Of a stretch of DNA of 57,579 nucleotides, positions 1-57,579 are shown one piece after another (positions within the stretch are counted from its first letter, which is position 1; each line of letters opens with the position of its first letter). A program made the position numbers and the translations under genes. The notes below the pieces were generated by a model. That model was not told the DNA's origin and ran no database searches. It saw only the letters and a program-made list of their open reading frames with translations. The DNA is from a virus. Its lineage: Duplodnaviria; Caudoviricetes. The DNA is taken from the IMG/VR virus record IMGVR_UViG_3300025769_000133, positions 1 to 57,579 of that record; one strand, given 5' to 3'.

Positions 1-2
1 AA

Positions 3-779
3 CCAAAGCTTGACGGCGTACGTTGTTTATTTACAAAAGATGGTGCTTTCTCACGTGCAGGCAATCAATTTATGAATGTAGAGCATATAGAACATGACTT
101 AAAACCAGTATTTAACAGATACCCTAACCTAATACTAGACGGCGAACTATACAACCACGGTCTAAAAGATGACTTCGAAAAAATTATATCGTTAGTTAGA
201 AAGAAAAAACCAACTAAAGATAACAGAATTGAAGCAGCTCAGCAAGTACAATACCATATGTACGACGTAGCTAGCTTTCCAAACGCGACTTACACGTGGC
301 GTATGGGTTTTATTAATAGATTAACTGACTCTAGTATGGTGAGAACTAGCAACTGTCTAGTAGTCACTGAAAGTAAAGTAGCGCTAGATCTTGATGACGC
401 TATGGCTTTTCACAGTAAAAACCTACAACTAGGTTATGAAGGCAGTATGTATAGAACATTAGACGGCTATTACAAAGGTACAAGATCATGGGATCTTATG
501 AAATTTAAAGATTTCCACGATGACGAAGCAGTTATCGTAGGCTATGAAACAGGTAAAGGTAAGCGACAAGGCACGCTCGGTAAGTTCATCATGCAAGATG
601 ACGAAGGCATAGAGTTCGGCTGTCCACCGGGCAAAGGATATGACTACAAGGATCTTGCAGGTATGCTCAATAACGTTCATGACTATATAGGTCAACGTGC
701 TACCTTTACTTACTTTCAAAGAACTAAAGCAGGTTCTTACAGACACCCACATTATAAATGTCTACGTAACTACGAATGA
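3..779 (+). CDS. lig: ATP-dependent DNA ligase (5' truncated by window edge)
   Basis: Frame is open upstream of ATG 72 and reads PKLDGVRC (KxDGxR adenylation motif). Also LDGELY, YEGSMYR, LMKFK and a C-terminal OB fold. Confidence 0.92.
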   Translation, partial: PKLDGVRCLFTKDGAFSRAGNQFMNVEHIEHDLKPVFNRYPNLILDGELYNHGLKDDFEKIISLVRKKKPTKDNRIEAAQQVQYHMYDVASFPNATYTWRMGFINRLTDSSMVRTSNCLVVTESKVALDLDDAMAFHSKNLQLGYEGSMYRTLDGYYKGTRSWDLMKFKDFHDDEAVIVGYETGKGKRQGTLGKFIMQDDEGIEFGCPPGKGYDYKDLAGMLNNVHDYIGQRATFTYFQRTKAGSYRHPHYKCLRNYE

Positions 780-1285
780 ATATATTTTATTTACATAAAG
801 ACCCAGTTATTGCTGCTAAGGTACAATACAACAAACATGTTGTTAAGATGATCTTAGAATCAGCCCAGATGCTTTGTACAGCGCATCATCATTATGCTGA
901 ACAGTATGATTATGACAATAGTTATATACCTTACAAAAAAGCTCATTACAATCATCCATCTACAATATGGACACGTGAAAGTGATGAGCATTACTTCTGG
1001 CTGTTTAACCACATGATGGCGTTAGGTAAAGAATATACTAAACGATACGGTAAAACACATTTATCTATTAATAAGTGTTTCTTACCATTATATAGAATAC
1101 CAAATGGTATACCGAGCAATGGTTTTACACAACCACCTCAATGTATGCCTGACGAATTTAAAGACAAATGTAGTGTTAAAGCTTACTGGAACTACTACAT
1201 AGGAGAAAAACATACAGTAGCTAATAAAAACGAGAAGATATATGAGAAAGCTGATATGGAAACTATACAACGAAAATATGATTAG
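776..1285 (+). CDS. Pyrimidine-dimer DNA glycosylase (DenV/endonuclease V-like) family protein
   Basis: MNIFYL...KHVVKMILESAQML...YKKAHYNHPSTIW...EYTKRYGKTH signature; ATGA overlap with ligase. Confidence 0.72.
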   Translation: MNIFYLHKDPVIAAKVQYNKHVVKMILESAQMLCTAHHHYAEQYDYDNSYIPYKKAHYNHPSTIWTRESDEHYFWLFNHMMALGKEYTKRYGKTHLSINKCFLPLYRIPNGIPSNGFTQPPQCMPDEFKDKCSVKAYWNYYIGEKHTVANKNEKIYEKADMETIQRKYD

Positions 1286-1328
1286 CGAAGAAGTAGCTAA
1301 CTTGTTACTAGATAAACATTACGAATGA
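1242..1328 (+). CDS. Small hypothetical protein, 28 aa (MRKLIWKLYNENMISEEVANLLLDKHYE)
   Basis: Read by hand; its TGA overlaps the ATG of the next ORF (ATGA 1325-1328). Confidence 0.45.
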   Translation: MRKLIWKLYNENMISEEVANLLLDKHYE

Positions 1329-1522
1329 GAAGATACAGACACGAATTAATTAGATATCTTAAATATAAAAAGCATGTGTCTGTAGTTGAAACAAGATTAA
1401 TGCATTTAAGAAATAAATTATGCAAACAAGCAGTATTACACGGTAACATTGATATTGTTACTAGAAAACAGTATTTAAAATATAATAAATATTTATTAAA
1501 ATTAATACATGGCATCAAGTAA
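1325..1522 (+). CDS. Hypothetical basic protein, 65 aa
   Basis: ORF track; co-oriented and tightly packed. Confidence 0.55.
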   Translation: MRRYRHELIRYLKYKKHVSVVETRLMHLRNKLCKQAVLHGNIDIVTRKQYLKYNKYLLKLIHGIK

Positions 1523-1646
1523 AAGAGATTATATGGAAACATACGACCCTTTATCATCAAGATATTATAATATAATACTTGAAAAGATTAAAGAAGAACA
1601 AATGATTTACGAGACATTGTGTGACACAAGGTCTAAAGATAAATAA
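1509..1646 (+). CDS. Small hypothetical protein, 45 aa (MASSKRDYMETYDP...)
   Basis: Read by hand; fills the gap between neighbours. Confidence 0.45.
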   Translation: MASSKRDYMETYDPLSSRYYNIILEKIKEEQMIYETLCDTRSKDK

Positions 1647-1656
1647 TAATAGGCTA

Positions 1657-2280
1657 ATGTCACAAAGAACTATGAAATACCTAAATGATAACCGCATCAT
1701 TTACCGAAAGTATTCTGAAGATCAACCCACAAAGGAATATAAATGGGGTTGGTACTATGCTGATGGTACACATGGGTATTATAGTCTGTTTAATAGCCCA
1801 GCTAAGATAACTACAGTAAAATCTTTAAAGTGGCATTTATTAACTCTTTGGTGGTTAAATCCTAGTATGGATAAAACTAAGTTTAACGAATTAGCTACAG
1901 TAATTATACACAAACCTAACGGTTTTATTACTTTTAATGTATCAAACTTAATGCTAAACACAATAATAAATGATGTTTATATGCAAGATCTTGAAAGACC
2001 ACCTAAGAATAAATTACGCAAAGTAGTTTTTAAAGACGGAACAGGTTTATCTAAAATAGAAAAACTTAAAATTGTAGGACAATTGGTTGGTAGATCAACT
2101 AAAGTTAATGAACCGGTTATATATCAATGTATGTTGGATATAAATAATGTTGGTAAGAAAATAACAATTGAACATATAGCTAAAATATTAAAGTGTTCAA
2201 GTAGAACAATACATAGAAATATGAGCACAGAGCTAAAAAAAGAAAAAGATCTTTTAAATATAGAAAATGAAAAAATATAA
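1657..2280 (+). CDS. DNA-binding protein with C-terminal helix-turn-helix
   Basis: C-terminal TIEHIAKILKCSSRTIHRNM HTH pattern. ATG 1657 preferred over GTG 1621. Confidence 0.65.
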   Translation: MSQRTMKYLNDNRIIYRKYSEDQPTKEYKWGWYYADGTHGYYSLFNSPAKITTVKSLKWHLLTLWWLNPSMDKTKFNELATVIIHKPNGFITFNVSNLMLNTIINDVYMQDLERPPKNKLRKVVFKDGTGLSKIEKLKIVGQLVGRSTKVNEPVIYQCMLDINNVGKKITIEHIAKILKCSSRTIHRNMSTELKKEKDLLNIENEKI

Positions 2281-3028
2281 TATCAAAAACTATATAAGAT
2301 GGAAAGAAGATGTTAAATTAGCCATAGCTAGAATAACAATAAAAGATTATATAGAATACTCAGATAAAGAACTAAAAATTATATTTTTACCTTTAGTTGA
2401 GAACGTAGCTAGAAAATTTTCAACAGCGCAAGAAGCCTCAGGTGTAATGTCTATAATGGATCTAGTACAAGAAGGTAGTTTACAACTATGTAAAGCTGTA
2501 GGAAAACTAGATAGAGACAAACTAGCGGAATCAGAGGATAAATTAAAATCTTTAAAATCTTTTTTCGCTAAAAGAATAAGAGGTGGTATACGTAGAGAAA
2601 TAGATAAAAACAGAGCTCAAATGAGAATACCTGAACACAAGCTTAATGAAATACGTAAAGATGGTGGTAAAGACAAAAAAATGGTAGCTATGTTTTTTAA
2701 TTCAATGTTTTTAAGTATTGATAATAAACCTTATGATGATGATGATGATATGATATACCAAATACCTGACAAGTCAGATCCGTATAACGAAGAAATGTTA
2801 AATGCTTATATAATGAGTTTATTAACAAAACATCTCAATTGGAATGAAATGTTTACTCTTGAAAAAAGCTATGGCTTAACAGGTCCTAAATGGTCTGCTA
2901 AAGAAATAGCTGAAAAACTAGACATAAAAGGAATATCATCTTATGTTCGTGTTTCAGAGATTAAAAGACAAGCTGTTGACAAGCTTATAGAAAACGTAGA
3001 TCACTCGCAAGTGGTTGATTTCCTGTAA
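2267..3028 (+). CDS. Phage sigma-70 family RNA polymerase sigma factor
   Basis: Region 2: LPLVENVARKF...DLVQEGSLQLCKAV...RIRGGIRR...MRIP. Region 4 HTH: SAKEIAEKL...VRVSEIKRQAVDKL. Confidence 0.85.
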   Translation: MKKYNIKNYIRWKEDVKLAIARITIKDYIEYSDKELKIIFLPLVENVARKFSTAQEASGVMSIMDLVQEGSLQLCKAVGKLDRDKLAESEDKLKSLKSFFAKRIRGGIRREIDKNRAQMRIPEHKLNEIRKDGGKDKKMVAMFFNSMFLSIDNKPYDDDDDMIYQIPDKSDPYNEEMLNAYIMSLLTKHLNWNEMFTLEKSYGLTGPKWSAKEIAEKLDIKGISSYVRVSEIKRQAVDKLIENVDHSQVVDFL

Positions 3029-3071
3029 GTTACCTATGTAAAACAATTAAATAATATGTAATTATAATAGT

Positions 3072-3599
3072 ATGACAATTAACGAAAAATTATCAAAAAT
3101 CCAAGTTGAGTTTAAATCAAAGAAATCTAGATTTAACTCGTTCGGTAAGTACAATTTCCGTTCTGCCGAAGACATTCTCGAAGCAACAAAACCCTTTTTA
3201 AAGGAGCTAAACGTTACTGTTACAGTAGATGAAGAGCTAGTATCATTTGACCCACCAGTTATGCAGGTTACTGCTAAAATATCTGATGGTAAAGATTCAA
3301 TAAACTCTAAAGCTGTAGTTGGTGTAGACTTAGATCAAAAAGGTATGCAAATGCCACAGAGATACGGCGCTGCAAGTTCATACGGTAAAAAGTATGCACT
3401 TGGTAATCTGTTCTTGATTGATGACACTCAAGATTCAGACGCAACGAACACACACGGCAAAGCAACTGCCGCTAAACAAACAATGACTAAAGAGTCTTTA
3501 GCTAAAGCAAAAGAGTATATTGCAAAAGGCGGTAGCTTAAATGCTATTAAAGCTAAATATGTAGTCACAAAAAAGCATGAAGAAATGCTAACACTATGA
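3072..3599 (+). CDS. erf: Erf-family single-strand annealing recombinase
   Basis: KYNFRSAEDILEA and GAASSYGKKYALGNLF signature motifs. Confidence 0.85.
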   Translation: MTINEKLSKIQVEFKSKKSRFNSFGKYNFRSAEDILEATKPFLKELNVTVTVDEELVSFDPPVMQVTAKISDGKDSINSKAVVGVDLDQKGMQMPQRYGAASSYGKKYALGNLFLIDDTQDSDATNTHGKATAAKQTMTKESLAKAKEYIAKGGSLNAIKAKYVVTKKHEEMLTL

Positions 3600-4327
3600 A
3601 GAAAGAAAAGATAATAGAAATGCTAAGAGAAGATAAGCATTACTACGGTGACTTTGGTAAACAGTATTTAAGTAATTCAGATATATCTACATTACTTAAA
3701 AATCCATTAGCTTTAAAAGAACCTAGTAAGTCAAATGCTCACTTCTTAGTAGGAGGCTATTTTCACACTGCTATATTAGAACCAGATAAACTTAAGAATT
3801 TTAAGATTATTGATTCTAGTAGCAGAAACACTAAGGTCTATAAAGAAATGTCCGGTGGTGAAATGTGCTTGCTACAGCATGAGGTTGACTTAGTTGACAA
3901 TCTAATTTCTACAATGCTAAACAATAAAGTTTGCAGAGACCTCATCGCAGAAGAAAAAGGCGAATATGAAGTACCTGCAATAACTGAGTTGTTCGGTCAA
4001 ATGTGGAAAGGTAAAGCAGACGTTGTTAATCACAACGAAAAATTAATAATAGATCTTAAAACAACTTCTGATCTTGATAACTTTAAATGGAACGCTAAAA
4101 AATATAATTATGATTCTCAAGCTTACATTTATAGAAAACTATTTGGTTATGAATTTATATTTATAGCAATAGATAAAAAATCAGGTCAAATAGGTTTGTT
4201 CGACTGTTCTGATAAATTTTATAATTCAGGTATGGAAAAAGTTGAGAAAGCATCAGAAGCTTACGATCTATTTTATAACACAGAGGGATTTGACCCTCAC
4301 CAATATTTTATAAACCAAACCCTATAA
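3596..4327 (+). CDS. PD-(D/E)xK exonuclease (RecE/exonuclease VIII-like)
   Basis: LSNSDI, GGYFHTAILEP, KGKAD...IIDLKTT, YNYDSQAYIY; adjacent to Erf. Confidence 0.82.
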   Translation: MKKEKIIEMLREDKHYYGDFGKQYLSNSDISTLLKNPLALKEPSKSNAHFLVGGYFHTAILEPDKLKNFKIIDSSSRNTKVYKEMSGGEMCLLQHEVDLVDNLISTMLNNKVCRDLIAEEKGEYEVPAITELFGQMWKGKADVVNHNEKLIIDLKTTSDLDNFKWNAKKYNYDSQAYIYRKLFGYEFIFIAIDKKSGQIGLFDCSDKFYNSGMEKVEKASEAYDLFYNTEGFDPHQYFINQTL

Positions 4328-4328
4328 T

Positions 4329-4646
4329 ATGGCAGGAATAATTAAAGCGAGCATTAACTTAAATGCAATAGACAAATCAAAAATAATAGAAGGTAAGAAA
4401 GGAAAGTATTTGCCCATTACAATTACGGTGAATGACGAACCTGACCAATTTGGAAACCAAGGTCCAGTAACAATGGATCAAACCAAAGAAGAAAGAGAAG
4501 CTAAAACACCTAAACAATATCTAGGTAATGTTAAGGTTGTTTGGACTAACGGAACTTTCCCTGATAAAATACCATACGAGCAAAACGGTCAAGCTCCACA
4601 ACAAACTAAACAACCAGCAAAAGTAGAAGACGATCTACCATTTTAA
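4329..4646 (+). CDS. Probable single-stranded DNA-binding protein
   Basis: Small beta-rich protein with Gln/Pro linker and acidic DDLPF C-terminus, between recombinase and primase. Confidence 0.7.
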   Translation: MAGIIKASINLNAIDKSKIIEGKKGKYLPITITVNDEPDQFGNQGPVTMDQTKEEREAKTPKQYLGNVKVVWTNGTFPDKIPYEQNGQAPQQTKQPAKVEDDLPF

Positions 4647-4655
4647 TTAAATCAA

Positions 4656-6368
4656 ATGCAAGTCGAACAAACAGAGATCAATGGTTTTCAAATTGAAAAC
4701 TTTAATCAGCACGGCTTAGAAGCAGGTAAAACGCAGGGGATTTGTCCCCTGTGTTCGTCTTCTAGGAAACCTGAGAATAAGAAAGCTAAATGTGCTTCTT
4801 ATGATTGGGAGCGTGGTCTCGGTACTTGCCATAACTGTGATAGCAGTTTTCAACTACACACATACAAACGTAAAGGTAAAGCTGAACGTGAATATGTTAT
4901 GCCTGAAGTTAAAAAGGTTGATCTTGTAGTTGATAAAACGTTAGAATGGTTTAAGACTAGAGGAATATCTAAGGATACACTAGATGAATTAAAAGTTAGT
5001 GTTGGTAAAGAATATATGCCTCAGACCGGCAAAGCCGAGAATACTATACAGTTTAATTATTATGTAGGTGGACAACTTACTAACGTTAAATACAGAGATG
5101 GTAGAAAAAACTTTAAGCTTTATAAAGGAGCTGAAAAAGTATTTTATAACATAGACAATATTGTAGGTCATGATACCTGTGTGATAGTTGAAGGTGAAAT
5201 GGATGTTTTAGCTTTACACGAAGCAGGTGTACCAAATGCAATATCAGTTCCAAATGGAGCTACACTTAACACGAACAATCTAGACTATTTAGACAACTGT
5301 ATTGATTATTTTGATGATAAGTCTAAAATAATTATTGCAGTTGATTCAGATGCACCGGGACAAGCCCTACAGACTGAATTGATACGTAGACTTGGAGCTG
5401 AGACTTGTTATATAACTACGTTTGATGATTGCAAAGATGCTAATGAGTATTTAGTTAAGCACTCTAGTAAGGAGCTATTGTCACGTATTACAAATGCAAA
5501 ACCTGTACCGTTAGAAAACGTTACTACATTTAGAGATATAGAAGATGAAATTACAGACTTTGTTAGAAATGGTTTTAAGCGTGGTCACACTATTGGCCTT
5601 GATAACTTTGATAGTATTTTTAGCACATATACTAAACAGTTTATCACAGTTACAGGAATCCCTAGCTCTGGTAAGTCAGATTTTGTAGATCAAATGGTTG
5701 TAGGTTATAATAAAGAGTATGAATGGAAGACAGCGTTTGCTTCACCTGAAAATGCTCCTACATATTTACATGCACACAAGTTAATGCGTAAAGTATGGGG
5801 TGATATGCCTGACAAAGGAGATATTGGTGGAGATAAATGGAATCAAGTAGCTGAACATGTTAATGATAACTTTTTCTTTATTGATATGGAACGTTACACT
5901 CTTGAGTCTGTATTACGTAAAGGAGCTGAGCTCGTGAAACGTAAAGGTATTAAATGTCTAGTTATTGATCCATTTAATAAAGTTAGAGATGTTGACTGTA
6001 CAACAGAGGACGTTAACCGTTACACGATGGAATATCTAACTAAGATTGAAACCTTTGCTAAGAAATATGATGTGCTAGTATTTATAGTAGCTCATCCAAC
6101 TAAAATGTATAAAACACAAGATGGTAAAATTGAAGAACCGACTATGTATAATATTAAAGGTGGCGGCGAATGGTACGATGCTAGCTATCATGGTCTTCTT
6201 GTACATCGTGATTATGAGCTTAAGACAACTAAAGTTAAAGTTCTTAAATGTAAATTTCAGAACCTTGGCGAAAACGGTGCTGAAGCACATTTTACGTGGG
6301 AGCCACGCTCAGGATGCTTCATACCGGAAATAAAACCAGAACTAGAAGAAAAAATGCCATGGGAATAA
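4656..6368 (+). CDS. Primase-helicase (T7 gp4/Twinkle-like)
   Basis: Zn finger CPLC...CHNC; TOPRIM IVEGEMD and DSDAPG; Walker A GIPSSGKS; LVIDP; VAHPTK. Confidence 0.93.
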   Translation: MQVEQTEINGFQIENFNQHGLEAGKTQGICPLCSSSRKPENKKAKCASYDWERGLGTCHNCDSSFQLHTYKRKGKAEREYVMPEVKKVDLVVDKTLEWFKTRGISKDTLDELKVSVGKEYMPQTGKAENTIQFNYYVGGQLTNVKYRDGRKNFKLYKGAEKVFYNIDNIVGHDTCVIVEGEMDVLALHEAGVPNAISVPNGATLNTNNLDYLDNCIDYFDDKSKIIIAVDSDAPGQALQTELIRRLGAETCYITTFDDCKDANEYLVKHSSKELLSRITNAKPVPLENVTTFRDIEDEITDFVRNGFKRGHTIGLDNFDSIFSTYTKQFITVTGIPSSGKSDFVDQMVVGYNKEYEWKTAFASPENAPTYLHAHKLMRKVWGDMPDKGDIGGDKWNQVAEHVNDNFFFIDMERYTLESVLRKGAELVKRKGIKCLVIDPFNKVRDVDCTTEDVNRYTMEYLTKIETFAKKYDVLVFIVAHPTKMYKTQDGKIEEPTMYNIKGGGEWYDASYHGLLVHRDYELKTTKVKVLKCKFQNLGENGAEAHFTWEPRSGCFIPEIKPELEEKMPWE

Positions 6369-6661
6369 AATATATAATAGCAGCGTTATTGTTTACAAGT
6401 TGTAATGTAAGTTCTAAAGTATTAGAAAAATACAACAATGATAACTTCAATTACGTAGGCAGAACAGTAACATATGAAGATGAAGTTGTAGCTAAATTAA
6501 AAGCTATTGAATTATCATACGACGGAGGTGAATTAATATATGAAGCCACGTTTGAATTAACAAACAGCAAATACAACCCTTATGCTATCAACGTTATTAA
6601 AATAGCTAGAATGCATCCCAAAATGAAAGACTGGGATATAGAGGTTGAACTTAAGTATTAA
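6359..6661 (+). CDS. Putative lipoprotein, 100 aa
   Basis: ATG 6359 gives MGIKYIIAALLFTS-C, a signal peptide II with lipobox. Confidence 0.6.
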   Translation: MGIKYIIAALLFTSCNVSSKVLEKYNNDNFNYVGRTVTYEDEVVAKLKAIELSYDGGELIYEATFELTNSKYNPYAINVIKIARMHPKMKDWDIEVELKY

Positions 6662-6918
6662 TGACACCTAAAAAGGTTGATTGGAAACCACCTTTATGGG
6701 ATAAATCAAACACTGAAGCATACCAATGGTGTATAAAACATGGTATCAAAATATACTCCGTGCCTTGCGGTAAAGGTTTTAGCAACAAGACTTGTTGGAT
6801 AGAGGTAAATGTAAACGGAAGAAAACAATTAAGTCCAGGAACTTATGGTCCAACAGAATTATGGCCTAAAGTTATGGAACTATATAAATTTTATTATGAT
6901 AAAAACATTCGCAAATAA
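6661..6918 (+). CDS. Hypothetical protein, 85 aa
   Basis: ORF track; TAATG coupling with upstream gene. Confidence 0.65.
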   Translation: MTPKKVDWKPPLWDKSNTEAYQWCIKHGIKIYSVPCGKGFSNKTCWIEVNVNGRKQLSPGTYGPTELWPKVMELYKFYYDKNIRK

Positions 6919-7609
6919 ATTTAGAAATGCAGACGATGCTTTTTCATATTGGTATCAATGCATAGAACACTATGGTACTGAATTTGCAGGTACAAAAGCT
7001 TTATTTAATATAGGTTTTGAAATGGAAAAGCCAGACCAAATAGATATCAAACAGTCATGGCGTAACTGGAAAAAAGACTATGCGTCAGCAGAGTTTCAAT
7101 GGTATTTAACAGGTGATCCTAACATTAGCAAGTTAGGAGATATATACGGTAAAGTACCTAAGATATGGACTAAGATGGCTAATGAGCTTGGTCAAGTTAA
7201 TTCTAATTATGGGGCACAATGGGAAAGACGTGGTCAATTAGACAAAGTTATTAAAATGCTAAGACGTAACCCAGACACTAGACAAGCTACGATATCTATA
7301 TATGATGGCAAAGAAATGGATCAATATAAATATGATACACCTTGTACCTACGCAATACAGTTCACAGTTGTAAACGACAAACTTAATATGTGTGTGACGA
7401 TGCGATCTAATGATCTCTGGTACGGTTTTTGTAATGATCAGTATTGTTTTGCAAGACTGCAGCAAATGGTTGCAGAGGAAACAGATTACGAACTAGGATC
7501 TTATTTTCATTTTGCACATAATTTACATTTGTATGAAAAAGATTTAGGAAAGTTCTTACCGCAAAAGCCTGATAATCTGCTACAAAGAAAACACGACATA
7601 TATGGATAA
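6896..7609 (+). CDS. Thymidylate-synthase-fold enzyme with dCMP hydroxymethylase-like active site
   Basis: NSNYG, TRQA, DTPCT (catalytic Cys at 7343), MRSNDLWYGFCND, HFAHNLHLY. Asp at the position of E. coli ThyA Asn177. ATG 6896 is the likely start. Confidence 0.85.
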   Translation: MIKTFANKFRNADDAFSYWYQCIEHYGTEFAGTKALFNIGFEMEKPDQIDIKQSWRNWKKDYASAEFQWYLTGDPNISKLGDIYGKVPKIWTKMANELGQVNSNYGAQWERRGQLDKVIKMLRRNPDTRQATISIYDGKEMDQYKYDTPCTYAIQFTVVNDKLNMCVTMRSNDLWYGFCNDQYCFARLQQMVAEETDYELGSYFHFAHNLHLYEKDLGKFLPQKPDNLLQRKHDIYG

Positions 7610-8429
7610 AGAAATAACATATTATTTATACCACATCCCGGGTAAAAAGATTGGTGTAACACGTAATCTTATAGACAGAGTTACAACACAACAGGGATAT
7701 ACCCTAGACGAAATAGAAGTTCTAGATCAAAGCACAGATATCGATTATATATCAAGCCGCGAGTTAGAACTTCAAAAGTCTTACGGCTATCGAGTCGACC
7801 TTAAACCTTATAAACAATTATTTAAAATGAAAATTAACGCAACCGAACAAACCAGCACATTTCCTGTACCTTTAAACAAATTAAAAGGTAGGTTAATGGA
7901 TTCAATAGGATTAACATGGGAAACAATCCATGGTAAATTTGAAGTAACTAAAGAAACAATAGAATGGATAATACAAAATGCATCCGTGTCTATGTTTAAC
8001 AAAAATAGATCATACATATATAACAAAGCTTTCTATGAAAAATTTCTTAACGAAGCTAAGTCAGAAGCTAAGTTATTTTACGAACAGCTTACGAACAGAT
8101 CAAACTCTACTAATGGTGTTTCATATGTTCAAACAGATAACAGGTTTGAATTAATAAGACAATGGGCAAAAGATAGAAACTTATATGATAAAGGCGATAC
8201 AAAAACACAGTTTGCTAAACTAATGGAAGAGTCTGGCGAATTAGCTAGAGCTATATTAAAAGATGATAAGACAGAATTTGTAGATGCTATCGGGGATATG
8301 GTTGTTGTATTAACAAACCTAGCTCATTTAGGCGGTACTAACATTGAAGACTGTATTGACTCAGCGTACGACGTTATTAGAAAGAGAACTGGTAAAATGG
8401 TTAACGGAACATTTGTGAAAAATGACTAA
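7602..8429 (+). CDS. Fusion of N-terminal GIY-YIG-like domain and C-terminal MazG-like NTP pyrophosphohydrolase
   Basis: N-term YYLY...KIGVTRNL..R...RE. C-term KLMEESGELARA...DAIGDMVVVL..LA...AYDVIRKRTGKMVNGTFVK. Confidence 0.75.
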   Translation: MDKEITYYLYHIPGKKIGVTRNLIDRVTTQQGYTLDEIEVLDQSTDIDYISSRELELQKSYGYRVDLKPYKQLFKMKINATEQTSTFPVPLNKLKGRLMDSIGLTWETIHGKFEVTKETIEWIIQNASVSMFNKNRSYIYNKAFYEKFLNEAKSEAKLFYEQLTNRSNSTNGVSYVQTDNRFELIRQWAKDRNLYDKGDTKTQFAKLMEESGELARAILKDDKTEFVDAIGDMVVVLTNLAHLGGTNIEDCIDSAYDVIRKRTGKMVNGTFVKND

Positions 8430-8709
8430 GAAAGAAATAAAATTTAGAGACCCTGTAGTTGAACGCGTTGTTGATAAGTTCGTGGAACGATCAGACGTAG
8501 GGTTTGAAAAATATAAAAAAACACTAGACACTGAACGTAAGACTGGTGTTAAAGACTTAGCTGGATATCTTAATGATGTACAGGAAGAGTTAATGGATGC
8601 GATATTGTATATTCAAGCAGCACGTGAAGAGCTGTCTGAAGCTAAAGACAAAGTCTACGGCGAAAGTATTAACGGTTTACCATATTATGTCTCGGATATT
8701 GCGTCGTAA
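8422..8709 (+). CDS. Small all-alpha nucleotide pyrophosphohydrolase-like protein
   Basis: RSDVGFEKYKKTL...LNDVQEELMDAILY (EExxD acidic helix). Confidence 0.55.
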   Translation: MTKKEIKFRDPVVERVVDKFVERSDVGFEKYKKTLDTERKTGVKDLAGYLNDVQEELMDAILYIQAAREELSEAKDKVYGESINGLPYYVSDIAS

Positions 8710-9139
8710 AAAACGCGGTCCAGTTAGAGCCAAAAAGAAAGTTGTAGATGGTATAGAGTTTAAGTCAGGACTTGAAGCATATATGTATAAAGCTTTAAAA
8801 GAAGCAGGTATACAGGCTGAGTATGAAGGGGTAAAGTATGAACTTACCCCTTCATTTGACTTTAATAACAATAGTTATGAGCGACAAGGAAATGGAAAAG
8901 GCGAGTATAAAAATCGCGGAGGCAAAAAAATACTTAAAATCTCTTATACACCTGATTTTACAGGAAGGGGATTTATCATTGAGTGTAAAGGAAGGGCAAA
9001 CGAATCTTTTCCTATACGTTGGAAACTATTTAAGAAATATGTCAGCGAACGACTTCATAGCGTTACTCTATATAAACCACAAAATCAAAAAGAATGCGAC
9101 GAAACCGTGAACTTAATTCTTGGGAAAAAAAAGACTTAG
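8687..9139 (+). CDS. T7 endonuclease I-like Holliday junction resolvase
   Basis: FKSGLE...YE...YTPDF...IIECKG. ATG 8687 is the likely start. Confidence 0.8.
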   Translation: MSRILRRKKRGPVRAKKKVVDGIEFKSGLEAYMYKALKEAGIQAEYEGVKYELTPSFDFNNNSYERQGNGKGEYKNRGGKKILKISYTPDFTGRGFIIECKGRANESFPIRWKLFKKYVSERLHSVTLYKPQNQKECDETVNLILGKKKT

Positions 9140-9309
9140 CTAGAAGAAAATACGCTGAAAGAAAATTACAAAAATTTATAAACTGGAGCATGGAAAGCAA
9201 AGGTTATTTAAAATATGAAGAACTTATTGAATATGAAAGAAGATACTTTAATACAAATGAAAAACAAAATAGAAGCACAATCAAGAGTGCTTCAACAGAT
9301 AATAAATGA
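9094..9309 (+). CDS. Hypothetical protein
   Basis: ORF track; overlaps both neighbours; start uncertain. Confidence 0.45.
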   Translation: MRRNRELNSWEKKDLARRKYAERKLQKFINWSMESKGYLKYEELIEYERRYFNTNEKQNRSTIKSASTDNK

Positions 9310-9451
9310 AATATCATACTTAAGAGAATTAAGTGTAGGAACCTTTGAAACAGTTAAACTTCTACCTGGTTATGATGAGGCTATTGAAAAACTTAAATCC
9401 AATATAATTGAAAAAAGCAAAGAAGAAAAAAAATTAGAAGTTAACGATTAA
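9233..9451 (+). CDS. Hypothetical coiled-coil protein
   Basis: ORF track (9215); in-frame ATG 9233 or 9257 also possible. Confidence 0.6.
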   Translation: MKEDTLIQMKNKIEAQSRVLQQIINEISYLRELSVGTFETVKLLPGYDEAIEKLKSNIIEKSKEEKKLEVND

Positions 9452-9460
9452 TAATTATAT

Positions 9461-11323
9461 ATGGAGATATCAAATAAAATATTGTCCGACATAACAGTTT
9501 ACATGAAATATGCAAAATATATTCCTGAACTAAACCGTAGGGAGACGTGGGATGAGTTAGTAACGCGTAATATGAACATGCATATTAAAAAGTATCCTGA
9601 CTTAATAGATGAAATTAAAACAACGTACAAATTAGTATATGAAAAAAAGATTTTACCGTCTATGCGCTCACTTCAATTCGGAGGTAAACCGATTGAAATA
9701 TCACCTAATCGTGTCTATAATTGCGCTTATCTACCTATTGATCATATTGAATCGTTTAATGAGGTAATGTTTCTATTACTAGGTGGTACTGGTGTAGGTT
9801 ATTCTGTTCAAGATCACCATGTTAAAAAATTAGACCCGGTTAACAAGCCTTATAGTAAAAGAACTAGAAGATTTTTAATAGGAGATTCAATTGAAGGTTG
9901 GGCTGATGCTATTAAAGTACTAATGAAATCATATCTTGGTGACAAAAGAAGTTCACGTGTAGAGTTTGACTACTCTGATATACGCCCTAAGGGTGCAATG
10001 TTAGTAACGTCTGGTGGTAAAGCACCTGGACCTCAACCACTTAAAGAATGTATAGTAAAGATAACAGGAGTCTTAGACTCAAAGGAGGATGGCGATACGC
10101 TCTCCACTATAGAAGTACACGATATAGTTTGCCATATTGCAGACGCCGTATTAGCTGGTGGAATACGTCGAGCAGCTTTGATAAGTCTGTTCTCAGCGGA
10201 CGACGAGGAGATGATCTCTTGCAAGTCTGGAAATTGGTGGGAAACAAATCCACAAAGAGGAAGAGCTAATAACTCTGCTGTTCTTATGAGACATAAAATT
10301 ACTAAAGAGTTTTTTATGGATCTATGGAAACGCGTTGAACTATCAGGTGCAGGTGAACCTGGAATATATTTTAATAATGATAAAGACTGGGGTACAAACC
10401 CTTGTTGTGAAATAGCTTTACGACCATATCAGTTTTGTAACTTATGTGAAGTAAACGCTAGTGATATTGAATCACAAGAAGATTTAAATAACAGAGTGAA
10501 AGCAGCTGCGTTTATAGGAACGTTACAAGCTGGATATACGGACTTTCACTATTTAAGAGACGTATGGAAAGAAACAACAGAAAAAGACGCGTTAATCGGA
10601 GTATCGATGACGGGGATAGGATCTGGCACGGTGTTAGGATACGACATGAAGAAAGCCGCTCAATTAGTAAAACGAGAAAACGCAAGAGTCGCGAAAGCGA
10701 TTGGAATTAATTCTGCAGCACGATGCACAACAGTGAAGCCTGCAGGGACAACATCTCTGGCATTGGGAACATCATCCGGTATTCACGCATGGCATAATGA
10801 TTATTACGTTCGTAGAATCAGGGTTGGTAAAAACGAAAGTATATACAAATACTTAGTTGAAAATCATCCATTATTAGTAGAAGATGAGTTTTTTAGACCT
10901 CATGATACCGCTGTGATTAGTATACCGCAGAAAGCTCCTGAAGGATCTATACTTAGAACTGAATCTCCATTTCAATTACTTGAACGTATAAAAAAGGTAG
11001 CTACTGAATGGGTGGCACCTGGCCATAGAAAAGGCAGTAACACTCATAATGTGTCTGCCACGGTTAGTTTAAAAGCTGAAGAGTGGGAAACAGCTGGTGA
11101 ATGGATGTGGGATAACAGAAAATACTACAATGGTTTGTCTGTACTACCGTTTGACGGTGGAACTTATACTCAAGCTCCTTTCGAGGATATTGATGAAGGA
11201 ACTTACATAAATAAGTTGCAACATTTAACTGATATAAATCTAGAAAATGTACTCGAATCCGAAGACAACACTGATCTTTCTGGTGAGCTTGCTTGTGCTG
11301 GTGGTGCTTGTGAAATCACTTAG
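9461..11323 (+). CDS. nrdJ: Class II (adenosylcobalamin-dependent) ribonucleotide reductase
   Basis: RRETWDE, LPSMRSL, YNCAY, GGTGVG, TNPCCEI..QFCNL, TTVKPAGT, C-terminal CAGGAC; no adjacent beta subunit gene. Confidence 0.9.
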   Translation: MEISNKILSDITVYMKYAKYIPELNRRETWDELVTRNMNMHIKKYPDLIDEIKTTYKLVYEKKILPSMRSLQFGGKPIEISPNRVYNCAYLPIDHIESFNEVMFLLLGGTGVGYSVQDHHVKKLDPVNKPYSKRTRRFLIGDSIEGWADAIKVLMKSYLGDKRSSRVEFDYSDIRPKGAMLVTSGGKAPGPQPLKECIVKITGVLDSKEDGDTLSTIEVHDIVCHIADAVLAGGIRRAALISLFSADDEEMISCKSGNWWETNPQRGRANNSAVLMRHKITKEFFMDLWKRVELSGAGEPGIYFNNDKDWGTNPCCEIALRPYQFCNLCEVNASDIESQEDLNNRVKAAAFIGTLQAGYTDFHYLRDVWKETTEKDALIGVSMTGIGSGTVLGYDMKKAAQLVKRENARVAKAIGINSAARCTTVKPAGTTSLALGTSSGIHAWHNDYYVRRIRVGKNESIYKYLVENHPLLVEDEFFRPHDTAVISIPQKAPEGSILRTESPFQLLERIKKVATEWVAPGHRKGSNTHNVSATVSLKAEEWETAGEWMWDNRKYYNGLSVLPFDGGTYTQAPFEDIDEGTYINKLQHLTDINLENVLESEDNTDLSGELACAGGACEIT

Positions 11324-11362
11324 TAGCTGCAGCAGTGAAAAAATAATAATAAAACAAGGAAT

Positions 11363-11917
11363 ATGCAAAAAAGAAATAAAAAACTGTGCTTAATATTTCT
11401 TATTTATATATTGATTAGCTGTTCTAAAATAACAGACAAATACAAAACTTTTACTATAAAAGAGGGTAAACACAGGTCGACAAGTGCCTTAAATTATAGT
11501 AAAGACACAGTGTTCGGTTGGAACATTGAATTTGATTCAAGCGCTATCTACAAAACTGTGGATAGCCTTAATCAATATGATATAAATAAATTAATAGGTT
11601 GGAGTGACTGTGGTACTAGCCACATGGATAACTCTATAAGATTTGGATGGAGATGGTTAAACGACAGTTTAGAAATACACTGGTTTAAACATGAATATGG
11701 AAAATTTAGTTTTGATCTTATAAAAAGAGTTAGTATATGTGAAGAACACTACTATGAGTTAACTATATCAACTTGGGATTACAAAATGGGAGTAGACGGA
11801 ACATATGTACATGTGCCTAGGAATTGTGTACAAAATAAAAGAAAATATATGCTATATCCTTATTTTGGAGGAAATGAAACAGCTCCTCATGATATAAGAA
11901 TTAAAATCAAAAATTAA
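11363..11917 (+). CDS. Putative lipoprotein with beta-rich domain
   Basis: KRNKKLCLIFLIYILIS-C signal peptide II; aromatic beta-strand pattern ending YPYFGGNETAPHDI. Confidence 0.65.
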   Translation: MQKRNKKLCLIFLIYILISCSKITDKYKTFTIKEGKHRSTSALNYSKDTVFGWNIEFDSSAIYKTVDSLNQYDINKLIGWSDCGTSHMDNSIRFGWRWLNDSLEIHWFKHEYGKFSFDLIKRVSICEEHYYELTISTWDYKMGVDGTYVHVPRNCVQNKRKYMLYPYFGGNETAPHDIRIKIKN

Positions 11918-12156
11918 TGGACTTTATTAAATGGCTTTTTACAGATCATTACTTCAACAATAAACAAGGTATTATAAAATTTTTAGGAACTATAATGTTT
12001 ATATGTTTTGGAATTTATGTACCTGGACCAGTACTAGAAGAATACTATAGTGGTTGGATGCCTATTTGGCCAGTATTAGGTTGCTTTATAGCAATATATG
12101 GAGGTTTAATAGGAATAATATATCAACCATATGGAATTTATAAACGTTTAAAATAA
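11917..12156 (+). CDS. Small membrane protein (2 TM helices)
   Basis: Two hydrophobic segments; TAATG coupling. Confidence 0.65.
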   Translation: MDFIKWLFTDHYFNNKQGIIKFLGTIMFICFGIYVPGPVLEEYYSGWMPIWPVLGCFIAIYGGLIGIIYQPYGIYKRLK

Positions 12157-12161
12157 ATAAT

Positions 12162-12200
12162 ATGTGTGAATTATGCGGAGGTCTTTGCGGAGGCTGTTAA
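12162..12200 (+). CDS. Putative 12-aa cysteine-rich micropeptide MCELCGGLCGGC
   Basis: ATG TGT GAA TTA TGC GGA GGT CTT TGC GGA GGC TGT TAA; A/T-rich leader; lies just before the terminator. Confidence 0.5.
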   Translation: MCELCGGLCGGC

Positions 12201-12237
12201 AAAATAAAAGGGGAGGTCATTACGACTTCCCCTTTTT
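12201..12237. terminator. Bidirectional intrinsic terminator between the convergent gene blocks
   Basis: AAAAGGGGAGGTC-ATTAC-GACTTCCCCTTTTT hairpin with A-tract before and T-tract after. Confidence 0.85.
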
Positions 12238-12266
12238 GGTTACAGGAACTTTGGGTATGGTGCCCA

Positions 12267-12563
12267 TTATTTTTTGTTCCTTCTTTTAAGTTTAGATTCC
12301 TTATTGTTTTGACAAAATTCTCTTGCAGCTTCTCTACTAGCAAATCCCCATTTTTTAAGTGCCATTGCATAGTTGCTTGGCTCACCATTGTCTTTAGTCA
12401 TACCACCTTTCATACCTGCAAATCTACAAGCAAATGATATTCTAGCTTTATCTTTACCACTGGTATGTCTTTTACCTAAAGTATTACCTGTTTCTTTTTT
12501 ATGCTTAGCTCTCATTTTTCTGTTACGAGCTTCATATCTTGCGTTTACACTTTTTTCAGCCAT
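12267..12563 (-). CDS. Small basic hypothetical phage protein, 98 aa
   Basis: ARISFACRFAGMKG...ALKKWG motif; TAATG coupled to upstream ORF. Confidence 0.75.
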   Translation of the reverse strand: MAEKSVNARYEARNRKMRAKHKKETGNTLGKRHTSGKDKARISFACRFAGMKGGMTKDNGEPSNYAMALKKWGFASREAAREFCQNNKESKLKRRNKK

Positions 12564-12697
12564 TATTTTTTTCTCTTTTTAGGTCTACAACTTCCCTTTG
12601 CTCCAGGTTTAGTACCAGGTACTCTTTCATATCCTAATCCGTAAGGACCACCTGTTTTCCAACAAGTGTTTTTTCTTCCTGTTTTTTTTCTTGCCAT
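12563..12697 (-). CDS. Small basic protein, 44 aa (MARKKTGRKNTCWKTGGPYGLGYERVPGTKPGAKGSCRPKKRKK)
   Basis: Read by hand; TAATG overlaps at both ends. Confidence 0.75.
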   Translation of the reverse strand: MARKKTGRKNTCWKTGGPYGLGYERVPGTKPGAKGSCRPKKRKK

Positions 12698-15600
12698 TAT
12701 TTCTGTAATTCTAGTATTTTTCTAACTCTATCACCTTCGTACTTTAAGGCTTTTATTTCTTTCTCAGATAAACCAAGAGACTTAAGTGAGTCTTTTTGTT
12801 CAGCTGCAGGTAATTCATATAATTCTAATTCTTGTTTATTTCTTTTTTCTACAGGTACTCTATTGTTTTTAAAACTAGTGTTTTCTGTAAAATTAACCTT
12901 TTTAGGTTTAGTTTGTTTTGGCATAGCTTGTTTAGGCTTAGCTTCAGTTTTTGGTTTAGGCTTTTCTTCTGCTTTTTCAACTTCTACTTTTTCATCCTCA
13001 ACAACTATTGGTTCTGTTATTTCTTCTTCTTCTTTTTGTATACTTTTTTCAGTTGGTATTTTAGAAGTATATTTATTGCCAGAAGATTTTTCAGCTTTTA
13101 ATATAGCTTCAACTCTATCGCCCTGTTTTTTCATACCATCTATCTCATCTTGCGAATATCCATGCTGTCTTAAGATATCTTCTTGCTCCGCTTTATTATA
13201 TAAACTAGGGTTTTCTAAAGCTTTGTAGTAATGTTTTTCATCACTTTCTACATCTTTTCTTTGATCTTGTTGTGATTTAGATTCTAATTGCCACTCAGAC
13301 CAACCCATTAATAAAGCTACTCTTTTCCAATTTTCTTGATCTTGAGCTAAAGCATCTTTAACATTTATCATTTTTTGCAGTAATCTATCTAAAGGTATAT
13401 TTGTTACTGAAGCTGTTAACAAAGCACCTGACATGTATAAAGGATTATCAACACTAAAATAATCTTTCATTTTAGGACTATCTTCGTTGTACTCATATGT
13501 GTTCATGCCTCTAACAAACTTAGATACTTTAACATCTACAGGAGGAGCTATGTTTAAGGCTTCAAAAACTGCTTTATAATACTCAGGTCTTGGTTTTTGA
13601 GTTCTATCATATATATCTAAACCAACATCTTTTATCGCTGCAACTATTGATCCACCAACACCCATACCTCTAAGTAAACTAGTTAACATACCGTCTAAAG
13701 TATTTAATGTTTTTTCATCTAGTTCATCTTCATCACCATTTCCTATAGCAGCAAAAACAGCTTGTTGAAGAGCGTTAAACATGATATTTTGTAAAGCTCC
13801 ATAATAAGCTATTCTTGAGATATTACTTTTCCAATCACCTCTACCGTTAGCTAAGTCAGATATTGCTTTACCTATTATTCTATTGTACTGCATAGGTGTA
13901 TTAGCAAATGCAAGTATAGTTCTACCTAAACCACCAGCTTGTTGAGAACTAACTTCCATGGCATCAGAAGACTGTTGAGCTTCTCTTGACAATGCTGTCC
14001 ATTCTTCGTAGGCTTGAGCAGAAGCTTCATCTTCACTCATACCTTTTTTAGTTAAATCTTTTATTCTATTTCTATAAAAAGTAGCACCACCTGAAGCAAT
14101 AGCGAAACTATCAGCAACTTGAGTTATACTAAATCCTTTTCTTAAAAGTAAATTTAAAAAAGCTTTAGGTTTATTACTTTGATTATGTGTTGCATCGAAT
14201 ATTTCAGATTCTGATATATTTATTTTATTACCTCCTCTTCTATCAACTAAGAAATCAGAGTTAAATAAGTTCATAAAATCTTTCCAATACTGAGGTTGGT
14301 TAGCAAACGCCGCCGCTGCTTTAGCTGGATTATTGAAACTCCAATTTATATAGTTAGCTGCAGACAGTGTTTGTAGTATACCCGATCTCATGTTAAAGAA
14401 CATAACCGCACCAACAGAATTATTTAACCAGTCGTAAAATTTATTTTCTTGTGAACTATTACCTATTCTTCTGTTTCTACCAGACTTCATTCTTCTAAGC
14501 ATGTCCTCAAAAGATTTTCTATATTTAGTTCCATATTGATACTCAATAGCATTCATTAATTTACTATCATATCTAGACCCATTGTCTTTACCAAATATAG
14601 TTTCTATATTTTGATTCCATTCACTAAGTAACCTTGCTCTAGTTATTCTACTAACTCCCTGCATTAAGTCTCCCATCATTGAACCAGCTCCCCATTCTAA
14701 ACCTGGATAATAATAACCATCTCCTTTAGTTATATTAACTAACTGATCTGCCATTCTTTTTACAGCAGGATTATTACGAGCCATAGATCTTATTTTTTCC
14801 ATGGTAGTTTTAGGAACTCCATCTGCTTGAATACCTTGATTATCCCAAGCTAATATTCTAATAGCATCTTCATATGTGTAACCACCAAGCCCAGGCGCTT
14901 GTGCGTTTAGTTTAGGTATTGCTTTTCCTTTACCTACAAAATTATCTAATGTAGCATTAAAGTCTGCGAGTAAAGAATTCTTAAAAGCAGCTAGATCATT
15001 AAGAGCTCTAGTATATGGTTTAACTAAGTTATCTTTTAAAAACTCAAAATCTTCATTACCTTCTTGACCTTTACCTAAAAACTTATATAATAAACCAGTG
15101 AAGTTTTGGGTAGATGAAGGCGCCATTGGATTTTCAAACCTTTTACGACCTTTAATTTGTGCTTTTATATTAGATATATCTTTAATAGTTTCAGGATCTT
15201 TCTTAGCTTTTTTAGCTACCATTTCAAATAACCTATTAGCTATTTTTTCACCATCTAAAGCAAATCTCTCTTTAGCTTGTTGAGTTTTAGATTTAACATC
15301 TATTATGTCTAACACATCGCTAACAGCTTCTACATTTGGTAAGTGATCATCAGCAAAATAAAAGTCGTTATAATCTTCGTCTATATATTTACCTATAAAC
15401 CACTCGGCTTTTGCTTGAGGCGAACTATTACCTAATCCTGTTATATTTTCTAAAGGTATATCTACACCTTGAGATTTTAACCACTCGTGAATTGCTTTTG
15501 CTGATTCTGGAGCTCTAGCTGTAAGTATGAATATATCTCTTTTACCTTTTGCATTTTTCATTTGTTTAAGTAAGTCAAACAATGGGCCTTGCTTTCCTTC

Positions 15601-18600
15601 AACAACTCTGTTAAAATCACTAAAATCAAACTCTCCACCTTGCTCTCTTATTTTATCTCCGTCTTTTGCAAACTCTTCAGCAGTTAATTCACCTTTAGTA
15701 CCATCTGGCATTGTGTAAAACACCTTACTATTAGTGTTAGCTATAGTATCATCAAAATCAAATACTCTAGCCTTTTTAGGTTTTGTCTTTCTTTTATTTC
15801 TTGCCTTTTGAGTTAATGCGTCTAAGCTTTTCATCTTACTTAAAACTTCTGGACCTGTTAAATCACCTTCTAATACAACAGGTGCGTTGGTATTCTCTAA
15901 GGCTAATCTATCTTTGCTTTTTGGTTTTTGAGTATCTTCAATTGATTTTATTACATCTTCATTTTGATCAACTACTTCTTGTATAGTTTCTGCAGATACA
16001 GTAGCTTCAGCAGGATCAAAAGTTTCTGTTGGATTAGTTATACTAACTCTATCCTCTGTTTCACCCATCGACTCATACCTAATATTTTGAGCAGTACTAG
16101 TAGAACCTAATAAAGAATCTGTCATTTCAGCACGTACTTTAGGAACATGTGATTGGCTATAGTTAGTAAGTCTTAAAGCTATTTTGTTTTTTAAAGATTC
16201 TATTATTCCTTCTTTTTCTAAATTTGTTTGAGCTTTTCTTAATTTATCAGCTGCTTCCAAAACATCTATAGCCATGTCAGCCATTAAGTTTGAAGCAACA
16301 TCAATGTGTTCACCCTTGTATTTGAGTAAATCTGCTATCTTAGCTTCTATTTTAGCTTTTTTATTTACACGAGTGTTTTTATGAAATTCTTCAGCAAATT
16401 CTTTAGCCTCATCGTAAGAAGCGTGGTTAAAATTAATAACCCAGTCATTATCTTTTTTCTGTGCATCGCTAAGAGAGTTTGAAGTCTCTCCAGTTGATAA
16501 ATTTACAAAAGCAGCTTGAGATTTGTCATTAACCTCTATATCATTAACTCTAGATAAAGCTCGTAAAGACTTTGTATTATTAGTCATAGATTCTAACCAA
16601 CGTAGAAAACCTTTGATGTTTTTACTATCAGAAGCTATACTTTCCGCGGCTTTAGTCATTAGATATTCTATAGCTTTAGTATTAACTTCGTTTGCTTTTT
16701 GTATTTTATCTAATATACTACCTGACTTTACAGTGCCATCCTCGTTTAAACCTAATTGCTCTAGTTTTTCCTCTTTAGATATATCTTTATCTAATATCGT
16801 TTCAGCTCTACCTAGAACACCGTAACCAGCATTCATAAGTTCTATATCTTCAGGGTTGAAATCAAGTTCTTCTTGGTTTTTTAACTTGTTTATAACTTTG
16901 TTTACTTCATCTAATTGACTTTTAAATGGACCAAACCCACCACCTCTTTTCTTACCGCCATCTAAGTAATTGTATATGTAACTAAAAAAGTTTGCTCCTT
17001 TTAAGCTTTCAACTAACTTGCCAGGTAATTTAGAAATAAAATCCATTTGAAACTTATGCATCTCTTTCATAGATGTTTCAGTTCCCTTACCTTTAGACAT
17101 TGTTTTGTTCTCAAAAATATCGTTTGCTTCGTTTTTATAGTCTTGTGGCAAATTAGAATCGTCAATTTTACTTTTAAGTCTTTTCTTATAACCACTAACA
17201 GCGTCTCTAAATAAAGCTTTCAAAGGTTCTATAACATCATCAAACATTTCAAGCATTTCTTCACTAAAGTTTTTACTTAACTTAGTTTCTAAAACATCTA
17301 TCTTATCACCATCTTTACCAGCTTCTCTAACTGCATCAGCAAAAGTTTGATATAGTTTTCGTTGTATTTTTTCAGCAACACCATCTAAAGCAAATCTACT
17401 ATCAGGATTTTTATCTATAACCTCAGCTACTTCATTTATAGTAACTCTAGCTTGATTAAGTAGTTCGTTTCTTTCATTATACATTTCCATAACTTCAGGA
17501 TCAGATAAGACTTCCATAGTAGCGTCTTTACCTAATTCTTTAGCTAATAATGAAACTAAACCGTTTTTCTTGCTATAAGTAGTTCCTTTTTCTGGATTTG
17601 TAAAAGATTCAATAAACTTCTTTTTATTGTAAGGTTGTTTTTCATAAAGAAAATAACCAGCTGTTCTAGCTGTCGCAGCTTCTTTTTTATCTATTAAACC
17701 TTCAGAAACTAGTTTGTCAAATTCTGTAGTACTTAACCTTCTACCTGGTTTATTAAACTCAGGGTATGATTTATTAAATGCTGATTGAGATATCGCTTCA
17801 TAAACCTCTTCACCGTAAGTTTCTAAAAATGGTTCTACACCACCCATTTCATCTATTAGTAATCTAACAGATTGTTCACTTTGGGTTGCATAAGACTTTT
17901 CTAAAGCTTTTTTAAGTTTATTTGTTTTTACTTCTGGTAACACACCTTTGAAAGTATTTACAACACCTTCTTTTACTTTTTCAAATATATCGCTACCTTC
18001 TAATATACCCATTGCTTTTCGCATGTTTATTTTAGCTGCTTTTTTAGGCTCTACTTTTTCTAAACTTTCTTCAAGATTGCTATCTGTTACAAAAAGACTT
18101 GGTCCTTCTTCAGTATCTCTTTGTTCTCTAATATCTTTTTGAATAAGTGGATCAACAACTTGTTGCCATCTAAGAATTAAATCGTTCTTAACTTTTAATC
18201 CAAACGGCATATCTTTAAACTTCTTTTTACGTTTAAAAAATGCGTTATATATATTAGGATATTCAGTACTTCTTAAAGCTTCTTCTATTTCTGATCTAGG
18301 TATAGAGTAAGATAACTTCTCTCCATCTTTTGTCTCAACGGTACCTGTATATTCATTTCCAGTCATCTTAGAATTAACTACAAATTGAACTATAGCTTCC
18401 TTGTTGTTAGCATCTAATCTATTTTCAGCTCTCTGTTTAGCACCTGGACCACTATTAGGATCTTCTATAGTTGCAACGTCTTCAGCATTTTGTATACCTT
18501 TATTTAATTCTTTTATTCTTTCTTGAAGTCTAGATATTTTGTCTTTGTTTTTATCTTTATCCTTTATAAGATCTTTTATTTGACTTATTATCTTTTTCTT

Positions 18601-21600
18601 TTCAGCTTCATTATCTATTAAAGCAAACCTATCTGCATCAACTTCTTCACCTTGACCAATTGGCTCTAAAATACTTTTTGGTTGTTTTCTTTTAGTTTTC
18701 TTAGTAACTGGTGGTGGAGTAGGTTTTTTAGGTATTGTTTTCTTAATCTCTTCTTTAGCAAGTTCCGCATCTTCACTCATTAAATCTAAAAGCTTTAAGA
18801 AATCAACATCTGACGCTTCTTGAGATTCTAATATACCATCTGAGTTTACACTTAATTCAGTAGAAACAATGTCTTTTAACTTGTCTAAATCAATAGATTC
18901 AAGTTTTCCTTCTCTCATGAAATCTCTAGCATTAGCTATAATTTCATCAGCTTGCATTTGCTTGTTCTCTGGATCAAGTTTTATATAAGCATTTATTAAA
19001 TTCTTAAATTCTTGTTCAGACTCTGGACTATCAAACTTTAAAGCACCAGTTTCAAGATCTTTAGCTATTTGTTCTGCTATTTTCAATGTAATGTCATCTC
19101 CAAACTCTTCTTCTAGTACATCCACAAAGTAATGATCTAATTCATGATTAAACTTCGGAAGTGTTTTATTAGCTCTATTAAGTAAGTAAGCTTCTCTAGA
19201 GAATATAAATACTTTATCTTTTTTAATATACTTAGCTTGTTGAGTTATTCCGTCTGATTTTAAAGTAGTTCCGATAGATTCAGCATAAGCTTCAGCCTCT
19301 TCGTTTGTATCGAATATTTTTACATCTACATCTTTATCTTTTGCATTTTCTATTTTATTCAAAAATTCATTTTGACTTTCAGTAAATTGTTGAGATTTAT
19401 CACTAGTAAATTCTTGTTTAACATCTCCTTCTTCAGTTGTTGTAGCTTCAAACAATTGAGCTAATTGATCTTCAATTTCTTTTATTCTTTGCTCTGTTTC
19501 TAGTTTTATATTATAAGGCAACTCACCTTTTAATTTTTCTTTTAAATCATATAACTCACTTTCTAACATTACTTGCTGAGCAGCTACATCATCGCTTAGT
19601 GTTATATCTACTTTTTGAAGTATGTCATGAGTTTTTAACAAAGAAGCTTTTTGCTCATTAAACTTTATCTCTGCTTCTTCAATTTTCTTTTTCTTTACAC
19701 TTTCGTCTACAGCGCTGTTTGTTATTTTGTCTATTGTTTGCGTTCTTAAAACTTCTAATTGTTTCATGTAGACATCAACAACTTCTTTGCTTTTTAATGT
19801 AGACCATTCTGCAACGTGGTTTTCTAGCCATTTCTGTCTATTTCTAACTGATTTAACATTTGATATCACGTTTACAGAAACCATACCTTTGTTAACAATA
19901 CCCATACCCAAAAAAGAAACTTTAGCGGTTTCAATAAGTCTATTGTTATATTCCTCACTACCAAAATCAGGACTGTTAAATAAAGTATCTTCCCAACCTT
20001 TTTCTATTAATTTATTATCTTGAGATTTTTCGATGAGCATATTAACCATTTCCTGAATGGTCTCATCAGCTACATTAAAAGCTAAACCATTTACATATGT
20101 TATAGCTCCTGCTTTTACTAATTGATCAATTTCGTTTTTTACAAATTGTTTTAAACCTATACCTTTAATTTCATTTTTAGCAGCTCTACCAGTTATATAA
20201 GTAGCGAGTCTACTCATAGCTCGTGAGTTGCCTAAAGCTTCTATACCTATTTTATCCAAGTAAGCTTCTATACCTGGTTTAAAAAGCTCTATAATACTTC
20301 TGTCCATAGGAGATAGATTAACTTTCTTACCTGTTTTAGCTTCTAATTCCTTTATACTTTCATCTAAAGAAACCACAGAGTCAACGTGTAATCTAGTTAA
20401 AATACTTATAGGAGTATTTTCTACAGCACTTAAAGTTATAGCTTGTCTTTTGTTTATTTTACCAGCTTTATATGCGTCCATTATCTGCGCATTCTTTCTA
20501 CCTAGCCATTTTAGTCTAGATGGATTATCAACCCAGTTAACTAATCTACCAACTGTGCTAGCTTTACTAGCTCCAGCTGTAGCTACAGTTACTGCTATAT
20601 CAAAAGCAACATCAGTGACTAAGCCTAAAACTTGATACCCAGTTGTATCCCAATCTTGTAAATCATAACTCTGTGCAAATCCACCAGGTTTTATAGTAAG
20701 TTCGTCCTCAATAAATTGATCAACAGCAGCATTCATTGCACTAATGGCATCTTGAGTAAGATCTACCATTTGAGCTTCTAAAGCTGCAAGTTCATCTGCG
20801 CCAACACCTTCTAATATAGCTTCAGTAAGCATGTGTTGTAATTTCGTTATTTCTAACCCTATACTCCCTAATCCAGGTAGTATTTTAGCACCATTAGCTA
20901 GTATTCTGTTGAATACGAAAGCTACATCTTGAGCCCATGTTTGACCTTTTTCACTTATAGCATCGGTCATGTTTTCCATTTCTTGCTCTGCTGCTTTTTG
21001 AGCGCTGTTTAAACTTTGTATTGTTTTGGTTAACATGTTCTTAGAAAAGTCTATCTTATCATTAAGTTTTGACATTTCATCATGAAGACCTATTTGATCA
21101 ACCTTGTTCTCAACCTGTAACCCGCTCATTGGTAGTTGCCCTCTAGAACCTGAAAAATCACCAAGAAAATTATCTCTTTCTCTAATTATTAAAGGTAAAC
21201 CGCCATCAGTAGTTGCGTCTTTAGGGTATGTAAAACTAATTTCATTACCTGGTGAAGTTAAAACTGTTTGCTCTATACCAGCCGCATTAGCTGGTGGGTT
21301 ATTAAAAGAAGTGTTGTCTTTATATATCTGATTACCATCAGCGTCTAAATACTGTACACTATATAAACTTATTGGAGTACTGTTATAAGTAGCTAAAACT
21401 TGTTTATACTTATCTTTTATAACATTATTGTTGTCTATCCTATTATTTATTTCTTCACCTAGTTTAACATACTGTCTTCTAGTTTTACTTCCTTTTTCTT
21501 TACTTTTTGGATCTTTTTCTAGCTCAGCAAATTGTTGTTTTAATTTTTTAGTTTCAGTCTTATAGCTTTGAAAAGAACTAGCCATTTCATTAAGTACATT

Positions 21601-23787
21601 ATCCATCTGCAACTTAGTATTGCTAGTTTTGTTAATGTTGTCTGATAAACTGTTAGTTGTAGGATCGTTTTGTACTTCCTCTAACAATTGATCGTATCTT
21701 TGTTTAAAATAATTAGCTCTATTTAATATATCTTGAAGTTTACCAACAGCTGTATTATTAAAGTCTGCTTTTCCACCCTCTTTGATTCTATCAGCTATTG
21801 TTTCTTGATTTTTCTTTAACCAAGGAAAAATGAAAGCAAAACTTTCTGATTTCTGTAAAGCAAGTTCGTATCCATCTTCTGTATCATACTTTTGTAAAGC
21901 TCTTAAACCACCATCATCGTCTTCTTTTATACCGTCAGGCATATAACCATACCAATCTGTAAATTGTATAAAATCAGCAGCTTTGCCATCAGTGTTTAAA
22001 ACATCACCCGTATATAGGTTTTGCCAAACATCTGCGGTTCTAGGAACTCCATCTATATCATATGCAACATCTGCATATAGTCTCTTATCTATTGGATCGT
22101 AGAAAAAACCATACGAAGCAAACTCTGATGAATTTATAGACTCAAGTATTTCTCTAACTGTTATCTCACCGTTTTCAAATCTATTTTTCAAATTATCAAC
22201 GGCTGTGTTGAAAAACTCATAAGCATCCTCTGGTTCCATGTCTTCAAAGTCTGCAATAATTTTTACGTTTGGATCGCTTTTACTAGGAACTAACAGTAAA
22301 TCTAAGTCTGGTTGAAACAGTTCATCTATATAAGTTTGAGCATTTGCTTCAAATATTAAGTTTAACTCATATGGGGTTGGTGCATACTTCTCGCGCTTTT
22401 CATCAGCATTAGCGTCAATAATAAAGCCGTCATCGTAAGGATCTATAGCTGAATCCATTAAAGGTACTGGAGTATATTTAACTTCAATTTCTCCGTATGG
22501 AGTTTCTCTAGCTAAAACTAACTGATCTTCTCCACCAATAAAAGTTTCAATTTGACTTTCTTTAAACTTATAATCGTATTCAAAATCTATGTCACCGTCT
22601 TTAGTTTGAAACGGTATAGGCATTGAGTAATCTATCTCTGGAATTAATATATCTTGTTTACTGGTTTCAGGGCCTTTCCATTTTATACCTATTAGTTTAA
22701 AATCTTCAAAACCAGAACCTTTAACTTCACTTTTTCTTAAGTCTGGATTATAAACACTTCTTTTTTTGTTTTGCATTTTATCCCACTCGCTTGAAACTCT
22801 ATTAGCTAAGTTTGGATTAACTTCAGCTATTTCGTCCATTGAAGTTATATCAAAATCAGGATCAAAACTGTTTTTAGATAATTCTTTATTCCACTTTTCT
22901 CCTTGATAAACTTCATTTAATCTTTTATTAAATTCATCTATAGGTATATAGCTATTTCTACCTCCTGACATCCATAATTCTTTGTCTTCAGGTTTTAATT
23001 TATCTAAAGTGTTAAGATTATGCTCCGTAGCCTCGTCCAATGTAAGGGTTTTCGTAGTGTAATCTTCTCCATCACCTTCATAGACTCTTACCTCATCACC
23101 CGTTTCGTGCTTCTCATATTGCTCTAATCTTTCGTATTGATCTCTATTTAAATCAAGTTTTACTACTCCCTCTTGATCAACACTTGGATCAAATATATCA
23201 TCTAAAATATTTCTTAACGCTGGATCATCTATAGTAGAAGTATCTTTTTCTATGTTTATTAAACCATCTTCACTAACATTTTCTTCTGCCCAGTTTTTAA
23301 TTTCCTCTAATTTTTTATTATCTTTTTGTTCTTTTTTTGCTGGTTGTACATATCTCCATGGATAATCAGAAGACTGAGTGTAAGGATTGTTGTCGTTTAT
23401 AGTTGAAGAAGTTACGGTTGGCGTAGGTGCTTTTTTAACTTTATTATTAACTTTAGGTACTTTTATTTTATGATCGCTCCAGTTGTAGTTACCATTTTTA
23501 TCTTTAGTGTTCTTACCTTTACCCTGTACAGTGTACTTAAGTTTTTCTCTACCTTTTAGATCTTCCCATTTTTGATTAGTACCTGGTTTTATTTTGGTCT
23601 TTGGAGTTTTTTGCTTTTTATTGTAATTAGGCCCTTTTTGTGCTGTGGACACTTGAGCTTGAGAATATCCACTACCACCTTTACCTTTTAAACTAGCTTT
23701 GCTAGATTTTTTAGCTTGCTTTTTCGCTTTTCTCTTTTTTGGATTGCCAGGACCTGTGTTAAAATTAGTACTAGAAAATGTAACCAT
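12697..23787 (-). CDS. Giant multidomain (polyvalent-type) internal virion/ejection protein, 3696 aa
   Basis: Follows smaller ejection proteins. Lys-rich N-terminus, coiled coils, HELDH zincin motif, HAD domain (DFDDT), helical C-terminal region. Confidence 0.8.
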   Translation of the reverse strand: MVTFSSTNFNTGPGNPKKRKAKKQAKKSSKASLKGKGGSGYSQAQVSTAQKGPNYNKKQKTPKTKIKPGTNQKWEDLKGREKLKYTVQGKGKNTKDKNGNYNWSDHKIKVPKVNNKVKKAPTPTVTSSTINDNNPYTQSSDYPWRYVQPAKKEQKDNKKLEEIKNWAEENVSEDGLINIEKDTSTIDDPALRNILDDIFDPSVDQEGVVKLDLNRDQYERLEQYEKHETGDEVRVYEGDGEDYTTKTLTLDEATEHNLNTLDKLKPEDKELWMSGGRNSYIPIDEFNKRLNEVYQGEKWNKELSKNSFDPDFDITSMDEIAEVNPNLANRVSSEWDKMQNKKRSVYNPDLRKSEVKGSGFEDFKLIGIKWKGPETSKQDILIPEIDYSMPIPFQTKDGDIDFEYDYKFKESQIETFIGGEDQLVLARETPYGEIEVKYTPVPLMDSAIDPYDDGFIIDANADEKREKYAPTPYELNLIFEANAQTYIDELFQPDLDLLLVPSKSDPNVKIIADFEDMEPEDAYEFFNTAVDNLKNRFENGEITVREILESINSSEFASYGFFYDPIDKRLYADVAYDIDGVPRTADVWQNLYTGDVLNTDGKAADFIQFTDWYGYMPDGIKEDDDGGLRALQKYDTEDGYELALQKSESFAFIFPWLKKNQETIADRIKEGGKADFNNTAVGKLQDILNRANYFKQRYDQLLEEVQNDPTTNSLSDNINKTSNTKLQMDNVLNEMASSFQSYKTETKKLKQQFAELEKDPKSKEKGSKTRRQYVKLGEEINNRIDNNNVIKDKYKQVLATYNSTPISLYSVQYLDADGNQIYKDNTSFNNPPANAAGIEQTVLTSPGNEISFTYPKDATTDGGLPLIIRERDNFLGDFSGSRGQLPMSGLQVENKVDQIGLHDEMSKLNDKIDFSKNMLTKTIQSLNSAQKAAEQEMENMTDAISEKGQTWAQDVAFVFNRILANGAKILPGLGSIGLEITKLQHMLTEAILEGVGADELAALEAQMVDLTQDAISAMNAAVDQFIEDELTIKPGGFAQSYDLQDWDTTGYQVLGLVTDVAFDIAVTVATAGASKASTVGRLVNWVDNPSRLKWLGRKNAQIMDAYKAGKINKRQAITLSAVENTPISILTRLHVDSVVSLDESIKELEAKTGKKVNLSPMDRSIIELFKPGIEAYLDKIGIEALGNSRAMSRLATYITGRAAKNEIKGIGLKQFVKNEIDQLVKAGAITYVNGLAFNVADETIQEMVNMLIEKSQDNKLIEKGWEDTLFNSPDFGSEEYNNRLIETAKVSFLGMGIVNKGMVSVNVISNVKSVRNRQKWLENHVAEWSTLKSKEVVDVYMKQLEVLRTQTIDKITNSAVDESVKKKKIEEAEIKFNEQKASLLKTHDILQKVDITLSDDVAAQQVMLESELYDLKEKLKGELPYNIKLETEQRIKEIEDQLAQLFEATTTEEGDVKQEFTSDKSQQFTESQNEFLNKIENAKDKDVDVKIFDTNEEAEAYAESIGTTLKSDGITQQAKYIKKDKVFIFSREAYLLNRANKTLPKFNHELDHYFVDVLEEEFGDDITLKIAEQIAKDLETGALKFDSPESEQEFKNLINAYIKLDPENKQMQADEIIANARDFMREGKLESIDLDKLKDIVSTELSVNSDGILESQEASDVDFLKLLDLMSEDAELAKEEIKKTIPKKPTPPPVTKKTKRKQPKSILEPIGQGEEVDADRFALIDNEAEKKKIISQIKDLIKDKDKNKDKISRLQERIKELNKGIQNAEDVATIEDPNSGPGAKQRAENRLDANNKEAIVQFVVNSKMTGNEYTGTVETKDGEKLSYSIPRSEIEEALRSTEYPNIYNAFFKRKKKFKDMPFGLKVKNDLILRWQQVVDPLIQKDIREQRDTEEGPSLFVTDSNLEESLEKVEPKKAAKINMRKAMGILEGSDIFEKVKEGVVNTFKGVLPEVKTNKLKKALEKSYATQSEQSVRLLIDEMGGVEPFLETYGEEVYEAISQSAFNKSYPEFNKPGRRLSTTEFDKLVSEGLIDKKEAATARTAGYFLYEKQPYNKKKFIESFTNPEKGTTYSKKNGLVSLLAKELGKDATMEVLSDPEVMEMYNERNELLNQARVTINEVAEVIDKNPDSRFALDGVAEKIQRKLYQTFADAVREAGKDGDKIDVLETKLSKNFSEEMLEMFDDVIEPLKALFRDAVSGYKKRLKSKIDDSNLPQDYKNEANDIFENKTMSKGKGTETSMKEMHKFQMDFISKLPGKLVESLKGANFFSYIYNYLDGGKKRGGGFGPFKSQLDEVNKVINKLKNQEELDFNPEDIELMNAGYGVLGRAETILDKDISKEEKLEQLGLNEDGTVKSGSILDKIQKANEVNTKAIEYLMTKAAESIASDSKNIKGFLRWLESMTNNTKSLRALSRVNDIEVNDKSQAAFVNLSTGETSNSLSDAQKKDNDWVINFNHASYDEAKEFAEEFHKNTRVNKKAKIEAKIADLLKYKGEHIDVASNLMADMAIDVLEAADKLRKAQTNLEKEGIIESLKNKIALRLTNYSQSHVPKVRAEMTDSLLGSTSTAQNIRYESMGETEDRVSITNPTETFDPAEATVSAETIQEVVDQNEDVIKSIEDTQKPKSKDRLALENTNAPVVLEGDLTGPEVLSKMKSLDALTQKARNKRKTKPKKARVFDFDDTIANTNSKVFYTMPDGTKGELTAEEFAKDGDKIREQGGEFDFSDFNRVVEGKQGPLFDLLKQMKNAKGKRDIFILTARAPESAKAIHEWLKSQGVDIPLENITGLGNSSPQAKAEWFIGKYIDEDYNDFYFADDHLPNVEAVSDVLDIIDVKSKTQQAKERFALDGEKIANRLFEMVAKKAKKDPETIKDISNIKAQIKGRKRFENPMAPSSTQNFTGLLYKFLGKGQEGNEDFEFLKDNLVKPYTRALNDLAAFKNSLLADFNATLDNFVGKGKAIPKLNAQAPGLGGYTYEDAIRILAWDNQGIQADGVPKTTMEKIRSMARNNPAVKRMADQLVNITKGDGYYYPGLEWGAGSMMGDLMQGVSRITRARLLSEWNQNIETIFGKDNGSRYDSKLMNAIEYQYGTKYRKSFEDMLRRMKSGRNRRIGNSSQENKFYDWLNNSVGAVMFFNMRSGILQTLSAANYINWSFNNPAKAAAAFANQPQYWKDFMNLFNSDFLVDRRGGNKINISESEIFDATHNQSNKPKAFLNLLLRKGFSITQVADSFAIASGGATFYRNRIKDLTKKGMSEDEASAQAYEEWTALSREAQQSSDAMEVSSQQAGGLGRTILAFANTPMQYNRIIGKAISDLANGRGDWKSNISRIAYYGALQNIMFNALQQAVFAAIGNGDEDELDEKTLNTLDGMLTSLLRGMGVGGSIVAAIKDVGLDIYDRTQKPRPEYYKAVFEALNIAPPVDVKVSKFVRGMNTYEYNEDSPKMKDYFSVDNPLYMSGALLTASVTNIPLDRLLQKMINVKDALAQDQENWKRVALLMGWSEWQLESKSQQDQRKDVESDEKHYYKALENPSLYNKAEQEDILRQHGYSQDEIDGMKKQGDRVEAILKAEKSSGNKYTSKIPTEKSIQKEEEEITEPIVVEDEKVEVEKAEEKPKPKTEAKPKQAMPKQTKPKKVNFTENTSFKNNRVPVEKRNKQELELYELPAAEQKDSLKSLGLSEKEIKALKYEGDRVRKILELQK

Positions 23788-23788
23788 A

Positions 23789-25060
23789 TTATACGATATT
23801 TACTTTTTCAACTGTTTCGTCAAATAAGTTATTAGATGATTTAACTACTTCACCAGCGTTTTCAACACCTTCATCAGAATCACCTTGCTTAACAGCTGAT
23901 TCTTGTTTGACGTAAGGTAATACGCTTTGGTTATGATAACCATTATTAAAAGACCAACCTAATAAATCTCTTTGAAAATCAATTAATGGTGAGTTTTTCT
24001 GAGTGTAGTTTACTTCAGCACCCATGTATGAACCCCATTGTTCTCCACCATTCTCTTGGTAATCCTTTACTAAATCTACATTAGGGAAATACTTTCTGTA
24101 TTCTGAAAATATAGACACAAGTTTATTTTCTAAAGGTGACCAAGAATCAGGATTTTCATAATCTAAACCATTTAAAACACTTACAGACATTTGTTGAGCT
24201 TGAGGCCATAAAGACTGCATACTACTTTTTTGATTTAATATATTAGTATGATCGTAATTAGATATAACTTCTTCTATTTTTTGATTATCTTCTATAGTAT
24301 ACATTACATCTTCTTTATCACTTTTTACAGGTTGTAATGCTAAATCAGCAGTTATTTGTTCTACTAATGGAACATCTCCTACTGAATCCATACTATTATA
24401 TACTAATTCTTTCGGATCACCTAATAAAGGTATTAATTGATCTGAGTTAATATTTGGATCTAATTGTTGTTGTATAAGTCTTTCTACATATATAGGTTCA
24501 CTATTCTCTTTGTATATTAAAAGCTCATCATTCTCGTCTAATTCTAAGTTAAAATTAGCATCTTGATTAACATTGAAGTCGCTTATGTAATCTAACCATT
24601 GTTTGTTTTCAGCCATTAAACCTACATTTATAGAACCTGGTGATCCTAACGGTTTCACCAAGGCTTCAGACAAAGCACTATTAGCGTCCTTAAATATGGA
24701 TAAAGCACCTACTATTTTATCAGGCATGTTTAAAAGCTTTTTTTGTCTAGCTGGATCATTATCTACAACAGCTTGATAATAAGCATCTTTCATTCTAGTC
24801 GCTACAAAATTAGCGTTTTTACTGTTAGTATTTACAGGAGGCTTTGAAATATTACTTAAAGATCCTAAGTTACCACCGTTGTAACTTTGTAATTTTAAGT
24901 AATTAATAGTATCACTAGCATGTTTAAAGTCGTTTTTTAAACCCTTTTCCGCAACACCTGATTGTATTTCTACAGCTTTATTAAAATCCTGTACACTATC
25001 AGTATCACGCTTGTTACCGTGTTTGTCACTAGTTGTAGCTTGGTTAGAATAATCTTTCAT
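23789..25060 (-). CDS. Putative internal virion (ejection) protein, 423 aa
   Basis: Position between pilot-like protein and giant protein, as in podovirus ejectosome gene order. Confidence 0.55.
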   Translation of the reverse strand: MKDYSNQATTSDKHGNKRDTDSVQDFNKAVEIQSGVAEKGLKNDFKHASDTINYLKLQSYNGGNLGSLSNISKPPVNTNSKNANFVATRMKDAYYQAVVDNDPARQKKLLNMPDKIVGALSIFKDANSALSEALVKPLGSPGSINVGLMAENKQWLDYISDFNVNQDANFNLELDENDELLIYKENSEPIYVERLIQQQLDPNINSDQLIPLLGDPKELVYNSMDSVGDVPLVEQITADLALQPVKSDKEDVMYTIEDNQKIEEVISNYDHTNILNQKSSMQSLWPQAQQMSVSVLNGLDYENPDSWSPLENKLVSIFSEYRKYFPNVDLVKDYQENGGEQWGSYMGAEVNYTQKNSPLIDFQRDLLGWSFNNGYHNQSVLPYVKQESAVKQGDSDEGVENAGEVVKSSNNLFDETVEKVNIV

Positions 25061-25069
25061 TTTTTTATT

Positions 25070-25813
25070 TTAAGGATTGGGTGATATTGCTCCTACGCCA
25101 ACTAAGTTACCTATAGTACCCATTCCAGCGCTAGCTATATTCCCAAACGCATCGTATTTCATTTGAGTATGAGCTTGTTCTTTTTGTAACTCATTGTCCA
25201 TTTGAGCTGATAATCTATCTAATTTAGCCATGTCCCTCTCTTCTTGCTGAGCAAATCTCCATTGTTCGCCTTGTGCTACTTGAGTTTGTCTAGCTTGTTC
25301 ACCTCTTGCTACCGCCATTTGTCTAGTTGACTCTCCTTGAGCAACGGCCATTTGTCTAGATTGTTCGCCTTGTGCTTTTAACTTTTGGTTATTAGCCTCT
25401 TGTTGTTCTATACTAGCAGATATACCTTTTTTACTTTCTAGAGCCATACGAGCTAATGCTGTAGCACCTCCAGAACCTCTACCGGTCCTTAACATAGTGT
25501 CTAAGGTGTTAGCTAAAGCTTGATCAGCTTGTTCTGCTTGAAACTCAGCGGCTTGAGTAGCTACTCCTAAGTTAGCATAAGGATTATCCATTTTAGCATA
25601 TGGATTTGTTAGATCTTTAAAAGGATTAGTTGCGCTAGCGTATGGGTTGGTTATAGCCTGCATAGCGTTTTCTTTATCAGTTATAGCACCTTCTATTTCC
25701 CCTGCTTTTATTCTCGCTTTTTTAGCTTTATTATTATTAGAAATAGCACTAGCTGTGTTGGCTCCAACCGCTATCGCGCCTCCTACTACCACTGCTGTTG
25801 TTACTGCTGCCAT
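25070..25813 (-). CDS. Putative ejection/pilot protein with internal repeats
   Basis: Hydrophobic Ala/Gly-rich termini, NP[YF] 7-aa repeats, 11-aa A[QR]GExxRQ repeats, Gln-rich coiled coil. Confidence 0.65.
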   Translation of the reverse strand: MAAVTTAVVVGGAIAVGANTASAISNNNKAKKARIKAGEIEGAITDKENAMQAITNPYASATNPFKDLTNPYAKMDNPYANLGVATQAAEFQAEQADQALANTLDTMLRTGRGSGGATALARMALESKKGISASIEQQEANNQKLKAQGEQSRQMAVAQGESTRQMAVARGEQARQTQVAQGEQWRFAQQEERDMAKLDRLSAQMDNELQKEQAHTQMKYDAFGNIASAGMGTIGNLVGVGAISPNP

Positions 25814-25814
25814 A

Positions 25815-26225
25815 TTAATTTATTTTTTTCATTAATTCATATGATGGTGTTTTATCCACAAACCATCCGCTTTTTTCAAAAGTGTTAATCAAGTTTTTAT
25901 GTTTTCCTACAAATAAAACGTATTTAAAACCTTGAGCTTTCAATATATTTTCTGCTGCATTTATAAAGAGTTCTAAAGCTTCTTGCCTGTCGTTTTCTCT
26001 ATATTCTGGGTCTGATATTATATATTCTACCCAAGCTCCTTTTGAGTTAGTAGTATACATAAAACCAGCAAGTATTTTTCTTTCTCCTTTTTCTACCATT
26101 AGACCACAAAGGCCATTATCGGGTAATGCTTCTCTATCAGGTGTTTTCCACCCATTCCATTTTTCCCACCAAGTTGGTAAAATTTTCCAGTCTGATTCTT
26201 GTAATCTTCTAATATTTAATTGCAT
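25815..26225 (-). CDS. GNAT-fold acetyltransferase-like virion-assembly protein
   Basis: IRRLQESDW, GLMV..AGFMY..WVEYIISDPEYR, FEKSGW pattern; position like T7 gp13. Confidence 0.6.
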   Translation of the reverse strand: MQLNIRRLQESDWKILPTWWEKWNGWKTPDREALPDNGLCGLMVEKGERKILAGFMYTTNSKGAWVEYIISDPEYRENDRQEALELFINAAENILKAQGFKYVLFVGKHKNLINTFEKSGWFVDKTPSYELMKKIN

Positions 26226-27926
26226 TTAATTGATTTGATTTGTTCTTATAAATTTACTACCTGCGGAGAATAGTTCTTTAACACCGCCTAATTGAGTACT
26301 TTCGTCTGTGCTAAGTTTAACTTCAGCTGTAAAACCTTTTATACCAGCCATATCTGATCCATAGATAATCTCTTCGTAAGCTACGTCACTATTGTTAATT
26401 AAGTTAGACATGTATACGTTTTCTTTCCTATTAAACCCAACTCTTAAGTTATAACCTTGATCGTCTATGTATAAACCTTCAGTGAAACTTTTAACGGATG
26501 CTGATGTGTCTCTAGTTTCTTCCCAATTAGAATAAAAATCTGGACCTGTAAAATAAGATCTAAAATAGTCTACTTGCCATCCATTGCTTCCTTCATAACT
26601 AACTGTTTTAAAGTTTTTCATTATTGATGGTTGGGGATTGAAAACAAAGACTATACTTGAATTATATTGTTCTCCATAAAAATAGCTTCTATTAGCTGTA
26701 GGAAAGTAGTGTTGGTATAACTCTATATTGTTAGACGTGTAAAAATTTCTTTTAAAACTTTGTATTATTGTTGGTTTATAAGTATAGAAACTAACCCAAC
26801 CTCTAACAGTTTCATCATAAGCTAAAGTTTTATATTCTCCAACTTCTTCATTTGGATTAGCTGGTTGAATAGATAGTAAATACTCGTCAGCATAGTTATC
26901 AAAGCCACCAACAACAGAATCTTTTCTAAAACTTGAAAATGTGGCTTCATCATCGACAGGTATGTCTATTTGGTTGTTTAAAGTTATATTTACAGTTGAA
27001 TTAGCTCCAGATCCAGCATATCCAGTTAAATCCACTATTATGGGTGAATTAGGAAATGATTGTAAAGTCATTCCATTTTCTAACAACTCTACATCTTCAC
27101 CCTCTGCCGTTATAACATAACCACTTCCTGCTTGTAAAGTAACTGAAACATTATATAAAGAAAGTTGTTCTCTCAAAGAACCTAACTTGTCTCTAAAAAA
27201 ATCTTTCATACCATAGTTGCTTATTTCAGTAAGCCCATCATACGTAAGTCTAAGAACTTTTCCTCTATAAGCATCTGTAAAATATCTTCTAGTACCAAAG
27301 TGAGCGAAACTTTCAGGATTTTTACTTATTCCATAATCACCATTATATGGTGTAACTTGACCAATAACTACATCAGCAGTTGTAAGAGAACCGCCTCCTG
27401 AAGCTGAATATATAGCATCTTTATCAATTAAACCTCTACTACATTTATTTTCTTGTAATATGTCTAGATTAGTATTAGATGCAAATATTTTTTGTATAGA
27501 TCCATATCTTGGATCTACATCTTTTCTTATATCTTCAGCTATAGAAAACACATTAGTTTCATTTATCTGTGTTGTAGAGTTAAAAATGCCTGAATATATT
27601 ATACTTGAACTTAGTACTTGCTCATCTTTTATTTCTACAGCTGCGTAAGCTTTTGGTCCTAATTCTGTTTGTGTATTATTGTAACCACCTCTTATTCTAG
27701 ATTCTTCTACGTACCAATTGTATTCAGCTGGAGCACTGTTTTTTCTAGTCATATCAACGCCAAAACAAGGGTAACCTTCAGGAACCCAAGGTAAACTAGG
27801 CCAAACAGCTTCTGAGTTAACTTTAACGGAAACATTATTAGTTCCTGAGTTAGTTTCAAACAAACTACCAACAGCTCTTTTAAGTAAAAAAGTGTTAAAA
27901 TAACTTACCTCTATTACTGTACTCAT
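26226..27926 (-). CDS. Tail stabilisation/nozzle protein, C-terminal part
   Basis: EESRIRGGYN, YGISKNPESFA..YFTD..RG.VLRL..DGLTEIS.YGM, GWVSFY, KNFKTVSYEG motifs of crAss-like stabilisation proteins. Confidence 0.72.
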   Translation of the reverse strand: MSTVIEVSYFNTFLLKRAVGSLFETNSGTNNVSVKVNSEAVWPSLPWVPEGYPCFGVDMTRKNSAPAEYNWYVEESRIRGGYNNTQTELGPKAYAAVEIKDEQVLSSSIIYSGIFNSTTQINETNVFSIAEDIRKDVDPRYGSIQKIFASNTNLDILQENKCSRGLIDKDAIYSASGGGSLTTADVVIGQVTPYNGDYGISKNPESFAHFGTRRYFTDAYRGKVLRLTYDGLTEISNYGMKDFFRDKLGSLREQLSLYNVSVTLQAGSGYVITAEGEDVELLENGMTLQSFPNSPIIVDLTGYAGSGANSTVNITLNNQIDIPVDDEATFSSFRKDSVVGGFDNYADEYLLSIQPANPNEEVGEYKTLAYDETVRGWVSFYTYKPTIIQSFKRNFYTSNNIELYQHYFPTANRSYFYGEQYNSSIVFVFNPQPSIMKNFKTVSYEGSNGWQVDYFRSYFTGPDFYSNWEETRDTSASVKSFTEGLYIDDQGYNLRVGFNRKENVYMSNLINNSDVAYEEIIYGSDMAGIKGFTAEVKLSTDESTQLGGVKELFSAGSKFIRTNQIN

Positions 27927-27953
27927 ATAATTACTTGTTTTAAATTAATATTA

Positions 27954-30900
27954 CTAAGTGTATGTAGGACAAATCTCATCGCTTGTGTCTCCTGTAAAGC
28001 AATTTACTTCAAATTGTATGTACCTATATATAGATATACCAGCTGGTGTTTGACCTACTAAAGCACCATCTGATAGTTTAACCAACAACATGTAACCTAA
28101 AGGTTCATTTGATTTTTTGTATATTGGATTATTACCACCACAATCTATAACATTAGGTATACTACCAAAAGCAACAACATCCCAATTGCAAGTTCCACCT
28201 GGATCACTACACGCATACCAATTGTTGGGCGTAACAAAATTGCCACTTTGAAAAACATTGTCCAAGCCGAAACCATTTGGATTACCAGGTCTAACACTTC
28301 TATTATAAAATATTGTATTAGAAAAAGTTTGCGTTCCTTGTTGTGGTGAATTTCCAATTTTAAACCATGGATCACCAAATGGTGAATTCCAATTATTTGT
28401 TGCATTACTACCATCTAACTTTATATAACCTGAACCTGACTCAACCCAAGCTTCTTCAATCTCCCATCTTAATTGTCTTCTGTTTGGCTCTGGAGAATTT
28501 GTTGAAGGATCAGCGCTTCCATTAAAACCATCTAAAACGACTAAAGGAGAATAAGTGTTAGAATTAGGTTGAGGTTGACAAGGGTTTGGATCTGTAGGTC
28601 CATTTGATCTTACTCTTGGTTTTAAATTTAAATTAAGTCTATTAACTGGATTTACAGGAACTGGATTAGATGGGTTAAAAGTAGGAGGTGGTACAGGCAT
28701 AGGTGTTTGTGATCCTACAGGATAATAAGCATAAGGTGATATGTTATTCAACAAATTAGGAGGTTGTACAACTATGCTATTAGTAACATTACCGTTAACC
28801 ACTTCAAAAGTAAAAGTATAATTATCAACAGTAGGTGAACTAGCATACCAAACAAAATATTGGTTTGGGGCAATAGCCATTTTAAAACTATTGTTAGCAT
28901 TTTTTATAAGCGTAGTGCTGAATACACTAGTAACGTTTCCACCATTACCGTTTGTAGCTAAAGTGAGTGTTATAGAAGTACTACCGTTATTTATTACTAA
29001 TCCACCAGCCGTAAGAGGATAAAAATCACCTGTAACTATATCGCCATCACCCATGCTTTCGTCTAAAAAGAAGTTTAAAGACTCTAAATCGGTTGGTAAA
29101 TCATTATCTTGTGCTGGATCTTCATCTAATATAAAGTCATTTAATTCTGATATTAATCCAGTAGTATTTGTTTCGTAAAATATGGGTATATTAGAAACTG
29201 TAGGAGCTGTTTCATATACGCTTAATACTCCTACTTTGTAATTAGGTAAAGGCCATTGTTCAGGAAAATTAAAAGCATAACTTGAACTTCTAGGATCAAG
29301 TTGATTTGATTGATCAAGATAACCAACAGCTGTACCTATTTGTTTTTGAGTTGAAATACTTGCTATTAAAGCAGAGTTGTCATTGTCAAATTCAATTTGA
29401 TTACTTAAATCTCCAGCTATAGAATAAAAAGGCGAGATTCTATAATCTCCTGTAGCTCCAAATTCAAAACCATTTATAGATCTATCCGTGCCAACATCTT
29501 TAGATTTACCTATTCTAACTACTTTATCCGCTGTTTTTTCAGGTGTTATTTGTATATTTTTATTTCTCCATTTTACCAATGCATCACCATTAAAAATATT
29601 GTTACCACCATTAGGTGCAAAAGCGTCATCAACTAAATAATTAACAACCCTTGGCCACATGCTTACACTACTATTAAAAAGAGATTGTTCTGGACCTACT
29701 TCTTGTAAGTCTCTTGGAACTTTATTTATGTTATCTCCATATAGAGGTGTGTATGCCTTTATTTTACTATATGTAAAACCAAAAGGAGTAGACCAAAAAC
29801 CACCAGCTGGTTGTGTCTGTGTGGTTGATGGAGCATCTTGAGTAGAATCTTTGTCTTGAGGTAAGTTATTTAAAATGCCTGGAAGATAAACATTGTAATA
29901 GTCTTGTTGCTGCTGTTTAACTACTATTTTATAAGTGTACCAACCCAGAGGATTCGCATCTTTTAAAACTTTTACTTCCACTTCTATATCAGGCACACCA
30001 CTTCCAGTTGGTTCTTCGAATAACACAAATTCACCTATTCCATAATTTTTTCCAGCTTTAATTATATTAGCACTACTTACATTTGTGTCTCCATTAGCGT
30101 CTACTGCAACCTGCAATGTTAAACCAGTACCTACACCTTCAGTGTCGTAAGCTTCAACTTGATAAGTATTATTAGGTAACCAATTAGCTCCTTGACTTAG
30201 AACTTCAAACTGTAATACTCCTCCTTCATCGGCGTATAATCCAGCATATCCAACAGTATTTAAAGCTGATGGTATTACATTGTTAAATTTAACCTTTAAA
30301 GAATCACCTGGCCAAACATCTTCTGGTTCAATACCATTGTAAGAAAACAAATCTTGTCCTTCACTTCTATAGTATGAAAAAGTTGTGGATCCTCCAAATT
30401 GTCCTAAATTACCAAACTTATTTGTTTTTGATAAATCATTTTGAGATAATATAACGTCAGATTGTCTTCCGTATCTGTCTGATAAAACAATACCAACTTG
30501 ATAAGTTCTGTTTTGTTTTAAACTATGATTTTGATACTCTTTTCTATAATATGGTTTAGTAACTATACCAGTTACTCCTTCTTTTAGTTTAGGTGTCACA
30601 CTTACGCTATAATCAAAATTGTCTGGTACAGCTGTTTTTGCGGTGTAATTAGCATATAATATTCTATTACCAGCGGTGTCTTGTGTTAAAGCTCTTATAG
30701 GTGTTACATCAGAAACTCTTACTAAATAAGATTCAGGTAAAGTTCTAATAGGTTTTCTAGAGTTGTAAACATATTCATAAGTATCAGTAGTAGTAGCATT
30801 TATTATTTCTTGTGTTTTTATAGTATCTAAAACCATTAAATTTAGACTATCTGAAGATTTATACAATATATCAATTTCTTGAACATGATATATATCATAA

Positions 30901-32141
30901 AGATCACTAAATTTATCTACATCTGCCGCTGTTGGAATCTGAAGTTTTACTTGAGTTATTTTATTTTCAAAGAAAGAAGCTATCGTACTATCATATATTT
31001 GTTTTTCACCATCAAAATTATCTTCTTGTCTATTTTGTATATAACCATCGTTTTTAGGAACAAATATAGATTGCGTAAATGGAGAAGCTATAGAATACTC
31101 ATTATCGTCAAATTTAAACCTATAGGCTAATTTTATAAACTTATCTTTTAAAAAATTTTCATCTCCGGGAAATTCAGAATCATAGTACGGGTTTAAACCT
31201 ATAGTTAGCGTATCGCCAATATTTAAATTAGGAACTTCATCTGAAAGATATATCTCACCATTTATTACGTTAACTTTTAATATAGTTTCACCCCAACTAT
31301 TAGTATCTTCTAAAATACCAATTCCAACGCCTTCGCATAAAATTCTTTCATTTCCAGCAACACTTTCAACGCCTACATATTGAGCAATATTCGTTGCTGC
31401 GTCTACTTCATCACCGTTAGAAGCGTCAGGTTTTGTGCAAATACCTTTAATCCAACCAGATGCTGAAAATTGATTATCTGTTATTTCTATTTGAACATAG
31501 TAAGGCAATGTTTTAGATGTAACATCTCTCATTGTAGACTCTATCTCTCCACTAGAATTTTCTTTCCATAACTTTATAGGATCCCAAGGAAAATACTTAG
31601 CAACAGATATTTGTTCTTCCCTATAATAATAAGGACTACCAGAAGTAAAACTTTGCTCTAAAGCTTTTGTTATGTTTATTTTTCTAGGTTGATTACGATT
31701 GTCAGTCCAAAACAAAAGATTTTCAAGTATTGTTACACCTTGTACTGGATGAGTTTTAGAAAAATTCAAAAAACTACCAGCTACTAATATTAAGAAGCTA
31801 TCTGTATCAAAATTATAATATAATACAAAACACTCTGAGCCACTTGTAGCTCTATTTGATAAAGTGTTAAAAGACGAATCTGTATAGTTTGTCGCGAAAG
31901 CATACAAACTATTGGTACTTTCATCTACTTGTGACCCTATTATATCTAAATTTCTAGTTGTTATACCAAAATTAGTTAAAAGATGATTACCTAAAATATT
32001 TTCCATAGCCCCAACATCATCACTTTCTGATTTGTTTACAGCTATATTTACGCCTTCTCTATACTCTCCGTTAGGTAAAAGTCTCTCGTCCAAGTCTTGA
32101 TTCATTTTGGACTTCATAAAAGTATTTTTTATTTCTGGCAT
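27954..32141 (-). CDS. Tail stabilisation/nozzle protein, N-terminal part with inserted domains
   Basis: N-term KMNQDLDERLLPNGEYR; LLFWTDNRNQPRKIN; YRFKFDDNEYS; SLKQNRTYQVGIV..DRYGR. Confidence 0.75.
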   Translation of the reverse strand: MPEIKNTFMKSKMNQDLDERLLPNGEYREGVNIAVNKSESDDVGAMENILGNHLLTNFGITTRNLDIIGSQVDESTNSLYAFATNYTDSSFNTLSNRATSGSECFVLYYNFDTDSFLILVAGSFLNFSKTHPVQGVTILENLLFWTDNRNQPRKINITKALEQSFTSGSPYYYREEQISVAKYFPWDPIKLWKENSSGEIESTMRDVTSKTLPYYVQIEITDNQFSASGWIKGICTKPDASNGDEVDAATNIAQYVGVESVAGNERILCEGVGIGILEDTNSWGETILKVNVINGEIYLSDEVPNLNIGDTLTIGLNPYYDSEFPGDENFLKDKFIKLAYRFKFDDNEYSIASPFTQSIFVPKNDGYIQNRQEDNFDGEKQIYDSTIASFFENKITQVKLQIPTAADVDKFSDLYDIYHVQEIDILYKSSDSLNLMVLDTIKTQEIINATTTDTYEYVYNSRKPIRTLPESYLVRVSDVTPIRALTQDTAGNRILYANYTAKTAVPDNFDYSVSVTPKLKEGVTGIVTKPYYRKEYQNHSLKQNRTYQVGIVLSDRYGRQSDVILSQNDLSKTNKFGNLGQFGGSTTFSYYRSEGQDLFSYNGIEPEDVWPGDSLKVKFNNVIPSALNTVGYAGLYADEGGVLQFEVLSQGANWLPNNTYQVEAYDTEGVGTGLTLQVAVDANGDTNVSSANIIKAGKNYGIGEFVLFEEPTGSGVPDIEVEVKVLKDANPLGWYTYKIVVKQQQQDYYNVYLPGILNNLPQDKDSTQDAPSTTQTQPAGGFWSTPFGFTYSKIKAYTPLYGDNINKVPRDLQEVGPEQSLFNSSVSMWPRVVNYLVDDAFAPNGGNNIFNGDALVKWRNKNIQITPEKTADKVVRIGKSKDVGTDRSINGFEFGATGDYRISPFYSIAGDLSNQIEFDNDNSALIASISTQKQIGTAVGYLDQSNQLDPRSSSYAFNFPEQWPLPNYKVGVLSVYETAPTVSNIPIFYETNTTGLISELNDFILDEDPAQDNDLPTDLESLNFFLDESMGDGDIVTGDFYPLTAGGLVINNGSTSITLTLATNGNGGNVTSVFSTTLIKNANNSFKMAIAPNQYFVWYASSPTVDNYTFTFEVVNGNVTNSIVVQPPNLLNNISPYAYYPVGSQTPMPVPPPTFNPSNPVPVNPVNRLNLNLKPRVRSNGPTDPNPCQPQPNSNTYSPLVVLDGFNGSADPSTNSPEPNRRQLRWEIEEAWVESGSGYIKLDGSNATNNWNSPFGDPWFKIGNSPQQGTQTFSNTIFYNRSVRPGNPNGFGLDNVFQSGNFVTPNNWYACSDPGGTCNWDVVAFGSIPNVIDCGGNNPIYKKSNEPLGYMLLVKLSDGALVGQTPAGISIYRYIQFEVNCFTGDTSDEICPTYT

Positions 32142-32143
32142 AA

Positions 32144-33328
32144 TTAATGTTTAATCCATTTTGACTTACCTCTCATAACCTGTGTAAATGTATCTAGTTT
32201 TATATTTTGTAATCTTATTTTAGCATTTCTAGTTTTCACAGATTTTTCTTTTTTGTAAAAGCTTTTAGTAAAACTATCGATATCTTTTCGAGGTGCTATT
32301 ACATTATACATTATTGACATGTACATTGCTTCTTCTGCTAGTTTAGGAACTCTCATATCGCTTTCGCTTCCTAATCCATCAGATATGTACTTTAACACTA
32401 TAGTTCTATTAGCTAAATCGCTTGAAAAAGAAAAATTACCAGTTCTTTCATTAATGCTAAACCAACCATTAGAATTACTATATTGAGGATCTAATCCAAA
32501 TCTTCTACCATAAACAAATTTCCACCAAACATAATCATAAACACCACTATAACCTTCCATGTTGAAAGCTCCTGTTATATTGTTGTCGTTAGCATTAGCC
32601 CATTCTTCTTCTATTAAAGATTGTTGAGCTTCATTATTTTCGCCAAATGAATTTTGTGTAGGTATGCCATTAGAATCTTGAATAGGTAGTTCAGTTGGAT
32701 TAGTACTTAATCCTTCTAATGGATTAATAGTGTGTAAAACACCTGATCTATCTGACCAAGCTACTCTAACATAGTTCACGTAATCTTGTGGTATTGGCAC
32801 AGATAAACTTGGGGGTATTGTTAATTCTTGAGATTTCAAGCAGGGTAATGTGTCATACGAAAGCTCTTGCAAACTTCTTTTAGCATGAAAAAGTATATTA
32901 GTCCTTTTAACATCGTTTAATATTTGGTCAACACCAGTATAACCAATTATAAAGTTATCTACAATATCATTAAGTGATATATAACTATAATCACCATAAT
33001 TTTTATTTATAGCATATTCTTTTAATTGACACAATATAAAATCACCAGCTAAAACTTGATTTTGCAAACCAACTTCATTTGTAGAAGGATTTATTATATA
33101 TATTTCAGATTCGGGAATTTGTTGTAAAGTAGTTGCGTGAAATAAATTAAAGTTTGAACTAGATAATATTTGATCACCAGCTTGATTGTAAGCACTAATT
33201 AAAGTAGTGTTAAAACCTTGTCCTGTGGCTGAATTTCCAAATGTTAGTGTAGACGTATTGCTAGGAAGTGGACCTAAAACTTTTTGTCCTGAATAATATT
33301 CTGCGTTTGATTCTTTTATAAGTCCCAT
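32144..33328 (-). CDS. Tail tubular/ring protein
   Basis: FHAKRSLQELSYD, PQDYVNYVRVAW, LKYISDGL, PKLAEEA; position in tail module. Confidence 0.65.
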   Translation of the reverse strand: MGLIKESNAEYYSGQKVLGPLPSNTSTLTFGNSATGQGFNTTLISAYNQAGDQILSSSNFNLFHATTLQQIPESEIYIINPSTNEVGLQNQVLAGDFILCQLKEYAINKNYGDYSYISLNDIVDNFIIGYTGVDQILNDVKRTNILFHAKRSLQELSYDTLPCLKSQELTIPPSLSVPIPQDYVNYVRVAWSDRSGVLHTINPLEGLSTNPTELPIQDSNGIPTQNSFGENNEAQQSLIEEEWANANDNNITGAFNMEGYSGVYDYVWWKFVYGRRFGLDPQYSNSNGWFSINERTGNFSFSSDLANRTIVLKYISDGLGSESDMRVPKLAEEAMYMSIMYNVIAPRKDIDSFTKSFYKKEKSVKTRNAKIRLQNIKLDTFTQVMRGKSKWIKH

Positions 33329-33329
33329 T

Positions 33330-34097
33330 TTAACTTGCTTCTAATTGATCTTGTTGAGCTACAGCTTGTGCAGCCGTTTGAGTGATCTGTGAATTTCCTA
33401 TTACTATACCTGAGTACGCTAATATTCTTAAAATAACTTCAGTTTGGTCTGTTTCGTCTATTTCAAAATCTTGAAAACCAGTTGAAGGTATAACACCTGG
33501 ATCTACAGGGTTACTAGAGTTATTGAATATATAATTGCCTAAACCAGCATTTATAGTATATGCCCAAACAACATTTTTAGGTTTTCTAATATATTCTAAA
33601 GTGTATGTAGAATTAGTATCGCTTATCGGTAGTGTTTTTATCTTGTCACCTATCTGTGTGTATATAGGCCCTTGCACACCGCTTGTAGGTGCAGTTGGGA
33701 TAGGATTTGTTAAAGGAGATCTAACGATATGGTTAAACTCTCTTTTAGTAGTTTTCTCTACTTCAATATCTTTATAGTCATATTTTTTATACATTATAGA
33801 ACCTAATCTATAAACTTCACTTGGTAAGGTAGCTTCACCAGCGTTGTTAAAAACCAAAACTTGTTCTTCTTCAAAGTAAGCTATTTTTTCTTCTAAAAGT
33901 TTAACTCTATTAGCATATTCACTACTATTTCCACCAACTCTCAATTGTTGATTAAGATTTTCAAAATAAGTTTCAAATATTTCTAACTGTACTTGCGTAG
34001 CTATTTGATTAAACTCATACGGTGTTATATAACCTCTTTGTTCTTTGTTTATTATACTTAGTACAGTTTTATATACTGTGTTTACATTTATAGCCAT
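33330..34097 (-). CDS. Tail tubular/ring (head-tail adaptor) protein
   Basis: VYKTVLSIINKEQRGYITPYEFN..A..VQLEIF, YIRKP, DFEI; crAss-like ring protein pattern. Confidence 0.7.
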   Translation of the reverse strand: MAINVNTVYKTVLSIINKEQRGYITPYEFNQIATQVQLEIFETYFENLNQQLRVGGNSSEYANRVKLLEEKIAYFEEEQVLVFNNAGEATLPSEVYRLGSIMYKKYDYKDIEVEKTTKREFNHIVRSPLTNPIPTAPTSGVQGPIYTQIGDKIKTLPISDTNSTYTLEYIRKPKNVVWAYTINAGLGNYIFNNSSNPVDPGVIPSTGFQDFEIDETDQTEVILRILAYSGIVIGNSQITQTAAQAVAQQDQLEAS

Positions 34098-34111
34098 TTT
34101 AGTCTTTTTAT

Positions 34112-34141
34112 AAAAAAAAGGCGGCGCTTTGCCGCCCTTTT
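34112..34141 (-). terminator. Intrinsic terminator
   Basis: Minus strand GGGCGGC-AAAGC-GCCGCC followed by T8, just downstream of the 250-aa gene. Confidence 0.8.
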
Positions 34142-34163
34142 ACTATTATTACAGGTTAAGAAA

Positions 34164-34916
34164 TTATTTTAACTTTTTTTCTATAGATTTATAAACTTCT
34201 ACGCCATCATCAGTTTTTAACCACGCTGCAAAAGCAGAGTATGGGTTTTCTTCAAACGGAACAGTCATTAATTTTTTACCATTACTAGCCCAAGCGAAAG
34301 TTCTTTGATCTGCAGATAATTTTATTATCATTGCTTCAGTAGCTTTGATAGCAAAATTTCTAAGTTCAACATTATCATCATTTGATAACTCTAAAAACAA
34401 AGCTGGGTTTCTTTTAGCAAATATAAGTAAATCTCTTTTTATCTCCTTAGAACTCATCTTAGACACTCTAGAGCCTTGTTCAACTCTTAATATAGCTTCA
34501 CAATGTTCTATATCTAACTCTCTAGCTAAAGCAATAGCTTCAAATTCTAGTTCTATGATATCTATATCATCTTCAGCGTTTTGAACTGTATCTAACTCAG
34601 TGTACTTCTTATTTAGTTCTGGGTGATATAAAGATAATAACTTTTGTAAGTTTTGTTTTTCTTTTGGTACATGTAACACACCATCTTTAAATACCACATG
34701 CTCTAATGTTGACATACCTTGCTGTTCATCTGTAAACACAGATCTTTGATTACTAGCATATCTAAGTTCTCTTTGATATCCTTTTTCAGCATCAAAATGC
34801 ATTAATGGAAAACGCCTAGTATGTTTAGAACGTAGTGTATACGTTAATGGTGATTTATCATTTAAAAGATAATAGTTTCTATCTTTAACTTCCCATGTTT
34901 TTTCTTTTGTTGACAT
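34164..34916 (-). CDS. Hypothetical head-region protein, 250 aa
   Basis: ORF track; between capsid-associated and tail genes. Confidence 0.75.
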   Translation of the reverse strand: MSTKEKTWEVKDRNYYLLNDKSPLTYTLRSKHTRRFPLMHFDAEKGYQRELRYASNQRSVFTDEQQGMSTLEHVVFKDGVLHVPKEKQNLQKLLSLYHPELNKKYTELDTVQNAEDDIDIIELEFEAIALARELDIEHCEAILRVEQGSRVSKMSSKEIKRDLLIFAKRNPALFLELSNDDNVELRNFAIKATEAMIIKLSADQRTFAWASNGKKLMTVPFEENPYSAFAAWLKTDDGVEVYKSIEKKLK

Positions 34917-34947
34917 AATATAATATAATATAATTTATTTTTTTGTT

Positions 34948-35769
34948 TTATTTTTGTGTGCTATATTCTTCTTCCCATACTTGTAGTTGTTCATCTCTAA
35001 CTGCAGTTAAAAGTTGAAGACCATCATTAAGAAGCTCTTGCAAGCCCACTTGATCATAACTGTATAAATTTTCGGTTAGATCTCCTGTATCAAATGGCCA
35101 AAAAGATATAAAACTTCCATCAGGAGTTTGCATTTTATTTTGGTCTTGTCCAGATCTAGAAGCAGTTCCTAATCCTTCTGCAATATAAAGATTAACCATT
35201 CCTCCAGCATCATTGTTTATGAAAGGATCAAAATACTCTTTGTTTTTTGTTTTAAACCAATTACCTGCCAAAGTAGCGTATTCATCAAGAACAGCTGGAT
35301 AATATTCAATTTGGTAACTAAAATCAATAATCTCAGTTTCATCTGAAGCCATTGATTTAGAAAAATTACTATTTATTTCAGCAGCAGCTTTTGTGTAAAT
35401 ACTATGACTAACTTCACTACCATTTAATGGGTCATACGGTTCCATTAATTGATCAACGTATTTACCTAAAGACGGATTTCCTGATATATTTATTACTTTT
35501 CCAAACGTGGGATTAAGTTGAAACGACTGGCTTATTAAAGCAGAAGCAGCAAATAATGCATACCTAATACCCTTGTCTTTTGGGATGGCTAATGCAATAA
35601 TAGCACCTTCTCGCCCCAAGTATAAACATGTAGCTTCTGTAAAAGGATCGCCATAAGGTATGTATGCTTTGTTATCAAGGACTTGCCCGTTCACTGAATT
35701 ACGTAATGCAAGACCTCCATTGATTCCAAATGGCGGTTGGGCTACTTTATAACTTATTGTTTTTTTCAT
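34948..35769 (-). CDS. Hypothetical protein, possible capsid decoration, 273 aa
   Basis: ORF track; second gene after the major capsid gene. Confidence 0.6.
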   Translation of the reverse strand: MKKTISYKVAQPPFGINGGLALRNSVNGQVLDNKAYIPYGDPFTEATCLYLGREGAIIALAIPKDKGIRYALFAASALISQSFQLNPTFGKVINISGNPSLGKYVDQLMEPYDPLNGSEVSHSIYTKAAAEINSNFSKSMASDETEIIDFSYQIEYYPAVLDEYATLAGNWFKTKNKEYFDPFINNDAGGMVNLYIAEGLGTASRSGQDQNKMQTPDGSFISFWPFDTGDLTENLYSYDQVGLQELLNDGLQLLTAVRDEQLQVWEEEYSTQK

Positions 35770-35784
35770 AATTTTTATATTTTA

Positions 35785-35818
35785 AATACAGCCTCTGATT
35801 TAAATCAAAGGCTGTATT
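35785..35818 (-). terminator. Hairpin, probable terminator or processing site after the capsid transcript
   Basis: AATACAGCCT(C)TGATTTAAATCA(A)AGGCTGTATT near-perfect inverted repeat; only a short U tail. Confidence 0.6.
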
Positions 35819-35829
35819 ATTAATTGTTA

Positions 35830-36561
35830 TTAGTTCCCTCCACTTTGTACAAACTTGTATATGTGCTTTTTGACAATAGTGTCAGCTGAAACATTAGCAT
35901 CTGCAAAAATTGGAGCAGACTCTGTTTGTAATTTAGCTAGTTGATAAACTGGTTTATATTCTTGACAACATAATTGTGTTGAACATTCTTTTTCTTCCAA
36001 TACAACATTTCCACTACTGTCTATAACAGCTGGCCACGTAAATGGACCTCCAGCGACTATTGCTACACAATCATTAGCTAAAGTATCTGCATCATCGGCA
36101 ACTTGTTGCCCCACAACATTCAATTGTCCAACAATCGCTTTAAAATCATCAGTGTTAAATGAAGCACCAAATTCTGACCAAGAATATATCAAACTGAAAT
36201 CAACTACTGCTGTATCTGATAAACCTAGTGATGATACAACACCATTCATTGATTTTTGACCATCCAGTGCAAGATAAGGTATATACTCTGCATTCAAGGA
36301 CAATTCTGTACCTAAATTAGGATATCCTGTTTCATTAGGGTATAAACAAATGTATCTATAAGCAAGTTCAATTCCAGCGTTCCAGTTTATTATATCTTGA
36401 CTTGGATCAACCTTATAGTTTTCAATTACATAATTACTTCCACCCCAGCCAAAATTCGTTGATTGTGGGCTAAAGTCAAAATTGGTAGGTAAATCATTAT
36501 TTGGAGACGATATAAAATAAGAACCGTCTGTTTGTGCTATTTTTACTTTTATACTTGACAT
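35830..36561 (-). CDS. Hypothetical protein, possible capsid decoration, 243 aa
   Basis: Directly downstream of the major capsid gene; Cys cluster ECSTQLCCQE. Confidence 0.6.
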   Translation of the reverse strand: MSSIKVKIAQTDGSYFISSPNNDLPTNFDFSPQSTNFGWGGSNYVIENYKVDPSQDIINWNAGIELAYRYICLYPNETGYPNLGTELSLNAEYIPYLALDGQKSMNGVVSSLGLSDTAVVDFSLIYSWSEFGASFNTDDFKAIVGQLNVVGQQVADDADTLANDCVAIVAGGPFTWPAVIDSSGNVVLEEKECSTQLCCQEYKPVYQLAKLQTESAPIFADANVSADTIVKKHIYKFVQSGGN

Positions 36562-36587
36562 AATTTATGTTTTTAAAGATTAATAAA

Positions 36588-38048
36588 TTACGCTACAAAT
36601 AATACAAAGTTATTAGCAGCCTGTACACATAGACATCTTTCAGAAAGATAATGAACTTCCATAGCATCAAGAGATGAAGTATAAGCTCCACCTACTGAAC
36701 CAGTGATCCATGATTTCATTCTTCTATCGTCTGTTTCAGAAGCTCTGTATCTTACGTGTAAGAACGGGCGTCTGATGTTTGATCCTAACATTTGATCATA
36801 TACTGTTGAAGTTCCAGCAGGAATTAACACACCTTTGATATCGTTAACCATACCTCTTGTAGAAGCATCGTTTAAGTATTTCCAGTCAGTTTTGTAGAAG
36901 TCATAAGAACCTCTTCTGAAACCAGAAAAACCAAAGTTTAATGCCATTTCAGCTTCGTTATCGAATAAACCATAAGAAGCAGCGCTTGTGTTGTTATATC
37001 CACCACCAGCTTGAGCAGCAATCATATCATCAAAGTCTAAAGCTGTAGCCCTGTCTAAGAATAACATGTTTTCTTCAATAGCACCTTGTAAATCTAGTTG
37101 TGAAAGTATTTGATCGAAATCACCTAAAGCACCAGCACCAGGATTAGCAGCACCAGAAAAACCAGCATATACATTACCTCTTTCTTCTAAAGCAGCAAAC
37201 ATACCTTGAGTACCAGTTCCATTAGTACCACCAGTATAGCCAGCAACACCAGAATTAGCAGCGGCTAATTCACCTTCAACCATCGCCATTTCAAGATAAT
37301 CTTCATATCTTAATCTAGTTTCTGATTCAGCTTTCATATACCATAAGAATCCAGACGTTCCGTCTTCTGTAGCAACTTCAACCCAACCGATTTGAGCAGT
37401 GTCAGAACCATTAACTAAATACTTGTCTTTAATAATAGTTGGTTTGTTAGAGAACTGAGTGAAAGATGGAGTTACTGATCCTTCCATTCCTAATGTTCCT
37501 TTTGCAAAGTCAGATCCGTAAACGAATACTTTTAAATCAGCGTTTGATAAAGCAGCAAAGTCAGCAGCAGTATAACAAACAGCAGTAAAATCTAAGTTTG
37601 TTGGATTTCCAGGATTTGGAGCTACAGTAATTAAACCTTTTAATGTTAATCCAGTAGCTGGATCAAACACCACGATGTTTTGATTAACTCTAACAGCAAC
37701 CTCATTACCACCAGGTACAATAACTGAAAATACAGTTTCACCATTAGCAGCAGGTGCTCCTTTTGATACATTGTCATAACCAATGTGTAATCTATTTTGT
37801 TCAGACCAAATTACTTGATCAGATGTCATTGGCATTTCAGCGCCAACCATTCTTAAAAATCCAGATAACGTTCTGTTACCGAATCTCTCTACTTCCTGCT
37901 CATATAATTCAGGTAAGTATTGTTGTGCAAAACTGCTAAAGTCAGCAGCATTTGGATCAGTCCACTGCAAGTAGTTACTTGACAATATTGACTGGTCTTG
38001 AGTTGGTGTTAATCCAGCGTTTTGCACTGTAAAATTTCCTAAAGCCAT
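36588..38048 (-). CDS. Major capsid protein
   Basis: QQYLPELYEQEVERFGNRT, SDQVIWSEQNRLH, GFRRGSYDFYK, RPFLHVRYR, HYLSERCL; follows portal and scaffold; biased codon usage. Confidence 0.85.
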   Translation of the reverse strand: MALGNFTVQNAGLTPTQDQSILSSNYLQWTDPNAADFSSFAQQYLPELYEQEVERFGNRTLSGFLRMVGAEMPMTSDQVIWSEQNRLHIGYDNVSKGAPAANGETVFSVIVPGGNEVAVRVNQNIVVFDPATGLTLKGLITVAPNPGNPTNLDFTAVCYTAADFAALSNADLKVFVYGSDFAKGTLGMEGSVTPSFTQFSNKPTIIKDKYLVNGSDTAQIGWVEVATEDGTSGFLWYMKAESETRLRYEDYLEMAMVEGELAAANSGVAGYTGGTNGTGTQGMFAALEERGNVYAGFSGAANPGAGALGDFDQILSQLDLQGAIEENMLFLDRATALDFDDMIAAQAGGGYNNTSAASYGLFDNEAEMALNFGFSGFRRGSYDFYKTDWKYLNDASTRGMVNDIKGVLIPAGTSTVYDQMLGSNIRRPFLHVRYRASETDDRRMKSWITGSVGGAYTSSLDAMEVHYLSERCLCVQAANNFVLFVA

Positions 38049-38066
38049 AATTTTTGGTTTTAATTT

Positions 38067-39242
38067 TTATCGTTTTTTAATTTTTAATTTAGAACTATTG
38101 GCCCCACTAATAGCTTTAACCTTTAGACCATTTAAATAAATAGAGTCGTCTGGTTGCGATATTCGTGGTGAATTACTTATATTTTTAGAATTAGCAGCTA
38201 CGTTTTTAATAGCATCAGCTTTTCCTTGTTCATAAAAGTGACTAGCTATAGTATCTATGTTTTTAGCAGCGAACAAAGATTTGTGATATTTGTTTAAGTC
38301 TTTAACTCTACCTTCTTCATCAAGGAACATCCCCAAGAATTTAGTAATGTCAGATTGACTATCTAATAACTCTTCTGTATTATTAACATTATATCTAACC
38401 TTTTTCTCTCCAAGATTAAAATCAAAACCTTTGAAATCTTCTTTAAAGAACTTGTTAGTGTTGTCAATAAACTCTTCGCGAGTCTTTTTAACTTTCTCTT
38501 GTTCGTTATTGTATCTATTGAAAAAGTCCATTGCTTTTTGTTGTTCTTGAGTTACGCCTGGTCTCAACTTGATCTCATCGTAATATTTGGATTTTGTTTC
38601 TTCAAGAAAATCTTTAGCTTTGGCTACTTCTTCTTTTATAGCAAGCTTTCGCTTGCGTATAGTTTTTTCATCATCTTCTTCTTCATTATATGAAAATTCA
38701 TCATTAAGTAGAAACTCAATTTCTTCCATATTTAAATGAGGTTTAGAAGATTTATAATATTCTTTTAATAATGTTACGTCATCCACTTTGTTGTAATCAG
38801 CGTTTAATCTAACGTAATCTTCTACATTACCACCAGTTTCTTCCATAAATGAAACTAGTTTCTCTATATTTTCAGGTAATTTTTTACCTAATACTTTTTC
38901 GTCTCTAACAGCTTCTTTAAGTTCTTTTTCAACTTCTTTAGTTTCATTTTTAACTTCTTCTTCTGTTATTTCTTGAATCGGCGACCCACTCTCTTCTTTG
39001 TTTTCTTCTTTGGTAAGCTCTTGCACGGGCGGTTTGGATACGCTTCCTTCCATCTTTTGTACATCTTCGGCTTGTTTATTTTCATCCAAGTGCACTGTGC
39101 TTGACTCTGTAGTGGCATCTTCTTTATTTTTACTTAAATCAATTTTATTGTTTTCTACTTTTTTATTAGAAAACTTTTTTGGTTTTTTCTTCATTTTAAA
39201 CTCACCTTCTTGAGGTATGTTTTCTTTTGGCTTTTCTTCCAT
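38067..39242 (-). CDS. Probable capsid scaffolding protein
   Basis: Acidic Glu/Lys-rich coiled-coil protein between portal and capsid; HFYEQGKADA. Confidence 0.65.
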   Translation of the reverse strand: MEEKPKENIPQEGEFKMKKKPKKFSNKKVENNKIDLSKNKEDATTESSTVHLDENKQAEDVQKMEGSVSKPPVQELTKEENKEESGSPIQEITEEEVKNETKEVEKELKEAVRDEKVLGKKLPENIEKLVSFMEETGGNVEDYVRLNADYNKVDDVTLLKEYYKSSKPHLNMEEIEFLLNDEFSYNEEEDDEKTIRKRKLAIKEEVAKAKDFLEETKSKYYDEIKLRPGVTQEQQKAMDFFNRYNNEQEKVKKTREEFIDNTNKFFKEDFKGFDFNLGEKKVRYNVNNTEELLDSQSDITKFLGMFLDEEGRVKDLNKYHKSLFAAKNIDTIASHFYEQGKADAIKNVAANSKNISNSPRISQPDDSIYLNGLKVKAISGANSSKLKIKKR

Positions 39243-39259
39243 GATATGATATTATATAA

Positions 39260-41614
39260 TTAACGTGGTACTTCAAAGTTAGTAGGTAAAGTATCTTCTT
39301 GCCTTTGTTGTATCATTTGACTCTGTTGAGTCGCTTGTATTTTAGTTCGTTTGTCTTTACGATCTTCGATTCTATTTTCTTTCTGTTGCATAGCATCAAC
39401 TTCCATTTGTTTTAATTGTTTGTCAAAACCAAATTGAAGTTCTGCTAATTGTTTTTTAAGTTGACCTTCTGTTTCTATTTTTTGTAATTCAAATTGAGAC
39501 TTACCTTGCTCTATTTGAAGTTCTGTTTGAGCTATCGCTTGTCGCTTTTGAACTTCTGCAGCAGCTGTTCTTTCAGCTGTTTGAGCTTGAGCATCTGCTT
39601 GTGCAGCTATCATTTGCTGTTGCTGAGCGTTGTCTTGTTCTCTTTTCTGTTCTTCTTTTAATTTTAAAAGTTTATTAGCAAGCTTAAGGTTTTTTATTTC
39701 TCTTATATCTACAGCGTCTGGTAAAGTTATACTTTGTTGTTGAAGAGCCATTTGAATGTTTTGCTCAAGCATTGCTCTTTCTTCCTCATCAGGTTCTATT
39801 TCTAAGTAAATACCAAAATCGTATAAATGTATATTTTTTATTTCTTCTAAAGTTTTAACATTATACAAACTAATACTGTCTATTAAACTTTCTCTTAATA
39901 AATCAAATTCTAAACTATCTGAAACTCTAAGCGAAATATTTTCACAAGCTCTTAATACTAGATATAAACTAGCACTTAATATATGTCTAGTAGCAGTGTT
40001 TGAGTTTGCTGCAGCTAGCTTTTGTAAACCTACTAAACTATCTTTTGATGGGTTACTACCATCTCTAGCTTCATTTAAACCGGTCACGTCTCTTATCATT
40101 TGTAAATAATATTGATAAGTCTGTATTAAAGCCTGAATTTTTTGCTGACCGCTTGATGAAGTTAGCTCTTGTATTGGAACTTTACCGTGATTAAAGTCTC
40201 CATCTTGAGTCATTGATCTACCTACAATACTACCAGTTTGAAAATACATATTTAATGCTTCCGCTGGATTATAACTAGTGCCATTACCTAAATCAACCTC
40301 TGCTAAACCATCAACATCCATAAACACACCATCAGGAACTGTTCTAGATAATACTTGCTGTAGTTTCAACGAGGTCAACTGTATAGTATCAGCAAAACCT
40401 ATCATACGTTCTACAAGAGATTCTATACGTCCTTTGTAAATATGAGGAGCAACTATTTGATAATTCATATTTACTTTTGTAGCATTAGAGAAGGGTCTAG
40501 TCATATTTTCAGCTATTTCCCATTCCAACATTATAGGATGACCTAGTATTTTAGCACCTTTATATAACACTTCTACTGATCTAGAAACTCTATCAAATTT
40601 ATCACTTGGTGGTGGGTTAAAAAAATCGTGTTTTTCTATAGCTTTTTCTAAACCTTGATCAGTATATTTTATTTTATAAACTTGATCAGCAAATGTTTTA
40701 TATTCAAAAAACAGCACCTGAACAGTGTTATTATTGTCCTCTCCTTGCCAGTTTCTTGTATAATTAGTATTACCTGGATATTTTTGAATTTCCTCTAACT
40801 CTTTTGGTGGTATTTCTGGATATAACTTTTTTAACTCAGGTATACTCAAAGATTTAACTTCCCCAACGTAATATATATCCTCAAAGTTAGGATCTTCTGT
40901 ATATGACCAAACTAAGTTAGCTGGATCAACATAATCAACAGTAATACCTTCAGTTCTATTCCAACCTGTTTTTACTGCGCCAATACCTAAAACAACTAAA
41001 TCTCTGTTAAATCTATTTCTTACTAAGTCAAATTTATTTTTAGCTAAAGTATTTTCTATTAATTCTTCTTCAGCTATTTCAATTGCTTGCTTATAGTCAA
41101 GCTGCATGTGTATTTCTAATTCTTCTTCAGTCTCAGGAGAACCTTCTGGTGCTTCAGCTATATCTATATTTAGCTTTGACTTTACTTGATTTATAAATTG
41201 TCTAGTCTTTATATCTCTAAGTATTTTTTCACCGTAGTCAGTTCTTTTTTTCTGTGAAGAAGGATCTTGAGAATAAGCTTTTATATCGTAAACTTTTTCA
41301 GACATTCCATTAACTACAATATCTACAAATTTAGGAATAACAGGCACAGGTTTCCAGTCTAGGTTTAAATACGATAAATCTCCATTCACGGATAATTCGT
41401 CTTTATATTTTTGCACTGATTGTTCTCCTCTAGAATATAATCTTCTTTGGTGAAATATATTATAATTAAAAGAATATCTAGTTCCACCAACACCTTGAGC
41501 AAACCATTGTCCTTCTATTGCTCTTGCCACTTGCATACCGTAGTCTAGTGACATTTTCTCTTCTTGAGGTACTACTTGATCAGGAAAGGAACTTCTATTA
41601 TTGGTGTAAATCAT
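39260..41614 (-). CDS. Portal protein
   Basis: LSYLNLDWKPVPVIPKFVDIVVNG, IRDVTGLNEARDGS, Gln-rich helical C-terminus; follows terminase. Confidence 0.87.
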   Translation of the reverse strand: MIYTNNRSSFPDQVVPQEEKMSLDYGMQVARAIEGQWFAQGVGGTRYSFNYNIFHQRRLYSRGEQSVQKYKDELSVNGDLSYLNLDWKPVPVIPKFVDIVVNGMSEKVYDIKAYSQDPSSQKKRTDYGEKILRDIKTRQFINQVKSKLNIDIAEAPEGSPETEEELEIHMQLDYKQAIEIAEEELIENTLAKNKFDLVRNRFNRDLVVLGIGAVKTGWNRTEGITVDYVDPANLVWSYTEDPNFEDIYYVGEVKSLSIPELKKLYPEIPPKELEEIQKYPGNTNYTRNWQGEDNNNTVQVLFFEYKTFADQVYKIKYTDQGLEKAIEKHDFFNPPPSDKFDRVSRSVEVLYKGAKILGHPIMLEWEIAENMTRPFSNATKVNMNYQIVAPHIYKGRIESLVERMIGFADTIQLTSLKLQQVLSRTVPDGVFMDVDGLAEVDLGNGTSYNPAEALNMYFQTGSIVGRSMTQDGDFNHGKVPIQELTSSSGQQKIQALIQTYQYYLQMIRDVTGLNEARDGSNPSKDSLVGLQKLAAANSNTATRHILSASLYLVLRACENISLRVSDSLEFDLLRESLIDSISLYNVKTLEEIKNIHLYDFGIYLEIEPDEEERAMLEQNIQMALQQQSITLPDAVDIREIKNLKLANKLLKLKEEQKREQDNAQQQQMIAAQADAQAQTAERTAAAEVQKRQAIAQTELQIEQGKSQFELQKIETEGQLKKQLAELQFGFDKQLKQMEVDAMQQKENRIEDRKDKRTKIQATQQSQMIQQRQEDTLPTNFEVPR

Positions 41615-43838
41615 TATTTATTATTTTTGAAAGTATACCATTATTGTTATACGTTTTTATCCCTAAATTAATTTTTTTAGTTTGTCTACTGGCAATTGGT
41701 TTATACTTATTTTTATTGCAAGCCATTATCGCTAAACCTGAACTAATAGAAGCATCGTGTTTTGTTCTTCTATTTATATCAAATTGAGCCCAATCTTCTA
41801 AGGTTTTTTGATGATACATATCACCATAAAAGTCACCTTTTAAACCAACATATGAATCTATATAGGATTCTATAGCCGCCGCGTGTGCTTGTTTAATATC
41901 TTCGCTAGAATTAGGTATTCCACCTATTTCTTTTTCTGTAGTTGAAAGCTTGTTCCAAACTTTATCAGGCCTATTCATTGAAAAACCTCTATAACCTCTA
42001 CGTTTAAAGTAATAAAGTAATCTAGGTTTATTGTTTTCTGCTAACAATGGCATTCCATAAAACACACATGCCATCAAAACTTCTTCAAAAAATATATCAG
42101 CAGTCTGAGGTCTAGCTATATATTCTAAAAAGAAATGATTTGGAGGTGCATCTTCCATAGAAAATTTTGTTAGTCCATGTAGTGATCCATTAGACCCTTT
42201 GCCGTCGACAGTACCACTAATATCATAAGAATCACAACCAAGTGCTCCGATATGATCATTTCCAGGGTATTTAACTCCATTTTTTATAATTACTTGATTT
42301 TGAAGATTTTTAGGTGGAACCCATGATATATTAAATCTACCATCTTTGTTTGGCATAAAAATAACATTAGTATCTTTAATACCATCCACCCATTGAAAAC
42401 TTCCTGTTGTAACACTGTTTATATTGTTTATTTCTTCGTTATAATCTATCTGTTCGTAGATTTTAGTTAAGTTAAATAAACTTTGTTTAGTTTCATCTCT
42501 AAAAGCGTGCTTTTCTGTTCTAGGAAATTGTCTGTAATATTCGTTTAAACTATCAGCGTCTTCTTTTAATCCTTCAACTTCATTTTCCCAATGCTCTATT
42601 ACTCCAATTTTAATTGGGATACCATCAATTCCATTTGTTTTATTTTCTGGCGTATTGAATACAGGTGATCCAAAAGTATCCATGAATCCTTCGTAGTTCC
42701 ATTCCATAGGGATGAAAAGAGAATAGAGTCCGCTAGCTGTTTGTCCGTTTCTATTTCTTTTTGTAACATCTGAAGAGTAGTATAATTTTTTGAAGTTATT
42801 TCCACCTTTATCTAATGCATTTGAAGTTGAGCCCATCATACATTTACCTACGATCTTACGTCCTAGTCTTAATGTAGTTTTTGTAACTCTCCAGTTATTT
42901 AATATATTGTCAGGTCTTTCCCATTTACCACTTTCATCATGAGCTAATATTTTCAATTTCTCACCATCGTAAGAGTTGTCACCTGTGTTTTTCCAATCTA
43001 TAGTTGTATCTAATCCTTCTAACTCGGCTAATTTAACATTGTCGTCTAGTTTACGTCTAGTAAGTTTCGAAGCTGGGACTCTATATGCCAGTTCGGTCTT
43101 AGGACGATCCATACCATCCTGGATCGGTTTGAAGAAAAACGGATAGTTAACGGATATCGGGACAACTTTATCTGTGAACATTTTTTTAGCATCTGCTCCA
43201 GACTTTGAAAGGATACCGAATCTAGCGTCTGAAGATATTGTGGCTTGGTTGACAAGTTCAGCGGACGACATAAACGAAAATCCTGATCGTCTGTTTTTAA
43301 GATAACACATTCCGTAGCATCTATTGTCAGCTTTGCAAGCTTGCCAGAATATAAAAAATAACCTGTTTGCTTCTCTATAATCGGCTGAACCAACATCGAT
43401 TTTTGACCACTGCAAGTACATATAGTGAGTGCCTGTAATATAAGTAGGCACGCCGTTATTATAAAACCAGTAACCTTCTTCTCTTCTCTTAAATTCTTCA
43501 TCTATATAATCAAACCATTTTTCTTTAAAATCTGTAGGATATTCCTCCCAGTCAAATCTGCTTTTAATTTTAGCTAATTCTTTTGGGTACTCTTGTTTTT
43601 CCCAGTATTGTTCCGTTTTGTTTTCGCTTCGTTTAAACGGTTCATGCTCTGCTGGTAAAGCAATCCTGAGATTTTGAATTTCAATGATCTGTCCAATTTG
43701 TCCAGTTTTACTAATTACTATAAAGTCATAATCTGCATTGTAACCATATTCCCACTTTTTTAATTTATTTTGTTTTTTGAGAATTTTGTCATTAACAACA
43801 TCTTTTATTTCTTTCCAAAGTGTCTGTTGATAACTCAT
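41598..43838 (-). CDS. terL: Terminase large subunit
   Basis: Walker A-like LKNRRSGFS, Walker B LAHDESGKW, MMGST, nuclease GCDSYD...AENNK...HDASISSG. Confidence 0.92.
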   Translation of the reverse strand: MSYQQTLWKEIKDVVNDKILKKQNKLKKWEYGYNADYDFIVISKTGQIGQIIEIQNLRIALPAEHEPFKRSENKTEQYWEKQEYPKELAKIKSRFDWEEYPTDFKEKWFDYIDEEFKRREEGYWFYNNGVPTYITGTHYMYLQWSKIDVGSADYREANRLFFIFWQACKADNRCYGMCYLKNRRSGFSFMSSAELVNQATISSDARFGILSKSGADAKKMFTDKVVPISVNYPFFFKPIQDGMDRPKTELAYRVPASKLTRRKLDDNVKLAELEGLDTTIDWKNTGDNSYDGEKLKILAHDESGKWERPDNILNNWRVTKTTLRLGRKIVGKCMMGSTSNALDKGGNNFKKLYYSSDVTKRNRNGQTASGLYSLFIPMEWNYEGFMDTFGSPVFNTPENKTNGIDGIPIKIGVIEHWENEVEGLKEDADSLNEYYRQFPRTEKHAFRDETKQSLFNLTKIYEQIDYNEEINNINSVTTGSFQWVDGIKDTNVIFMPNKDGRFNISWVPPKNLQNQVIIKNGVKYPGNDHIGALGCDSYDISGTVDGKGSNGSLHGLTKFSMEDAPPNHFFLEYIARPQTADIFFEEVLMACVFYGMPLLAENNKPRLLYYFKRRGYRGFSMNRPDKVWNKLSTTEKEIGGIPNSSEDIKQAHAAAIESYIDSYVGLKGDFYGDMYHQKTLEDWAQFDINRRTKHDASISSGLAIMACNKNKYKPIASRQTKKINLGIKTYNNNGILSKIINNDLHQ

Positions 43839-44113
43839 TTACTACGCCCTTCTGCAAAACCTTTAAAAGCTCTTTCTTCTTTTACTTCTTCTTTAGGTTT
43901 TCCTTCTAATAAGTTTTCTTCTTCTTCTAGTCTTTTTAATATTTCAAAAGCATCAAATATTGCTAGTTTTTTAGTTGCAGCGGCGTTCTTGAGTCGGTCC
44001 GCAGTCACATCCTCGCCCGTATCTACAATCGGTTCCTTTGCTACTTTTATAAGCTCCTTCACTGCTAATTGCCCAGCTTGGATTATACTCTTTTTCGTTT
44101 CCTTCGTATTCAT
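43835..44113 (-). CDS. Putative terminase small subunit
   Basis: Helical 92-aa protein ATGA-coupled to terL; RLKNAAATKKLAIFDAFEIL. Confidence 0.55.
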   Translation of the reverse strand: MNTKETKKSIIQAGQLAVKELIKVAKEPIVDTGEDVTADRLKNAAATKKLAIFDAFEILKRLEEEENLLEGKPKEEVKEERAFKGFAEGRSK

Positions 44114-44654
44114 GCTTAATTAAAATGTCTTTTGATTTCATACAATATAATAATTGATTGTCAACAACGAATTCCCATTGTCTTAAATCAGGAAAGCTAA
44201 CTAAATCACCATCATTTATACCTAATGACTTTAGTTTTTCGTTTCCATATTTAATAATACCTTTGTTTGGTATTACTTTATCACCTAACTTTTCAGACTT
44301 TAAAGGTTTTATAAAACACCTGTCTAAAAATGCATTATTAACTCCGTTGTTATATAAATACACCTGATCAGGTGCACAAAAATATAAATCCTCTTTAAAA
44401 TAAGATCTACTGTTTTGTTGGACTCCTTTCATATTGTAGAATCTTCTAAAGACATTATGATGAACATATACTATATCACCAGGTTTTATTGGTAGATCAT
44501 AAGCGCTTGGAACACTTATCACCTTAGCCTTTTTATTTATTACTTTAAACTCTTCTATTTTAGTGTTTAACACTAAGGATTTATCACCAACTTTTTTTTC
44601 GTTGTTATATCTTTCGCCAACTGGAGTTATTATGTAGTCATAAAGACTATTCAC
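43971..44654 (-). CDS. GroES-like (probably tandem domain) co-chaperonin-like protein
   Basis: Two GroES-like patterns: DYIITP...AKVISVP...IKPGDIVYV and RCFIKP...GIIKYG...GINDGDLVSF...LYCMKSKDILI. Confidence 0.55.
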   Translation of the reverse strand: MNSLYDYIITPVGERYNNEKKVGDKSLVLNTKIEEFKVINKKAKVISVPSAYDLPIKPGDIVYVHHNVFRRFYNMKGVQQNSRSYFKEDLYFCAPDQVYLYNNGVNNAFLDRCFIKPLKSEKLGDKVIPNKGIIKYGNEKLKSLGINDGDLVSFPDLRQWEFVVDNQLLYCMKSKDILIKHEYEGNEKEYNPSWAISSEGAYKSSKGTDCRYGRGCDCGPTQERRCN

Positions 44655-44877
44655 TGTAACTTAAGTTATATTCAACAGAAACAGCCATATTAGAATTAAA
44701 CTTTTTCCAAGGTAGTATTTCGTTGTTTTTTGTTATGTATATATTATAACAATTATGTTCATCAACCAATATATCAGATATAGTATGACCTCCGTAAACC
44801 TCTTGGCCTACGGAGTAATGCATTGCGTCATTCTTATAATCAGAACCTATACTTATTTTTCTAATTTTATTACTCAT
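44647..44877 (-). CDS. Hypothetical protein, 76 aa
   Basis: ORF track; IRKISIGSDYKNDAMHYSVGQ. Confidence 0.7.
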   Translation of the reverse strand: MSNKIRKISIGSDYKNDAMHYSVGQEVYGGHTISDILVDEHNCYNIYITKNNEILPWKKFNSNMAVSVEYNLSYSE

Positions 44878-44882
44878 GATCG

Positions 44883-45131
44883 CTATTTAACAGGTTCTAG
44901 TTTTTGTTCTCTATCAACTTCTGTATATTCACCTGTTTCTACATTTATGTCTATAGATCCATATTTAGATTCTAACTCTTTTTTAGTTGCTTCCACATCA
45001 GCATTTACAGCAGCAATTTCGTGAAGTGCAGCATGCTTAGCTGTTTCTAAACCTCCTATTTTAAGCATTATAGAGTTTAACAAGCCTTGTTGTTCTTGAA
45101 TTGTTTTTAATTCATCTTCCTTAATCTTCAT
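44883..45131 (-). CDS. Small coiled-coil protein, 82 aa
   Basis: Heptad helices ending YGSIDINVETGEY; follows a tail fibre gene (possible assembly chaperone). Confidence 0.65.
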   Translation of the reverse strand: MKIKEDELKTIQEQQGLLNSIMLKIGGLETAKHAALHEIAAVNADVEATKKELESKYGSIDINVETGEYTEVDREQKLEPVK

Positions 45132-45173
45132 TTTATTAAATTTAATTGTTTGTTTTTTATTTATATATTCTTT

Positions 45174-46412
45174 TTAAAAAGAACTTTTTCTCACTGAACA
45201 GAGTATTGGTACGCCAGTATATAAAGTACTAGATTTAGTAAATGTAACTTCATAATATCCAAAACCTGGTTGTAATGAAGCATCTGGAGTCCACAATCTA
45301 AGTATCATAACTTCATCAGTGGTGAAGTTAAAATCTAAAGTGCCTGTTGTAGTAGCATTATTTGCATTAAAGTCTGTAGTAGTTGTAGTAGTGCTTGTAC
45401 CATCAAAGCTTGTGTATGATGCATGATATACAGAAGCGGTTGATCCACTTCCACCGCCTTGATTTGTTATTTCAAGCTCTATGTCACTAGCGCTTGTATC
45501 CCACCAAAGTCTAACAACACCATCATCAAACATATCTAGATCACCGACGTTACTTGGAGTTAAAGAGTTAATTGGCGCACTTGGCGTTGTCCATTCTACA
45601 CTAGTTCCTGTTGATGTAAGAACTTGTCCTGATGTACCAGATGAAGCTGAACCACCACACTTAAAAGCGCTAGTAGGGCTAAGTCTTAAATCCATTTGGC
45701 TAGTAAGCTCTGCTACAGCATTACCTGAAGTTGAGTCAGTCAATGAAATTCTTTTTTGTCCGCTAATTCCTGTTTGTAGAAAAATAGTTCCAGATGTAGC
45801 GCCTTGTAGAGAAAAATTACCTTGTCCAACTCTTATACCAAAAGTACCTGCTGGATCTTTACCAACACTAAATTGTGAAGTTGTATTTCCTTCTCTAAAA
45901 TCTATAAAAGAACGATTCCCACCTTGATCATTAATAACTGAATTACCGCCTGCATTAACGACAGTTTGAATATCTGGAGTTGAACCTCCAGCTGAAATCC
46001 ATTCTACATCGCCTAATGTGTTTTTAGCAGCTAATACATCTCCAACCGCTGGAGTTCCTAAACTGGCGTTAGGGGTAATTCTTAGATTTCCACCACTAGT
46101 TAAAGTTAAATTAGTATTAGTTGTAGTTCCAATAATGCTAAAGCTAGTATCACTTGATATTGAGTTAACACTCATTGTAGTGATTGTATTACTAGCACCA
46201 TTTTTGAAAAGAATACTACCTGTTCCTCCATTACTGTCAATAATATTACCATTATCTACTATAAATTGTAGATCTGAGGTACTTTTTGCAAAAGCACTGT
46301 CTATAGTCGCACCACTTATCTGCGCGGTTCCAGCCGCGTTATAACCAGCTATACCAGTCATATTAGCTAAAGTTGTTTCTACGGGTAAATTACTTATTTT
46401 TACGTTTGCCAT
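45174..46412 (-). CDS. Tail fibre/receptor-binding protein
   Basis: MANVKISNLP N-terminus; Gly/Ser/Thr-rich; GDVLAA..GDVEW and GTSGQVLTSTGTSVEW fibre motifs. Confidence 0.72.
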   Translation of the reverse strand: MANVKISNLPVETTLANMTGIAGYNAAGTAQISGATIDSAFAKSTSDLQFIVDNGNIIDSNGGTGSILFKNGASNTITTMSVNSISSDTSFSIIGTTTNTNLTLTSGGNLRITPNASLGTPAVGDVLAAKNTLGDVEWISAGGSTPDIQTVVNAGGNSVINDQGGNRSFIDFREGNTTSQFSVGKDPAGTFGIRVGQGNFSLQGATSGTIFLQTGISGQKRISLTDSTSGNAVAELTSQMDLRLSPTSAFKCGGSASSGTSGQVLTSTGTSVEWTTPSAPINSLTPSNVGDLDMFDDGVVRLWWDTSASDIELEITNQGGGSGSTASVYHASYTSFDGTSTTTTTTDFNANNATTTGTLDFNFTTDEVMILRLWTPDASLQPGFGYYEVTFTKSSTLYTGVPILCSVRKSSF

Positions 46413-46422
46413 TTTTATTTAT

Positions 46423-46581
46423 TTAAGGTGCTGCTTCTTGAAGTAGCAAGTCTGTTGTGTTTTGTAGTTCTAAAAATCCTAAACCATTTTCAAGTTCAAT
46501 GAAAAAAGTCTCCGCTGGCGGAGCAGATGGTCCTTTCGGTCTTCGAAGATCTTGAAACTGATTTCCTATACTTATTATCAT
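46423..46581 (-). CDS. Small 52-aa protein, possible fibre adaptor (MIISIGNQFQ...FFIELENGLGFLELQNTTDLLLQEAAP)
   Basis: Read by hand; TAATG coupled to upstream gene. Confidence 0.65.
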   Translation of the reverse strand: MIISIGNQFQDLRRPKGPSAPPAETFFIELENGLGFLELQNTTDLLLQEAAP

Positions 46582-47360
46582 TAGAATAAAGCTAAAATAA
46601 CTTCTTTAGGGTCTACGCCTTCTTCATTTGCTTTGGCAGCACATACTGTTAAGCAAAGCACAGGCATAAAACTTCCAGCAGGTACATTTGTATAAGTTGC
46701 TTTACTTCCACTCTCCATTATAACAGTTAAACTATCCATGGCAGCGCCAACATATAAGGCAGCTCCTGGATTAAATGTAGCCCAATCACAACCAGCAGAT
46801 TGACCTGGTTCTTCTCCTTCTTTACAGTTCCATTTTACTATATCTTTCTGTTTGAAAGCTTTTAAAGAGTTATCAACTGGTAACACATTACCTAATGCAT
46901 CTATTTCGTCTATCGTTAACCTATTTTCCATAGGGCTAAATGGACATCCATAATCCCAAGGAAGAAATACAAGACTTTCTACTTGTACTAAATTATCTGC
47001 ATTAGTTCCAGATGTATAAGTATTACTTTCTTCCCACACTACAGTAAGAATATCTCCTTCGCTGTAAGAAGATCCCGGACTGCAAGAACCCTGACAAATT
47101 TCAGCACTTGTAATTTCTCCATTAGGACCTATAGCTGTAACGCATATAACAGCTCCACTTCCTGTGCCGTCTGGATTTAATGTTTGATAAGTCTGCCCAT
47201 TTGTAATATTTAGTTCAAAACCAGTACCTGAAGTATCTGGTCCAGTTAAAATATCTATACTTTTTACACCTGCATAAACACATCCTGGTAAGTCTTGTAA
47301 AGCTACAGCATCATGCGCGAATACTCTCGGCTGTTTTAGTGTTGTTCCTATTACACTCAT
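46581..47360 (-). CDS. Virion structural protein, 259 aa
   Basis: C-terminal ALYVG...TYTNVPAGSFMPV motif; internal GTGSGAVI...GSSYSEGD beta module. Confidence 0.6.
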   Translation of the reverse strand: MSVIGTTLKQPRVFAHDAVALQDLPGCVYAGVKSIDILTGPDTSGTGFELNITNGQTYQTLNPDGTGSGAVICVTAIGPNGEITSAEICQGSCSPGSSYSEGDILTVVWEESNTYTSGTNADNLVQVESLVFLPWDYGCPFSPMENRLTIDEIDALGNVLPVDNSLKAFKQKDIVKWNCKEGEEPGQSAGCDWATFNPGAALYVGAAMDSLTVIMESGSKATYTNVPAGSFMPVLCLTVCAAKANEEGVDPKEVILALF

Positions 47361-47366
47361 AATTTA

Positions 47367-47816
47367 TTATTTTCTTAATTTTTGAATTTTTTCAGCACCT
47401 CTGCTACCAAAGTATGCTACATATACTGTTATTAATAAAGCTTCCAATAATGAAACCCACCCGTTGTTTATTTCTAATACCACCGTTGAGTCCAGTACTA
47501 TAAAAATAGTCATGGCTAAAGTTAAATATATAAGCGTCAGTGGTCTGGTATTTTTACTCAGCCAAGAGTCGCTTGTCATATCACTTTGCCATCTATTTGA
47601 GATGTTGTTCATCTCGGCAATATCTTGATCTAATAGCTTTAAAGCCATTTCTTTATCTTTGGGTTCTATATTAGAATCACCTGATATAAGATTTTTTACA
47701 ATACCAAGTCCTCCCTTATCAGGAAGAAACTCTCCTACTGTATCTAATATAGCTGGAGCTTTTTCTTTTAAAAATACTCCAACTTTAGTTTCTTTAAATT
47801 TTTTCTTTTTTCTCAT
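47367..47816 (-). CDS. Holin (3TM/GTA-holin-like)
   Basis: RWQSDMTSDSWLSKNTRPLTLIYL...YVAYFGSRGAEK; TM helices. ATG 47816 is the likely start. Confidence 0.7.
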   Translation of the reverse strand: MRKKKKFKETKVGVFLKEKAPAILDTVGEFLPDKGGLGIVKNLISGDSNIEPKDKEMALKLLDQDIAEMNNISNRWQSDMTSDSWLSKNTRPLTLIYLTLAMTIFIVLDSTVVLEINNGWVSLLEALLITVYVAYFGSRGAEKIQKLRK

Positions 47817-47817
47817 T

Positions 47818-48567
47818 TTAAAATAAACTTCTTCTAGACCTTCTACTACCTCTTTTAGCATATCTCTTATTAGATCTATTTCTAGCTTTTAGCTTTTGAT
47901 CTTGAAGCCATCCTTTAGGGTCAAAAGTCTTTTTTAGTTTTTGAGTTCCGTCAGGTTTTACTTTATATATTCTATCTTTTTGAGCTTTGTTATAAGCTTT
48001 GTCTTCCGCTTTTCTTTCTGCCGAGGTTTGCTTTGCCATGTCTAATCCACAAGCTGTTGGGTCTTCAGGGTCACATTCGTATAATGATCTTCCTCTTATT
48101 TTTCCATCACTACTTACTGAGTACTTATTACTAGAGTTTGAACTAGTAGATTTTTTAGTTTCTTTTTTTTCTGTTCCGTCTACGCCTGAAGGGTCTTTGT
48201 GTATTTCAATAGTCCTTAACTGTGGTGTTGAATCTACAAATATACTTCCTCCTGTTTTGTTTATTCTTTCTAGAGTTTCTGTTTGTTCTGGGGATTTGCT
48301 AGGGCTTTTGTATATCTTGTCAGTTCTTTTAGCTCTTATATACTTGTTTAAATCAGATCCTTCATAACCATATTTAGCTTTAGCAAATCCTGAATCAATT
48401 TCGGCTTGAAGTTTATCATAAACTTTAGGGTCTTTTTTTGCAGAGCTAAAAGGTTTATAAATCTCCTTCATTTCAGTTCCTTTAGAAATATCTGTAGATT
48501 TTTTCCAAGAAGATTTTATTTTATCACAAGGTACTATATTTCCATTGCTGTCATAACAATCTGCCAT
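47818..48567 (-). CDS. Hypothetical Lys/Ser-rich protein, 249 aa
   Basis: ORF track; CYDSNGNIVPC and CDPEDPTAC Cys pairs. Confidence 0.65.
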   Translation of the reverse strand: MADCYDSNGNIVPCDKIKSSWKKSTDISKGTEMKEIYKPFSSAKKDPKVYDKLQAEIDSGFAKAKYGYEGSDLNKYIRAKRTDKIYKSPSKSPEQTETLERINKTGGSIFVDSTPQLRTIEIHKDPSGVDGTEKKETKKSTSSNSSNKYSVSSDGKIRGRSLYECDPEDPTACGLDMAKQTSAERKAEDKAYNKAQKDRIYKVKPDGTQKLKKTFDPKGWLQDQKLKARNRSNKRYAKRGSRRSRRSLF

Positions 48568-48568
48568 A

Positions 48569-48856
48569 TTATCTTATTTTACGTTTACTTTTTCTATTTC
48601 TTAATGGACCTTTAGATTTATAGCTATCAACAACAGCTCCAGCTCCATATTCAGCCATATATTCTTTATTAGACATTCCTTTTTGATTAGGTTTACCTTC
48701 ATTAACTATAACATCTGGATTTTTAGGAACACCTTTATTATATAATCTTCTACTTTGTTCATCAAGTGTTTCAAACTCCATGTTTTTAGGATTATAATAC
48801 AAACCTTTACTTTTTTTTCGTTGTATTTTTCTTGGGCTAGGATGTCTATTTGGCAT
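48569..48856 (-). CDS. Hypothetical basic protein, 95 aa
   Basis: ORF track; tight packing. Confidence 0.65.
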   Translation of the reverse strand: MPNRHPSPRKIQRKKSKGLYYNPKNMEFETLDEQSRRLYNKGVPKNPDVIVNEGKPNQKGMSNKEYMAEYGAGAVVDSYKSKGPLRNRKSKRKIR

Positions 48857-48859
48857 AAT

Positions 48860-49015
48860 CTAGTTTTTAAAAGCTAAAAGTAATTCTCTTAATCCCATAC
48901 CAAAAGCTACACCAGCATAAAGTGGATGGGCTTCTAATAAAAGTATTGCACCTAACATACCACAAGCTACTGATTTAGAAAGTGGGTGATTTACTATTTG
49001 TTTTACTGTTTCCAT
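48860..49015 (-). CDS. Small hydrophobic membrane protein, 51 aa (METVKQIVNHPLSKSVACGMLGAILLL...)
   Basis: Read by hand; A/T-rich leader; two hydrophobic stretches. Confidence 0.65.
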   Translation of the reverse strand: METVKQIVNHPLSKSVACGMLGAILLLEAHPLYAGVAFGMGLRELLLAFKN

Positions 49016-49024
49016 AATTTTAAT

Positions 49025-49372
49025 TTAATGACCCCAAGTAGATGGATCCATAGGGTCATAGTTTACATTATATATTCCGCCTACAGTACCTGGAACTCTA
49101 GTACCAAGATTAACTTTTTTACCACTAGGTTTGGATGATCCTGGCATAGGAGGTTTAAGTGTATTTGCTATATTAGTATTTGTACTTCCAGTTTTTGAGT
49201 CAGAATCGTCATCATCATCATTGTCTTTGCAAGCACTAGGATTTTCTCTACAATATTTTTCTTGTTGTTTTCTTTCCGCTGTTTCAGCAAACTTATCAGT
49301 AGCTTCCATCATTTTTTCTCCAACTACATTTGGGTCAGCTGGAGCAATATATCTAGGTTGTCTATAACTCAT
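49025..49372 (-). CDS. Hypothetical protein, 115 aa
   Basis: ORF track; ATGA overlap with upstream gene. Confidence 0.65.
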   Translation of the reverse strand: MSYRQPRYIAPADPNVVGEKMMEATDKFAETAERKQQEKYCRENPSACKDNDDDDDSDSKTGSTNTNIANTLKPPMPGSSKPSGKKVNLGTRVPGTVGGIYNVNYDPMDPSTWGH

Positions 49373-49617
49373 GATCTTCTATTTTTCATTTTACTACCTT
49401 TTCTAAGCTCTGGGTATTTAGAATACACACAACTTTTTATAGCTTCTGGGTCTTCAGCGTTATGCGCTAGACTTAGAGCAGACTTTGCTCTTTTTAAACT
49501 ATCTACAGGATATGTTTCATCTGGTCCACAAAAATTACCTTTAGCAACGTTTTTATATGTATAAGCATTTGATTTACCTGGTTCTTCTCTAAGCTCTGTT
49601 AAATTATCTTTTTTCAT
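49369..49617 (-). CDS. Hypothetical protein, 82 aa (FCGP..TYPV..RAKSAL motif)
   Basis: ORF track. Confidence 0.7.
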   Translation of the reverse strand: MKKDNLTELREEPGKSNAYTYKNVAKGNFCGPDETYPVDSLKRAKSALSLAHNAEDPEAIKSCVYSKYPELRKGSKMKNRRS

Positions 49618-49621
49618 AATA

Positions 49622-49765
49622 CTATTTGTTATAAGGAAACATTTCGTTTAGCTTATTTTTTCTTGCGCTACAGCCGCAACCGCCTGGTATTTTATCAGCT
49701 AACTTTTTTATACCTGTAGCTGTAGTAAATTTTTCTATTGTATCGCCTAAACCTTTTGATTTCAT
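49622..49765 (-). CDS. Small protein, 47 aa (MKSKGLGDTIEKFTTATGIKK...GCGCSARKNKLNEMFPY)
   Basis: Read by hand; fills the gap exactly; GLGD...CGC..RK..LN pattern. Confidence 0.75.
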   Translation of the reverse strand: MKSKGLGDTIEKFTTATGIKKLADKIPGGCGCSARKNKLNEMFPYNK

Positions 49766-49766
49766 T

Positions 49767-50042
49767 TTAATTTTTTTTCTTTTTATATAGTTCTTGATCT
49801 ATCTCTCTACACCAGTCTCTGAGTTCTTTAACTTCTTTTTCAAGTTCATTAATATGATCAGTATGCCAATTTTGTTTTAAATCGTATTCTATACGATCTA
49901 TAACAGCTTTAGGCATTTTTTTAGCGTCTGCTATGTCATCTTGTAAAGTATAATACATACCAACTAAAGACGCTGTAAACATTATTATACCTAAAATAGT
50001 TTTAAGATCTATTTTAAGTTCTGTATTTTGACTTATCTTCAT
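49767..50042 (-). CDS. Membrane-anchored coiled-coil protein (possible spanin/lysis accessory)
   Basis: One TM helix then coiled coil; ATAA/ATG overlap with the amidase stop. Confidence 0.6.
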   Translation of the reverse strand: MKISQNTELKIDLKTILGIIMFTASLVGMYYTLQDDIADAKKMPKAVIDRIEYDLKQNWHTDHINELEKEVKELRDWCREIDQELYKKKKN

Positions 50043-50452
50043 AAATTTTTATACTCCTCAGTTGCATCAAAACTAGGGCAAGCTTTATTAGCAAAGTCTC
50101 TATGCCCATGTATAGTTGCTTCAGGATACATTGCTTTTAATGTTCTTAACACTGCTAGCAAGCTATCTTTCTGACAATCATATCTAGTATCTTTCGGGGT
50201 CTTACCATCTGCTTCTACGCCTCCGCAATAGCATATACCTATTGAATTACGATTCTGCCCTTTAGAGTGAGCCCCGATTTTAGCTATATCTCTACCTTTG
50301 TGTATTTCACCATATAAGTCTATATAGAAATGATAGCCTATGTCGCTCCAACCTCTACCGTCTACGTGCCAACTACGTATAGTATCTACAGTGTAGTTTT
50401 CACCTTCCCTGGTAGCAGAGCAATGTACAATTAGTTTATTTATTTCTCTCAT
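50039..50452 (-). CDS. N-acetylmuramoyl-L-alanine amidase endolysin (T7 lysozyme-like)
   Basis: IVHCSAT, GWSDIGYHF, IGAH, SIGICYCGG, GHRDF..KACPSFD Zn-amidase motifs. Confidence 0.92.
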   Translation of the reverse strand: MREINKLIVHCSATREGENYTVDTIRSWHVDGRGWSDIGYHFYIDLYGEIHKGRDIAKIGAHSKGQNRNSIGICYCGGVEADGKTPKDTRYDCQKDSLLAVLRTLKAMYPEATIHGHRDFANKACPSFDATEEYKNL

Positions 50453-50600
50453 CACTATTATTTTTCATCAGCCACCAACGATGGGCTGTGTAACCTATAG
50501 TAACTAATAAAAGTGTAATTTTTAACACTGGTTCTAACCAATCCATCATTGTAACGCCAAATGCTCCAGCATTTAAAACGTACAGTTTAATATCTTCCAC
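50436..50600 (-). CDS. Small holin-like membrane protein, 54 aa (GTG start)
   Basis: Read by hand: ..DIKLYVLNAGAFGVTMMDWLEPVLKITLLLVTIGYTAHRWW..; overlaps the amidase start. Confidence 0.6.
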   Translation of the reverse strand: MEDIKLYVLNAGAFGVTMMDWLEPVLKITLLLVTIGYTAHRWWLMKNNSDERNK

Positions 50601-50603
50601 AAC

Positions 50604-50774
50604 TTACTGATTTGCTCTAAGAGCAGCGTTGCCTTTGTATTCTATATTATCTATTCTTAAACTAGTTCTAATAGACACATCTCTCGACTTCATAGATCTT
50701 TCTCCAGCTAAAGGCTTTAAACAAGGTTTACACTGTTTTCCTGCTGGTATTTGTTTTTCTCCGTAACTTGGCAT
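50604..50774 (-). CDS. Small hypothetical protein, 56 aa (MPSYGEKQIPAGKQCKPC...)
   Basis: Read by hand; A/T-rich leader; fills gap. Confidence 0.6.
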   Translation of the reverse strand: MPSYGEKQIPAGKQCKPCLKPLAGERSMKSRDVSIRTSLRIDNIEYKGNAALRANQ

Positions 50775-50783
50775 AATTTATTT

Positions 50784-50993
50784 TTACATTGTTAGTGATT
50801 GTCCTGTAGCAGGATCTACTTGGGTAGTATTACCAAGTTGATTTACTTTAGCAGTTGAAGCATATACTGGATTCATAGGTAGTGTACCTGCTCCTGATAT
50901 ATCTTGAAACTGTGTAAAATTTCTTTGTGTTTGTGGATCTTGCTGCGTTTGCGGCATACCACTAAGTATTTTATTTGGTTGATTATTAATCAT
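50784..50993 (-). CDS. Hypothetical Gln/Pro/Thr-rich protein, 69 aa
   Basis: ORF track. Confidence 0.6.
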   Translation of the reverse strand: MINNQPNKILSGMPQTQQDPQTQRNFTQFQDISGAGTLPMNPVYASTAKVNQLGNTTQVDPATGQSLTM

Positions 50994-51008
50994 AATTAGT
51001 TTTATTTT

Positions 51009-51428
51009 TTAAGGTTTTTTTCTTCCTCTTTTTATTACGTTTTCTCCTTTTACAAAATATAAACCACCTTTTGGATCTCTTAGGTTGCCCTTTTCATCAG
51101 TGTCCCAACCTCCAAACTCTTCTACCATTCCTGATTTCTTATTTATAGGAACACCAGTAGTATCTATTTCCATATATCTCGCATTTGACCCATCTTCAGG
51201 TTCGTATTTTGTAGCTGTATGCCCTGTCATTGGAGTGCTGGGTCCAAATAAACTCGGAGCTTTACGCATTGGCAAAACTTTCTCAGGTAAGTCTTGATTA
51301 GGGTATACTCTTACAGTATCACTTGGAGCTGGTCGTGGTGGATCTATAGGTTTTTTATTTCCTAAAACATCTGAATCTGTTCGAGAAAAGTTAGCGTAAT
51401 CTTTTTGATTGTTTTTTCTTAGTGCCAT
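51009..51428 (-). CDS. Hypothetical protein, 139 aa
   Basis: ORF track. Confidence 0.65.
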   Translation of the reverse strand: MALRKNNQKDYANFSRTDSDVLGNKKPIDPPRPAPSDTVRVYPNQDLPEKVLPMRKAPSLFGPSTPMTGHTATKYEPEDGSNARYMEIDTTGVPINKKSGMVEEFGGWDTDEKGNLRDPKGGLYFVKGENVIKRGRKKP

Positions 51429-51433
51429 AATTA

Positions 51434-51610
51434 TTATTTATATGATTTTTCGTAATCTCCCATATCATAATCACTATGATCAGTAGATCCAGTGCTGTGG
51501 AAATCGTCTAAAGCTCGTCTCTGCTCAGGCGTAAGATTATCTCTACCTTTAGCTTCTAACCTCTTCATTTTTCGAGCTTCTCTTTTCTTTTTGTTAAATA
51601 ACTTACTCAT
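51434..51610 (-). CDS. Small hypothetical protein, 58 aa (MSKLFNKKKREARKMKRLE...)
   Basis: Read by hand; TAATG coupling. Confidence 0.6.
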   Translation of the reverse strand: MSKLFNKKKREARKMKRLEAKGRDNLTPEQRRALDDFHSTGSTDHSDYDMGDYEKSYK

Positions 51611-52038
51611 TATCTTGTTTTATCTTTATTTACGTTGTTTATGGAAGTTTTTAAAACAACGTCCATATAGTTATTTTTAAGCTTTTTGCTGGGCATATCT
51701 TCTTCGCCCAGCATAATACGGTACATACGACTAATTAACTGTTTGCACTTTATGGATACTTTATAGATATGATATTTCTGCGTTGTCCTATTGCGTTTTC
51801 TCCAAACTACTATCCAACCCTCTTTTAACAATCTGTTCCAGCGCCTGTTATCCCAGCTGTATGAGTACGTACCGGTTTTAAAATCTTGTTTTGTGAATAA
51901 ATCTACTGCTTCTAAATATATTAATAATTCTAAATCAGCATCATTTAATCCGTTTGTTTTGCAAGCCCACTTGCGAATGATTCTATAATGTTTAAGTAAA
52001 TTTAATTCTCTAAGATCACCTGAGGTGAGTTTTCTCAT
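51610..52038 (-). CDS. Winged-helix (MarR-like) DNA-binding protein
   Basis: GLNDADLELLIYL...FTKQDF...RLLKEGWIV...IYKVSIKCKQLI wHTH pattern. Confidence 0.55.
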   Translation of the reverse strand: MRKLTSGDLRELNLLKHYRIIRKWACKTNGLNDADLELLIYLEAVDLFTKQDFKTGTYSYSWDNRRWNRLLKEGWIVVWRKRNRTTQKYHIYKVSIKCKQLISRMYRIMLGEEDMPSKKLKNNYMDVVLKTSINNVNKDKTR

Positions 52039-52511
52039 TTCCAGTTTTTTCCTAAGTTTCTTTTTTTAACACCTTTTGTTATTGGTCTATCAGCATCGTC
52101 ACTAGGTAGTAACTCTACTTTTTTATTACCTTTGTTAAAATAAAATTCTCTTTTTTCATTATTATACTCTGTAAGATCTCCTTTATTTTTATCAGTATAA
52201 CCTTGTTTGAACTTTGAAATAGCATCTTTTCTTTTAGGTGGATTTTCTGGAAAAGGGTTATAAACTTTTTCATGTAATTTTTTATATCTATTAGTTTCAG
52301 ATTTGCCTTTAGATTCCATCTTTTTCAACCTAGCATTTCTATCGTATTGTTTATTTTCTCTTTGATACTCTTTCCATTCTCCATCTGCTTTCATTTCTCT
52401 TCTATTCTCTCTTTTTCGCTTAGCGTTTTTCAACATTTGAAGTATACCTTCTCCTCTGACTTCATCAGGACGTTGAGCTCTTTTCTTGGAACTTGGAAAA
52501 ACATTTTTCAT
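52035..52511 (-). CDS. Hypothetical Lys/Arg-rich protein, 158 aa
   Basis: ORF track. Confidence 0.65.
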   Translation of the reverse strand: MKNVFPSSKKRAQRPDEVRGEGILQMLKNAKRKRENRREMKADGEWKEYQRENKQYDRNARLKKMESKGKSETNRYKKLHEKVYNPFPENPPKRKDAISKFKQGYTDKNKGDLTEYNNEKREFYFNKGNKKVELLPSDDADRPITKGVKKRNLGKNWK

Positions 52512-52516
52512 ATTAT

Positions 52517-53023
52517 CTATATACGTTTCTTAGATTTCATATTTATCGTACCAGAACCTGACATCGATTTCATTCTTTTTGTTATCGTACCAGAACCTGA
52601 CATCGTTTTTGGTGCCGTTCTAGTTTTTGTAGGTCTACTTGATGTAGTAGTTTTTGAAAAAGTTTTGCCACCCTTTTTAACTGTCTTTTTTGTTCTTGTG
52701 GATTTAACACCTACGTCTGTTTTAGAAGATACTTTAGATTTTGCTTTTTTAACTGGTTTATATTTTTTACTAGCATTTGCGCTACTCACTTTTTTGTTAA
52801 GGAACTTTTCTGTTTTCTTTTTTACCTTATCTTCCTGTTTTTTCTCTACCTTATCGTACTTCTCTTTACTAATGCTTTTTACTTTACCTCTTCTATTGGT
52901 TTTACTATAAGTTGTTTTAACTTCAGTTTTTCCATCTTCAACAGGTTTTTTTCTTTTAGGAGCCATTTTAGCACTTCTAGATGATGTTGATTTTTTAGCA
53001 GTTGGTTTTTTTCTAATTGCCAT
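52517..53023 (-). CDS. Very basic low-complexity (histone H1-like composition) protein, 168 aa
   Basis: Lys/Ser/Thr dominated with very few aromatic residues. Confidence 0.65.
   Translation of the reverse strand: MAIRKKPTAKKSTSSRSAKMAPKRKKPVEDGKTEVKTTYSKTNRRGKVKSISKEKYDKVEKKQEDKVKKKTEKFLNKKVSSANASKKYKPVKKAKSKVSSKTDVGVKSTRTKKTVKKGGKTFSKTTTSSRPTKTRTAPKTMSGSGTITKRMKSMSGSGTINMKSKKRI
52543..52605. repeat. 24-bp direct repeat x2 (TTATCGTACCAGAACCTGACATCG), 39-bp period, encoding MSGSGTI
   Basis: Identical copies at 52543-52566 and 52582-52605. Confidence 0.9.
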
Positions 53024-53028
53024 AATTA

Positions 53029-53289
53029 TTATATTACTATTACTATATCTTGTTCTTTAATTACTTTGAACATTTTACTTTCAATTTCAATATTAAAACC
53101 AGCGTGTCTATCATAATAGATTTTATCACCTTTATTTAATAATGTTACATCAGAACCTGGGTTTAATACCTCAGCTTCTTGATATCTAATATCTTCTCGT
53201 TGTTTATCTGACAAGAGTAAACCACCTTTTGTTTCGGTGGTTTTTTCTTGTAGTTCTTTTATTACTATATATTTACCTACTGCTTTCAT
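53029..53289 (-). CDS. groES: Co-chaperonin GroES (Cpn10)
   Basis: MKAVGKYIVIK...TKGGLLL...GDKIYY...VIKEQDIV. Confidence 0.85.
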   Translation of the reverse strand: MKAVGKYIVIKELQEKTTETKGGLLLSDKQREDIRYQEAEVLNPGSDVTLLNKGDKIYYDRHAGFNIEIESKMFKVIKEQDIVIVI

Positions 53290-54823
53290 TTGCTCTTAAA
53301 TTATTAATAACACAATCAGTGGATAATATAGTTGTAGCTACTGAAGCCGCGTTAACTAAAGCACTTTTAGTAACAAGTAATGGATCAATAATCCCTGCTT
53401 TAACCATATTTACTTCTTTTCCTGTAACCACATTTAAACCTTTGTTTTTAACATTGGGATAAACAATTTCAAGACCTGCGTTTGCAAGGATAGTTTCATA
53501 AGGAGCTTTAATTGCTTTTAGCAATACTTTTTCACCTTCAGTCTTAGCCTTTGTATAAACAGACGCATTAAGCAAAGCGATACCTCCTCCTGGAACTATA
53601 CCTTCTTTAATAGCGGCTTTTGTAGCACATATAGCATCTTCTACTCTATCTTTCTTTTCTTTTAACTCTACTTCAGAACTAGCACCAACTTTAACAATAG
53701 CAACCTTACCTGCTAATCTAGCCATTCGCTTTTCTAGTTGAATAACCATGTTAGGGTTTTTTGTTTGCTTTATCTGTTCTTTTAACTCACTTATTATTTT
53801 ATCTATTTCTTCAGAAAAATAATCTTGTTGAATTATAGTTTCAGATGTAGTGCTTACGGCTTTGAAACAACTTCCTAGATGTTCTTCTGTTATAAGATCC
53901 ATATCATCGCCTAAATCCTCATTTATAATAGTAGCACCTGTTATTAAAGATAAGTCTTTTAATGTATTTAACTTGTTTACTCCAAAAACTGGAGCGTCAA
54001 CTACATTAACTTTAATATTGCCTTTCATTTTATTCATGGCTAATGCTGATAAAACAGCTGGCTCCATGTCTGCAATAATCAATAAAGCTTTGTTCTTTTT
54101 TATAACATATTCTAGTACGCCTTGTATTTGCCTTATGTTATCTATCTTGTTTTCTACAATTAATACTAGAGCGTTATCTAATTCTGCTATACCTCTGTCA
54201 TTATTAGTGATAAAGTGAGGATTTTTAAAACCTTTGTCGTATTGAGCTCCATCTACTACTTCTACAACTGTTTTTGGAGCATCGTGTGTTTCCATCATTA
54301 CAACACCAGTCTCGTCAACGGCTTTAAATGCATCAGCAATAATTCGTCCAAGTTCTGTATCATTATTCGCGGATATCGATGCAACTTGGTGGATTGACTC
54401 GCCTGTTACTTCTATTGATATTTTTTCTAAATATTTTATTACAGAATCAACAGCTTTGTTAACGCCTTCTTTAATTGCTCTTATATCTGTTTTTGAGCTT
54501 TTATATGCTTCAGTTAATATAGCGTGTGCTAATACTGTCGATGTTGTAGTTCCATCACCAGCTTCTTTAACGGTTTTTCTAGCTGCTTCTTTTAAAAGCT
54601 TAGCACCCATATTTTCTACTGGATCTAGCAATATAATACTATCTGCTACTGTTACTCCGTCTTTAGTTATTTGAGGGTTTCCTGCGCCGTCTTCTAGTAT
54701 AACACACTTGCCGCTAGCTCCTAAAGTAGAGCTAACAGCTTTAGTGAGTTTCTCTATACCGCTAAATATAGCGGATTTAGCGTCTTCACCGAAGTTAAGA
54801 TGCTTTACTATTGTTTCGTTCAT
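53273..54823 (-). CDS. groEL: Chaperonin GroEL (Cpn60)
   Basis: AVSSTLG, ITKDGVTVA, AGDGTTT, ISANND, EKKDRVEDAICATKAA..EGIVPGGG, GIIDP. Confidence 0.96.
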   Translation of the reverse strand: MNETIVKHLNFGEDAKSAIFSGIEKLTKAVSSTLGASGKCVILEDGAGNPQITKDGVTVADSIILLDPVENMGAKLLKEAARKTVKEAGDGTTTSTVLAHAILTEAYKSSKTDIRAIKEGVNKAVDSVIKYLEKISIEVTGESIHQVASISANNDTELGRIIADAFKAVDETGVVMMETHDAPKTVVEVVDGAQYDKGFKNPHFITNNDRGIAELDNALVLIVENKIDNIRQIQGVLEYVIKKNKALLIIADMEPAVLSALAMNKMKGNIKVNVVDAPVFGVNKLNTLKDLSLITGATIINEDLGDDMDLITEEHLGSCFKAVSTTSETIIQQDYFSEEIDKIISELKEQIKQTKNPNMVIQLEKRMARLAGKVAIVKVGASSEVELKEKKDRVEDAICATKAAIKEGIVPGGGIALLNASVYTKAKTEGEKVLLKAIKAPYETILANAGLEIVYPNVKNKGLNVVTGKEVNMVKAGIIDPLLVTKSALVNAASVATTILSTDCVINNLRANESSR

Positions 54824-54851
54824 TTGATTTAATTAAATTAGATTTGGTTTT

Positions 54852-55139
54852 TTACTCGAATGTTTTGACCACTTTTGGTCCTTTTAAAAATTCTAGCTTT
54901 TTAGAGTAATGCTCTATAGAAGCATCTATAGCTTGTTCAGCTCCTTGTATTGTTTCTCTTCTAGTCACGTCTATCCATTCTTCTTCTTCTGGATGTAAAT
55001 ACTCTGTTTGTAAAAATCCATTTGGTAACTGAACAATTCTCCAATTGCTCTTTGTGGTTATATGTTTCCAAAGGTTGATCATTCTTTGATCTGGTCGTGT
55101 AGCAGAGGTAAAATCTCTACTGGTGTATAAAAACGTCAT
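54852..55139 (-). CDS. Hypothetical protein, 95 aa
   Basis: ORF track; NWRIVQLPNG..W.DVTRRET; directly upstream of groEL. Confidence 0.75.
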   Translation of the reverse strand: MTFLYTSRDFTSATRPDQRMINLWKHITTKSNWRIVQLPNGFLQTEYLHPEEEEWIDVTRRETIQGAEQAIDASIEHYSKKLEFLKGPKVVKTFE

Positions 55140-55164
55140 AGTATTTGGTTTTAGTTAAACGTTT

Positions 55165-55200
55165 GGTTATTTATACTATCACATGATAGTTCGGTTATTT
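55165..55200. promoter_or_regulatory. Palindrome ACTATCA-CA-TGATAGT flanked by GGTTATTT direct repeats; candidate promoter/operator of the groEL unit
   Basis: Palindrome at 55175-55190 in the intergenic gap. Confidence 0.4.
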
Positions 55201-56599
55201 AGTGATTAAGGCTTTGAGTAGCTAACATAATTCCCAAGATTCCTGCTCCTGGGTCTGGTTCTTTAACACAGTACAAGTCATATACTTCATAAATAAATCC
55301 TGTACCTGGTGTTGCAATTTGACTTCCTTGTCCCACATTACCATCAGTTGAGTTAGGGAATTTAACCAAACCATCCTGATAAAATAAGTTCAATTTAAAA
55401 CCTGGCTCTTGGTAAAAAGCTATAAATTTATAAGTAGCTCCTACAACTGCATTAGTTATGTTTATATCAACTGATTGATATAAATCAAAAAAGTTGTTGT
55501 TTGCTCTTCTTACATCTAAATCAACTTTTGTTGGAGGAGCTGGCCAACCTGTATCACCATCTGGTGTAGTTCCAGTAGTTGAAACTTCCCAATTATCTTG
55601 CTTTAAATTTAAGGTTCCTCTTTTCATACTAACGCTAGTTGGAGCTGCCGTTGGTTTAGACTCTCCAAAGTCAACACCACCAGCTACTGAAATAGTAAGT
55701 TCTCCAGGTGCTTCTGGTCCCAGTGGTTGTGACGCCAGTATACTCCATTTATTCTCGTTACCTATGTTTGTGATCCAACTATTGTCAAAAACTAAGTTTG
55801 AATTAGCTACATTAGTATTTTGACTGACTGTTTGTTTCCATTCTACACCTTGAGCAGCTGCACTGTTTGCTGTTAATACATAATCATTTGTGCCTACTGA
55901 TAATACACTAGATGAATTAGCTGAATTACCAACAAAAATACTACCTTTATTTAAATTAGGAGTGGCATTAGTTCTACCTATTGCAGTTACTTGAATACTA
56001 CCAGATGACCCAGGGCTATTTTTAATTATTATACCAACGTTTTGTATTAAACCTGTTTCTCCAGTTGGAGTATCTGTAGTTATACCTGGTATACTTCCTA
56101 GAAAATCACCACCAACATATAATATAGAAGCTTCTGCAGGTGATCCTTCTATACCCGCTGTGTTAATACCATCTAGTATTCCGGATATTATCATTTCACC
56201 TGTAGATCCAATTCCTATTTCCTCATTGGCTAATCCAGAAACGGGCATTAAGTTTGCGTCTGACGAAAGTGCTACATCTACTGTTGGAACTATTCCACTA
56301 ACACCTGTTATGTGTAGCGGTTGGCCTTTTTGTATTACTGAACCTGTTTCGTTTTTTACTGTCTCAACTAGTCTACTTCCATCTGCTGTCGATGTTATTG
56401 TAACATCACCTGTACCAGTAACAGGATCTATAGCTATATTTTGACCAGCTATAATACTACTAACCCCAGAAACAGTTGCGCCTCTTATGTCACTTATCAA
56501 TACTTGCTTAGTCTTCTTGCCATCTTCAGAATCAGATATTAGTATTAAATCATTATTAGCAGGATTACTTTTTTTAGGATATGTATATATTATAGGCAT
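55199..56599 (-). CDS. Tail fibre/virion appendage protein, 466 aa
   Basis: N-term YTYP...DLILISDS...TKQV; GVSSIIAGQNIAI..GTGDVTI; VKNETGSVIQKG; GTNDYVLTANS..GVEW. Confidence 0.65.
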   Translation of the reverse strand: MPIIYTYPKKSNPANNDLILISDSEDGKKTKQVLISDIRGATVSGVSSIIAGQNIAIDPVTGTGDVTITSTADGSRLVETVKNETGSVIQKGQPLHITGVSGIVPTVDVALSSDANLMPVSGLANEEIGIGSTGEMIISGILDGINTAGIEGSPAEASILYVGGDFLGSIPGITTDTPTGETGLIQNVGIIIKNSPGSSGSIQVTAIGRTNATPNLNKGSIFVGNSANSSSVLSVGTNDYVLTANSAAAQGVEWKQTVSQNTNVANSNLVFDNSWITNIGNENKWSILASQPLGPEAPGELTISVAGGVDFGESKPTAAPTSVSMKRGTLNLKQDNWEVSTTGTTPDGDTGWPAPPTKVDLDVRRANNNFFDLYQSVDINITNAVVGATYKFIAFYQEPGFKLNLFYQDGLVKFPNSTDGNVGQGSQIATPGTGFIYEVYDLYCVKEPDPGAGILGIMLATQSLNH

Positions 56600-56602
56600 A
56601 AT

Positions 56603-57448
56603 TTAAAATTTTGCTTTTATTGTTCTTTTTCCTCTTTTAACTTTCTTTTCAGCCTTTACAGTCTCAGATTTTGTGTATTTAGGTTTTCCTTTTGGCTTTT
56701 GGCTTTTTGACTTAGGTTTTTGAGGTTTAGGACCTTCCTTAGTTACAACTGGTGGTTTAACAGGTCCACCAGCTTTTGATGATATTGTTCCTAAATGAGC
56801 TTCTTTTAATGCCATATCTCTTTCAGATGGTTTAAATGATCCTGTTGTTTTTGCAGGACTCATTTCAATTGCGTCTAAAAGCGCTGGTCCTTCAAAGCCT
56901 TTTTTCATTTTCCCAGCTAAAGGTTGTTTAATTTTAGGAGCAGTCATGCTAGGTGCTTTGCTCACAGAACCTATTGGTGTTTTTACAGCTGATTGTGCTA
57001 TTCTTGTTCCTAAATCAGCTGATAATCCTTTTTGTATAGTTTGCTTCATCATAGCGTTCATAGCTTTAGTATTACCTAAAGGTTTAGTTGATCCCTGAAA
57101 TCTTTGCAAATTTAGCTTATCTTGCTCTTCAAGATTAAATCTATTTCTTGATAAAAATTCAGTGTTAATAGGTTCTATAATTGGAGTGTTAAGAGCAGGT
57201 GCACTTCCACCTTTGTCCATTTTCTTATATCTCTTCTTAATATCCTTTTTGCTTTGCGTATAGTCGAAGCCAGAATCATTAGATCTATTAACTACAGGGT
57301 TTTCTGTAATTAAGTTTTTTCTTTCTTGCTTAGCTGATTCTCTACTAGCTTTTTTAGCGCCTTTCATAGGTTTAGGTCCTTTACCTGATCTACGACCTTT
57401 GTTACCCATGTCGTCTTTTTGTCTTTTTGGTTTATCTCCGTATGCCAT
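56603..57448 (-). CDS. Hypothetical Lys/Pro-rich protein, 281 aa
   Basis: ORF track; low-complexity and basic. Confidence 0.65.
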   Translation of the reverse strand: MAYGDKPKRQKDDMGNKGRRSGKGPKPMKGAKKASRESAKQERKNLITENPVVNRSNDSGFDYTQSKKDIKKRYKKMDKGGSAPALNTPIIEPINTEFLSRNRFNLEEQDKLNLQRFQGSTKPLGNTKAMNAMMKQTIQKGLSADLGTRIAQSAVKTPIGSVSKAPSMTAPKIKQPLAGKMKKGFEGPALLDAIEMSPAKTTGSFKPSERDMALKEAHLGTISSKAGGPVKPPVVTKEGPKPQKPKSKSQKPKGKPKYTKSETVKAEKKVKRGKRTIKAKF

Positions 57449-57458
57449 GATGTATATT

Positions 57459-57578
57459 TTAAGATCTTGAACCCATATGTTTCATTACTTTACTTCTCGA
57501 ATGCCTATGATAAGCATCATCGTGTGCATCTCTTTTTAAAGCATGTGCGTGATCGAAATCATTTTCAGCATTTGCCAT
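57459..57578 (-). CDS. His/Asp-rich ORF end, probably truncated by window edge (..ANAENDFDHAHALKRDAHDDAYHRHSRSKVMKHMGSRS)
   Basis: Open frame from the window end to TAA at 57459. Confidence 0.5.
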   Translation of the reverse strand: MANAENDFDHAHALKRDAHDDAYHRHSRSKVMKHMGSRS

Positions 57579-57579
57579 T

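Follow-up and report, generated by a model that had tools for sequence, protein, structure and literature searches.

Synthesis of 5-hydroxymethylcytosine (5hmC) is a known phage strategy, which probably recurs here in a new lineage. In T4, the dCMP hydroxymethylase gp42 (PDB 1B5D, 6A9A) works alongside the dCTPase gp56, the dNMP kinase gp1, which is needed, a DNA polymerase of the phage's own and glucosyltransferases. A signature of hydroxymethylation has been derived from the T4 enzyme. It consists of a Ser-x-Tyr pair and of an Asp at the third position ahead of the catalytic Cys (PMC6400193; for the Asp, also PMC13326640). The Asp, residue 145 in T4, occupies the water-activating position and its D145N variant is reported to be inactive (PMC6400193); the rule by which these residues tell hydroxymethylation from methylation comes from one mutagenesis study and a correlation. 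Other members of the thymidylate synthase (ThyA) superfamily also use cytidylates. The dCMP methylase (5mdCMP synthase) of Xanthomonas phage Xp12 has the ThyA fold and an Asp at position 177 of E. coli ThyA, whose numbering is used below for positions in the family, hence its use of dCMP. In the genus of Xp12, DHFR and a deaminase pathway go with the methylase (PMC9206674; bioRxiv 2024.12.05.627091), and all eight phages of the 5mC-type Pamexviruses are reported to carry DHFR (PMC9206674). MilA (PDB 5JNH, 5B6D), the CMP hydroxymethylase of mildiomycin biosynthesis, is a bacterial enzyme of secondary metabolism with an extra C-terminal region and has Asp at both 143 and 177. Finally, flavin-dependent synthases make 5-hydroxy-dCMP (5hodCMP), and D169N is their reported marker (PMC13326640).

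At the level of metaviromes, the MetaGPA study found that, in thymidylate synthase homologues, the residues at positions 177 and 147 had the strongest association with phage contigs carrying modified cytosine. The same work reports a statistical link between the Asp177 class and cytosine-protected phage DNA, and co-occurrence of these genes with PRA-PH/MazG domains (Yang et al., 2021; PMC8670742). Among cultured phages, the closest homologue of the enzyme described here is gene 32 of Bacteroides phage BF486P2, which with its relatives (GenBank OP172667-72) is annotated as a deoxycytidylate 5-hydroxymethyltransferase, a function given by annotation only. The titles and abstract openings covered by our literature search, which left subscription journals outside, held no description of this enzyme lineage of marine Flavobacteriia phages.

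The window, that is, the whole stretch of 57,579 nucleotides analysed, belongs to an uncultured marine Flavobacteriia phage. Its plus strand carries, as stated in an earlier sequence-only reading, an open reading frame for a protein that belongs to the ThyA superfamily (Table 1). An alternative ATG upstream, at 6845, would lengthen this protein by 17 residues; homologues are mostly 235-238 residues long. The Pfam profile PF00303 recognizes the protein with an E-value of 4.6e-30 (105.1 bits for a cut-off of 24.3), and HMMER pairs it with the T4 gp42 structures at E 9.4e-18, values that rule out a chance resemblance. In contrast, the protein falls under the cut-off of the NCBIfam thymidylate synthase models in eight cases out of eight, the top score being 88.6 bits against 327.

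Table 1. Features of the locus, with positions in the window.
Feature	Position	Strand	Basis or remark
DNA primase/helicase, upstream neighbour in conserved module	4656..6368	+	phrog_239, E 2.8e-86; 69/80 related loci
ThyA-superfamily gene, 237 aa, predicted dCMP 5-hydroxymethylase (5hmdCMP synthase)	6896..7609	+	homology and alignment
Glu66 codon (E. coli Glu58, T4 Glu60), cofactor activation	7091..7093	+	alignment; at least 90% conserved in A1
NSNYG motif; Ser103/Tyr105 correspond to T4 Ser94/Tyr96	7199..7213	+	signature in PMC6400193
Asp147-Thr-Pro-Cys150-Thr151; Asp147 corresponds to T4 Asp145 and E. coli Leu143, Thr151 stands for E. coli His147	7334..7348	+	alignment
Arg170-Ser171-Asn172-Asp173...Gly177...Asp181 (E. 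coli Arg166, Ser167, Cys168, Asp169, Gly173, Asn177)	7403..7438	+	alignment
MazG-type gene, 8-nt overlap with the ThyA-superfamily gene	7602..8429	+	candidate dCTPase supplying dCMP
Small conserved ORF, 95 aa, behind the MazG gene in 69/80 related loci	8422..8709	+	
Ribonucleotide reductase, same conserved module	9461..11323	+	phrog_367, E 3.2e-129; 53/80 related loci, many loci ending before its position

The active site was then compared with those of characterized enzymes. The segment RSNDLWYGFCND aligns to E. coli ThyA without gaps, which bears out the earlier alignment and the codon that it had assigned to the residue facing Asn177, namely Asp181 (GAT, 7436-7438). The catalytic Cys150 (TGT, 7343-7345) and Thr151 (ACC, 7346-7348) form a PCT motif, as had been noted, where E. 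coli has PCH and T4 has MCT. When the same segment is set against RSNDVVFGFRND of T4 gp42, HMMER places Asp181 on T4 Asp179, and the columns of a MAFFT alignment of 147 sequences are identical to the HMMER pairing for this residue. Asn177, His147, Leu143 and Gln165 of ThyA are replaced in the query by Asp, Thr, Asp and Met, respectively. Asp147, the third residue before the catalytic Cys150, matches T4 Asp145, where ThyA has Leu and the Xp12 methylase Asn. The Ser-x-Tyr pair is also present. It corresponds to Ser103-Asn104-Tyr105, within the NSNYG motif already remarked upon in the sequence-only reading, and the T4 copy of this motif, whose Ser94 and Tyr96 hold the proton-abstracting water, is identical.

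Beyond these positions, the common catalytic apparatus of the superfamily is in place. Cys150, Glu66, Arg170, Tyr105 and His211/Tyr213 fall on the columns of E. coli Cys146, Glu58, Arg166, Tyr94 and His207/Tyr209, each of them invariant or conserved to at least 90% in an alignment of 80 sequences (A1). Arg170, Asp173, Gly177 and Asp181 are invariant in A1. T4 gp42 (246 residues against 237) also shares with the query the RSND motif and the His/Tyr pair for the 3'-OH. A list of 12 positions lying within 6 Å of C5 was taken from PMC13326640, and the query equals T4 gp42 at 11 of them. The number falls to seven for the Xp12 dCMP methylase and for SPO1 gp29, a dUMP hydroxymethylase, and to six for E. 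coli ThyA and for RB69 gp48, a 5hodCMP synthase. The likeness to T4 gp42 has limits, overall identity being about 24%. Neither E. coli Arg21 (T4 Lys28) nor E. coli Arg127 is conserved in the query: the column of the former is a gap, and Gln130 takes the place of the latter, which is the second Arg in the RR pair. The same gap and the change at Arg127 also occur in the Det7 (ViI-like) enzyme.

The residues at the deoxyribose are Ser171, facing E. coli Ser167, and Arg129, facing E. coli Arg126'. Ser and Arg at these two columns are the criterion for a deoxyribose-type enzyme (PMC5175136). A CMP hydroxymethylase of the MilA/BcmA type was considered and rejected: it needs Ala and Lys at these columns, as found in MilA (PMC5175136).

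Conservation of the diagnostic residues extends over the family. Asp occupies the 177 column in all 15 close members and in all 119 full-length representatives of clusters at 50%, and the 143 column in 15/15 and 117/119, respectively. Over the 134 homologues examined, the counts are thus 134 for Asp177 and 132 for Asp143; Asp169 occurs in all 134 and Thr147 in 126.

In a tree of 58 sequences, ThyA forms the outgroup, Xp12 branches next and a clade with SH-aLRT support of 98 then gathers all the hydroxymethylases and the query; methylases with a validated function are represented by one sequence, that of Xp12. Phylogeny and HMM comparison had been proposed as a check of the sequence-only reading, and they place the query with T4 gp42 in a clade of 26 sequences (SH-aLRT 95), below the ThyA cut-offs; T4 gp42 stands on a long branch in the 58-sequence tree. 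The dUMP hydroxymethylases SPO1 gp29 and Det7 gp108 form a clade apart from the query. As for BF486P2 gene 32, it belongs to the same clade as the query (SH-aLRT 99), matches it at 11 of the 12 positions near C5 and comes from a phage whose host is likewise a member of the Bacteroidota. The BF486P2 phage differs in being a gut phage, in having a second, divergent Asp177 paralogue and in carrying a dUTPase where the query has a MazG fusion. This nearest homologue in a cultured phage is only 44% identical (43.9% over 88% of the query), and its name was given automatically.

An AlphaFold model of the protein (pLDDT 94.7) gives Foldseek probabilities of 1.00 against many chains of ThyA, of dCMP hydroxymethylase (dCH) and of MilA. 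The top matches are cytidylate hydroxymethylases, with MilA first (TMq 0.82) and the T4 enzyme at 0.72-0.73.

Considering these observations, the gene probably encodes a folate-dependent dCMP 5-hydroxymethylase of the T4 gp42 type, and 5hmC is predicted to occur in the phage DNA. That the enzyme acts on dCMP had already been proposed, and the sequence-level tests available all indicate a ThyA-superfamily member that uses dCMP. As to the product, the sequence-only reading had left the choice between hm5dCMP and m5dCMP. The first is favoured by Asp147 and the Ser-x-Tyr pair, whereas the second is disfavoured by the Asn143 of Xp12 and by the position of Xp12 outside the hydroxymethylase clade.

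A reaction scheme may be proposed. Cys150 would attack C6 of dCMP, and Asp181 would read and protonate the N3/N4 face of the cytosine. Methylene-tetrahydrofolate would be opened by Glu66 and its one-carbon unit would join C5. A water molecule activated by Asp147 would then hydrate the exocyclic methylene, whereas ThyA transfers a hydride at this step. The expected products would be 5-hydroxymethyl-dCMP and tetrahydrofolate, not dihydrofolate.

The genomic context suggests how dCMP may be supplied. Among 80 related loci in IMG/VR, 77 have a MazG gene behind the ThyA-superfamily gene, a linkage recalling the co-occurrence seen in the MetaGPA set. Three parts can be told apart in the MazG-type protein of the window: a conserved N-terminal region, a domain in the middle and, at about residues 176-275, a C-terminal NTP pyrophosphohydrolase domain of the MazG type. 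This last domain matches MazG folds with a Z-score of 10.4 and the dCTPase DCTPP1/RS21-C6 with Z-scores of 8.4-9.2; T4 gp56 gave no significant BLASTP match to the protein (E 0.051). Structure matches found with Foldseek and VIA-align are restricted to residues 170-275, and matches to 'Pizza' designer proteins were set aside as spurious, having no single significant stretch. The N-terminal part is possibly T5orf172/GIY-YIG-like, T5orf172 appearing in 11-48% of cluster members in an Atlas feature search, which we take as a lead only. If so, the fusion protein might unite the roles of T4 endonuclease II, which attacks dC-DNA, and of gp56, which removes dCTP. The 95-residue product of the next small frame found nothing in a sequence search of the PDB (best E 0.68).

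In the proposed pathway, the MazG-type pyrophosphatase, translationally coupled to the hydroxymethylase, would most likely convert dCTP to dCMP, thereby feeding the hydroxymethylase and depleting unmodified dCTP. Deoxynucleotides would come from the ribonucleotide reductase encoded a few genes downstream. The modified nucleotide would be phosphorylated and polymerized by host enzymes, yielding 5-hydroxymethylcytosine DNA that would resist host restriction.

The gene content of the window was compared with that of 36 relatives, each at least 90% complete and each with exactly one PF00303 gene. It differs from that of T4, the MazG-type enzyme being the sole linked candidate for a partner of the hydroxymethylase. 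The dNMP kinase profiles phrog_139 and phrog_761 have no match in the window, where a P-loop kinase motif was not seen either. In the 36 relatives these profiles match weakly three times (E about 3e-4), each time within a giant ORF, and no credible dNMP kinase emerges. A kinase within the giant ORF was rejected as a candidate, the phrog_415 region of the window showing a DxDxT motif of the HAD-phosphatase type and no P-loop. One of the 36 relatives has a DNA polymerase of family A and none of 37 has one of family B, so that host enzymes would need to take on the modified nucleotide. Neither a glycosyl- nor a carbamoyltransferase was detected in the window, and a dCMP deaminase is absent from it and occurs in one relative of the 36; contigs of the MetaGPA set, which resemble the query at positions 177 and 147, differ in often carrying a deaminase or a carbamoyltransferase (PMC8670742). 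A broader model may be imagined, in which a large and uncultured lineage of marine Flavobacteriia podophages of about 60-70 kb swaps cytosine for 5-hydroxymethylcytosine by means of a minimal kit of two genes. This kit would consist of the hydroxymethylase and a three-domain T5orf172/GIY-YIG-like-MazG dCTPase. The phage would bring neither a dNMP kinase nor a DNA polymerase nor a glycosyltransferase, and host kinases and the replisome would cope with the modified nucleotide. Taken as a whole, this model is speculative and rather unlikely to hold in every part.

The lack of a detected phage kinase, together with a phage polymerase that is usually missing, also bears on the amount of modified base. 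It may be envisaged that 5-hydroxymethyl-dCMP is made without becoming a bulk component of virion DNA, the outcome being partial or trace replacement, or a perturbation of the host dCTP pool. Indeed, in an in vivo assay, thymidylate synthase homologues acting without a phage kinase were reported to give only a trace of modified base (PMC13326640). However, the pairing with MazG is kept across a large and diverged lineage in which the catalytic residues are invariant, and enzymes of the Asp177 class were reported to be enriched on contigs with fully protected cytosines (PMC8670742). We therefore regard such a minor role as improbable, though it is the alternative that survives best.

Slightly less probable still is an enzyme that, as in Xp12, methylates dCMP (a 5-methyl-dCMP synthase) and would lead to 5-methylcytosine in the phage DNA. 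The Asp at the Asn177 column is common to the query and Xp12, ThyA N177D mutants are cited as methylating dCMP (PMC8670742), and five metagenomic Asp177 enzymes are reported to make 5mdCMP (bioRxiv 10.1101/2024.12.05.627091). Asp at this column is thus compatible with methylation, but the Xp12 enzyme parts from the query at 143 (Asn) and at 147 (Pro) and equals it at only seven of the 12 positions near C5, besides its place in the tree. Methylation, moreover, oxidizes folate, and the DHFR of the 5mC-type Pamexviruses has no counterpart here: PF00186 matches nothing in the window, nor in any of the 36 relatives. The sequence-only reading had made the same observation on the window and had called it weak evidence. 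The absence stands, and its weight is slightly greater in view of the 0/36 relatives set against the eight phages out of eight. Nor is the usual linked 5mdCTP deaminase present in the window, one relative in 36 having it.

A flavin- and O2-dependent 5-hydroxy-dCMP synthase, as in RB69 gp48 or DLP3 gp80, whose product would be a base for glycosylation, appears very improbable. RB69 gp48 resembles the query in three respects, namely Asp177, the Cys-Thr pair and an acidic side chain at 143, and the model fits well on the solved structure of a flavin monooxygenase, 9iqc (TMq 0.80). Yet the D169N marker is missing: Asp173, at the E. coli Asp169 column, is retained in the query and invariant in the family, which argues against such a synthase. 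RB69 gp48 also agrees with the query at only half of the positions near C5, and sugar-nucleotide genes, like glycosyltransferases, were not detected in the window. Just as improbable is an enzyme with dUMP as substrate, either a canonical thymidylate synthase or a dUMP hydroxymethylase: although PHROG and JGI annotations name the family 'thymidylate synthase' and the gene is the sole homologue of this kind in a genome where no ThyX was found, the query lacks the Asn177, His147, Leu143 and Gln165 of ThyA and scores far under the ThyA equivalog cut-offs, and the validated dUMP hydroxymethylases SPO1 gp29 and Det7 gp108 have Asn at 177.

Avoidance of restriction sites was assessed by maximal-order Markov observed/expected ratios for 16 palindromic 4-mers and 40 palindromic 6-mers, and no clear pattern emerged. 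The strongest deviations concern CATG (z -3.8), GGTACC and GAATTC (both z -2.5), and GATC is not avoided. Owing to the number of tests and to a G+C content of 33%, this analysis is uninformative.

If the dCMP 5-hydroxymethylase assignment is correct, a widespread group of marine Bacteroidota phages would carry 5hmC or a derivative in its DNA. This would bear on escape from restriction and CRISPR, on recovery by some library and enzymatic methods, and on readings of abundance in metagenomes. The lineage would also be a natural system in which to test 5hmC DNA synthesis that draws on no kinase or polymerase of the phage. At the DNA level, a search of a phage collection returned short, distant matches only. 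Words of the window were found in runs from 12 coded studies, which bear the labels of marine and freshwater metagenomes; the four of these runs that were aligned to it consist of contigs and carry no information on expression. A relative is encoded on at least 520 stretches in IMG/VR. For annotation, 'thymidylate synthase' is a misleading name here, and the residues at E. coli positions 143, 147, 169 and 177 should be inspected routinely.

The TS gene product, a member of the ThyA superfamily, matches Pfam Thymidylat_synt (PF00303; E 4.6e-30) as well as PHROG 'thymidylate synthase' families, and it is the only PF00303 gene of the record (57,579 bases, estimated completeness 89%). An in-frame ATG at 6845 could serve as an alternative start, adding 17 residues, but most homologues have 235-238 residues. 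The sequence-only reading had proposed that this protein carries the residues of a dCMP hydroxymethylase. In line with this proposal, the query falls far below the cut-off of all eight NCBIfam thymidylate-synthase models listed (top score 88.6 bits vs 327). In HMMER alignments, where the RSND...D stretch is ungapped, Asp181 (GAT, 7436-7438) is placed on Asn177 of E. coli ThyA and on Asp179 of T4 gp42. Catalytic Cys150 is followed by a threonine, as in the T4 enzyme, E. coli having a histidine, and the NSNYG motif is the same as that of T4 gp42. These features had all been correctly noticed, as had the lack of an encoded DHFR in the window.

Earlier publications have already established Asp177-type TS homologues (columns in E. 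coli ThyA numbering), with their residue code and their association with both MazG-type enzymes and modified cytosine, and therefore no new mechanism is proposed here. In a set of 433 TS sequences from the environment, the two residues reported to be most associated with cytosine-modified phage contigs are those at 177 and 147, and PRA-PH/MazG-type pyrophosphatases co-occur there with TS domains (MetaGPA, PMC8670742). As described from the T4 dCH ternary complex, the hydroxymethylation signature combines a Ser-x-Tyr pair with an acidic residue, Asp or Glu, at position -3 relative to the catalytic Cys. This acidic residue activates the water hydrating the exocyclic methylene; the D145N mutant of T4 dCH is reported as inactive, and ThyA has a leucine at that position (PMC6400193). 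The 143 and 177 rules were confirmed by Lee et al. 2026, according to whom D169N marks flavin-dependent 5-hydroxy-dCMP synthases (PMC13326640). Ser167 and Arg126′ are associated with deoxyribose substrates, Ala and Lys with ribose (MilA paper, PMC5175136). Finally, 5-methyl-dCMP is described as the product of the Xp12 enzyme and of five metagenomic Asp177 enzymes, and in phages making it the enzyme is usually accompanied by a 5mdCTP deaminase (preprint 10.1101/2024.12.05.627091).

The query was compared with reference enzymes from annotated records, namely E. coli ThyA and RB69 td (dTMP), Xp12 TS (5mdCMP), T4 gp42 (5hmdCMP), RB69 gp48 (5hodCMP), SPO1 gp29 and Det7 gp108 (5hmdUMP), and with five annotated phage homologues. 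At the 12 positions located at most 6 Å from C5, as given in PMC13326640, it is identical to T4 gp42 at 11, to Xp12 TS and SPO1 gp29 at 7 each, and to E. coli ThyA, RB69 gp48 and Det7 gp108 at 6 each. It departs from the methylase Xp12 TS at the Leu143 column (Asp147 in the query, Asn in Xp12 TS) and from RB69 gp48 at the Asp169 column (Asp173 versus Asn). Alignment also assigns Ser171 and Arg129 to the deoxyribose type. Two homologue sets were aligned: 15 close family members, sampled at every eighth place in a list of 120, and 119 of the best 150 50%-cluster representatives, the other 31 being shorter than 190 or longer than 400 residues. Asp177 and Asp169 occur in all 134 homologues, Asp143 in 132 and Thr147 in 126. 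In a separate alignment of 80 sequences, R170, D173, G177 and D181 are invariant, and E66, Y105, R129, D147, C150, T151, S171, H211 and Y213 are at least 90% conserved.

The phylogeny also fits the earlier reading. A quick IQ-TREE run, with SH-aLRT support but without bootstrap, covered 58 rows: 40 representatives, 13 named sequences and 5 close family members. With the root placed on the two true thymidylate synthases, Xp12 is the first to split off, and the other 55 rows form a single clade (SH-aLRT 98). The query belongs to a clade of 26 rows including T4 gp42 (SH-aLRT 95), apart from the dUMP hydroxymethylases, in a tree where long branches lead to T4 gp42, RB69 gp48 and BF486P2 gene 27, and where a single methylase is represented. 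The AlphaFold model of the query is confident (pLDDT 94.7, pTM 0.89). Foldseek matched it best to MilA (TMq 0.82) and T4 dCH (0.72-0.73), with the flavin monooxygenase 9iqc (0.80) and ThyA chains (about 0.7) close behind. Because these scores lie close together, the fold alone does not distinguish these enzymes. On the whole, it is quite probable that the query is a dCMP 5-hydroxymethylase.

The surroundings of the TS gene were examined in IMG/VR, where 522 pattern matches were obtained, 520 of them encoding a relative; 80 loci were retained. A MazG domain follows TS in 77 of these, and a primase/helicase precedes it in 69. The module is ordered as primase/helicase, TS, MazG protein, small ORF, DUF1064 nuclease and RNR.

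Features of the window, with their frequency in the 80 related loci where available
Feature	Position	Strand	Description
Lipoprotein-like ORF	6296-6661	+	in 1/80 loci
TS gene	6896-7609	+	237 residues
MazG protein gene	7602-8429	+	start 8 nt before TS stop codon
Small ORF	8422-8709	+	95 residues; directly after MazG gene in 69/80 loci
Lipoprotein-like ORF	11363-11917	+	in 2/80 loci
Giant ORF	12697-23787	-	3,696 residues (relatives, 3,609-3,711)
phrog_415 segment of giant ORF	about 15145-15867		residues 2664-2866; 'polynucleotide kinase', E 1.6e-8
GroES-like co-chaperonin	43971-44654	-	phrog_13932, E 9e-22
GroEL	53273-54823	-	phrog_5725, E 1e-136

The C-terminal 100 residues of the MazG protein, one of its three predicted domains, form a MazG/PRA-PH domain (Pfam E about 1e-6, PHROG E 8e-35), with VIA-align Z scores of 10.4 to MazG 1vmg and of 8.4-9.3 to S-2L MazZ and the dCTPase RS21-C6/DCTPP1 family. 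The N-terminal part, of some 65 residues, has a beta-beta-alpha-beta-alpha pattern, with Y7, Y10, H11-G14, K16, G18, T20 and R26 invariant in 42 sequences. An Atlas feature search points to T5orf172, a family of the GIY-YIG clan. A nuclease-like module may be fused to a dNTP pyrophosphatase beside a candidate cytosine-modifying enzyme. The small ORF downstream has PHROG matches of unknown function only, and neither Pfam nor PDB gave a match for it; the C-terminal half, helical and acidic, may resemble small all-alpha NTP pyrophosphatases. Two further ORFs, lipoprotein-like at their N-termini and nearly private to this genome, resemble variable accessory insertions of the moron type on either side of the conserved module, and RNA and DNA contigs of relatives run straight from 6367 to 6666, without the first of them.

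Gene content was searched in 36 relatives of at least 90% CheckV completeness. Each has exactly one PF00303 gene and none has DHFR; dCMP deaminase and, above cut-off, family A DNA polymerase each occur in one. Family B polymerase is found in none of the 37 genomes, window included. Searches for T4 gp1-type dNMP kinase or thymidylate kinase in the relatives gave three weak matches only (E about 3e-4), each within the giant ORF. The window yielded no deaminase, ThyX, family A polymerase or P-loop kinase motif, and none of its other ORFs was recognised as encoding a transferase. In the proposed pathway, the query would work as T4 gp42 does, converting dCMP to 5hm-dCMP. Deoxynucleotides would come from RNR, and the MazG-type enzyme would probably hydrolyse dCTP to dCMP, both feeding the hydroxymethylase and removing the competing normal nucleotide. 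Tetrahydrofolate would be regenerated without DHFR, which fits the absence of this enzyme across the lineage. Incorporation of 5hm-dCMP into DNA would have to depend on host kinases and, for almost all relatives, also on the replisome of the host. As this reliance is the weakest link, the view that virion DNA is largely 5hmC, although somewhat favoured, is rated below the enzyme assignment.

The lineage mostly has no recognisable DNA polymerase, yet it possesses a primase/helicase, a ligase, an Erf-type annealing protein, an exonuclease, RNR and a sigma-factor-like protein. The sole recognisable segment of the giant ORF, matching phrog_415, has the kind of DxDxT motif that HAD phosphatases typically show, and it is devoid of P-loop; the product is possibly an injected virion protein.

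Terminase matches (87 records: 68 Flavobacterium, 15 Cellulophaga, 2 Tenacibaculum, one Maribacter phage and one uncultured) point to an affinity with Flavobacteriaceae podophages. MW202828, the complete record whose terminase is closest, has a replication module unlike that of the window, with ThyX. The novelty lies in the lineage itself, a group of marine Flavobacteriia phages that are abundant and uncultured and have an unusually minimal gene set; among the papers listed by literature searches outside subscription journals, none describes it, judging from title or beginning of the abstract. Words of the 9-kb module were detected in 20 coded runs, which belong to 12 studies and carry marine or freshwater metagenome labels. 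Four were compared with the module, three RNA runs and X1, the best DNA run. In two of the three metatranscriptomes, contigs of roughly 90%-identical relatives span TS into the MazG gene; one contig of 1,376 bases covers 6165-6367, 6666-7105 and 7332-7832. These RNA-library contigs, in which DNA carry-over is possible and from which no expression level can be read, give a hint that the module is expressed in relatives.

Among cultured phages, the TS homologue nearest to the query is that of Bacteroides phage BF486P2 (43.9% identity), which encodes two divergent Asp177 paralogues (5156-5917 and 7989-8669) and a dUTPase. Gene 7 of Agathobaculum phage AB434P2 (3838-4500) is annotated as a deoxyuridylate hydroxymethyltransferase, yet it has Asp at the 177 column, and dCMP is therefore its more likely substrate. 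In Enterococcus phage Planchet (3473-8422), a TS homologue sharing 11 of the 12 near-C5 residues with the query is clustered with two glycosyltransferases as well as a nucleotide kinase and a dUTPase. This cluster looks like a complete glycosyl-5hmC pathway, whereas the window lineage has a minimal set.

Follow-up and report, generated by a model that had tools for sequence, protein, structure and literature searches.

In phage T4, the genes of the dCMP hydroxymethylase gp42, of the dCTPase/dUTPase gp56, which belongs to the dUTPase-like fold, and of EndoII (DenA), which is annotated as starting the breakdown of cytosine-containing DNA, are scattered. The Z-cluster of cyanophage S-2L (datZ-mazZ-purZ) concerns a purine and employs a PurA homolog as modifying enzyme; a separate HD-type enzyme, DatZ, purges the canonical dNTP, MazZ provides PurZ with its monophosphate substrate (PMC8342488), and no nuclease-like fusion is present. 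Xanthomonas phage Xp12, which has 5-methylcytosine in its DNA, encodes a thymidylate synthase (TS) homolog with dCMP deaminase, DHFR and HAD hydrolase genes as neighbours and no MazG fusion. For uncultured viruses, MetaGPA found the pair PF00303 (TS) and PF01503 (PRA-PH/MazG) on contigs enriched for modified cytosine, with Asp177 (E. coli ThyA numbering) marking the modified set; this association is statistical and made at the domain level, and the available part of the article describes neither a T5orf172 fusion, nor a counterpart of the small protein orf95 introduced below, nor pyrophosphatase enzymology (PMC8670742). A further proposal is that MazG-like triphosphatases break down unmodified NTPs (PMC7824862). 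The locus described here substitutes, if our reading is correct, a pyrimidine: it combines a TS homolog with a MazG domain fused to a nuclease-like domain, and we lean towards the view that it serves the pre-replicative replacement of cytosine by 5-hydroxymethylcytosine, the MazG domain turning dCTP into dCMP. The concept itself is anticipated, because the pairing of a TS homolog (N177D) with a PRA-PH/MazG domain (PMC8670742) and the idea of MazG as a purging enzyme (PMC7824862) precede it. The architecture and the enzymology proposed have no description in the literature searched; PMC7824862, found by a search pairing both domains, describes no T5orf172-MazG fusion in its available part.

Organisation of the locus and the TS homolog

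The locus is best explained as an operon of the early/replication module whose genes are translationally coupled. It belongs to an uncultured aquatic podophage with kinship to the Flavobacterium Elemovirus phages; judged by the terminase, the closest relatives in the catalogue are Elemovirus-like. Three genes on the plus strand of the window (the whole 57,579-nt stretch of viral DNA analysed) encode the TS homolog (6896..7609), the three-domain T5orf172-MazG fusion (7602-8429) and orf95 (8422..8709). According to the ORF calls they form a chain with 8-nt ATG/stop overlaps at both junctions, which bears out the overlapping arrangement of the original prediction and differs from the scattered genes of T4. 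The chain starts with the small ORF orf85 (6661..6918, plus strand), whose 3' end overlaps the start of the TS homolog by 23 nt; its synteny is kept in most relatives, and its sole PHROG match was weak (phrog_5945, E 0.0012). On the other side, a DUF1064 endonuclease/Holliday-junction-resolvase-like gene (8687..9139, plus strand; PF06356 with E 2.7e-11, phrog_190 with E 9e-15) overlaps orf95 by 23 nt. In 14 of the 15 loci L002-L016 this gene comes after orf95, L008 stopping at orf95; the same holds for nearly all of the loci L021-L100, apart from the four with permuted gene order and a short one that breaks off at orf95. The next neighbour considered, a class II (B12-type) ribonucleotide reductase (RNR)-like gene (9461..11323, plus strand), matched phrog_367 (E 3.2e-129) and the B12-dependent RNR insertion domain PF21995 (E 9.2e-7), lies downstream on the same strand in most relatives, and has a Roseobacter phage homolog annotated as ribonucleoside-triphosphate reductase. 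Contigs from RNA libraries, which are 90-95% alike and hence stem from related phages, connect orf85, the TS homolog and the start of the fusion (for example, a 1376-nt record aligned on 6165-7832 and a 602-nt record spanning the 7602 junction); since such libraries can hold DNA, they are not proof of a transcript.

In TS homologs, Asp at ThyA position 177 is associated with dCMP rather than dUMP as substrate (PMC13326640, PMC8670742). An acidic residue at position 143 gives water access to the methylene intermediate, a correlative rule, and D169N marks the 5-hydroxy-dCMP synthases of the RB69 gp48/DLP3 gp80 type (PMC13326640). The first gene of the trio matched PF00303 with 105 bits (Pfam cut-off 24.3) and the T4 dCMP hydroxymethylase (PDB 1b49) with an E-value of 1.2e-17. 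When the protein was aligned with gp42 of T4 and ThyA of E. coli, its catalytic Cys coincided with C146 of ThyA and C148 of gp42, Leu143 was replaced by Asp ('DTPC', versus 'DFMC' in T4 and 'LAPC' in E. coli), Asp169 was kept ('RSND'), and Asn177 was replaced by Asp ('FCND', versus 'FRND' in T4 and 'PFN' in E. coli). The full active-site signature of gp42 (Cys146, L143D, D169, N177D) is present, as the original prediction of a dCMP-hydroxymethylase-like enzyme implied, and the gene product is a predicted gp42-type dCMP hydroxymethylase making 5-hydroxymethyl-dCMP (5-hm-dCMP). Canonical ThyA was ruled out by D177, D143 and the missing C-terminal ThyA segment, and the NCBIfam ThyA models stayed far under their cut-offs (best 88.6 versus 327). 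A 5-hydroxy-dCMP synthase of the RB69 gp48/DLP3 gp80 type was ruled out by the retained Asp169, which was also found in 71 of 71 related TS ORFs. The rule for position 143 is imperfect: the TS homolog of Xp12 has Asp177 and D169 as found here but Asn at position 143, which weakens product calls, whereas the enzyme of the window is gp42-like with D143. The closest cultured TS homologs occur in Bacteroides phage BF486P2 and its relatives. The BF486P2 enzyme, the best phage-database match (43.9% identical over 82% of the query), is annotated as deoxycytidylate 5-hydroxymethyltransferase and has the same DTPC, RSND and FCND motifs; this phage carries two D177 TS homologs, one of which is adjoined by a conventional dut gene.

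The MazG domain and its linkage to TS homologs

Residues 181-275 of the fusion (8142..8429 with the stop codon, plus strand) form a MazG-type all-alpha NTP pyrophosphohydrolase domain, with an HMM match above the cut-off (PF01503), a four-helix fold and acidic metal-binding motifs. Five acidic residues were invariant in 79 of 79 copies, and the domain appears catalytically competent as judged from sequence and model. Foldseek and VIA searches of the PDB revealed a resemblance to MazG enzymes including S-2L MazZ and the dCTPase RS21-C6/DCTPP1. The specificity cannot be read from homology, because sequence similarity to PDB entries was marginal (1vmg at E 8.8e-4) and the substrates of the structural neighbours differ (dGTP, dCTP/5-Me-dCTP, PRA-ATP); gene context and analogy suggest that the domain would hydrolyse dCTP to dCMP. 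The MazG subfamily (phrog_715/phrog_1994) is widespread in unrelated phages, with 1242 phage records matched, and its members are often joined to other N-terminal domains annotated 'DNA-binding protein'. None of these 1242 records covered >=80% of the fusion, and the best rows were confined to its C-terminal half.

Such a distribution would also fit a role of the fusion outside the modification pathway, as a house-cleaning enzyme, a dUTPase or a regulatory/anti-defence nucleotide hydrolase, its adjacency to the TS homolog then reflecting the clustering of nucleotide genes; that no trimeric dUTPase was found in the window scans leaves room for the dUTPase variant. We consider this explanation unlikely in view of the gene neighbourhoods in relatives. 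Fifteen loci were found with the fusion, 13 of them with a TS homolog upstream (the other two are cut at the locus edge) and all 15 with orf95. Among 80 viral loci found with orf95, the fusion was present in 78 and a TS homolog in 71, six of the remaining nine being cut at the edge. All 71 adjacent TS homologs carry D177, the cytosine signature, and none carries the N177 of a true thymidylate synthase, which argues against a function of the fusion unrelated to cytosine. These enzymes comprise 47 hydroxymethylase-like proteins with D143 and 24 with L143 and a ThyA-like C-terminus, the latter being predicted 5-methyl-dCMP synthases; in the sister lineages a ThyA-like enzyme with Asp177 occupies the TS slot, and both the fusion and orf95 are retained. 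A quick tree, in which the long branches of T4, BF486P2_27 and Xp12 make deep placements unsure, grouped the Xp12 homolog with the L143 enzymes of the 24 loci. The L143 enzymes, together with E. coli ThyA and Xp12, were distributed over three subclades, and the TS gene therefore seems to have been replaced repeatedly in one slot. The occurrence of cytosine-type enzymes in four separate TS lineages, as estimated from this tree, and the retention of the trio in permuted order (orf95-TS-fusion) in four loci of another phage type with a different terminase family, likewise speak against a mere clustering of nucleotide genes, as does the co-occurrence of PF01503 with TS domains on contigs whose modified cytosine was demonstrated by experiment (PMC8670742). 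The proposed co-occurrence of the three genes across related genomes was largely confirmed, because they are linked across relatives despite the exchange of the TS type and the reordering.

Two further observations favour a function outside the pathway. Firstly, in two relatives, whose records are 88% and 83% complete, the fusion and orf95 persist although a search that included a positive control gave no PF00303 match anywhere in the record; the presence of the fusion does not, then, strictly depend on a TS homolog of the phage. Secondly, a single phage clade with primase-helicases 72-97% identical accounts for the majority of the 80 loci, and much of the linkage may therefore be inherited and not independently selected. 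The record of L081 and Flavobacterium phage elemoB contain orf95 with neither a TS homolog nor the fusion. In favour of the pathway, the T5orf172-MazG fusion was missing from three catalogued relatives that lack TS homologs altogether: Maribacter phage Panino and, in a search without a positive control, MW202828 gave no match to it, and in Elemovirus elemoB there is just a weak MazG-like ORF (E 0.0014), which stands alone some 10 kb away from the orf95 homolog.

The N-terminal and middle domains and orf95

The AlphaFold2 (AF2) model of the N-terminal domain of the fusion (residues 5-73; 7614..7820, plus strand), with pLDDT >90 in this part, shows a GIY-YIG-like beta-beta-alpha-beta-alpha topology (beta7-12, beta16-20, alpha23-30, beta39-44, alpha47-60). 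In canonical GIY-YIG domains the Tyr is placed in strand 1, the Gly in strand 2, the Arg in helix 1 and the Glu in helix 2. Y10, G18, R26 and E54 occupy these elements and, like K16, were kept in 77 of 79 copies, the remaining two being cut. T5orf172 (PF10544) matched this domain in 15 of 23 relatives (33-73% identical; best E 1.4e-7) and MUG113 in 9 of 23; the N-terminus encoded in the window itself lies below detection for T5orf172, with no Pfam match at E<=1. In the Atlas, 11-48% of the members of neighbour clusters carry T5orf172, and BFVD returned weak matches named GIY-YIG (E 3.1e-3, 5.9e-3 and 2.2e-2). Foldseek and VIA searches of the PDB with the whole fusion model yielded solely MazG-domain matches, and a profile search of the PDB with the N-domain family yielded no nuclease, only chance rows (E 0.43 and 1.4). 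Designed 'Pizza' repeat proteins in a single-sequence PDB search were rejected as an artefact of summed weak repeat matches. Since the Tyr/Gly/Arg/Glu core of GIY-YIG nucleases is kept, the domain probably binds or cuts DNA; T5orf172 is a GIY-YIG subfamily with a catalytic Glu and, in one case, Glu-dependent nuclease activity (PMC10448857). The predicted fusion of a GIY-YIG-like and a MazG-like part took the form of a T5orf172-like domain joined to an apparently active MazG domain. Between them, the model places a small alpha/beta middle domain (residues 76-166; 7827..8099, plus strand), followed by a long helix and low-confidence linker (167-178). T84, T86, F87, W122, S130 and Y140 are conserved in the middle domain, and some database proteins begin at residue 76; no family was found for it, fold searches with the whole fusion being filled by MazG matches.

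Alternatively, the T5orf172 domain and the middle domain could be a homing-endonuclease or recombination module that was domesticated, a DNA-binding tether or an autoregulator; they would then play no part in telling modified from unmodified DNA, and MazG alone would serve the pathway. This has some appeal, as a role in recombination or as alternative resolvase has been suggested for the family (PMC7824862) and the T5orf172 domains of ICP1 vibriophages (Odn and others), which belong to the same domain family, are homing endonucleases (PMC10448857). The locus moreover lies among Erf, exonuclease, primase-helicase and the DUF1064 resolvase-like gene, and one family member has NUMOD1 and I-HmuI NUMOD-like DNA-binding domains in place of the middle domain. 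Homing endonuclease genes are typically sporadic, and those of ICP1 are selfish genes of patchy occurrence that carry DNA-binding repeats, whereas the domain described here is constant across the clade, always joined to MazG in these phages and invariant in its core in all uncut fusions. Moreover, 792 database representatives matched the N-terminal 175 residues at E<=1e-3. We thus regard a domesticated module as an improbable explanation.

The third gene encodes a small conserved helical protein (core residues 8-72), modelled as a helical hairpin (helices 11-31, 35-41 and 46-80; pLDDT 77.6). R23, S24, G27, K30, Y31, Q54-E-E-L-M-D-A60 and Y63 were invariant in 81 of 81 copies. The EExxD motif that led to its prediction as a second pyrophosphatase-like protein is therefore constant, but placement in the MazG family failed by every method tried: no relevant Pfam match was obtained at E<=0.1 and no match in NCBIfam, the best hit of a PDB profile search was an unrelated protein (E 0.69), and hhalign against the fusion family gave a probability of 0.3%, which is not significant. 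PHROG matches were all of unknown function (phrog_11184 at E 1.1e-7). In the Atlas only unnamed viral clusters were found, the nearest named one, YosH_C, lying under the lead threshold at 0.76. A predicted complex of the fusion and orf95 scored 0.00 against a mark of 0.32, which counts neither for nor against binding.

A bolder extension of the favoured pathway, which we consider improbable, treats the fusion as a single-polypeptide canonical-cytosine exclusion enzyme that would couple the purge of dCTP to the cleavage or marking of cytosine-containing DNA, with orf95 as a conserved regulatory or specificity partner, in a portable three-gene kit that would substitute cytosine throughout the genome and need neither a glycosyltransferase nor a dNMP kinase of the phage. 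Such an enzyme would serve 5hmC-type and 5mC-type lineages alike, since its TS partner can be exchanged. A full T4-like self/non-self system, in which the TS homolog modifies cytosine, a DenA-like N-domain destroys cytosine-containing (host) DNA as annotated for EndoII, and MazG and orf95 purge dCTP and dUTP, is highly improbable: it could draw on the gp42-type signature, the linkage, the GIY-YIG-like topology with its conserved residues, the nuclease activity known from one T5orf172 protein (PMC10448857) and the invariant EExxD motif of orf95, but the N-domain family had no detectable similarity to T4 EndoII, nor to I-TevI, SegA or SegG (hhalign probability 0.2%, not significant), so that the DenA-like relationship was not upheld.

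Proposed pathway and its implications

In the pathway that we favour, the TS homolog would convert dCMP to 5-hm-dCMP, a chemistry suggested by its residue signature, and the MazG domain, by context and analogy, would hydrolyse dCTP to dCMP and PPi, thereby feeding dCMP to the first reaction and clearing the canonical competitor. The class II RNR encoded two genes downstream may make dCTP directly. Analogues of the MazG step are S-2L MazZ, which acts for PurZ, and T4 gp56, which has a different fold. Host kinases would then raise 5-hm-dCMP to the triphosphate; they are invoked because no phage dNMP kinase was found. This absence counts against the pathway, as T4, RB69 and DLP3 use a dNMP kinase for the modified monophosphate (PMC13326640). 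It proves little, however, because the search for a T4 gp1-like kinase, which covered the window and three relatives that are 98-100% complete, had no positive control. No glycosyltransferase was detected in 48 scanned ORFs, a further difference from T4 with its alpha- and beta-glucosyltransferases, and no family A DNA polymerase (PF00476) in the three 98-100% complete relatives or among the window ORFs scanned.

Because the gene set includes both a nucleotide pyrophosphatase and a GIY-YIG-like domain, the logic of the locus could match that of T4. The pyrophosphatase here has the all-alpha MazG fold, which we take not to be homologous to gp56, and the parallel is therefore functional and not genealogical; the nuclease-like domain differs as well, being of the T5orf172 type and fused to the pyrophosphatase. 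Of the parallel originally drawn with gp42, DenA and gp56, the gp42 signature and the linkage have stood, and the similarity to EndoII has not. Compared with the T4 paradigm, the kit would employ a MazG-fold enzyme instead of a dUTPase-fold dCTPase, together with a fused nuclease-like domain and, as far as found, no phage dNMP kinase.

The exchange of hydroxymethylase-like and methylase-like TS homologs beside the same fusion represents a ready-made comparative experiment on the exclusion of canonical nucleotides. Should the MazG domain act specifically on dCTP and leave 5-substituted dCTP intact, it would behave as a mirror image of DCTPP1 and make a useful reagent. If the favoured reading is true, a very abundant aquatic phage group replaces cytosine by means of a three-gene kit, which would matter for metagenomics because some library methods under-sample modified genomes. 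Database searches returned thousands of matches for the fusion as well as for orf95, and at least 567 viral contigs.

Genomic setting and the overlapping gene chain

The record has an estimated completeness of 89%, consistent with its beginning within a gene for an ATP-dependent DNA ligase (1–779; 5' end open, matching positions 274–500 of 634 of phrog_114). On the + strand, the cassette forms part of a block of genes for replication and nucleotide metabolism, in the order ligase, DNA-binding protein, sigma-like factor, Erf, exonuclease, primase-helicase, cassette, DUF1064 endonuclease, and class II-type ribonucleotide reductase (RNR). Scanning of 48 window ORFs revealed no family A DNA polymerase, the only polymerase family covered, and PF00476 was absent from three relatives that are 98–100% complete (G001–G003). 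Genes for primase-helicase, ligase, Erf, and exonuclease were identified, and the related Maribacter phage Panino has an annotated DNA polymerase.

The other genes of the record form a block on the minus strand, which comprises a 3696-aa ORF, the genes for virion proteins, portal, and terminase, lysis genes, and GroEL/GroES-like genes. Based on the large terminase, the closest catalogued genomes are the uncultured podovirus MW202828 (63.5% identity) and Flavobacterium Elemovirus phages (46.1%), and the 87 matching records also include Cellulophaga, Tenacibaculum, and Maribacter phages. The 3696-aa ORF (12697–23787, minus strand), the largest of the record, matches phrog_415 'polynucleotide kinase' at residues 2665–2867 (E 1.6e-8), has a 3859-aa counterpart in MW202828, and may encode a giant virion or ejected protein. 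The GroEL-like chaperonin (53273–54823, minus strand; phrog_5725, E 1.1e-136) and the GroES-like protein (43971–44654, minus strand; phrog_13932, E 1.7e-22) are both also annotated in MW202828.

ORF calls and junction sequences agree with the original prediction of three overlapping genes, which encode a thymidylate synthase (TS) homolog (6896–7609), a fusion protein (7602–8429), and orf95 (8422–8709). Gene 2 starts at 7602 and gene 1 ends at 7609 (ATGGATAA), and likewise gene 3 starts at 8422 and gene 2 ends at 8429 (ATGACTAA). The chain extends beyond the three genes originally noted: overlaps of 23 nt each join orf85 (6661–6918) to the beginning of gene 1 and gene 3 to the DUF1064 gene (start 8687). 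Together, all five genes are translationally coupled. Upstream, orf121 (6296–6661) has a match in only one of 15 close relatives (L006) and is skipped by RNA-library contigs of relatives, which join 6367 to 6666; it appears to be inserted variably between the gene for primase-helicase and orf85.

The TS homolog and the fusion protein

The gene 1 product belongs to the TS family (PF00303, 105 bits; phrog_160, E 6.7e-43), and its top-scoring solved structures were a bacterial TS (6auj, E 3.1e-18) and T4 dCMP hydroxymethylase (1b49, E 1.2e-17). According to published sorting rules for TS homologs (ThyA numbering), N177D marks a dCMP substrate, L143D/E a hydroxymethyl instead of a methyl product, and D169N a 5-hydroxy-dCMP synthase (NAR 2026; PMC13326640). 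In an alignment with E. coli ThyA and T4 gp42, whose sequences were taken from annotated records, the motifs 'DTPC' (with Asp at position −3 from the catalytic Cys), 'RSND' (retaining Asp169), and 'FCND' (Asp177) give gene 1 a pattern at positions 143, 169, and 177 identical to that of gp42, and therefore neither that of a thymidylate synthase nor that of the 5-hydroxy type. On these residues the enzyme is predicted to make 5-hm-dCMP, in line with the dCMP hydroxymethylase-like function originally proposed. In Bacteroides fragilis phages, the closest cultured homologs (43.9% identity) carry the annotation deoxycytidylate 5-hydroxymethyltransferase, and a conventional dut gene is found nearby. 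In the 5mC phage Xp12 (L109), the TS homolog (45326–46195) has dCMP deaminase, DHFR, and HAD hydrolase genes as neighbours and combines Asp177 with Asn and not Leu at position 143, so that this position only correlates with the product and 'Leu143 = methyl product' is not universal.

The AlphaFold2 model of the fusion (30 homologs, pLDDT 90.4) has three parts: a beta-beta-alpha-beta-alpha unit (residues 5–73), a small alpha/beta domain with a long helix at its end (76–166), and, after a disordered linker, a four-helix MazG domain that ends in a hairpin (181–275). A Pfam search with the N-terminal part of the window's own fusion returned no family at or below an E of 1; in a set of 23 relatives (33–73% identical), this part matched T5orf172 in 15 (best E 1.4e-7) and MUG113 in nine, and in the language-model Atlas it adjoins T5orf172-carrying clusters. 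T5orf172 has been described as a subfamily of GIY-YIG, one case of which showed nuclease activity dependent on Glu (PMC10448857). Y10 and G18, in strands 1 and 2 of the model, and R26 and E54, in helices 1 and 2, are retained in 77 of 79 fusion copies, the remaining two being truncated by contig ends. Searches of the whole fusion against solved structures did not yield a GIY-YIG match for the N-domain because MazG-domain matches filled the lists, and BFVD returned weak rows named GIY-YIG (E 3e-3 to 3e-2). Evidence for the GIY-YIG-like N-terminus of the original prediction comes more indirectly, from T5orf172 in the relatives and the conserved Y/G/R/E residues, and profile comparison with T4 EndoII, I-TevI, SegA, and SegG detected no similarity. 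A database search with the first 175 residues gave 792 representatives at E ≤ 1e-3.

Conservation of the trio and its exceptions

The fusion search yielded 16 viral loci, 15 with a full-length relative; orf95 lies downstream in all 15 and the TS homolog upstream in 13, the other two ending at the locus edge. An orf95-alignment search found at least 567 viral contigs, and in the best 80, which were examined, the anticipated co-occurrence was observed: the fusion is a single ORF in 78 (one of the others is edge-cut, one has no fusion) and the TS homolog is present in 71 (six are edge-cut, three lack it internally), although most loci represent one clade (primase-helicase 72–97% identical) and raw linkage counts therefore overstate independent support.

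All 71 TS ORFs among these loci have Asp177 and Asp169, whereas position 143 is Asp, as in the window, in 47 and Leu, together with a ThyA-like C-terminus, in 24 (for example L016:2054–2878, L067, L076, and L088). The latter enzymes, which occupy the slot of the gp42-like enzyme, carry the pattern that a dCMP methylase would show and are predicted to be 5-methyl-dCMP synthases; one scores above the cut-off of the NCBI ThyA model, yet has Asp177. In a quick tree, whose deep branches are unsure, the Leu143 enzymes formed three subclades clustering with E. coli ThyA and Xp12 and separate from the window clade, which suggests that the TS slot has changed occupant repeatedly, each new one being of the cytosine type. 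Another phage type (L080:5001–6687, L091, L092, L099), with a different terminase family (phrog_2/phrog_3717) and other neighbours, has the order orf95 (67 aa), TS homolog (L143, D177), and fusion (242 aa), followed by an exonuclease.

The fusion is absent from three catalogued relatives without a TS-family gene. MW202828, which has ThyX instead, gave no fusion match in a search without positive control, and none was found in Panino. The cultured Flavobacterium phage elemoB (L108), an Elemovirus, has only a weak stand-alone PRA-PH/MazG-like ORF (E 0.0014) about 10 kb from an orf95 homolog, and also a DUF1064 gene; the annotation of this orf95 homolog (10524–10979; 42% identity, within a 151-aa protein) as 'ABC-type histidine transport system, ATPase component' appears to be erroneous. 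With a positive control detected, PF00303 was absent anywhere in two contigs (88% and 83% complete) bearing fusion and orf95, and one 100%-complete contig carried orf95 without fusion or TS homolog. Genomes that keep the fusion or orf95 without a TS homolog count against strict coupling of the trio.

Proposed role and relation to known systems

The best-supported reading of the cassette is a pre-replicative cytosine-substitution module. The TS homolog, with its gp42 signature, would make the modified dCMP, and the MazG domain would act as a dCTP pyrophosphatase that both feeds dCMP to the TS homolog and clears the competing canonical triphosphate. This role is suggested by the exclusive pairing of the fusion with cytosine-type TS homologs and by the precedent of T4 gp56. 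It is also suggested by S-2L MazZ, a MazG-fold protein that supplies PurZ (PMC8342488), and by the joint occurrence of PF01503 and TS domains on contigs experimentally shown to carry modified cytosine (PMC8670742). As a lead only, the downstream class II RNR, a homolog of which is annotated as the triphosphate-reducing kind, may be of this kind too; if so, the enzyme would yield dCTP directly, and conversion of dCTP to dCMP would then be required.

As originally noted, neither a glycosyltransferase (48 window ORFs scanned) nor a dNMP kinase (window and the three 98–100% complete relatives, searched without positive control) was found. The modified nucleotide would hence depend on host kinases, and the phage DNA would be unglycosylated. 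The nuclease-like domain of the fusion probably acts on DNA; it may discriminate cytosine from modified cytosine or, on a par with this, may have a recombination or homing-derived role, of the kinds published for T5orf172 domains (PMC7824862, PMC10448857).

The proposed modify, cut, and purge system is partly supported, and the observation behind it partly confirmed. TS-homolog-based cytosine replacement with a canonical dNTP purge is already known, the MazG-as-purge idea (PMC7824862) and the TS/PRA-PH association (PMC8670742) having been published. New relative to the literature searched, supplements lying outside this scope, are the T5orf172-middle-MazG architecture, its constant pairing with enzymes of interchangeable 5hmC and 5mC type, the conservation of orf95 as a partner gene, and the seeming absence of a dNMP kinase encoded by the phage.

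Among the 1242 phage records that match the fusion, coverage never reaches 80%, with the best rows confined to the C-terminal half. Many Staphylococcus, Streptococcus, and Lactobacillus phage 'DNA-binding protein' entries (BFVD; phrog_1994, phrog_14652) pair a different N-terminal domain with this MazG subfamily, and joining of fusion-type MazG to DNA-directed domains may be a general theme. In Paenibacillus larvae phages, MazG-like genes that stand alone and belong to this subfamily (35.9% identity to fusion residues 135–275) directly adjoin DNA cytosine methyltransferase genes, another adjacency of MazG and cytosine modification.
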